DNA from: a virus
Lineage: Duplodnaviria > Heunggongvirae > Uroviricota > Caudoviricetes
Virus record (IMG/VR): IMGVR_UViG_2703718836_000006
Strand: one strand, 5' to 3'
Length of the DNA: 13,937 nucleotides
Shown: one piece after another, positions 1-13,937 of the stretch
Position numbering within the stretch: the first letter of the stretch is position 1
How the letters are laid out: each line of letters opens with the position of its first letter
Program-made: the position numbers and the translations under genes
Notes under the pieces: generated by a model
Databases searched by the model: none
The model's input: only the letters and a program-made list of their open reading frames with translations
What the model was told of the DNA's origin: nothing

Positions 1-1
1 A

Positions 2-1972
2 GTAAGTTGGCACCATTACCAAACCTTTGAAGAATATAGGCAGTTAGGTTATGCATGTCAAATTAAAAAATATCAGTCTTATGAAGAAGCACATAAGGAA
101 TTATTTAATGGCTTCTTTAGCGTCGATTCAACTAAAGAAAGGTTGATTAAAGATTATAATACTTTCACAGATTCAATTGTAAAAATTCACTCACCTACTG
201 CAACTTATTCCTACATAAATTCAAAATATTACTTAAATGGTGTTATTGGCGAAGCTAATGTTGTTACGGAAATATTAGAGAGAATACAACATAGGCGTCC
301 AATTCTGTTTTTGATTGAGGCTGCAGCCGGTTTTGGAAAGACTTGCACGGCGTATGAATTATTGAGGGAGATTATAGTTAACAATATAGGGAAAATACCA
401 TTATTTTCAGAACTATCAAGGAATAGGCAAGCAAAAATATTCAGGTATGTACTATTAGATGAAATTGATAGAAGTTTTCCTTTGTTAAGCTCAGCCTTAG
501 TAAGGAATGAAATAAGAGCAGGAAATGTACCAGTTATACTTGACGGGTTTGATGAACTATTGCATGAAAGTACAAACGGAATTGAAAATAATTATGAAAA
601 AACAGAGCCAATGCTGGAAACAATAAGTGAGCTTCTAACTGATAGTGCAAAAGTGGTTTTGACAACTCGAAGAACAGCTATATTTGACGGAGATGAATTC
701 CATCAGTGGATAGCATCACATCAAGAAGATTTTGATGTGATAAGAATAAGAATTCATGAACCACAAATTGAAGACTGGCTTCCAGGTCAACGTTTAGATG
801 AAATTTCATCGACAGGATTTCCTCTTAACAAATTATCAAACCCTGTACTGCTATCATTTCTAAGATGCATCGACGACACCGACTTTAATAAAGTTATAAG
901 CGACCCAACAACTATAGTGAGGAAGTATTTTGATTCAATGCTTGAGCGAGAAAGAAAAAGACAAGATTTATTAATGTCTATTGAAGATCAATATACTATA
1001 CTAAAAATAATAGCTGACGACATGGTCGAGGGTAACTACACATCTGAGTCTAGAGAGTATATATCGTTAGTCATAACTGAAAAGAATCAACAACTCTTGG
1101 AGGCTACAAGAAAGCTTTATACTGTAGATGAAAGACCAACTACTGACGAATTAGTTAATAAATTAGCATCGCATGCTCTATTAGATCGGTCAGGCTCAGA
1201 AAACCAAGGTATTGGATTTGTTAATGAATTTGTTCTTGGTAATTTTGTTTCTGAAAATATTATTAATGATAAGTCAAATGAATGGATTGGTGATAAACGT
1301 TTTATAGAACCAGCAGTGCAATCTTATATGCCGAGGATCGATGATGAAAAAGAATTACTTTGGCATAGCTTAGAGTTTGCTTTATATTTTATGTCAGGTA
1401 ATGATAAAATCCTTTATAGTCATTTGCTTATAGGAAAAGTTCCATTAGATTTAAAAAATGATAGTGTTGAGCAATTGTCTATATCAAAACTTTCTTTAGG
1501 CGATATAAATATAATACATGATACTATCTTTGTTGATTGTTCGTTTTTTAGCAGCATATTTACCTGTGGTAATTATAAAAACGTTACATTCGTGAACTGT
1601 TCTTTTATAGATTGTAGTTTTAACGAATTAAGTGGTAGGGAAGATATTTATTTTTTGGGATGTGAATGTGACAATGATGCTATTAATAAAAAATCTGTCG
1701 AGATAAACAGTGAAAATGATCACGATATTACAGATTGTGATATTTACATCTTAGAGAAGTTCTGTCCCAGAGGGAGTGTTAGCTATCATAAGCATCGGCC
1801 TATAAAAGGCTTATGTTCTAACAACAATCAATTTCAGTTAAGTGAAATACTCCATTCTTTAGATAAATTGAGGAAAGACGGTCTTTTACTTACGCCAGAC
1901 AAGCGTTCGTTCCTTGAACTTAACATGGCAAGAATATCAGAGATTAAAGCAATTCTTGGGAGGAATTTCTGA
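2..1972 (+). CDS. NACHT-type STAND P-loop NTPase, probably 5'-truncated by the window edge; C-terminal Cys-rich repeat region
   Basis: ORF track gives 143..1972 (609 aa), but the frame has no stop between nt 2 and 143 and TTG143 directly abuts a purine run with no spacer, so the true start is probably upstream of the window. Motifs read from the translation: Walker A 'EAAAGFGKT', Walker B 'VPVILDGFDEL' (hhhhDGhDE, the NACHT signature), sensor-1-like 'VVLTTRR'. C-terminal 5-residue periodic repeat FVDCS/FTCGN/FVNCS/FIDCS. Confidence 0.8.
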   Translation, partial: VSWHHYQTFEEYRQLGYACQIKKYQSYEEAHKELFNGFFSVDSTKERLIKDYNTFTDSIVKIHSPTATYSYINSKYYLNGVIGEANVVTEILERIQHRRPILFLIEAAAGFGKTCTAYELLREIIVNNIGKIPLFSELSRNRQAKIFRYVLLDEIDRSFPLLSSALVRNEIRAGNVPVILDGFDELLHESTNGIENNYEKTEPMLETISELLTDSAKVVLTTRRTAIFDGDEFHQWIASHQEDFDVIRIRIHEPQIEDWLPGQRLDEISSTGFPLNKLSNPVLLSFLRCIDDTDFNKVISDPTTIVRKYFDSMLERERKRQDLLMSIEDQYTILKIIADDMVEGNYTSESREYISLVITEKNQQLLEATRKLYTVDERPTTDELVNKLASHALLDRSGSENQGIGFVNEFVLGNFVSENIINDKSNEWIGDKRFIEPAVQSYMPRIDDEKELLWHSLEFALYFMSGNDKILYSHLLIGKVPLDLKNDSVEQLSISKLSLGDINIIHDTIFVDCSFFSSIFTCGNYKNVTFVNCSFIDCSFNELSGREDIYFLGCECDNDAINKKSVEINSENDHDITDCDIYILEKFCPRGSVSYHKHRPIKGLCSNNNQFQLSEILHSLDKLRKDGLLLTPDKRSFLELNMARISEIKAILGRNF

Positions 1973-2877
1973 TGTATAACGGGAATGAATTGCGAATTAT
2001 TCAAAGTTTGCAAAAAGATATAGAAGATGAACTTAATCGTATTGGATTACTTTATCGTTTTTTTTCGAGGACAAAATCAGAAAGCTCAATAATTAAGAAA
2101 TATGAAAAAGAGCCTAATAAATACTCAGAGGATGGTAAAAAAATTCAAGACTTATTTGGGGTTAGGATAATATTATATTTTCCTGATGATTTATTTATTG
2201 CTCAAAAAACACTGGAGAAATTATTCGAAATTGAATCTAAAACCGTAGACGAAACCACGGCTAATCTCTTTGCGGCAACTCGATGCAATTACGTCTTTAA
2301 GTTACCAGAAGTATTATCAAATGATAGTGTCTTATTAAAGAAATATTCTTATATTGATACTACTTTTGAAGTCCAATTTAGAACTATTTTATCTGAAGGA
2401 TGGCATGAAGTTGAGCATGATCTACGCTATAAGTGCAAAGAGGATTGGGTTGAGCATAATGACCTTAGTCGCGCGCTGAATGGAATTTACGCCTCTTTGG
2501 AAACATCTGATTGGGGAATAATGAAGTTATTTGAGGATTTAGCATATAGAAATTATAAGTCAAGCGCATGGTCCGCTATGCTAAGAAATAAATTAAGATT
2601 GAGAATGGACGATAAGCTTGATGAAAAGATAATTTCAATAATTAATGAGAAAGAGCTTGGTAAAAAGTTTTATAGAATTGACAGAGATCGTTTGTTATCG
2701 TTAATGTTAGATTATAATATTGATATACCAATTAATCTTAATAATATAATTTACCTTTGTAATTATTTTTTCATAAAATCTACGGAGCTTCAGGATATAG
2801 CCCCTGCTTTAATAATGAAAAAGCTTACAGATGCTGATGAAAAATTCAATAAAAATACTATTTTAGCATCTAAATAA
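1972..2877 (+). CDS. RelA/SpoT-like nucleotidyltransferase (small alarmone synthetase / toxSAS-like)
   Basis: 301-aa ORF; its ATG overlaps the upstream TGA by 1 nt (TGATG), implying translational coupling. Synthetase-domain motifs in order: 'SRTKSESSIIKK' (R-x-K-S...S-I...K), 'DLFGVRIILYFPDD' (D-x-x-G-x-R), 'EVQFRTILSEGWHEVEHDLRYK' (E-V-Q-[IF]-R-T...W...E-H...Y-K). No hydrolase (HD) domain seen. Confidence 0.75.
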   Translation: MYNGNELRIIQSLQKDIEDELNRIGLLYRFFSRTKSESSIIKKYEKEPNKYSEDGKKIQDLFGVRIILYFPDDLFIAQKTLEKLFEIESKTVDETTANLFAATRCNYVFKLPEVLSNDSVLLKKYSYIDTTFEVQFRTILSEGWHEVEHDLRYKCKEDWVEHNDLSRALNGIYASLETSDWGIMKLFEDLAYRNYKSSAWSAMLRNKLRLRMDDKLDEKIISIINEKELGKKFYRIDRDRLLSLMLDYNIDIPINLNNIIYLCNYFFIKSTELQDIAPALIMKKLTDADEKFNKNTILASK

Positions 2878-2893
2878 TAACTATCTCCGGCTA

Positions 2894-2925
2894 TTAAGTA
2901 GGCCTTGTATTTTAGGCCTACTTAA
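2894..2925 (+). terminator. Perfect 11-bp inverted repeat (TTAAGTAGGCC / GGCCTACTTAA, 10-nt loop) 17 nt after the RelA/SpoT-like stop; putative terminator or protein-binding site
   Basis: Read directly from sequence. No clean T-tract follows on either strand, so intrinsic-terminator status is uncertain. Confidence 0.35.
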
Positions 2926-3160
2926 AAAGTTTCATTATGTGAAGTGATGATGATAGCAAATCTGATATCTTTATGGTTGGATGCGAGAAAATATTTTTAT
3001 CCCGACACAACAACTGGTAATGATAGAAAATTTAAACCCAAAAATGCTACAGTAGCCTCAGCTCACAAACGGAGTATAAAGTGGCGGTTACTCTTTAGTG
3101 GGAATACTGTAGATAGTTGATAAACTGGGCTGGATTTTCTTTTCTAACCGAAGGGAAGAA

Positions 3161-3222
3161 AAGCAAGGGGAACCCAAAGAAACAAGCGCAGCGGCTTCGT
3201 AGGGTTAGCCCTTGCTTCTTTT
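3161..3222. terminator. Long imperfect hairpin (AAGCAAGGG ... CCCTTGCTT with inner AACCC/GGGTT pairing) followed by CTTTT; possible bidirectional terminator or structured RNA
   Basis: 9-bp outer stem 3161-3169 / 3209-3217 plus inner 5-bp stem 3171-3175 / 3202-3206; T-rich tract after the 3' arm on the plus strand. Confidence 0.3.
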
Positions 3223-3395
3223 ATAATTGGCATTATTCATTCAAGAACAATAGGATCTTCGCTTGTACAAGCGAAGCTATAATAAAAAATCAATTAATTA
3301 TTTTAAAAGTATTAAGCAAGAGCCTATTGACATTCGTAAAATAAAAGTTATTTTTAATGTATGCCATAAATAAAAAGTTTTATGTCATATGTATC

Positions 3396-3439
3396 CTGCA
3401 CTATGTGCAGTTAATGTGCCACTTGTCCCATATATGGGA
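3396..3439. promoter_or_regulatory. Two closely spaced palindromes (CTGCAC-TAT-GTGCAG at 3396-3410; TCCCATATATGGGA at 3426-3439) in the coding-poor spacer; candidate operator sites
   Basis: Perfect dyad symmetry read from sequence; AT-rich surroundings; no convincing ORF nearby. Confidence 0.25.
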
Positions 3440-3929
3440 ATATTGGAAAGGTTACTTTGTTTTGAAGTAGCCTTTCGTCCTTCAATATTCACGATTACTT
3501 ATTGCTATTACCAAGTCCAGTCGAATCGAAGAACATCTTTTATCTGAAACGACTCCTAATACCAGGTTGAAGCCACAATATCTCTCGCATAAGTAGACCA
3601 AAGAAAAATTATGATATTAACTATGTGATTTTTTTTAGTGTTAAGTTGAATAATTATATACTGGAGAGTTTTCTGTACACTACCAATTGCTGGTTCATCT
3701 GTTCTGCCGCTGATGTTTCTGACTAATCTCCCGGTGACACAGAACTGTCCCTCTCTACCAGCCTTTATTCGACTCAATGTCCGGCTGCTGATACGCAGTT
3801 ATCCCTTCGTATCAATGACTGACTCTTAAACGCAATGCTTTGGTTGCTGGCGTATCTGACAGCTTCTTCGGCGTGAAGGTCGTTGTGTAAGTATACTTCT
3901 TGGTTTATTTAGGCTATATAAAACCATGA

Positions 3930-4826
3930 CTATGACTGGCTGTTTTCAGTAAGAGTCTTATCATCCAAAGAATTTATTCTAGAAATTCTTTTTAACTCAT
4001 TAAGATAATCAACCTCGTTTTCTAAGAACCAATGAAGAACTTTAGAGTTGCCAAGTAATTTATTAATATATGACTGGATTATAACGAATTTCAACATATC
4101 TGAACCATACTCGGTTTGAAGTTTTTTCGTTTCTTCCGAAGTTGTTGCCATTTCTTGTTCCAGACGAAGTATGGTTTTTTTTATGTCCTTTTTATAGGGA
4201 GTGTTTTTCCCTTTATTTACTATCATCGATGACGGTGTTGCATCCAAGATGCTCATTGCAAATTTTTTACTATAATTATCAAAATTAATCATTGTACCGA
4301 CTGCTTCAATTTGACGAATTGGCTTCATTTTCCTCAAAACGTCAAATGTAGCCTTAGGTATAGGTTTATCAGAAAGTTTCGCAATTACACTTGGATCTAT
4401 GCCGTTCATCACATTAGCTTTATCTTTTATGGCATCAACAGATATGCCCAAAGCAGCACTAAGTTTTTCAATTGATACTTTTGCCAGAGACTTAATTATC
4501 ATTCTATGTTCTTCAACTACATTTATATGATTCACTTGTTTGTTAGGAGTGAAAGCATCATCTATGCTCGAAAGTATACATGGAGCTTTTTCTATATCTA
4601 AGTCTTTTAAAGCCTCAACCCTTAAATGGCCATCAAGTATCTTAGTGACATCTTTATCTTTGTCATAGAATACTATTATTGGTTCAATAATACCCAAGCT
4701 TTCGATAGAGGTAACTATTTGATGATATTTATGGCTTCGCTTTACGTTTTCTAATAATTCCTTAGATGGAATTAACTTATTAGTTTCCAGGTAAATAAAA
4801 TTTTTGCCAAAACGTATCTGAATCAT
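3930..4826 (-). CDS. ParB/Srx-like N-terminal domain protein with central HTH (paralog of the upstream gene)
   Basis: 298-aa ORF; ParB-N-like segment 'IVFYDKDKDVTKILDGHLRVEAL' (DGHxR at the box-II position), probable HTH 'VSIEKLSAALGISVDAIKDK'. Start overlaps the upstream stop by 4 nt (ATGA). Low GC. Confidence 0.7.
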   Translation of the reverse strand: MIQIRFGKNFIYLETNKLIPSKELLENVKRSHKYHQIVTSIESLGIIEPIIVFYDKDKDVTKILDGHLRVEALKDLDIEKAPCILSSIDDAFTPNKQVNHINVVEEHRMIIKSLAKVSIEKLSAALGISVDAIKDKANVMNGIDPSVIAKLSDKPIPKATFDVLRKMKPIRQIEAVGTMINFDNYSKKFAMSILDATPSSMIVNKGKNTPYKKDIKKTILRLEQEMATTSEETKKLQTEYGSDMLKFVIIQSYINKLLGNSKVLHWFLENEVDYLNELKRISRINSLDDKTLTENSQS

Positions 4827-5719
4827 TTTGATACCTCTTTGTTTACTGGGTTTAATATCTGAGATGGTAGTTCTGAAAGATTCTCTTGTTCAAGTATATT
4901 TTGAAAGCTTTTATTCATCATTATGATGTTAAAAATCTCATTTATTATTAGTAGATTGGTTTTTATAAATTTCGAGTTGTTATAAACAGATTTATGTTCA
5001 GCGATACTATTTTCATAAAGCTCAATCAACTCCTCTGCAGTCATCCTTTTTGATGGTTTGTGATAATAAAATCCGGCTGCTTTTGCACCTTTATTCCCAA
5101 CTGTTCTTTGATTTAGAATGTATTTTATCTTTATAATGTCCCGACTTTTTATTAATTTTTTATCATATGCTTCGGTAAGAATATCTTGTGCTTCCTCAGT
5201 TTCACATCTTGCAAATTGCACTGCGAGATACAGAGGCAAATTACCCCGTTCGACTGCTGAGAGAAGTTTATGCTCTCCCTTATCAAGAAGCATATTAATA
5301 CTGCTCACCCAGTTCGATGAATATCCAGTAATCTCACTTATTTCGGAGTCTGAAAGTCCTCTGATTTTCATGTCTTTAATCACCTGTAATAACTCATTAG
5401 AACGTGGTCTTCTCCTTGCAATGTTTTCAACTAAACTCATAACGTAAGCATCTTCTTCTGATACATCTCTTATAATTGCTGGAATAATAGTTTCACCTAA
5501 TGCAACAAGAGCCTCTATTCTCCCTTGACCACAAATTAAAGCATATTTGAAATCGTCTTCATCAATAGCTCTTACGCTTATAGGCTTGCTTAATCCTCTT
5601 TTTTTTATGCTTTCCTTTATTTCTTCATGCACTACCTTATTTCTTGTTCGTGGGTTAAGAAATTTTATTTTTGCAATCTCAATTTGAATTATTGGGAATT
5701 CATTTTTTTCAGGCAGCAT
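4823..5719 (-). CDS. ParB/Srx-like N-terminal domain protein with HTH
   Basis: 298-aa ORF; 'ISVRAIDEDDFKYALICGQGRIEAL' aligns with the ParB box-II region (GERRxRA), 'LVENIARR' with the ParB ENLQR-type motif, HTH 'LSDSEISEITGYSSNWVSS'. Overlaps the recombinase 3' end by 11 nt. Confidence 0.7.
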   Translation of the reverse strand: MLPEKNEFPIIQIEIAKIKFLNPRTRNKVVHEEIKESIKKRGLSKPISVRAIDEDDFKYALICGQGRIEALVALGETIIPAIIRDVSEEDAYVMSLVENIARRRPRSNELLQVIKDMKIRGLSDSEISEITGYSSNWVSSINMLLDKGEHKLLSAVERGNLPLYLAVQFARCETEEAQDILTEAYDKKLIKSRDIIKIKYILNQRTVGNKGAKAAGFYYHKPSKRMTAEELIELYENSIAEHKSVYNNSKFIKTNLLIINEIFNIIMMNKSFQNILEQENLSELPSQILNPVNKEVSK

Positions 5720-7271
5720 ATAGTTCCCTCACTTTCATGCGAGTAATAATTTGTAGAAATTTATCAAGATTATCAAATCTATAGAGATCTAACCGAATGT
5801 TGTTTGTTTCCATCATACACATTTTACTATATTCGTTTTCAATCTTTGGTATGATATAAAAATCAAGAGGTGAAATATTTTGTGAATTCATTCGTATAAC
5901 AATTGTTATGTCTGCTTTCTGTGAGTTATCAAACCGGACTTTCCATCTAAGTTTACCTGATTTCATATGTATGCATTTAGTAACAAGGACGGAAATTAAA
6001 AACTCATCATTGATGTAAAGCATTGGGTAATATTTATACTCGTCTATATGACAGTTACTTTTTAATATTTCGCCCTTAAAATCCTCAATTATCTCTGAGT
6101 AAAATGATCTTAGTGCTTCATTTATTTGGAGATGGCTGTAATCATGTTCTGGCTTATAACCAATCAAAGTATATGCTCTTAAAAGACCACCAAATCGGGT
6201 TCTATAAACAGAAGATGAAGGGCCTGTATCATCTTCATCAATGATAAAGCCTGATAGTTTTCCATTAGATTCTAATTTTTCTTTTAGCTTTTCTAATAGA
6301 TCTTCATTAGTCAAATGAATGGATCGGAGCTGAATTATTTCTTGAGCTTTATTATATTTTTTCTTTGAAATAATTGGTTTATATGCCTTGTCACATCTAA
6401 TCCATTCATGTTTGGGGTTTTTTACAAGCTTACTTTTTAGTTTAGATGAGGTTTTGTTATATATGTTGTTTCCAATATATTTTTCATTTGTCAAAATTTG
6501 ATGTATTTTTGCACGAGTCCATGATGTTCCATTTTCTGCAGGTATGCTCTGTTCATTTAATCTCTCAGCAATAATGAATTCTGGGACGTTACTATCTATA
6601 AAGAGATCATAGATTCTATTTACAATTTTTATTTCATTTTTTGGTCCCGGAATTAATATTACCCTATCTGTTTGAATACTCTTTCTTTTGCGGAAATTCA
6701 ATATTTCTTTAGCTATGCCATTTTCGTCTACTAAAAGACGTCTCAGCCCATAACCAGCCATACCGCCTTGATGATAACCAAGCTTTATTAAATTTACTTG
6801 CCCTATAAATACCTTTTCAGATAGATTCCTGCTGTGATATGCAGCACTTGATCTTTTTATATTCAGTATAACAGAGGACTCTAAAGGGAAATCTTTAGTG
6901 GGTATAGGTTCGGAACAATATATAAGATCTACACCATTTCTTTCAAATAGAAAGGAATAATATGCAGCTTCATCACTATTTTGAAAACGACCAAAACGGC
7001 TCACATCATAAAATAATACAGCCTGTATATCTATTTTCTTTTGTTCTACATCGCTAAGTAACTGCTGCAAAGAATGCCTGCCTACGATACTGACTCCGCT
7101 CTTACCTGCATCATCGTAGGTATAAGCGATTTCCATATTGTTCTTTTCAGCATAATCTTTGATATATTCAGACTGATTATGTAAAGAATATTGCTGATGG
7201 TCGGTAGACATCCTCAAGTACTGTGCGACCCTAACTCTATGATTTTTTTCATTTCCGCTAGCCATGCACAA
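5709..7271 (-). CDS. Large serine recombinase (resolvase/invertase catalytic domain + recombinase domain; no obvious Cys4 zinc ribbon)
   Basis: 520-aa ORF; N-terminal 'VAQYLRMSTDHQ' (catalytic Ser in the R-x-S-T context), 'DDAGKSG', 'DVSRFGR'; recombinase-domain 'LGYHQGGMAGYGLRR' and 'WTRAKIHQILTNEKYIGN'. C-terminal ~200 aa unassigned. Confidence 0.85.
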   Translation of the reverse strand: MCMASGNEKNHRVRVAQYLRMSTDHQQYSLHNQSEYIKDYAEKNNMEIAYTYDDAGKSGVSIVGRHSLQQLLSDVEQKKIDIQAVLFYDVSRFGRFQNSDEAAYYSFLFERNGVDLIYCSEPIPTKDFPLESSVILNIKRSSAAYHSRNLSEKVFIGQVNLIKLGYHQGGMAGYGLRRLLVDENGIAKEILNFRKRKSIQTDRVILIPGPKNEIKIVNRIYDLFIDSNVPEFIIAERLNEQSIPAENGTSWTRAKIHQILTNEKYIGNNIYNKTSSKLKSKLVKNPKHEWIRCDKAYKPIISKKKYNKAQEIIQLRSIHLTNEDLLEKLKEKLESNGKLSGFIIDEDDTGPSSSVYRTRFGGLLRAYTLIGYKPEHDYSHLQINEALRSFYSEIIEDFKGEILKSNCHIDEYKYYPMLYINDEFLISVLVTKCIHMKSGKLRWKVRFDNSQKADITIVIRMNSQNISPLDFYIIPKIENEYSKMCMMETNNIRLDLYRFDNLDKFLQIITRMKVRELYAA

Positions 7272-7547
7272 AACCTCATGGATGATTCAATACAATGTAG
7301 AGGATAAAATTGATCAAATTTTAACCGAATTCAACTGTTTTATCATTGATTAGAGCGAATTTGGTAGTTCTTCGAGGTGTATGATAATCGAGAAGAGATG
7401 TGAATTATTTAGCTGATATGACCGACAGCTTTCGTTATGTGGCCTCAAGGTACCCATTTGTAAATGGCTATGCTTAGTCCACATAGGTTAATGGTGTGAT
7501 CATTAATTCTTCAAATAAATCAAGATAGTTAACCCATCATGGAAGAG

Positions 7548-8777
7548 TTATGCGGCAATAACTTTGTATTTTTGAGACGAAACATAGTCACTCCACCATT
7601 GCATGAGAACCACACGTTCTGTGAGATACTCTGCACGATTGTAGGCTGCAATTATTTCATCTTTTTTCGAGTGGGCAAGGGCGGCTTCTAAGACATCAGT
7701 TCTAAACTTGCCACACTCCTCAGCCGCCGTTCTAGCGATTGATCGCATACCATGAGCTACAAGCTCACCTCCGAAGCCCATACGGATTATAGCCGCATTA
7801 GCTGTTTGTTCATGCATGTGATTGAGTGGAGCTTTGATACTGGGAAAAACCCACTCTCTATGCCCGCTGATGGCTTTCATTGAATCCAAGACGCGCAAAG
7901 ATTCTTTGCTCAGTGGAACTTTGTGAGGCTTCTTCATTTTCATAAACTCCGCCGGGATGTTCCACATGCTGGTTTCTATATCAATATCTGACCATCTTGT
8001 GCGAACAGCTTCACCAGGGCGAACCCATGTGAGAAGTTGCCACTCAATCAGTAGCCTTGTTTCTAAACGGATAGAAGCATTGTTTAGAGCAACCAGGAAG
8101 CGGGGGAGTTCGGAAGGGGGTAATGCTGGCATATTCTGTTTTTTTGGCTTGCTGAACCGTTGCCCCAGGTTGTCAGCCGGATTGAATTCTATGAGTTCTT
8201 CTGTTGCTGCATAGCGGAAAATTTCATTCAGGCGGGATATGACGCGGCGAAGTGTTTCAAGGACACCTCGTTTTTCTATGGGGTCTAAATGCTGTTTAAG
8301 CATTTTAGGGCGAATCTCCTTAATGGGGGTATCACCCAACGTTGGAAAGATATTTCTCTCTAGGCTTCGCCAGATGTCGTTAGCATGATCCTGGGAGATG
8401 CCTGACGTTTTGACTTTCTCATCAAGCCACTTCTTGGCTACTGCTTGAAATGTATGTTCCGTTGCATCCTTAAGGGCATTGGCTTTGTGGGTGTTATGAA
8501 CTTGTGGGTCTATACCATTTGCAAGCAACGACAAGTACTCATCACGTAAAGCTCGTGCCTTCGCAAGTGTAAGGTGAGGATAGGTTCCTAAGCTCACCTT
8601 AGTTCGCTTTTTGGTCACAGGCACTGCATATCTGAAATACCAATTTTTCTTTCCTCCCTTCGCTAAGGGGGCGATTCGCAGGAGCAAACCATCGCCGTCA
8701 AAAAGGTTAACCTCTTTCTCGGCAGGTTTGGTGCTTTTGATTTCAGTGTCAGTGAGCTTCTTAGCGATTTTTGCCAT
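7548..8777 (-). CDS. int: P4-type tyrosine integrase (N-terminal arm-binding domain + catalytic domain)
   Basis: ORF track extends to 8921, but the conserved N-terminus 'MAKIAKKLTDTEIKSTKPAEKEVNLFDGDGLLLRIAP...WYFRY...LGTYP...LAKAR...GIDP' begins at the ATG at 8777 (alternative in-frame ATG at 8793). A start at 8921 would run the ORF across the terminator at 8876-8909, so it is rejected. Catalytic region has 'AHGMRSIARTAA' and 'AALAHS...YNRAEY'. Confidence 0.85.
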   Translation of the reverse strand: MAKIAKKLTDTEIKSTKPAEKEVNLFDGDGLLLRIAPLAKGGKKNWYFRYAVPVTKKRTKVSLGTYPHLTLAKARALRDEYLSLLANGIDPQVHNTHKANALKDATEHTFQAVAKKWLDEKVKTSGISQDHANDIWRSLERNIFPTLGDTPIKEIRPKMLKQHLDPIEKRGVLETLRRVISRLNEIFRYAATEELIEFNPADNLGQRFSKPKKQNMPALPPSELPRFLVALNNASIRLETRLLIEWQLLTWVRPGEAVRTRWSDIDIETSMWNIPAEFMKMKKPHKVPLSKESLRVLDSMKAISGHREWVFPSIKAPLNHMHEQTANAAIIRMGFGGELVAHGMRSIARTAAEECGKFRTDVLEAALAHSKKDEIIAAYNRAEYLTERVVLMQWWSDYVSSQKYKVIAA

Positions 8778-8818
8778 GTTTGGGACCCTCATGTTTTGGA
8801 CCCTTTGTGTTGGGTCCC
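8775..8818. promoter_or_regulatory. Tandem copies of a GGGWCCC-containing motif (CATGTTTGGGACCC / CATGTTTTGGACCC / TGTTGGGTCCC) overlapping the integrase start
   Basis: Read from sequence; GGGACCC and GGGTCCC are self-complementary. Both candidate int start codons lie inside repeat units. Confidence 0.4.
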
Positions 8819-8875
8819 AAAAAGGGTGCCATAACGAGTAGATTCTAGCAATTCTCGGTAGACTACTATAGACGT

Positions 8876-8909
8876 AAAAAAGCCCGCAAGGCTGGTTCCA
8901 TGCGGGCTT
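8876..8909 (-). terminator. Rho-independent terminator on the minus strand (stem AGCCCGCA/TGCGGGCT, 12-nt loop, then T5)
   Basis: Perfect 8-bp GC-rich stem 8881-8888 / 8901-8908; the minus strand reads stem-loop followed by TTTTT (plus-strand AAAAA at 8876-8880). Lies between the tmRNA 3' fragment and the int start. Confidence 0.6.
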
Positions 8910-8943
8910 GATAGACTTCACTGAACTTCAATATATCAAAAAT

Positions 8944-8973
8944 TGGTGGAGCTGGCGGGAGTTGAACCCGCGT
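8944..8973 (-). other. ssrA: 3'-terminal ~30 nt of a tmRNA (ssrA) gene (T-arm + acceptor 3' strand + CCA): attachment-site core copy, not an intact gene
   Basis: Minus strand reads ACGCGGGTTCAACTCCCGCCAGCTCCACCA: T-stem GCGGG/CCCGC with a 7-nt TTCAACT loop, acceptor strand CAGCTCC, discriminator A, CCA. This matches my recollection of the enterobacterial tmRNA 3' end. The sequence 5' of it (8974-9100, minus sense) is AT-rich and has no tRNA-like or tmRNA-like structure. Confidence 0.65.
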
Positions 8974-9114
8974 ATGATTGAATTTATGTGTATGAAAAAT
9001 AAAGTTTAATTTCTTCCTGCAATCTTTGCGTATCAAAAACGTGCACTTCGTCATTATTTTATAGTAATTTATTTTGCTCATTTTTGACTAGACAGATTTG
9101 GCTGAGGTGTCGCC

Positions 9115-10038
9115 ATGGAACTGTTGATTTCCCCAAAAAGATTGTGCCTTTATAATGATTCTGATCGCCGTGTTACAGCTAAGTTTTTGAACTCAGTTGA
9201 TAACACCCTTGCGAGAGCATCTGGACAAGTGGTTATAGACTTTTCGACAGTAGAATATGCAGGTGCTGCAGCTAGCGTAAGGTTGTTTGCTATCATCAGT
9301 AGGGCTTATTTTATGGCATTCGGCACAAGTAGTCTTCGATTCATTTGGCCGAAAAAAGAAAATAATCCGTATGGGCATCGATATATTGTTGGGACGGGGT
9401 TATCGATTGCTCTAATGGCAAATACAGTTGATAAATTAGATGTTCTTACTAAGGAACGCAGGTACTTTCAGTCTGCTGTGGAACCGTATGAACATTGGGC
9501 TAAAACGATGGAATTTATTGATTCAAAAGCAATTCTCACATTTGAGCAATATCTTTTGGTCTCCTCAGCCCTTAGTGAGGCAATGCTGAATGTTTCATAT
9601 CATGCATATGAACATCCAGACTTTGCTGGTGCTATAGAGCATATGCAAGGGAAACGATGGTGGCAGAGTTGTTGGTACAACCCTGACACAGACAAGGTTG
9701 TCTTTATTATTTATGATCTTGGGCTTGGCATACATAAATCATTTACTTCAGCCTCTCCGTTGTTTACTGGGTATGACGACGTGACATCTGTGTCAACAGC
9801 CCTGACAGGAGGACAGTCCAGATATGTTAACGCTGGACGTGGTAATGGTTCTGAGGATATAAAGAGACCTATAGGGTCTGGCTGTGCGAATTCAGAATCA
9901 CTTTTGGTGTTCACAGGGAATGTTAAGTACAGCTATAATTCAAGAAATGAGGTTCCCAAATGCGAGTGGATACCTGAGTACATGCCGGGAACATTGATTG
10001 AATGGTCATTAGTTCCGAGGAGAGGAGAAGATGGTTAA
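9115..10038 (+). CDS. GHKL-family ATPase/kinase-like protein (RsbW/SpoIIAB-type HATPase domain in the C-terminal half; N-terminal half unassigned)
   Basis: 307-aa ORF with RBS GAGGT 6 nt upstream of the ATG. N-box 'LSEAMLNVSYHAYEH' (E...N...HA), G1 'IIYDLGLGI' (DxGxG), Gly-rich 'GRGNGSED', C-terminal 'MPGTLIEWSL'. Confidence 0.65.
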   Translation: MELLISPKRLCLYNDSDRRVTAKFLNSVDNTLARASGQVVIDFSTVEYAGAAASVRLFAIISRAYFMAFGTSSLRFIWPKKENNPYGHRYIVGTGLSIALMANTVDKLDVLTKERRYFQSAVEPYEHWAKTMEFIDSKAILTFEQYLLVSSALSEAMLNVSYHAYEHPDFAGAIEHMQGKRWWQSCWYNPDTDKVVFIIYDLGLGIHKSFTSASPLFTGYDDVTSVSTALTGGQSRYVNAGRGNGSEDIKRPIGSGCANSESLLVFTGNVKYSYNSRNEVPKCEWIPEYMPGTLIEWSLVPRRGEDG

Positions 10039-10372
10039 CATCGTCATAGCAAGGGATTTCTCAAAGATGCCATTTGGAAGGTTCAAGTCTGACAGCCCGA
10101 ACAGTGCTGAGCGTTTTCGTAAGGACTTTCTGGTTCCTGCATTAAAATCTGGTGAGCGTGAGGTTGTCGTAGATTTTACGGGTATAAATCATGGGATTGG
10201 TTCTTCGTTTCTAGAGGAGGCCTTTGGAGGGCTTGTTAGGAAGGAAGGTGTACCTAAGGCTGACATTAAGGCAAAACTAATTATAAAAAGTGATTTGCCG
10301 TTCTATAAAGATCAAATTTTTAGATATATTGAAATGGCTAATCCAGAAAGGAAGCCTTTCCAAAGGAGTTGA
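10031..10372 (+). CDS. Small STAS-like (anti-sigma-antagonist-fold, DUF4325-like) protein, translationally coupled to the GHKL gene
   Basis: 113-aa ORF; start overlaps the upstream stop by 8 nt; AGGAG immediately upstream. 'EVVVDFTGINHGIGSSFLEEAFGGL' resembles STAS-like domains that partner RsbW-type kinases. Confidence 0.55.
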   Translation: MVNIVIARDFSKMPFGRFKSDSPNSAERFRKDFLVPALKSGEREVVVDFTGINHGIGSSFLEEAFGGLVRKEGVPKADIKAKLIIKSDLPFYKDQIFRYIEMANPERKPFQRS

Positions 10373-10373
10373 T

Positions 10374-11003
10374 TTGAACACCGTTGATATTAAGGACACC
10401 CTTGCAGGGGTGTCCACTTACGCATGGATGTTTAGTGTTGTGAGTATTATCTTAGTGTTTATTGGATGGTTTGTTACTTACAATAATTCACTGAAGATTG
10501 CTACTCGCTCTGAATCTAAATCGATTATAGATGCGATTGCTAAAATTTTAAACGAAATATCAGATTTGTCTCTGGATTACTGGGTTAATAAGTCAACACC
10601 ACCAGATTCTAATCCATTTAAGAAAAAAAATTTTAAGAACTCTAATGGATTGCATACTCAGTCGGCGAAAATATATTTAACGGCAATTCATGGAAAAGCC
10701 ATACAAATAAATAAATACATTAATCTTCTCGATGAGAGGGGGATAAAAATAACAATTTCGTATTTTTCTAATATTATAGATGAAGCTACTATGGAATGTG
10801 AGAAATCATATTGTTTTAATAAGTCATATAGGGTTTTTCGCGCTCAGAATGTATCTAGTGCTTGTGTCGATTTCATAATGCATTTATATGATTCTTTTCA
10901 AAAAAATCATCCGCCACGTAAGCCTGTATATGTATTGAAAACATTAAAACAATTGGATTGTTACTTGGATAAATGGCATAATGAATTATGTGGGCGGCAA
11001 TAA
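10374..11003 (+). CDS. Hypothetical membrane-anchored protein (single N-terminal TM helix 'MFSVVSIILVFIGWFVTY'); start uncertain
   Basis: ORF track gives 10290 (a GTG, overlapping the upstream gene by 83 nt). I favour TTG at 10374, preceded by AAGGAG at 10363-10368; ATG at 10428 is another option. Low GC. No recognisable catalytic motif. Confidence 0.45.
   Translation: MNTVDIKDTLAGVSTYAWMFSVVSIILVFIGWFVTYNNSLKIATRSESKSIIDAIAKILNEISDLSLDYWVNKSTPPDSNPFKKKNFKNSNGLHTQSAKIYLTAIHGKAIQINKYINLLDERGIKITISYFSNIIDEATMECEKSYCFNKSYRVFRAQNVSSACVDFIMHLYDSFQKNHPPRKPVYVLKTLKQLDCYLDKWHNELCGRQ
10394..10415. other. Perfect 8-bp inverted repeat GGACACCC-ttgcag-GGGTGTCC
   Basis: Read from sequence; GC-rich dyad in AT-rich context just after the STAS-like gene stop. 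Confidence 0.3.
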
Positions 11004-11011
11004 ATGCCGCC
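10993..11011. terminator. GC-rich hairpin GGCGGCA-ataaa-TGCCGCC between convergent genes; putative bidirectional terminator or att-proximal structure
   Basis: Perfect 7-bp stem spanning the stop of the plus-strand gene (11001-11003), 5 nt from the stop of the minus-strand integrase (11016-11018). No strong T-tract. Confidence 0.35.
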
Positions 11012-11015
11012 ATAA

Positions 11016-12182
11016 TCATTGTATAATGTATTTGATGGAGCTTTTTCCGTCGTATTCTTTGAGATATCGACCATAGTGCCTGAAAAGCATCTCAGGCCCT
11101 TTATGCCCCATTTGAGCTGCAAGCCAAAACAGGTTCGCTCCCCGGCTGATATGGCGGGTGGCGAATGTATGCCTGGTTTGATATGGGTTTCTGTAACGAA
11201 TACCTGCTTTTCGTAATGTTGGCACCCATGCTTTTTTCCTTATTGCATCAGCACTTGCCCAAGGCTTATTGGTCTTTGGGTCTTCAAAGACAGTAGCATC
11301 CTTCATGAATGTAAATGGCTTCTGATTTATCAGCGCCAACATTGCCTCTTCTGTCAGTTCAACTTTACGAGTACCTGCTTTTGTCTTTGTCCCTTTGATA
11401 ACACCGACAACACTTGCGCTCTGGACATGGGCAGTTTTTCCAACAAAGTCGATATCACGCCATCTAAGGGCACATAATTCAGAACTACGCAGGCCTGTAT
11501 GTATAGCGAACCGGAACAGATTCTCCCATTGTTTGTTTCCGGCTGCTGCTAGTAATGCATCAACTTCTGTTGGTGATAGCGGATCAACCACGTAGCAACT
11601 TTCTGCTTCTGACTTATCACTTTGGTAGCGCGAAGCAGTTACCAACGATACGGGGTTAATTTGAAGTACCCCATCGGTTACGGCTTCATCAAGTGCTGAC
11701 CGCAGGAAAGATAACTGGTTGCGAATTGTTTTTAAGGTCGTTTTCTGGCTTTGAATCCACGCTTTCAGGATTGCTGGTGTTAATTCACTTGCAGGGCAAA
11801 TGTGGAGTGAGGCTAACGCACTACGGCATTTTTTATAACCACCAATCGTTGAGGGTGAGAGTTTTCTCGTTTCGCAGATTTCAAGATATTCGTCCAGGTA
11901 CATTTTTACCGTTTTGCCTGCAGCAGCATTACCAAAAATTTTCAAACGAGCAGAACGGGGAAAATATTCCGCATAAATGAATGTTCCCCTTTCGATCTTA
12001 TTATGAATTTCGCCGAGTGTGCGCTCGGCGTATTTAATGTTCTTTGGTGTTACTTCCAGATTAGAAAGAGGCTCACGACATTTAACTCCTTTGTAGGTGA
12101 AAGTTATATTGATCGTTTCGCCCTGGCGGTGTTTCCTGATTGTTACGCCGCGCGGTAGTTTGAGCAGTTTTGTCTGGCCCAT
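11016..12182 (-). CDS. int: Phage-type tyrosine integrase (lambda-family catalytic domain with N-terminal arm-binding domain)
   Basis: 388-aa ORF; catalytic residues in context: 'AIHTGLRSSELCAL' (Arg), 'RHTFATRHISRGANL' (H-x-x-R), 'LFRHYGRY' (Tyr nucleophile). GC content visibly higher than the cargo. Confidence 0.9.
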   Translation of the reverse strand: MGQTKLLKLPRGVTIRKHRQGETINITFTYKGVKCREPLSNLEVTPKNIKYAERTLGEIHNKIERGTFIYAEYFPRSARLKIFGNAAAGKTVKMYLDEYLEICETRKLSPSTIGGYKKCRSALASLHICPASELTPAILKAWIQSQKTTLKTIRNQLSFLRSALDEAVTDGVLQINPVSLVTASRYQSDKSEAESCYVVDPLSPTEVDALLAAAGNKQWENLFRFAIHTGLRSSELCALRWRDIDFVGKTAHVQSASVVGVIKGTKTKAGTRKVELTEEAMLALINQKPFTFMKDATVFEDPKTNKPWASADAIRKKAWVPTLRKAGIRYRNPYQTRHTFATRHISRGANLFWLAAQMGHKGPEMLFRHYGRYLKEYDGKSSIKYIIQ

Positions 12183-12361
12183 TTTGCAACCTCACTAAGA
12201 TCAATCCACCTCTCCTTAACGCCTTCAACCTTTAAAACCTGAACACCTTCACGCCAAACACCGCGCTGTACACGTTTGTTTATTGCTTCAGGAGTTTCGC
12301 CAGTTTCTTTGCAATAAGTTGAGATAGGAACACAATCGAGGTTCAGCATATGTTTCTCCAC
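12143..12361 (-). CDS. xis: Excisionase (Xis)-like small DNA-binding protein
   Basis: 72-aa ORF immediately upstream of, and overlapping by 40 nt, the integrase, the usual xis-int arrangement. 'TPEAINKRVQRGVWREG...EGVKERWIDLSEV' resembles lambda-type Xis winged-helix sequences. Confidence 0.6.
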   Translation of the reverse strand: MEKHMLNLDCVPISTYCKETGETPEAINKRVQRGVWREGVQVLKVEGVKERWIDLSEVAKWARQNCSNYRAA

Positions 12362-12408
12362 TTAGCCCGCTGCACACGGGCAGTAATATCAAATTCCAGT
12401 CCTGATAA

Positions 12409-12624
12409 TTAATTTTGTTCTCTGGTTGCTACGTGTTTTATTGGCCTGATGCTGTCCAGGAGCAGACGGCGGCGCATGTTTGGCGCGCCCCAACGGTAAC
12501 CAGTCTTTTTGTCGTAGGATTCACAACGTCCGGCAACCCAGGACGTTTCAGTAGAATGTAATTTCATCCGCTTTTCACCGTCTCGGGTGATAACAATTCC
12601 TGTATGAGTTTTTATCACGCTCAT
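12409..12624 (-). CDS. Hypothetical prophage early-region protein
   Basis: 71-aa ORF, co-directional, overlapping the upstream gene by 4 nt; no recognisable motif. Confidence 0.45.
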   Translation of the reverse strand: MSVIKTHTGIVITRDGEKRMKLHSTETSWVAGRCESYDKKTGYRWGAPNMRRRLLLDSIRPIKHVATREQN

Positions 12625-12983
12625 TTCTTAGTCTCCGGTGCTTTCGGCATTACTGCCCAGTGAGTGATATTGACGTTTTCAAGGTCCCCGACCTGAAATG
12701 TCCACTGCCATTCTCCGGTTTCTTTTTGCCCCCATGTGTACCAGAGAGAACGCCAGCCAATCAGCCAGCCTTCTCCATTAGCATCAAATAACAGAACACT
12801 TTCATTTGCTGGCGGCAGTTCAGCTGACACTGGTATTACTTTGTTTTCCAGTGCTGCACATTTAGCTTCAAGCGCATCGAATTTACGTACCAGGTACTCA
12901 GCATTTGTTTCGTTCACTTTCAGATCTCGCGGTACACATCTCCCACGAAGAAACCCTTCCATTTCGAAAACATTCATGCGCAT
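12621..12983 (-). CDS. DUF551-like phage protein
   Basis: 120-aa ORF; C-terminal 'GEWQWTFQVGDLENVNITHWAVMPKAP' matches the conserved Trp ... (V/I)THW-x-x-MP tail I associate with DUF551 prophage proteins. Confidence 0.5.
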   Translation of the reverse strand: MRMNVFEMEGFLRGRCVPRDLKVNETNAEYLVRKFDALEAKCAALENKVIPVSAELPPANESVLLFDANGEGWLIGWRSLWYTWGQKETGEWQWTFQVGDLENVNITHWAVMPKAPETKK

Positions 12984-13537
12984 TTGCGTAACTCCGATAA
13001 CTCGTTAAAACGTTCCATAAACATCCCGTAGGCATGACCTGGCGACAGTGGAATAACTTTGAACATCTCTGTTGCCGGGATACCTTCCAATACAGGCCAG
13101 AAAGAGCCATCATCAAGTCCGAGATCGCGGCGTTCGGTTGCCAGCATAATGAGATCGGCATATTTCACTGGCGTGCTCATAACAGGAGGTAACCCGTATT
13201 TCTCACGGATTACGGCGTCTATTTTTTCTTCCATCCGTTTATAGTCAGGAAGAAGTCGTTTCAGTGGTGCGGGGATGTCCTGGCAATACGCTTCTGTTGC
13301 ATCATGCATTAACGCTTCAAAAGCAAATTCCTGCGGCACCAGTTGGCTGCAAAGCACTGCATGCTGGGCGACACTGTAGAAGTGTGATAGATGTCCTGCA
13401 AAGCGACAGATATTTGAAAGGGAAACCGCGATATCGTTAATCACGATGTCGTCTTTATTTATCTTGTCATAATAAAAATGCTTCCCGGAAAAAGTTTTAA
13501 TAAATGACATTTTGTTCTCCACGTATATGCGCTGCAC
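12974..13537 (-). CDS. HD-domain phosphohydrolase (YfbR/YfdR-like putative 5'-deoxynucleotidase)
   Basis: 187-aa ORF; HD motifs 'FYSVAQHAVL' (His) and 'EALMHDATEAY' (His-Asp), plus a later Asp in 'RRDLGLDDG'. Confidence 0.65.
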   Translation of the reverse strand: MQRIYVENKMSFIKTFSGKHFYYDKINKDDIVINDIAVSLSNICRFAGHLSHFYSVAQHAVLCSQLVPQEFAFEALMHDATEAYCQDIPAPLKRLLPDYKRMEEKIDAVIREKYGLPPVMSTPVKYADLIMLATERRDLGLDDGSFWPVLEGIPATEMFKVIPLSPGHAYGMFMERFNELSELRKCA

Positions 13538-13565
13538 CGCGCTGAATTCGGGTAAAAGGAAGCCC

Positions 13566-13883
13566 TCACCATCCGGCGATTATTGAGTAAATTATGTTTC
13601 CATAAATGCCCCCGCAGGGGCATTTGCAGGCATCGATAAAGCAGCGGGTGCCCTCATCTGCAAGATCTTTAGAATAACGGGTAAAGTCATCGATGCTGGC
13701 AGTGGAAAGCGCACCACGGAAACGGAAGCGATTTAAATTAAATTTTTCCAGATCATGAATGCGGAAATTCTCAGGCAATGCCACAGCATCGGCACCAATC
13801 TTACTGATAATTTCATTAACACCCTGAGCAGAAATAAGGGCATGGATTTGATTAATTGCGGTTGCGTCTAAGTTCTGAGACAT
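13566..13883 (-). CDS. Hypothetical prophage protein
   Basis: 105-aa ORF co-directional with the prophage early genes; no recognisable motif. Confidence 0.45.
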
Positions 13884-13937
13884 AATAAGTCCTCACTATA
13901 TAAAGATATTCAGTGATGAGATAAATAATCAGTTAAT

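Follow-up and report, generated by a model that had tools for sequence, protein, structure and literature searches.

Two overlapping genes at the left end of the 13,937-nt viral window (the whole stretch of DNA analysed, IMG/VR record IMGVR_UViG_2703718836_000006), here called ORF1 and ORF2, encode a NACHT-type STAND NTPase and a predicted RelA/SpoT-type pyrophosphokinase, and form what we take, with somewhat better than even confidence, to be a self-contained two-gene conflict module, most likely directed against phages. The original prediction had proposed a sensor-effector module of this kind on mobile DNA, with more of it hidden upstream of the window edge; the coupling of the NACHT protein to the RelA/SpoT-like enzyme has about as much support as computational evidence can give, but the hidden upstream parts did not stand up to analysis.

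The proposal hinged on the two genes occurring together across genomes, and an ORF1 homologue lies directly upstream, on the same strand, in 76 of the 80 genome loci retrieved via ORF2. Conversely, all metagenome loci retrieved via ORF1 with at least 273 nt of downstream sequence carry ORF2, two of these pairs being decayed. In complete pairs (from 80 genome and 63 metagenome loci) the gap ranges from -68 to +17 nt and is mostly -4 or -1, the exceptions to this range being a 177-nt gap in one locus (L020) and the decayed pairs. Identities between pairs of sequences are correlated for the two proteins (r = 0.91), which have co-diverged. The pairing is obligate in both directions. No third conserved gene was found, with no flanking family present in more than 4 of the 80 loci. 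At least eight major lineages contain the family, with representatives in Gamma- and Betaproteobacteria, Myxococcota, Campylobacterota, Bacteroidota, Firmicutes, Acholeplasma and Cyanobacteria. It was found in 66 of 5426 complete E. coli genomes (1.2%), with all copies at least 99% identical and on an island at ssrA; the P. aeruginosa cassette adjoins Abi_2 and an integrase, and the cassette also occurs within an inovirus-like prophage. Its neighbours are heterogeneous, many of them housekeeping genes and a few percent matching defence models, and enrichment in defence islands was not demonstrated by the flanking genes of the cassette loci. In PADLOC-DB v2.0.0, ORF1 had no match at E <= 1, ORF2 weakly matched PDC-S33 (E 8.4e-5, over 77 residues) and no model covered both proteins as one system; we found no paper on the pair in the literature, in agreement with the earlier view that it is not a named defence system.

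The copy in the window is damaged. Apart from two mismatches, bases 1-19 correspond to the end of the IS1A copy in MG1655 (L091:845-863, the IS ending at 864), compared to 0/200 matches in shuffled controls, and in 55/55 complete E. coli genomes matching bases 1-300 the alignment begins only at base 20. Bases 1-19 are outside the NACHT gene, which begins properly at base 20 with codon 52, in a frame that is open from base 2 up to the TGA at 1970-1972. The IS1 element runs leftwards beyond the window edge, and with its insertion ORF1 has lost codons 1-51 together with its native 5' region; the window copy of the cassette is therefore probably inactive. The unseen N-terminal domain and further partner genes that had been expected upstream thus fall away: no more than 51 codons are missing, NA-iREase2 lies mostly within the window, and the space beyond is occupied by IS1, with no third gene conserved elsewhere. 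ORF2 starts with the ATG at 1972, in a TGATG that gives the 1-nt overlap with the ORF1 stop codon noted at the outset.

Coordinates of the cassette and adjoining features in the window
Feature	Positions	Strand	Basis
IS1-family terminal inverted repeat, end of element	1..19	.	17/19 bases identical to the IS1A end (MG1655)
ORF1 (codons 52-701 and stop)	20..1972	+	translation compared with intact gene L001:14848-16953
NA-iREase2 remainder, residues 52-125	20..241	+	PF22723 match
NACHT nucleotide-binding domain, residues 126-300	242..766	+	invariant motif residues
Helical and winged-helix part, residues 301-525	767..1441	+	AF2 secondary structure, conservation, Foldseek
C-terminal presumed sensor region, residues 526-701	1442..1969	+	Pfam, PDB profile matches, AF2
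ORF2, 301 aa (WP_000282312.1)	1972..2877	+	translation, Pfam, motifs
ORF2 synthetase domain, residues 1-160	1972..2451	+	motifs, Foldseek, PDB profile matches
ORF2 family-specific C-terminal part, residues 161-301	2452..2874	+	conservation, AF2
Perfect 12-bp hairpin	2894..2925	+	RNA fold

Intact ORF1 is a 701-aa NA-iREase2/NACHT/pentapeptide STAND NTPase (WP_000944877.1), in which the NACHT module stands between an N-terminal NA-iREase2 domain and a short beta-helix of pentapeptide repeats, with a small domain at the C-terminus. NA-iREase2 in Pfam (PF22723) is matched with 71 bits (cut-off 27, E 1e-19). Among 121 homologues the acidic position D/E40 is conserved, but the (D/E)xK position reads K/T/Q-x-R/K/Q, which leaves the restriction-endonuclease catalytic triad incomplete; we presume this inactive restriction-endonuclease fold to act as an adaptor or docking domain. 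The NACHT signature named in the original prediction is genuine: Walker A of the GxxxxGK[ST] type (EAAAGFGKT, bases 317-343; AAAGFGKT, 320-343), NACHT-type Walker B (hhhhDGxDE; VILDGFDEL, with DGFDEL at 542-559) and the sensor-1 arginine (in TTR, 662-670) are all present, and E151, A152, A154, G155, G157, K158, D226, G227, F228, D229, E230, L231, T266 and R268 are invariant in the 121 homologues, with T159 conserved in 99%. Being invariant in 121 ORF1 and 124 ORF2 sequences, respectively, the motifs of the two proteins are not due to chance. The NACHT domain is the most conserved region of ORF1 (mean entropy 1.63 bits), and H436 and N453 are invariant in the helical/winged-helix part. Profile searches gave a mixed result for the domains originally proposed, with RelA_SpoT above its cut-off in ORF2 but Pfam NACHT (PF05729) below its gathering cut-off in the window's ORF1 (17.7 vs 26.7 bits) and weak pentapeptide matches; precomputed PF05729 matches are present in several ORF1 homologues, including the ORF1 genes of L168-L170.

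In Foldseek, the best matches of the AF2 model of ORF1 (pLDDT 83) were NLRP2, NOD2, NLRC4, NLRP14, Avs4, NLRP3 and NAIP5 (E 2e-9 to 7e-7), with low TM-scores (0.2-0.28), as expected for multi-domain chains; the NLR alignments span residues 301-525. The modelled fold is NACHT/NLR-like, with predicted nucleotide-binding, helical and winged-helix domains, and ORF1 is a bacterial relative of the animal NLR immune receptors. Its C-terminal region comprises a pentapeptide-repeat beta-helix (~530-600) that a variable linker joins to a small alpha/beta end domain. Here Pfam gave weak matches to Pentapeptide_4 and LD_SV2, the ORF1 profile matched AlbG (listed as McbG-like), MfpA, Qnr and HalA in the PDB at positions 534-603, and the AF2 model has beta-strand rungs at 533-597; the pentapeptide stretch in the ORF1 profile (549-587) is short, about 2-3 coils. 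Variability within ORF1 is also highest in the C-terminal third (2.6-2.9 bits), and this fast-evolving pentapeptide and tail region probably senses the trigger, leaving ORF1 as a presumed sensor and switch without an enzymatic effector domain of its own.

ORF2 matches Pfam RelA_SpoT at 56.8 bits (cut-off 27, E 3e-15). The synthetase motifs that had been recognised in it, RxKxxxSxxxK (R33-K43, bases 2068-2100), QDxxGxR (D60-R65, 2149-2166), EVQFRT (E133-T138, 2368-2385) and HEVEHDLRYK (H145-K154, 2404-2433), hold across the family, R33, K35, K43, D60, R65, E133, Q135, R137, H145, E146, H149 and K154 being invariant in 124 sequences, and no HD domain was found in the window's ORF2, as had been stated of the hydrolase. 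The best Foldseek matches are B. subtilis SAS2, RelP and SAS1 (E 3e-6), and ORF2 profile matches are to PDB chains of the RelQ, RelP and SAS1 types, so that for both proteins the fold comparison sided with the initial assignment. Motifs and model together predict that ORF2 has a small-alarmone-synthetase fold with intact active-site residues and is a RelA/SpoT-type pyrophosphokinase, the presumed effector and sole predicted enzyme of the cassette. The acceptor-stacking tyrosine of the G-loop GY(R/Q)SxH is absent, the aligned position being T/K/V/I in the 124 sequences and the loop being replaced by F100-x-x-x-R104-x-N106; the acceptor and the activity therefore remain predicted. Beyond the synthetase domain, residues 161-180 are very conserved (entropy 0.7-1.3 bits over 141-180), and AF2 pLDDT is <50 at 164-179 and ~90 in the helical domain (181-301). 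We presume this C-terminal part to be a regulatory or docking module; it is confined to the ORF2 family and a sister clade, with 245 representatives (clusters at 50% identity) among 1.84 billion proteins. The ORF2 search itself returned 2808 clusters (90% identity, E <= 1e-3), among which distant RelA/SpoT relatives may be included.

Relatives of ORF2 bear on its function. In the variant P0361, which adjoins a NACHT gene, ORF2 is fused to an HD domain, for which Aph1, a (p)ppApp hydrolase, was the best match in the PDB (E 1.6e-18); the Aph1 specificity residues D24, R96, D116 and R119 are replaced by R, K, S and P, and the product is therefore not assignable from the Aph1-like domain. In the sister clade (P0352, P0415, P0428 and others), an ORF2-type RSH domain with the helical module is joined to the non-RelE part of HEC-07, AdoMetDC-like and thioredoxin-like (E down to 2e-16), and no NACHT gene lies upstream in the one sister-clade locus examined (L167). 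Protection of E. coli from phages has been shown for seven HEC systems, HEC-07 among them (10.1101/2024.01.29.577857), and these domain arrangements show the ORF2-type module as an apparently exchangeable effector within that defence family. NACHT proteins with a fused alarmone-synthetase effector domain, such as Tox-RelA+NACHT+Pentapeptide, have moreover been listed (Kibby et al., bioRxiv 10.1101/2022.07.19.500537). By analogy, the relatives of ORF2 support a putative role as a defence effector making a 3'-pyrophosphorylated product.

From all this we infer a role in defence, control of ORF2 by ORF1, toxicity of the effector, abortive infection as the outcome, and the kind of reaction product. 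A trigger would be bound by the C-terminal region of ORF1, which would then exchange NTP and oligomerise; the clustered N-terminal domains could recruit and activate ORF2, which would move pyrophosphate from ATP onto a 3'-OH to give (pp)pApp, (p)ppGpp or a tRNA with pyrophosphate at its 3' end, and growth and phage replication would be halted. A more specific version, which we hold tentatively and regard as rather doubtful, is that of an NLR-like receptor whose oligomerised NACHT docks via the dead-nuclease domain and activates a pyrophosphokinase whose acceptor pocket is non-canonical, lacking the G-loop tyrosine, yielding an unusual 3'-pyrophosphorylated product or acting on a new target.

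Natural knock-outs inform on the direction of control. Wild-type ORF2 is kept in E. coli genomes with an ORF1 disrupted by insertion (IS2, IS3), by a frameshift or by loss of its 5' part, in the window, where IS1 cuts ORF1, and on a Yersinia plasmid with an IS1 at the Walker A motif; it also stands beside ORF1 fragments that lack both Walker A and Walker B. In three genomes (L019, L027, L038) ORF2 retains every catalytic residue although no trace of ORF1 is left and, conversely, ORF1 persists where ORF2 is broken. Each gene is tolerated without its partner, which favours activation of the effector by the NACHT protein over a classical toxin-antitoxin pair, with ORF2 as a constitutive toxSAS and ORF1 as a large sensing antitoxin, from which phage infection or loss of the island would free the toxin. 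The overlapping bicistronic layout is indeed the hallmark that revealed toxSAS modules (PMC7229694), and ORF1 is upstream, as are most antitoxins. Every E. coli ORF1 knock-out, moreover, retains the C-terminal half, which could still bind ORF2 and might therefore yet act as an inhibitor. Nevertheless, catalytically complete ORF2 without any ORF1, and its persistence where both Walker motifs are lost, mean that, judged by natural variation alone, host viability does not require an antitoxin as it does in toxSAS systems; in addition, a 700-aa NTPase switch of NLR architecture is unlike any toxSAS antitoxin in the literature consulted, and NLR-type proteins studied to date activate effectors upon stimulation (Kibby et al.). 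We therefore judge a toxin-antitoxin pair unlikely.

Regulation outside immunity, in which the NACHT protein would sense an internal or environmental cue and tune the synthetase so as to induce dormancy or stress tolerance or to maintain the mobile element that carries the cassette, could draw on the nearest RelA/SpoT-fold enzymes in sequence and fold being of the housekeeping RelQ, RelP and SAS1 types, on the housekeeping genes around many cassette loci, and on bacterial NLR-related proteins with non-immune roles, such as AfsR. Yet the cassette is patchy within species (1.2% of E. coli genomes), has been transferred between phyla as a unit, is carried on islands and prophages, is frequently inactivated and has a sister clade linked to HEC-07, which is the pattern of conflict systems and not of core regulation; we regard this alternative as improbable, slightly more so than an antitoxin role for ORF1. 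Least credible, and in our view very improbable, is a reversed order with ORF2 as sensor or signal generator and ORF1 as the protein that reads the nucleotide and executes the response, for instance through a DNA-mimicking pentapeptide helix. Pairs of signal synthase and receptor are common in defence (e.g. CBASS), the pentapeptide region resembles gyrase-binding AlbG (McbG-like), MfpA and Qnr and nucleotide-binding HalA, and an inactive REase domain could bind a ligand. However, with its incomplete REase triad ORF1 has no recognisable effector activity, the ~2-3 coils of the pentapeptide stretch are its least conserved part and ORF2 lacks an obvious sensor domain, whereas in relatives the ORF2 module replaces a toxin domain (RelE in HEC-07) and is joined to a hydrolase expected to reverse its reaction.

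The preferred module, a NACHT sensor activating a separate RelA/SpoT effector, has parts in common with several known systems. Clade 15 of the bNACHT antiphage proteins, with tested members bNACHT09, 34 and 69 (Kibby et al.), likewise has its NACHT NTPase in the centre, between an N-terminal module and a C-terminal region of sensor type, and NA-iREase2+NACHT+Pentapeptide is listed under this clade in Table S1 (V. cholerae, Paenibacillus, Ignavibacteriales and others). ORF1, compared by layout, has that of V. cholerae WP_142737953.1 in this table and, with an N-terminal NA-iREase2 and a pentapeptide stretch at ~550-590, belongs to clade 15 by its features. None of the NA-iREase2 proteins in Table S1 carries a bNACHT number, and we therefore take them as untested by Kibby et al. 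The tested members differ in their N-termini (TIR_2 in bNACHT09), that of ORF1 being catalytically dead, and the cassette has its effector in a separate, obligately linked gene, a partner of which we found no mention in the text and tables searched of that study. The NACHT architecture is thus already catalogued, and it is the pairing that is unnamed.

ORF2 resembles CapRel (SJ46) and the toxSAS (five validated subfamilies, FaRel, FaRel2, PhRel, PhRel2 and CapRel; Tas1/Apk) as a stand-alone RelA/SpoT-fold pyrophosphokinase with intact synthetase motifs, an extra C-terminal regulatory domain and a presumed role as a growth-arresting effector in phage defence or toxin systems. It is, however, not detectably nearer to them than to housekeeping RelQ, RelP and SAS1: its PDB profile search gave no CapRel or Tas1 chain at E <= 0.01, and CapRel and Tas1 ranked 29 and 50 in its Foldseek list. 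It further differs in lacking the G-loop tyrosine, in being tolerated alone and in having a 700-aa NACHT NTPase as partner instead of a small or fused antitoxin. Avs and other antiviral STAND systems with separately encoded partners (e.g. Avs2-trypsin-MBL, bioRxiv 10.64898/2026.08.25.746987) also have an oligomerising STAND sensor that activates an effector, as presumed for ORF1, some with partner genes, and Avs4 is among the best fold matches of ORF1; ORF1, in contrast, is of the NACHT branch, with a pentapeptide sensor in place of a TPR-type one and an RSH effector in trans. HEC-07, a single gene with AdoMetDC-like, thioredoxin-like and RelE parts (10.1101/2024.01.29.577857), is linked through the sister-clade fusions, but the window's ORF2 has no HEC-07-like region and its sensor is a NACHT protein in trans. 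In FaRel-ATfaRel and Apk2-Aph1, alarmone-synthetase toxins are countered by small alarmone hydrolases (PMC7229694, PMC10083569); P0361 has the same synthetase-hydrolase pairing, with the Aph1-like HD domain behind the synthetase, but fused and not as a separate immunity gene, and without the (p)ppApp-specificity residues of Aph1, while E. coli ORF2 lacks any hydrolase.

If the more specific version, with its non-canonical acceptor pocket, is true, the cassette would provide an effector route in trans as yet undescribed for bacterial NLRs and a natural model of signal transmission by NACHT proteins whose N-terminus is not enzymatic. Confirmation of the defence module would bring to light a compact, widespread system that has no name so far, and would join NLR-type pattern recognition to RelA/SpoT alarmone chemistry, fields studied apart; with a separate effector and a sensor devoid of an enzyme domain, the cassette would offer a clean test of how NACHT oligomerisation is relayed to a partner. 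Natural variants give clues to the effector product, in the fusion to an Aph1-like hydrolase, in the fusions of HEC-07 type and in the absent G-loop tyrosine. In annotation the two genes could be treated as a single unit, and the many broken E. coli copies warn that presence of the genes does not equal function.

The hairpin in the table lies 17 nt 3' of the ORF2 stop (-20.8 kcal/mol, z = -4.1 vs shuffles) and probably marks the end of the operon. It was not called in a terminator scan and, with no U-tract 3' of the stem, is ruled out as a canonical intrinsic terminator. The cassette is low-GC cargo of an integrative island, as originally described: GC is 0.28-0.34 over bases 1-3000 vs 0.44-0.47 where the window carries the integrase and the prophage, and the island genes of the window comprise two ParB/RepB, one large serine recombinase and one tyrosine integrase, and the ssrA island of the intact E. 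coli copies has a relaxase as well.

The two genes at the left end of the window were found as the original prediction had described them: ORF1, the presumed STAND NTPase sensor gene, encodes EAAAGFGKT, VILDGFDEL and TTR in its translated fragment, and ORF2, the presumed RelA/SpoT-homologue (RSH) effector gene that overlaps it by 1 nt at a TGATG, carries the RelA/SpoT synthetase motifs on inspection, with no HD domain found in it. They are low-GC cargo in an integrative island, as had also been proposed, with a GC content of 0.28-0.34 at window 1-3000 vs 0.44-0.47 where integrase and prophage lie, and with two ParB/RepB genes, a large serine recombinase and a tyrosine integrase downstream. The hairpin just 3' of the ORF2 stop is flanked by a U-tract on neither side. 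Consensus scans for promoters and terminators in the operon's surroundings gave nothing better than shuffles, and we draw no conclusion on regulation.

Coordinates of features in the window (or in the locus indicated)
Feature	Position	Strand	Details
IS1-family terminal inverted repeat	1-19		Match to IS1A end, 2 mismatches
ORF1 open frame	base 2 to TGA 1970-1972	+	Translation, 656-residue fragment
ORF2	1972-2877	+	301 aa; ATG start shares its A with the last base of the ORF1 stop (TGATG)
Most conserved ORF2 segment, DLSRALNGIYASLETSDW	2452-2511		Residues 161-180; lowest AF2 confidence
Hairpin	2894-2925		Just 3' of ORF2 stop; perfect 12 bp, -20.8 kcal/mol, z = -4.1
Two tandem ParB/RepB-family genes	within 3930-7271	-	298 aa each, 4-nt overlap; directly downstream of serine recombinase
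Large serine recombinase	within 3930-7271	-	520 aa
Island integrase	7548-8921
307-aa protein	within 9115-11003	+	Weak HATPase_c_2 match
113-aa DUF4325 (STAS-like) protein	within 9115-11003	+	Overlaps 307-aa ORF
Low-GC 237-aa ORF	within 9115-11003	+	No Pfam match; weak PADLOC '2TM effector' match
Second, prophage-type integrase	11016-12182
P0361-type gene (L168-L170)	2439-3722 of L168		RelA/SpoT + Aph1-like HD hydrolase domain

The DNA is that of E. coli, 58 complete genomes of which cover at least 80% of window 1-3400 (the best with 100% identity). All alignments to these genomes begin at base 20, the first base of ORF1 codon 52, and bases 1-19 correspond to the end of IS1A in MG1655 (none of 200 shuffles matched as well); the window therefore starts within an IS1-family element, which removed the native 5' region together with ORF1 codons 1-51. 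Relative to the intact 701-aa protein of strain MRE162 (WP_000944877.1) only those 51 codons are missing, so that the open frame conceals neither the unseen N-terminal domain nor the partner genes expected upstream of it: in this genome IS1 occupies that position, and no further part of the system lies upstream. MRE162 and NCTC9041 are examples of E. coli strains with the intact operon, in which ORF2 is WP_000282312.1. The ORF1-ORF2 copy in the window is probably dead because of this insertion. The start of the window may be a contig end due to the IS1 repeat, and another contig would then have the missing 5' part of ORF1. A TTG at base 143, considered as an internal start that would give a 609-aa product in this genome, had no support for its use. 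A second, independent IS1 insertion was found in Yersinia hibernica plasmid pCFS1934, where it cuts the homologue at the Walker A motif.

Profile searches of ORF1 bore out the original prediction in part: in Pfam, NA-iREase2 (NACHT-associated inactive restriction endonuclease 2) was strong (E 1e-19), the NACHT and pentapeptide matches fell below threshold, and the modelled fold is NLR-like. In the AF2 model, made for a 90%-identical full-length Citrobacter protein with an alignment of 30 homologues (pLDDT 83), the closest PDB folds were NLRP2, NOD2, NLRC4, NLRP14, Avs4, NLRP3 and NAIP5. Walker A (T159 at 99%), the DGFDEL Walker B, sensor-1 T266/R268, H436 and N453 are invariant in 121 homologues. 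H436 is the histidine of the winged helix; in bNACHT25 and bNACHT16, Kibby et al. made activating changes of the NLRC4-H443 type. Restriction endonuclease catalysis needs (D/E)xK; in the N-terminal domain of the aligned homologues the acidic D/E40 is kept and K/T/Q-x-R/K/Q stands at the (D/E)xK position, in agreement with the "inactive" label of NA-iREase2. Profile search and model place a short pentapeptide β-helix at residues ~530-600, followed by a small α/β domain, and column entropy runs from a minimum of 1.63 bits in the nucleotide-binding domain to a maximum of 2.6-2.9 bits from residue 500 to the end, the usual pattern of a conserved switch and a diversifying sensor. PADLOC matched nothing in ORF1; NCBIfam matches to HalA and Qnr are due to the pentapeptide repeats only, and one to AbiGI (E 0.0045) is too weak for use.

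Proteins described as "NA-iREase2+NACHT+Pentapeptide", V. cholerae among them, are contained in NACHT clade 15 in Table S1 of the bNACHT survey (Kibby et al., 10.1101/2022.07.19.500537), and the V. cholerae entry has the same domain boundaries as ORF1. No NA-iREase2 entry in that table has a bNACHT number, and we therefore take these entries as untested; the clade-15 bNACHT proteins that were tested have N-termini other than NA-iREase2, unlike ORF1. A literature search for NA-iREase2 gave no paper.

ORF2 scored 56.8 bits against Pfam RelA_SpoT (cut-off 27), and its profile, built from 20 homologues, matched small alarmone synthetases of the RelQ, RelP and SAS1 types in the PDB (E 2e-9 to 7e-6). 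Its AF2 model (pLDDT 80) has the synthetase fold at residues 1-160 and a confident helical domain at 181-300, with B. subtilis SAS2, RelP and SAS1 as best Foldseek matches (CapRel ranked 29 and Tas1 50), so that profile and structure searches alike upheld the predicted enzyme class and gave no unrelated fold. Twelve residues are invariant in 124 sequences (R33, K35, K43, D60, R65, E133, Q135, R137, H145, E146, H149 and K154). In the acceptor pocket, F100-x-x-x-R104-x-N106 takes the place of the G-loop "GYRSxH" of (p)ppGpp synthetases, with no tyrosine, which leaves the acceptor of the predicted enzyme uncertain. Conservation in ORF2 peaks at residues 141-180 (0.7-1.3 bits), a stretch within which AF2 did not place segment 164-179 (pLDDT <50); this segment could serve as an interface or act as a mobile lid.

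The claim that the two genes belong together held when examined from both sides. Scanning the ORF2 alignment against one genome per species gave 80 loci in Gamma- and Betaproteobacteria, Myxococcota, Campylobacterota, Bacteroidota, Turicibacter, Acholeplasma and a cyanobacterium, 76 of them with a ~700-aa ORF1 homologue directly upstream on the same strand (phmmer E 5e-70 to 0) and usually with a 4- or 1-nt overlap; of the remaining four, one lies at a contig edge and three (L019, L027 and L038) have ORF2 alone. Conversely, when metagenomes were scanned for ORF1 by its alignment (63 loci), ORF2 was present wherever at least 273 nt remained downstream, two such pairs being visibly decayed. The pairing is likewise seen in V. 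parahaemolyticus and P. aeruginosa, where the neighbourhoods are unrelated. Clustering of the two genes closest to the pair on either side gave no family in more than four of the 80 loci, and hence no conserved third gene. Pairwise identities of ORF1 and ORF2 correlate (r = 0.91, 120 pairs), and both alignments are nearly gap-free. ORF1 and ORF2 are an obligate unit. It matched no named defence system, and the original prediction had not recognised it as one: PADLOC and NCBIfam returned no system-level match, PADLOC-DB v2 has no model for the pair, and no paper on a NACHT-RelA/SpoT pairing was found in the literature searched (accessions, and domain names with alarmone and toxSAS vocabulary).

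Beside the observed domain content, intact motifs, obligate linkage, mobility and mutual dispensability of the two genes, we infer a role in defence: ORF1-ORF2 is most likely an anti-phage module of an NLR-type sensor and an RSH effector. The NACHT protein would activate the ORF2 enzyme, possibly through oligomerisation and docking, and the product would be (pp)pApp, (p)ppGpp or a tRNA 3'-pyrophosphate. Rival readings take the pair as a non-immune alarmone regulator, reverse the signal order between the two proteins, or make ORF1 a sensing antitoxin of ORF2, and natural knock-outs bear on the last of these. The locus occurs in 66 of 5426 complete E. coli genomes, always at least 99% identical, and 31 of the 60 carriers listed (66 in total) are annotated plainly as "NACHT... 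| RelA/SpoT domain-containing protein", whereas genes are split or missing in the others. Among six lesion-bearing loci inspected, ORF1 has a frameshift in H68 (ORF2 full-length, under the different accession WP_134235427.1), has lost ~238 N-terminal codons, Walker A and B among them, in H85, and lacks ~363 through an IS3-linked deletion in H88, with wild-type ORF2 kept in the latter two; ORF1 is intact in H49 (ORF2 split, one mismatch to the query), H56 (ORF2 split, 1-nt length difference) and H74 (ORF2 start truncated).

All catalytic residues are kept in the three solo ORF2 genes, and tblastn found no ORF1 remnant beside them. Neither gene is therefore needed for tolerance of the other, which argues against an obligate toxin-antitoxin pair and is consistent with an effector that stays silent before its activation. 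The force of this argument is limited by the fact that every E. coli ORF1 lesion spares the C-terminal half, so that an antitoxin activity residing there could be retained; the solo genes, with their full catalytic set, have no ORF1 at all.

The solo genes lie among ordinary genes in one Pseudomonas and two myxobacterial/deltaproteobacterial MAGs, with amino-acid permease and solute-binding protein genes upstream in L019. Lesions (IS2, IS3, frameshift, split ORF or 5' deletion; L161-L166) are seen in about half of the E. coli carriers listed despite at least 99% DNA identity, with IS2 and IS3 insertions in H30 and H80. Such a pattern points to a locus that spread recently and then decayed fast, or to one with a fitness cost.

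Residues 161-301 of ORF2, searched against 1.84 billion representative proteins, gave 245 matches, nearly all of 290-300 aa with the domain in the same place. One exception, P0361 (427 aa), directly downstream of a 722-aa NA-iREase2/NACHT gene, has an extra C-terminal HD domain whose top PDB match is the (p)ppApp hydrolase Aph1 (7SMG, E 1.6e-18), followed by SpoT/Rel hydrolase domains (~1e-9). The fusion speaks for a product whose 3'-pyrophosphate can be removed, of a kind that it does not indicate: Aph1 is the best overall match, but P0361 has R, K, S and P in place of its specificity residues D24, R96, D116 and R119 (PMC10083569), and a call of (pp)pApp over (p)ppGpp or tRNA was dropped for that reason.

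Other proteins of 590-680 aa (P0352, P0415, P0428 and others, including P0406, P0420 and P0429) form a sister clade that joins the ORF2 module to a region like HEC-07 (E down to 2e-16), a single-gene defence protein with AdoMetDC-like, thioredoxin-like and RelE domains. The region covers positions ~26-356 of the 553-position HEC-07 model, so that the AdoMetDC-like and thioredoxin-like part is common and the RelE toxin end absent. Seven of nine HEC systems, HEC-07 included, protected E. coli from phage (10.1101/2024.01.29.577857). No NACHT gene lies upstream of P0352 in L167, the single sister-clade locus examined. P0418 has an AAA_28 and a weak CYTH match in place of the HEC-07-like region. 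P0352-type proteins and P0418 have the appearance of single-gene systems that share this effector, and the HEC-07-like fusions and NACHT pairing together show the ORF2 module in use as an exchangeable effector, with a cis sensor in the sister clade and a trans NACHT sensor in ORF1-ORF2.

The effector domains listed as fusions to NACHT proteins include alarmone synthetases, for example Tox-RelA+NACHT+Pentapeptide+BetaPropeller in Reticulomyxa (Kibby et al., 10.1101/2022.07.19.500537). Sensors of the ORF1 kind and effectors of the ORF2 kind are already known, and the NACHT architecture is catalogued; as far as we found, a separate, obligately linked RSH effector that has a C-terminal domain of its own and a non-canonical acceptor loop is new.

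In E. coli the pair sits in an ssrA island with integrase, serine recombinase, two ParB genes and relaxase; the MRE162 island adjoins ssrA and includes a relaxase. Scans of the window for tRNA, tmRNA and Rfam families found nothing, which puts the ssrA attachment site outside it, and since ssrA follows the island integrase in MRE162, the window genome is arranged differently. The ParB/RepB pair and serine recombinase, unchanged in the E. coli island copies examined, make up a maintenance set that is unusual in an integrated island. Elsewhere, the P. aeruginosa pair adjoins DUF3987, Abi_2 and an integrase, and IMG/VR holds four E. coli contigs with the pair plus one where Zot and secretin genes and an integrase surround it; this 42%-identical homologous pair (L160:144-8569), between the Zot/secretin genes and the integrase, appears to be carried by a filamentous, inovirus-like prophage as cargo. 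Pfam and PADLOC assigned 150 flanking proteins to integrases, transposases, a few GajA/AriA-like (OLD-type) ATPase, AbiLi, type I methyltransferase and MADS families, and many housekeeping families, and given this heterogeneity we do not claim defence-island enrichment. Window 7300-13937 is a different, prophage-like element with yfdR and yfdS, 97% identical in strain M37H. Three plus-strand ORFs between the island and prophage-type integrases resemble cargo carried next to an integrase and may form a further small conflict module.

Follow-up and report, generated by a model that had tools for sequence, protein, structure and literature searches.

An orphan 30-nt tmRNA 3′ fragment very probably marks the junction of a prophage and a P4-type island stacked at ssrA

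Introduction

No integration target in enterobacteria is used more heavily than the tmRNA gene ssrA. What does a short piece of its 3′ end signify on a stretch of DNA that carries two integrase genes and no intact tmRNA gene? We analysed a viral sequence record of 13,937 nt (IMGVR_UViG_2703718836_000006; the whole stretch is called the window here), for which a first-pass annotation, made from the sequence alone, had reported a tmRNA 3′ core of about 30 nt on the minus strand, followed by a terminator and a P4-type integrase. That annotation proposed a tandem or decayed array of islands at ssrA or, alternatively, an att repeat of the right-hand element. The window corresponds to a draft contig of 13.9 kb in its full length; ssrA is thus absent from view for a trivial reason, and neither the far end of the phage nor the island's distal repeat falls within it. 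The features on which the analysis rests are collected in Table 1.

Table 1 Features of the window, in order of position
Feature	Position	Strand	Basis or remark
Rest of P4-type island	20–7547	mixed	Pfam; RefSeq annotation of NCTC9100 locus L003
NACHT-domain gene, interrupted by contig end	to 1972	+	Pfam
RelA/SpoT-domain gene	1972–2877	+	Pfam
IS3 remnant	about 3745–3856		
Two ParB/RepB-like genes	3930–5719	−	Pfam
Large serine recombinase	5709–7271	−	Pfam
int1, P4-type (CP4-57 IntA-like) tyrosine integrase, 409 aa, intact	7548–8777	−	Pfam
Intrinsic terminator	8876–8909	−	fold and terminator scan; supplied by P4-type island
Orphan ssrA 3′ copy (30 nt), att core	8944–8973	−	exact match, single copy
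Prophage att P arm and intergenic region upstream of cargo operon	8974–9114	−	A+T-rich
Candidate arm-type site GATACGCA	9027–9034		−61 from core; paired-site alignment
Candidate arm-type site GTGCACGT	9039–9046		−72 from core; paired-site alignment
Predicted GHKL-fold, SpoIIAB-like protein	9115–10038	+	motifs, AlphaFold model
DUF4325 STAS-like protein	10031–10372	+	Pfam, E = 8e-15
Protein with hydrophobic N-terminal segment, probably membrane-anchored	10374–11003	+	
int2, tyrosine integrase of lambda-like architecture, Arm-DNA-bind_2 N-terminal domain	11016–12182	−	Pfam
Putative excisionase (xis), overlapping int2 start	12143–12361	−	88% identity to LLS gp33
Prophage early genes (yfdS-like, yfdR-like 5′-deoxynucleotidase, others)	12409–13937	−	M37H RefSeq annotation

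Results and discussion

The fragment is an exact copy of the ssrA 3′ end

The sequence ACGCGGGTTCAACTCCCGCCAGCTCCACCA has a single exact occurrence in the window, at 8944–8973 on the minus strand, and 200 shuffles yielded 0 matches with up to 3 mismatches. It equals, with no mismatch, the final 30 nt of the annotated ssrA of the E. coli strains NCTC9100, M37H and K-12, so the core noticed earlier is a perfect copy of the end of E. coli ssrA. The fragment comprises the T arm, the 3′ strand of the acceptor stem and ACCA, is oriented in the same direction as both integrase genes, int1 and int2, and loses its identity to ssrA precisely at 8973. We rejected the window as a carrier of a full tmRNA gene: ARAGORN returned 0 tRNA or tmRNA genes in the window, and the Rfam tmRNA model RF00023 scored 20.4 bits, below its gathering score of 47, with an alignment that is good at the 3′ end only and places 39 nt where the model has 308 internal positions. 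These searches bear out the earlier statement that no intact tmRNA is present, and they show that 8974–9300 is not a divergent but complete tmRNA. Within the window, no second copy of the core was found with up to 5 errors or as sub-cores of 14–20 nt.

Behind the core, the terminator and the P4-type integrase follow as described by the first-pass annotation, with the start of int1 revised to ATG at 8777, which is likelier than GTG at 8921. The hairpin (8880–8909, minus strand) has a G+C-rich stem of 9 + 2 bp and is followed by a T6 tract ending at 8876; the 106-nt stretch containing the terminator folds with an energy of −33 kcal/mol (z = −3.9), and a simple terminator scan also called the site at 8876–8909. 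A matching hairpin stands right after intact ssrA in both NCTC9100 and K-12. The outer stem of the terminator is invariant and the inner pair is changed on both sides in M37H (GG/CC to AG/CT), and the motif is found at 120 or more loci (at least) in species-representative Enterobacterales genomes. As read from these alignments, the island terminator ends ssrA in phage-free genomes; in the window, only the orphan fragment precedes it.

A P4-type island on the left and a prophage on the right

To the left, positions 20–8973 recur with 100% identity in at least 11 complete E. coli genomes (NCTC9100, MRE162 and others), and all of these matches end at 8973. Beyond the equivalent position in NCTC9100, the sequence runs into annotated intact ssrA and smpB, and in island-only genomes int1 is located 167 nt past intact ssrA. 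The junction of ssrA, core and island is present in about 1266 of the 5426 complete E. coli genomes. The Int1 protein carries Arm-DNA-bind_3, Phage_int_M and Phage_integrase domains, all scoring over the Pfam cut-off. By integrase type and position, the left element is a CP4-57-like P4-integrase island whose integrase adjoins the ssrA 3′ end and is co-oriented with it. In K-12, CP4-57 lies directly behind ssrA, and the window island resembles it in placing a P4-type integrase about 170–200 nt downstream of ssrA in the same orientation and in supplying its own terminator. It differs from CP4-57 in its integrase, which is just 49% identical to K-12 IntA over the full length, and in its content of a serine recombinase gene, two ParB-like genes, and NACHT and RelA/SpoT genes. 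CGCCAGC-CCACCA is the imperfect distal repeat of CP4-57 type (PMC10107115, Table 1), which pairs with a short identity block, CGCCAGCTCCACCA; in NCTC9100, which carries the identical island, it is found at the far island end, at 24545–24557 of the locus sequence L005. The corresponding end of the window island lies beyond the contig.

To the right, strains 2A, D5 and elppa10 share about 99% identity with the window from 8942/8943, the 3′ edge of the core, to 12500. Int1 and Int2 are full-length proteins that their Pfam domains place in separate subfamilies. Int2 shares 92% identity with the integrase of Citrobacter phage PhiNP and 87% with its counterpart in Escherichia phage LLS. Experiments showed that PhiNP inserts itself into the final 25 bp of ssrA in E. 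coli K-12, restoring the gene (PMC6456863), and by analogy Int2 would be specific for the ssrA 3′ end. The gene overlapping the int2 start occupies the position of LLS gp33, for which the annotation is putative excisionase. The window shows about 5 kb of the prophage, whose early genes extend to the contig end; this early module is common to many prophages at other sites, which is probably why the assembly breaks there.

The gene order in LLS is xis, int, one cargo gene and then an annotated ‘tmRNA pseudogene’/attP, and the DNA behind ssrA in M37H matches the LLS P′ arm, a terminator included; the PhiNP record contains int and one cargo gene and ends at the core. In the same layout, the core of the window is located 2 kb downstream of int2, past the cargo and on the int-sense strand. 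Judged from these correspondences, the right element is a PhiNP/LLS-type ssrA-integrating prophage, sharing with both phages the order xis, int, cargo, attP and an attP that bears the ssrA 3′ end. It differs from PhiNP in its block of identity to E. coli ssrA (30–32 nt in the window versus 25 nt in PhiNP), and the cargo differs in each case: a three-gene GHKL/STAS cassette in the window, one AAA ATPase in PhiNP and one hypothetical gene in LLS.

Both homologies break at the core

Island homology (20–8973) and prophage homology (8942–12500) overlap just in the 30–32 nt core. Genomes occupied by a single element exist for either side, with the island only (NCTC9100 and others) or the phage only (2A, which has the matching phage and cargo without the P4-type island), and their breakpoints lie at the core. 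M37H, the closest complete genome, has a junction equal to that of the window (97.5% identity over 5.5 kb). As the earlier tandem-array proposal implies, the core is repeated there: the second copy belongs to an intact ssrA 40.6 kb from the junction, at the other prophage end, and the two prophage ends carry a co-oriented direct repeat of 31 nt. The P arm–core–island junction, and with it the pairing of a PhiNP/LLS-type phage bearing GHKL/STAS cargo with this island variant, was found in only 7 of the 5426 complete E. coli genomes; an ssrA-containing probe matched in all 5426, and the best coverage of the window by any complete genome is at most 83%.

On the evidence of these breakpoints, 8944–8973 is an att core common to two elements. 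For the prophage on the right, the complete core is the int-proximal junction (P-O-B′); for the P4-type island on the left, that role falls to the last 14 nt of the core, CGCCAGCTCCACCA (8944–8957). The identity block for Int2 covers 25–32 nt starting at the T stem and that for Int1 covers the 13–14 nt of CGCCAGCTCCACCA; the stretches of core that the two integrases use appear to be nested. The tandem array and the right-hand att repeat had been offered as alternatives, and the breakpoints, taken together with M37H, 2A and NCTC9100, indicate that both hold and describe one structure.

Between the core and the plus-strand operon that begins at 9115, the G+C content is about 34–35%, in agreement with the AT-rich stretch leading into an operon that the first-pass annotation described. 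M37H has this P arm at 100% identity, and so does the phage-only strain 2A across the 60 nt that were compared. The two candidate arm-type sites, GTGCACGT and GATACGCA, are 11 nt apart, and GATACGCA has 2 copies in the window versus 0.26 expected. Paired sites at equal distances are seen in 12 phages and prophages, with a site sequence that varies by integrase clade; the four phage P arms have no 7-mer common to all, and the pairing becomes visible only after gapped alignment of the 12. We infer from this pairing that the sites are arm-type sites.

Proposed origin of the junction

The 30-nt fragment is very probably an att junction inside a tandem array at ssrA, in which two elements that target the ssrA 3′ end stand head to tail. 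Read in the ssrA sense (the minus strand of the window), the array would run from the prophage early genes through xis, int2, the cargo and the P arm into the 30-nt core, and from there into the CP4-57-like island with its terminator, int1, serine recombinase, ParB-like genes and more. In the proposed mechanism, Int2 would recombine the phage attP, which duplicates the T arm and 3′ end of ssrA, with the chromosomal equivalent. The phage copy would complete ssrA at the far prophage end, next to a phage-borne terminator, and the intact gene would then be followed by the phage P′ arm (CCACCAATCATGATTGG…). The displaced ssrA 3′ end would remain at the int2-proximal prophage end, and the window would represent this displaced end, still joined to the DNA that was formerly downstream of ssrA, namely the island terminator and int1. 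We infer the crossover positions, the order of insertion and the retention of an intact ssrA at the other end in the source genome. Since PhiNP lysogenises K-12 (PMC6456863) and K-12 has CP4-57 after ssrA, such lysogens should share the architecture of the window. With the orphan core now serving as the attL of the island, island excision might spare the functional ssrA. Excision of CP4-57 is reported to delete T357.

Decay, which the first-pass annotation had also raised, is not needed to account for the junction, both integrases being intact; a hint of prophage truncation comes from a draft contig (L136, GCA_030346215.1) that agrees with 12.9 kb of the window at 99.99% identity and is the only long contig with such a copy. 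Here the phage early region stops 10 kb from int2 at a clean joint (169/170), which connects a phage DUF968 gene to a 3′-truncated P4-type integrase of the tRNA-Phe type; elsewhere this integrase sits behind an orphan tRNA-Phe fragment, and the joint occurs in no complete E. coli genome. Given this truncation, the prophage may be a remnant in the lineage, and ssrA need not be one prophage length away. We regard it as a real possibility, though not the expected outcome, that the array is decayed in this sense, a truncated remnant of early region, xis, int2 and cargo having been rearranged onto other DNA as a fossil unable to excise. The joint about 10 kb beyond int2 argues for it; however, L136 is another assembly and the window ends short of the joint, the joint may be a draft misassembly, int2, xis, P arm and core are intact, and a full-length prophage with an equal end exists in M37H.

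The stacked structure could also have been built in reverse order, with the prophage arriving first, as in 2A, and the island entering later into the orphan core and not into the functional ssrA. Phage-only genomes exist, the orphan core contains the full 14-nt target of the P4-type integrase, and the end structure is identical, so that sequence does not distinguish the two orders. Nevertheless, we consider prophage-first insertion unlikely: an island at ssrA is far commoner (1266 genomes versus a handful with the phage, of 5426), island-only genomes match the island portion of the window at 100% identity, and PhiNP is known to lysogenise K-12, which already has CP4-57 at ssrA (PMC6456863).

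Somewhat more improbable still is a second role of the junction as an sRNA locus, from which a transcript resembling the Salmonella sRNA IsrM would extend from the A+T-rich P arm through the fragment to the island terminator. The Rfam IsrM model (RF02763) matches 8876–9006 on the minus strand with 42.3 bits (E = 4.5e-9), and in strain LT2 IsrM is located upstream of STM2763, co-oriented with it and about 66 kb from smpB/ssrA (PMC2330248), with both Fels-2 and a P4-integrase element listed at ssrA (PMC10107115, Table 1). However, the score is well under the gathering score of 376, and the alignment consists chiefly of about 55 nt of spacer and terminator, with 253 internal positions of the 329-nt model missing. 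Only the model ends align, and we rejected membership of the IsrM family. A promoter scan of 8600–9300 gave no sigma-70-like promoter on either strand, neither for the cargo nor for a junction transcript. The similarity is accounted for by a common island terminator: window positions 8876–8930 share homology with the spacer and terminator at the IsrM 3′ end, and IsrM in the ssrA-linked island region of LT2 is closely followed by a gene of the same orientation, but the body of IsrM is missing at the window junction. The IsrM literature searched makes no mention of ssrA or an integrase.

It is scarcely credible that the fragment is a decay pseudogene left by a resident ssrA after loss or replacement of its 5′ 333 nt, with no att duplication: just the 3′ 30 nt are present and the sequence upstream has no tmRNA likeness, but both homology breakpoints fall on the core edges, the P arm–core junction coexists with an intact ssrA in the M37H chromosome, the free phage LLS has an equal arrangement, and the ssrA probe found its target in every complete E. 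coli genome.

Read as two elements stacked at the tmRNA gene, the att junction is of a known, ordinary, textbook kind. The regenerated target with its displaced fragment, and tandem arrays, have been laid out as a principle with Islander (PMC4383910). The window resembles such tandem tDNA arrays in that the target is split, restored by the element and left with a displaced 3′ fragment at the other end, and we see no difference in kind. Among 120 listed loci with core and terminator in species-representative Enterobacterales, 13 are orphans, and 10 of these 13 have an int2-family integrase (67–90% identity) within 5 kb upstream. An orphan tDNA fragment on a short draft contig is not to be taken as gene loss; for annotation, the 30-nt fragment gives the exact boundary between the PhiNP/LLS-type prophage and the CP4-57-like island.

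The GHKL/STAS cassette as phage cargo

A boundary at the 30-nt fragment assigns the neighbouring GHKL/STAS cassette to the int–attP cargo slot of the phage. The operon at 9115–11003 had been called unrelated by the first-pass annotation; by position and by comparison with related elements, it is instead cargo of the right-hand phage in a variable slot, which in related prophages and phages is occupied by DarT/NADAR, an AAA ATPase with Dam, an AAA ATPase alone, or one small gene.

The first protein of the cassette matched Pfam HATPase_c_2 with E = 0.006, under the cut-off, and a PDB sequence search returned nothing for it. Its N-box and G-box residues E155, N159, H163, D201, G203 and G243-N-G245 do not vary among 38 homologues, in which G205 is conserved to at least 90%, and its AlphaFold model (pLDDT 87.9) matches the GHKL domains of Hsp90, GyrB and SpoIIAB. 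By its N box (E..N..H), its G1 box (DxGxG) and its modelled fold, we assign the protein to the GHKL (Bergerat-fold), SpoIIAB-like type. Neither this protein nor the DUF4325 protein matched a PADLOC or NCBIfam family, and the third cargo protein gave a weak match to the PADLOC ‘2TM effector’ (E = 0.0056).

The int–attP slot is a sensible hunting ground for new defence genes. We tentatively entertain the idea, without considering it the probable one, that the cassette is an uncharacterised, new phage-defence or superinfection-exclusion system; its mode of action may be partner switching. The order of the three genes is kept, at 37–50% identity, in Yersinia prophages and in Pseudoalteromonas.

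The ssrA fragment as an att junction

Judged by sequence, the 30-nt fragment of ssrA, the tmRNA gene, is an att junction within a tandem array at ssrA, a known kind of feature. The annotated ssrA genes of E. coli NCTC9100, M37H and K-12 all end in exactly this 30-nt core, which comprises the T arm, the acceptor stem's 3′ strand and the terminal ACCA; position 8973 is the exact limit of ssrA identity. Allowing up to three mismatches, no match to the core arose in any shuffled sequence. ARAGORN called neither a tRNA nor a tmRNA gene anywhere in the window, and the Rfam tmRNA model reached 20.4 bits (gathering score, 47) with a good alignment at the 3′ end only, which bears out the first-pass annotation that no intact tmRNA is present. 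Its order of tmRNA 3′ end, terminator and P4-type integrase was correct in every particular except the integrase start codon, the probable start being the ATG at 8777.

Two homologies meet at the core. Window positions 20–8973 match at least 11 complete E. coli genomes with 100% identity, and all such matches stop at 8973; beyond the equivalent position, NCTC9100 continues with its annotated intact ssrA and then smpB. Positions 8942/8943–12500 match strains 2A, D5 and elppa10 (~99%), the match starting at the 3′ edge of the core, and strain 2A carries this right-hand DNA without the P4-type island, with the chromosome's own flank after the core. By these alignments, the window is two independently distributed elements that share only a 30–32-nt core, and an overlap of independent elements in the core alone is the signature of an att site.

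Strain M37H has the same junction, with 97.5% identity across 5.5 kb. To its right lies a ~40-kb prophage encoding regulatory, lysis, head and contractile-tail functions; at its far end an intact ssrA adjoins smpB, and the core forms a 31-nt direct repeat at both prophage ends, ~40.6 kb apart. The check for a second core copy and an intact ssrA at the locus thus finds both in this related genome. Together with the homology breakpoints at the core, the repeat beside intact ssrA supports the earlier reading of a tandem array or an att repeat of the right-hand element.

The core appears to hold nested targets, a 25–32-nt block from the T stem for the phage and the terminal 13–14 nt for the island, within which we infer the exact crossovers. 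Tandem arrays at tDNAs are an established category, and the nested targets fit the T-loop and T/acceptor-junction subsites known for tDNA integration (both PMC4383910).

The two elements and their att arms

The left-hand element is a CP4-57-like island; int1, its P4-type integrase, shares 49% identity with IntA from CP4-57, a cryptic prophage of K-12. The copy of an identical island in NCTC9100 spans ~20 kb and ends in the imperfect repeat CGCCAGC-CCACCA; CP4-57 and further ssrA-located elements with a P4 integrase have been described with this same one-base-deleted repeat (PMC10107115, Table 1). The serine recombinase and ParB/RepB-like genes may form a second module of the island, for recombination or maintenance, and the NACHT and RelA/SpoT gene pair, for which PADLOC gave only a weak match (PDC-S33), resembles a conflict system of two genes.

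On the right lies a phage of a known kind: its integrase, int2, shares 92% identity with the integrase of Citrobacter phage PhiNP and 87% with that of Escherichia phage LLS. The gene order in LLS is xis, int, a single cargo gene and then, in the depositors' annotation, a 'tmRNA pseudogene' and attP. On the 3′ side of the core, LLS matches the DNA after the intact ssrA in M37H, second terminator included, so the phage supplies the ssrA 3′ end plus a terminator. In experiments, PhiNP integrated into the final 25 bp of ssrA in E. coli K-12 and regenerated the gene (PMC6456863), and since CP4-57 directly follows ssrA in K-12, PhiNP lysogens should share the architecture of the window.

The stretch 8974–9114, initially described as AT-rich and leading to an unrelated operon, is the phage P arm, the att-site flank on this side of the core; the operon is phage cargo, so that 'unrelated' does not hold. 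Aligned P arms (n = 12) contain a pair of ~8-nt sites, spaced 11 nt apart and positioned −72 and −61 relative to the core, whose sequence varies by integrase clade (GAGCCGYA, ATGCACKT, GATACGCA) and whose distances are the same in 12 related phages and prophages; they look like candidate arm-type integrase sites. The P′ arm on the other side (~170 nt after the core, terminator included) is homologous to the chromosomal flank after the last att repeat in E. coli, and attP therefore shares ~200 nt, not 30 alone, with the unoccupied ssrA locus.

Features of the window and of compared loci (L numbers; L005, NCTC9100; L136, contig of GCA_030346215.1; L151, Br_178_kylling)
Feature	Position	Strand	Remarks
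NACHT-domain gene, then overlapping RelA/SpoT-domain gene	1-2877	+	Within P4-type island; NACHT gene cut by contig end
IS3 remnant	~3745-3856		
Large serine recombinase, then two overlapping ParB/RepB-like genes	3930-7271	-	Directly behind P4-type integrase
int1, intact	7548-8777	-	409 aa; Arm-DNA-bind_3, Phage_int_M, Phage_integrase (P4-type set)
G+C-rich hairpin, then T tract	8880-8909; T tract ending 8876	-	34 bases downstream of core
ssrA 3′-end core	8944-8973	-	ACGCGGGTTCAACTCCCGCCAGCTCCACCA; single occurrence in window
Paired P-arm sites	9039-9046; 9027-9034	-	GTGCACGT; GATACGCA
Three-gene cargo operon	9115-11003	+	Between P arm and int2
int2	11016-12182		Arm-DNA-bind_2, Phage_integrase
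Small ORF	12143-12361		Overlaps int2 start; 88% identical to putative excisionase of LLS
Distal island repeat	L005 24545-24557		
P′ arm/chromosomal flank homology	L002 18763-18930; L006 8093-8250; L005 ~24300-24545; L009 ~5830-6002		
Cargo slot	8974-11015; L004 11953-13420; L006 7177-8053; L007 7168-10014		P13-6, DarT/NADAR; 042, AAA ATPase + Dam methylase; PhiNP, AAA ATPase alone; LLS, one small hypothetical gene; several other genera, empty (~120 nt)
Joint and related integrase	L136 1-700; L151 3760-5250		

Order of insertion and possible decay

In the most likely mechanism, int2 would have catalysed recombination between the phage attP and the 3′ end of ssrA, and the phage copy would now complete ssrA. 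The displaced 3′ end would have stayed proximal to int2, still joined to its former downstream DNA, the island terminator and int1, and this orphan core, separated from the rest of ssrA, should still act as attR in phage excision and attL in island excision. Excision of the island would then change the orphan copy and spare the working ssrA. Insertion of the island at the orphan core of a prophage already in place would yield the same structure, but this reverse order is unlikely: the ssrA–core–island junction occurs in 1266 of 5426 complete genomes and the P arm–core–island junction in 7, frequencies that favour arrival of the island first.

Contig LONY01000037.1 (13,937 nt; assembly GCA_001575305.1) makes up the whole window, and both elements have their far ends outside it, so the absence of ssrA from it is uninformative. 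On the right, the contig stops within a phage early-gene module common to many prophages at other sites, and this wide distribution probably caused the assembly break. A 393-kb contig of another assembly (L136) is 99.99% identical to the window over 12.9 kb and has, ~10 kb past int2, a clean joint at 169/170, where the phage early region, there a DUF968 gene, gives way to a P4-type integrase gene of which only the truncated 3′ end is left. The same integrase gene stands in Br_178_kylling behind an orphan tRNA-Phe 3′ fragment, after another island's end, an arrangement that resembles a further tandem array, here at a phe-tRNA site. The joint, absent from all complete genomes searched, suggests a rearrangement or truncation in the window's lineage, in which the prophage may therefore be a remnant. 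If so, the array would be 'decayed', as first proposed, in part; the identity of the 30-nt fragment is unchanged.

A cargo slot between int and attP

Among the related prophages and phages compared, the slot between the int stop codon and the P arm is a cargo hotspot. The first cargo protein of the window has invariant GHKL N-box and G-box residues, and its confident structural model (pLDDT 87.9) matches the ATP-binding domains of Hsp90, GyrB and SpoIIAB; it is predicted to adopt a GHKL, SpoIIAB-like fold. The second is a DUF4325 STAS-like protein, and the third, with a hydrophobic N-terminal segment, is probably membrane-anchored. PADLOC and NCBIfam assigned the three proteins to no known defence family, apart from a weak PADLOC '2TM effector' match of the third. 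The cassette family is small (~149 relatives, all gammaproteobacterial and every one annotated 'hypothetical'), and the three-gene order is kept in Yersinia enterocolitica prophages and Pseudoalteromonas chromosomes. This uncharacterised cassette, a candidate defence or exclusion module, is the most interesting by-product of the analysis, the att junction itself being of low interest.

IsrM likeness and recurrence of the junction

On the minus strand, 8876–9006 scores 42 bits against the Rfam model for IsrM, a Salmonella sRNA. This is far short of the gathering score, and the match arises from homology between the 3′ spacer and terminator of IsrM and the terminator brought in behind ssrA by P4-type islands. 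IsrM may itself occupy an att junction within the ssrA array of LT2, a location that goes unmentioned in the IsrM papers checked.

Tandem arrays form an established category, at tDNAs generally and specifically at ssrA (Williams 2003). Scanning one genome per species for this terminator motif behind the 3′ end of ssrA yielded at least 120 loci in Enterobacterales, of which 97 had a tmRNA detected upstream and 13 were clear orphans. An int2-family integrase (67–90% identical) lies within 5 kb upstream in 10 of the 13 orphans, with identity blocks of 12–30 nt (24–30 nt in nine), so the arrangement is recurrent and ordinary.

Follow-up and report, generated by a model that had tools for sequence, protein, structure and literature searches.

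Among described systems, VapKSC and CapK-CapS come closest to the operon considered here. In VapKSC the K protein is the sensor and the third protein is the effector; Ser48 of VapS is the phospho-acceptor, mutation of which abolishes VapKSC function, and defence was demonstrated against one phage, Bas42 (Chambers et al., EMBO J 2026; PMC13373217). CapK-CapS consists of an HTH-STAS-GHKL kinase and a STAS-wHTH repressor, and ssDNA or DNA damage de-represses adjacent immune operons; ssDNA is the activating trigger of both CapK and VapK, and the authors regard the line between defence and stress response as fuzzy (PMC13373217). We describe here a three-gene operon carried by a lambdoid prophage which, judged from sequence comparisons, is an uncharacterised relative of VapKSC in which a membrane protein takes the place of the nuclease.

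Position of the operon in the prophage

The window, that is, the whole stretch of DNA analysed (13,937 nucleotides), contains at positions 9115-11003 a three-gene operon encoding proteins A, B and C; the features discussed below are collected in Table 1.

Table 1. Features of the operon and its borders, in window coordinates
Feature	Position	Strand	Details
ssrA (tmRNA gene) 3' fragment, attachment-site copy	~8930-8973	-	Sequence tggtggagctggcgggagttgaacccgcg, read directly
Gene A ('K'), 307 aa, two domains	9115-10038	+	N-terminal STAS-like (aa 1 to ~121); C-terminal SpoIIAB/RsbW-class GHKL serine-kinase-like ATPase (aa ~124-303)
GHKL (Bergerat-fold) domain of A	9484-10023	+	N-box E155/N159/H163; R181-W182-W183; G1 D201xGxG; G2 R242-G-N-G-S-E-D; G292-T293
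Gene B ('S'), 113 aa, single-domain STAS-like protein with short C-terminal helix	10031-10372	+	Pfam DUF4325
Ser58-Ser59 codons TCT TCG of B, predicted phospho-acceptor site	10202-10207	+	N-terminus of STAS helix α2; codons read directly
Gene C, 209 aa, membrane-anchored; proposed output/effector	10374-11003	+	TTG start as in RefSeq; AAGGAG 7 nt upstream
Predicted transmembrane helix of C, aa 17-35	10422-10478	+	Mean Kyte-Doolittle hydropathy 2.19
Inverted repeat GGCGGCA-ATAAA-TGCCGCC over the C stop codon	10993-11011	.	Read directly; the convergent integrase gene stops 5 nt away
Tyrosine integrase of the e14-like lambdoid prophage carrying the cassette	11016-12182	-	Pfam Arm-DNA-bind_2 and Phage_integrase

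To the left of the operon, window positions 8900-8973 matched sequence annotated as ssrA in other E. coli genomes, and the ssrA fragment gave a partial Rfam tmRNA match (20.4 bits, E = 3e-6); a complete tmRNA gene was not found with ARAGORN. This att copy forms the boundary between the lambdoid prophage to its right and a second island with a P4-type integrase to its left. The cassette lies 141 bp from the ssrA 3' fragment, in the slot between att and the integrase of the lambdoid prophage, and the preliminary description of this DNA, which had called the genes mobile cargo at an att junction, was right on this point. To the right of the integrase an excisionase-like gene is followed by early genes, a prophage layout that is visible in strain UTAK-10. 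The integrase was found in 396 E. coli genomes with varying cargo between it and att. In this prophage family the slot between att and int is a hotspot for cargo; in the sister prophage of another strain the slot is occupied by PD-Lambda-5. A megablast comparison of the locus with phages yielded the att region as the sole match, and a tblastn search with A of 50,697 deposited phage genomes found no homologue.

The low GC content and the lack of a sigma factor gene, both part of the same description, were also seen: gene C has a GC fraction of 0.32 versus 0.41-0.42 for genes A and B, the whole trio lies below its surroundings, and no sigma factor gene was found within the window. Scanning of the 141 bp upstream of A did not reveal a convincing sigma-70 promoter, nor did a terminator scan downstream of C reveal a canonical terminator. 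The inverted repeat over the C stop codon may act as a shared transcription stop, but it has no T-run and the terminator scan did not flag it.

The kinase-like protein, its STAS partner and the membrane protein

Protein A had been described as an RsbW/SpoIIAB-type HATPase on the strength of its N-box and DxGxG motif. For the C-terminal domain this reading held, and it was incomplete for the protein as a whole, since the STAS domain at the N-terminus of A had been missed. The N-box (E155, N159, H163), G1 (D201-x-G203-x-G205), G2 (G243, G245) and G292-T293 residues were invariant in 41 close sequences and invariant or nearly so in a broad set of 170 (G205, for example, in 159 of the 170); this conservation argues for a working ATP site. 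On the window's A the Pfam model HATPase_c_2 gave a sub-threshold match (E = 0.006), yet 35 of 41 A-family members matched it. The R-W-W motif (R181-W182-W183) was specific to the A family. With the structure model of A, the closest solved structures were the anti-sigma factors SpoIIAB and RsbW. We conclude that A, as modelled, has a SpoIIAB-class kinase fold with its active-site residues intact. An hhalign comparison of the STAS region of A with the B family reached a non-significant probability of 2.3%; the STAS assignment in A therefore rests on the structure model and on the alignment with VapK.

That alignment, made by hhalign between the A and VapK families, covered both domains (A 25-303 with VapK 30-292) with a probability of 99.2% and E = 3.7e-19. 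Single-profile and single-sequence searches gave weaker matches or none: the A1 profile matched VapK with 20.8 bits only, in the C-terminal half, and phmmer searches with VapK and CapK against the best 150 A-family representatives gave no VapK match and weak CapK matches only. The profiles of A and B showed no significant similarity to CapK and CapS, and when used to search the PDB they gave only marginal STAS and RsbW N-box matches, that to RsbW (14.6 bits) being confined to the N-box. By these comparisons A forms a separate clade outside the VapK sequence family, homologous to VapK at the superfamily level only. Tyr48 of A, which aligned with F54 of VapK, a putative ssDNA-contact residue, and with W68 of CapK, was F or Y in 25 of the 41 close family members and in 44 of the 170 in the broad set; where CapK bears its DNA-binding lysines, A has an acidic β-hairpin turn. 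The acidic turn and the variability at position 48 suggest that the activating signal may differ from ssDNA.

Protein B matched Pfam DUF4325 well above the gathering threshold (E = 8e-15, 54.7 bits, cut-off 23), and its ATG overlaps the A stop codon by 8 nt (ATGGTTAA, read directly), which makes translational coupling plausible. The proposal of a 113-aa STAS-like partner of A was upheld, and the GHKL and STAS folds were both confirmed. The motif G57-S58-S59-F-L-E-E-x-F-G-G was invariant; its two serines were present in 13/13 homologues and kept in four remote homologues. A search of PDB sequences with B found no match. The HMM of the B family did match VapS (16.7 bits), aligning S58 of B with S48 of VapS.

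For gene C, the TTG at 10374 was preferred as the start over a GTG at 10290, since it has a Shine-Dalgarno sequence, agrees with RefSeq and fits the N-termini of homologues. The product, correctly predicted to have a single transmembrane segment, has one N-terminal hydrophobic helix, a conserved juxtamembrane R45-x-E47-x-K49-xxx-D53 and then a helical bundle; an AF2 model was all-helical (pLDDT 78.5). In 38/38 homologues the C-terminal flank of the hydrophobic helix carries 3-5 K/R versus at most two D/E, and the N-terminal flank is neutral or acidic. The topology predicted from these sequences is N-terminus out and C-terminus in, with a cytoplasmic bundle in all 38, on the same side of the membrane as A and B. 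Outside the cytoplasm there would be just a short N-terminal tail, whose sequence is not conserved. No Pfam family matched C above threshold, a holin-family match being weak and non-significant (E = 0.12), and Foldseek, run against the PDB with the C model, gave only generic four-helix bundles, none significant, of which QseE (E = 0.055) and Tar sensor domains were the closest. Neither a PIN match, a recognisable toxin or pore fold nor a toxin-like motif was found in C with Pfam, PADLOC and the PDB fold search. We assign the effector role to C purely by inference.

C might instead be a membrane anchor or sensor rather than a killer, one that recruits or releases B and controls A, the output of A then being the phosphorylation of other targets or the exclusion of superinfecting DNA at the membrane; phage DNA injection, holin action or envelope stress might be the signals to C. 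Superinfection exclusion is a common function of membrane proteins encoded by prophages, and a C of this kind would be in keeping with the want of a toxin-like motif in C and with the resemblance, non-significant as it is, of its bundle to the four-helix-bundle sensor domains of QseE and Tar. Moreover, the weak conservation in the A family of the features by which VapK and CapK putatively sense ssDNA leaves room for input through C. We nevertheless consider a sensory C unlikely: the bundle is predicted to be cytoplasmic, not periplasmic, and so would be poorly placed for sensing events outside, the part that does lie outside is a short tail of variable sequence, and in VapKSC it is K that senses and the third protein that acts (PMC13373217).

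Linkage, distribution and defence records of the trio

The gene order A-B-C was intact in 8/8 genome loci from a pattern search, in all contexts of close homologues and in four distant relatives (A-profile E values from 6e-44 to 2e-24). Conserved as a unit in these eight loci and in all further loci examined, the three ORFs are not chance reading frames. The third gene was C-like in all of the more than 20 loci examined, and C was homologous to the third gene of the remote trios (E = 1e-15 to 1e-23); the genes overlap or sit no more than ~40 nt apart. Clustered at 50% identity, the A family makes up no fewer than 150 protein clusters and possibly more than 1000; at least 1310 homologues reach E ≤ 1e-10. 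Homologous loci span several gammaproteobacterial orders as well as distant relatives, and the trio is present in ~2.5% of complete E. coli genomes, including those of ATCC 11775 (the type strain), S88 and APEC O1.

The trio loci examined were nearly always defence islands or moron sites of prophages. The Pantoea trio occupies an ssrA island, flanked by Shango-like and Septu-like genes; one relative separates the replication genes from the portal gene of a P2/186-like prophage, another adjoins a TIR protein, and the Providencia trio is directly downstream of a lysis cassette. The trios of Photobacterium and Pseudoalteromonas occupy plain chromosomal contexts (two). At a further locus, L028, a 1323-aa protein with a sub-threshold Pfam NACHT match adjoins a second S/C-like pair; it was considered as an alternative sensor and, with no better match than this, set aside.

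These contexts bear on whether A and B could be a classical anti-sigma kinase and its antagonist, controlling a sigma factor encoded elsewhere. At the two Pseudoalteromonas loci a gene for an ECF sigma factor and one for a 207-aa protein precede the trio at a distance of 175 bp, an arrangement that would suit such a role, as would the resemblance of A to the solved structures of SpoIIAB and RsbW. Among ~20 distinct contexts, however, those of Pseudoalteromonas were the only ones with an adjacent sigma factor, so that regular linkage to a sigma factor in non-mobile surroundings, for which a neighbourhood survey had been suggested, was not seen; no PP2C/SpoIIE phosphatase was found among the neighbours in the contexts examined; and a membrane protein is conserved as the third partner. 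No factor of the sigma-B or sigma-F type is known, moreover, from enterobacterial hosts. The nearest family to A by profile is VapK and not the anti-sigma factors, with RsbW matching at the N-box only. Control of a distant sigma factor seems highly improbable.

Comparison with PADLOC-DB 2.0.0 gave no matches for A and B, one weak match of C to a 2TM-effector family (E = 0.007) and no system match. For the sister allele described below and three remote trios there were likewise no matches, except for a weak CARF-family match (E = 0.012) for P0200. Rst_3HP is, we take it, a three-hypothetical-protein system of P2 hotspots. Identity of the trio with Rst_3HP was rejected; PADLOC gave no matches to it, and terms for STAS or kinase are absent from Rousset et al. 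2022 and from the 2026 P2/P4 hotspot paper.

A sister allele of the trio (WP_000060412.1, WP_001244589.1 and WP_000154254.1) occupies the same att-int slot in the same prophage family, its products being 52%, 70% and 42% identical to A, B and C of the window. It is the DefensePredictor candidate 'VPUS' (PMC13092281, Table S6), which is thus a different allele of the same trio. 'VPUS' was predicted to be defensive with a log-odds of 5.75 (DeWeirdt et al., Science 2026; PMC13092281); it was presented without mechanism or domain analysis, and in MG1655 challenged with 24 phages it was scored non-defensive and received no DS name (PMC13092281).

This result would be expected if the trio were an addiction or stress module that serves the prophage, either as a toxin-antitoxin-like stabiliser or as a DNA-damage switch tuning induction or lysis, with no anti-phage phenotype. 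The Providencia trio placed directly after lysis genes, the weak, non-significant holin match of C and the fuzzy line drawn by the VapKSC and CapKS authors between defence and stress (PMC13373217) point the same way. Against this, unrelated prophages carry the trio at varied positions, and it is also found on non-phage islands and bare chromosome, a distribution that fits autonomous cargo better than a component of the phage cycle, and a validated defence system fills the same slot of a sister prophage. The DefensePredictor authors themselves treat a negative result from one phage panel as weak evidence (PMC13092281). We regard a module of this kind as rather unlikely; even so, if the trio were only that, it would still be a clean example of partner switching that does not involve a sigma factor.

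Proposed switch and related systems

We favour the reading that the trio is self-contained prophage cargo, consisting of a kinase, its STAS substrate and a membrane protein, that acts in defence after the manner of VapKSC, in a toxin-antitoxin-like way, with a membrane output in place of the PIN nuclease; we would put the probability of this reading at about one half. It is supported by the folds of the proteins, by catalytic and acceptor residues that are intact, by the linkage of the three genes, by the predicted topology of C, by A and B being homologous to VapK and VapS, and by locations in mobile elements or defence islands. A phosphorylation switch free of a sigma factor and controlling the membrane protein had been suggested in the preliminary description, and the comparisons above favour it; the non-defensive score of the sister allele against 24 phages counts against a defensive use, and the steps of the mechanism, like the effector role of C, stay conjectural.

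Binding, phosphorylation, the kind of trigger, a toxic C and protection against phages are all inferred in the following scheme. In the resting lysogen B would grip the cytoplasmic helical domain of C through its GSSFLEEAFGG surface and so keep C inactive. A trigger tied to phage infection or DNA damage would activate A, which would then phosphorylate Ser58 (or Ser59) of B, and phospho-B would release C. Once free, C would act on the inner membrane, for instance as oligomers that impair its integrity; the infected cell would be arrested or killed, and the lysogen population or the prophage would be protected from competitors. The switch would be one-way, because no phosphatase is encoded. Only tentatively would we extend this to a widespread, unnamed anti-phage or abortive-infection system, in which a phospho-STAS 'antitoxin' gates a new single-pass membrane effector and the kinase clade marked by the R-W-W motif and acidic hairpin senses a signal other than ssDNA; the kinase-STAS switch would in that case be modular, serving nucleases and membrane proteins alike as immune effectors.

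If the favoured reading is true, bacterial conflict systems have taken up the kinase/STAS logic of sporulation and stress sigma control on at least three occasions, in three types of switch: transcriptional in CapKS, nuclease in VapKSC and membrane in the trio. Phosphorylation of STAS domains would then be a general means to arm immune effectors, and a new family of membrane effectors would be added. The cassette is tractable, being 1.9 kb long, of E. coli origin and present in the type strain and in well-studied ExPEC/APEC strains, and because its slot elsewhere holds a validated defence system it should be useful for cargo-swap studies in temperate phages.

Of the systems compared, SpoIIAB-SpoIIAA and RsbW-RsbV share with the trio a GHKL serine kinase with N-box, G1 and G2 motifs. 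The trio differs from them in having neither a cognate sigma factor nor a PP2C phosphatase, in a kinase with its own fused STAS domain, in an obligatory third partner that is a membrane protein, and in being prophage cargo rather than a core stress or sporulation operon. CapK-CapS is similar in its STAS-GHKL kinase, in a STAS substrate with a conserved phospho-serine (predicted in B) and in its association with immune loci and mobile elements; in contrast, A lacks the N-terminal HTH, B lacks the wHTH (CapS matches HTH_24, and B does not), and in place of a downstream immune operon C is followed by the convergent integrase gene. VapKSC is the most similar. Both operons are ordered kinase, small STAS protein, third protein, both are without a phosphatase or sigma factor, and both occur in mobile or defence contexts; VapK and A are each ~300 aa with STAS and GHKL domains, and VapS and B are both DUF4325 proteins of ~115 aa with a conserved serine at the start of helix α2 and a short C-terminal helix. 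The kinases differ in the Pfam model that they match (HATPase_c for VapK, HATPase_c_2 for the A family), in the R-W-W motif, a feature of the A family, and in the ssDNA-contact residue F54 of VapK, the counterpart of which is aromatic in only part of the A family. The main difference lies in the third protein, which is a PIN nuclease in VapC and a single-pass membrane protein with a helical bundle in C.

The three genes and their products

The three genes of the cassette, encoding a kinase-like protein (A, or K), a STAS-like protein (B, or S) and a membrane-anchored protein (C), form one unit. The 149 close homologues of A are all about 300 aa long and mostly gammaproteobacterial. In eight of eight loci from species-representative genomes (Pluralibacter, Budvicia, Rouxiella, Serratia, Cognaticolwellia, Enterobacter, an Oceanospirillaceae MAG and Haemophilus), the A homologue was followed directly by a B and then a C homologue, and the same order was found in Klebsiella, Yersinia, Vibrio, Pseudoalteromonas, Pantoea, Providencia and Photobacterium. 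An exhaustive profile search with A gave 2456 representatives (clusters at 50% identity) at E<=1e-3 and 1310 at E<=1e-10. All four distant representatives sampled (E 6e-44 to 2e-24) were accompanied by a DUF4325 gene and a third gene of 150-190 aa, and these neighbours matched the family HMMs (B, 88-102 bits; C, E 1e-15 to 1e-23). Beside one remote trio (locus L028, 7981-12909, -) a second DUF4325 protein was encoded (101 bits to the B-family HMM), downstream of the gene for a 1323-aa protein whose NACHT match was sub-threshold, and followed by a 166-aa, weakly C-like protein; the pairing of S with a C-like protein may also be linked to a large sensor protein of another kind.

Protein A is a STAS domain fused to a SpoIIAB-class GHKL protein. 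Alignment of 41 homologues revealed invariant residues in the N-box (E155, N159 and H163-A164), in G1 (D201-x-G203-x-G205) and in G2 (R242-G-N-G-S-E-D), as well as G292-T293, and the ATP-site residues were kept in essentially all 170 sequences, distant relatives included. The R181-W182-W183 signature after the N-box is particular to the family. In the HMM search, Pfam HATPase_c_2 was sub-threshold in A itself (E=0.006), yet it matched 35 of the 41 homologues. Thus the GHKL ATPase recognized in the preliminary description is borne out by conservation of the N-box, G1 and G2; the N-terminal STAS half had been overlooked. The same description called B STAS-like and C a single-TM protein, and both assignments held: B gave a clear DUF4325 match, and C has a sole hydrophobic helix, at aa 17-35. 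The ATG of B, read directly from the sequence, overlaps the A stop codon by 8 nt, and its signatures FSKTPFGR and GSSFLEEAFGG are particular to the family.

The TTG assigned to C is the RefSeq start, and the N-termini of homologues concur. In 38 of 38 homologues the helix was flanked C-terminally by 3-5 Lys/Arg and N-terminally by neutral or acidic sequence; by the positive-inside rule, therefore, the remainder of C is predicted to be cytoplasmic. In the AF2 model (pLDDT 78.5) the transmembrane helix continues into a long helix and a helical bundle, for which Foldseek returned generic four-helix bundles only (best E=0.055), and C matched no Pfam or PADLOC family. Just past the transmembrane helix lies a family-particular signature, GW...Y.N...R-x-E-x-K...D. 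The GC content of C is 0.32 versus 0.41-0.42 for A and B, and that of the trio was below local GC in most loci. C usually lay 4-10 GC points under A and B of its own operon (the window, L002, L010, L018, L022, L024 and L026) and is the fastest-evolving of the three; between the two E. coli alleles, C is 42%, A 52% and B 70% identical. Membrane-protein codon content or diversifying pressure could account for this.

The ssrA site and the att-int slot

The window comes from the E. coli chromosome, at ssrA (tmRNA), a hotspot of integration; its features are listed in the table.

Features of the window
Feature	Position	Strand	Remarks
Coupled gene pair	143-2877	+	low-GC island left of ssrA
Other genes of that island	3930-8921	-	ParB_N/RepB-like and serine recombinase genes
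P4-type integrase	7548-8921	-	left of ssrA fragment
IsrM match	8876-9006	-	partial Rfam match
ssrA 3' fragment	~8930-8973	-	44 nt; sequence read directly; partial Rfam tmRNA match
Gene A	9115-10038	+	307 aa
Gene B	10031-10372	+	113 aa; Pfam DUF4325 E=8e-15
Gene C	10374-11003	+	209 aa; TTG start; AAGGAG 7 nt upstream
Lambdoid integrase	11016-12182	-	right of the three genes, convergent to them

Positions 8900-8973 match sequence annotated as ssrA in other E. coli genomes, and ARAGORN found no complete tmRNA gene in the window. The IsrM sRNA match (42 bits, E=2e-10; gathering score 376) overlaps the ssrA fragment and att arm and probably stems from shared island sequence next to ssrA, not from an sRNA gene. 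Beyond the lambdoid integrase come an excisionase-like gene and the early genes of an e14-like prophage whose head is of HK97 type, a layout read from the 99.6% identical UTAK-10 locus. This layout places the cassette between an att copy and the prophage integrase, as originally described, with the ssrA fragment on its left. The left island encodes two 298-aa ParB_N/RepB-like proteins and a large serine recombinase (520 aa, Resolvase and Recombinase domains); with its P4-type tyrosine integrase beside the ssrA fragment, it indicates two mobile elements in tandem at ssrA. Farther left in the same island, the translationally coupled pair encodes a 609-aa P-loop protein (NACHT and pentapeptide-repeat matches sub-threshold) and a 301-aa protein of the alarmone-synthetase-like RelA_SpoT family (Pfam E=3e-15; only a weak PADLOC PDC-S33 match), and looks like a candidate STAND and toxSAS conflict pair.

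The prophage integrase was present in 396 complete E. coli genomes, with homology ending 27-56 nt inside its 3' end, and the content from int to att differed among strains. The Ecol_732 slot (L033 1704-4416), with a 577-aa AAA ATPase having PtuA/AriA/GajA-like matches and a methylase matching PD-Lambda-5_B (E=6e-124), holds a validated defence system; the W409 and 2011C-4315 slots hold unrelated small gene sets, and the ZJ3920 slot holds the sister allele, a second E. coli version of the trio. The sister allele occurred in 126-129 of 5426 genomes, including ATCC 11775, S88 and APEC O1, and the window's allele in 10. Unrecognised cargoes of the slot in strains other than Ecol_732 (L034 3265-4453 and L035 2270-4192), one a pair of 271 and 127 aa and the other a ParA-family protein with two hypothetical proteins and only a weak PDC-M28B match, are possible further systems. 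Elsewhere in the window's prophage, between the Q antiterminator and lysis genes of UTAK-10 (L001 32220-34612), lie genes for WP_000150292.1 and nucleoid-associated proteins; WP_000150292.1 is the first gene of the DefensePredictor system DS-1 (Table S6, PMC13092281), and the prophage may carry this second, validated defence system.

Neighbourhoods in other bacteria

The att-int interval also housed the Klebsiella trio; there, both the lambdoid prophage and its integrase were different ones. The Providencia trio had a lysis cassette on one side and terminase on the other, that of Yersinia lay in a prophage tail region, and that of Vibrio adjoined an integrase, within an element carrying a GpA-type replication gene. 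Of the relatives, one had replication/DinI genes on one side and the portal gene on the other, inside a P2/186-like prophage; another occupied the end of a P2-like prophage, and a further one neighboured a 1197-aa TIR protein. In Pantoea, the trio sat in an ssrA island between a Shango-like triplet (TerB/BrxC-BrxD-like ATPase/DEAD-helicase) and a Septu-like pair (AAA_21 and HNH).

Two contexts were plain chromosome. In one of them, in Pseudoalteromonas (L018 2581-3799; L019 6608-7826), the trio came after genes for an ECF sigma factor (Sigma70_r2/r4_2) and a 207-aa protein, and a TonB_C gene lay upstream. This is the sole such context and the one case fitting classical partner switching, and the adjacency is probably coincidental. 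The contexts examined thus show that a sigma factor is not a conserved neighbour, in keeping with the original proposal of a partner-switching-like module without one, and none contained a linked PP2C phosphatase. Classical sigma-factor partner switching is very unlikely.

Proposed mechanism and relation to VapKSC

In the kinase-STAS systems of Chambers et al. (EMBO J 2026; PMC13373217), CapK (HTH-STAS-GHKL) responds to ssDNA by phosphorylating a conserved serine of CapS (STAS-wHTH), and adjacent immune operons are de-repressed. The three genes of the VapKSC operon encode VapK (STAS-GHKL), the antitoxin VapS (STAS with a short C-terminal helix) and the PIN toxin VapC; the operon's protection against Bas42, the only phage reported, needs VapS S48 (PMC13373217). 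Folds, motifs, linkage, topology, homology and context of the cassette were established in this analysis. By analogy with VapKSC, from which we infer the interactions, trigger, toxicity and phenotype, B would in the resting state keep the cytoplasmic domain of C inactive; upon a trigger, A would phosphorylate B at Ser58 or Ser59, and phospho-B would leave C, which would then act at the membrane and halt the infected cell. Alternatively, C could serve as sensor or anchor and not as effector.

The sister allele (WP_000060412.1, WP_001244589.1 and WP_000154254.1) is listed as candidate VPUS in DefensePredictor Table S6 (PMC13092281), so the cassette had previously been flagged by others. VPUS was predicted to be defensive (log-odds 5.75; class "structural defense homolog"), and in MG1655 (pCV1-VPUS) with a 24-phage panel it was scored defensive=FALSE (PMC13092281). 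According to the paper, a system that was not validated may require different phages, hosts or gene boundaries (PMC13092281). This negative screen lowers confidence in a still plausible defence role; a rival reading is that the cassette is an addiction or stress module serving the prophage. What the preliminary description had observed was confirmed, and its interpretation, a phosphorylation-based switch controlling an effector, for example in phage defence or element regulation, was supported in part: folds, linkage and mobile context agree with it, and the one screen of the sister allele speaks against the defence role.

The reading of the cassette as a VapKSC-like switch was compared with VapK, VapS, CapK and CapS sequences taken from the supplement of PMC13373217 and checked against residue numbers in its text, which mentions no membrane variant. 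Relative to CapK and CapS, similarity of A and B was not significant, A and B are without HTH domains, and the turn of A corresponding to the CapK hairpin turn with K237 and K239 is acidic. VapS, like B, matched DUF4325 (E=2.7e-17), and the B profile scored 16.7 bits against VapS, with B Ser58 falling on VapS Ser48. Both domains were covered when the A-family profile (170 sequences) was aligned with that of the VapK family (probability 99.2%, E=3.7e-19). However, A belongs to a separate clade, neither VapK nor CapK being among its best 150 relatives, and the A residue opposite VapK F54, the proposed ssDNA contact, is Tyr48, a position that the A family does not conserve. Moreover, the third protein that defines VapKSC is a PIN toxin, whereas the cassette has a membrane protein instead. 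Given the profile likeness, the separate clade and the lack of a PIN toxin, the cassette is not a member of VapKSC, and we propose that it works like it: a widespread and experimentally tractable variant, of putative function, of a recently described type of kinase-STAS system.
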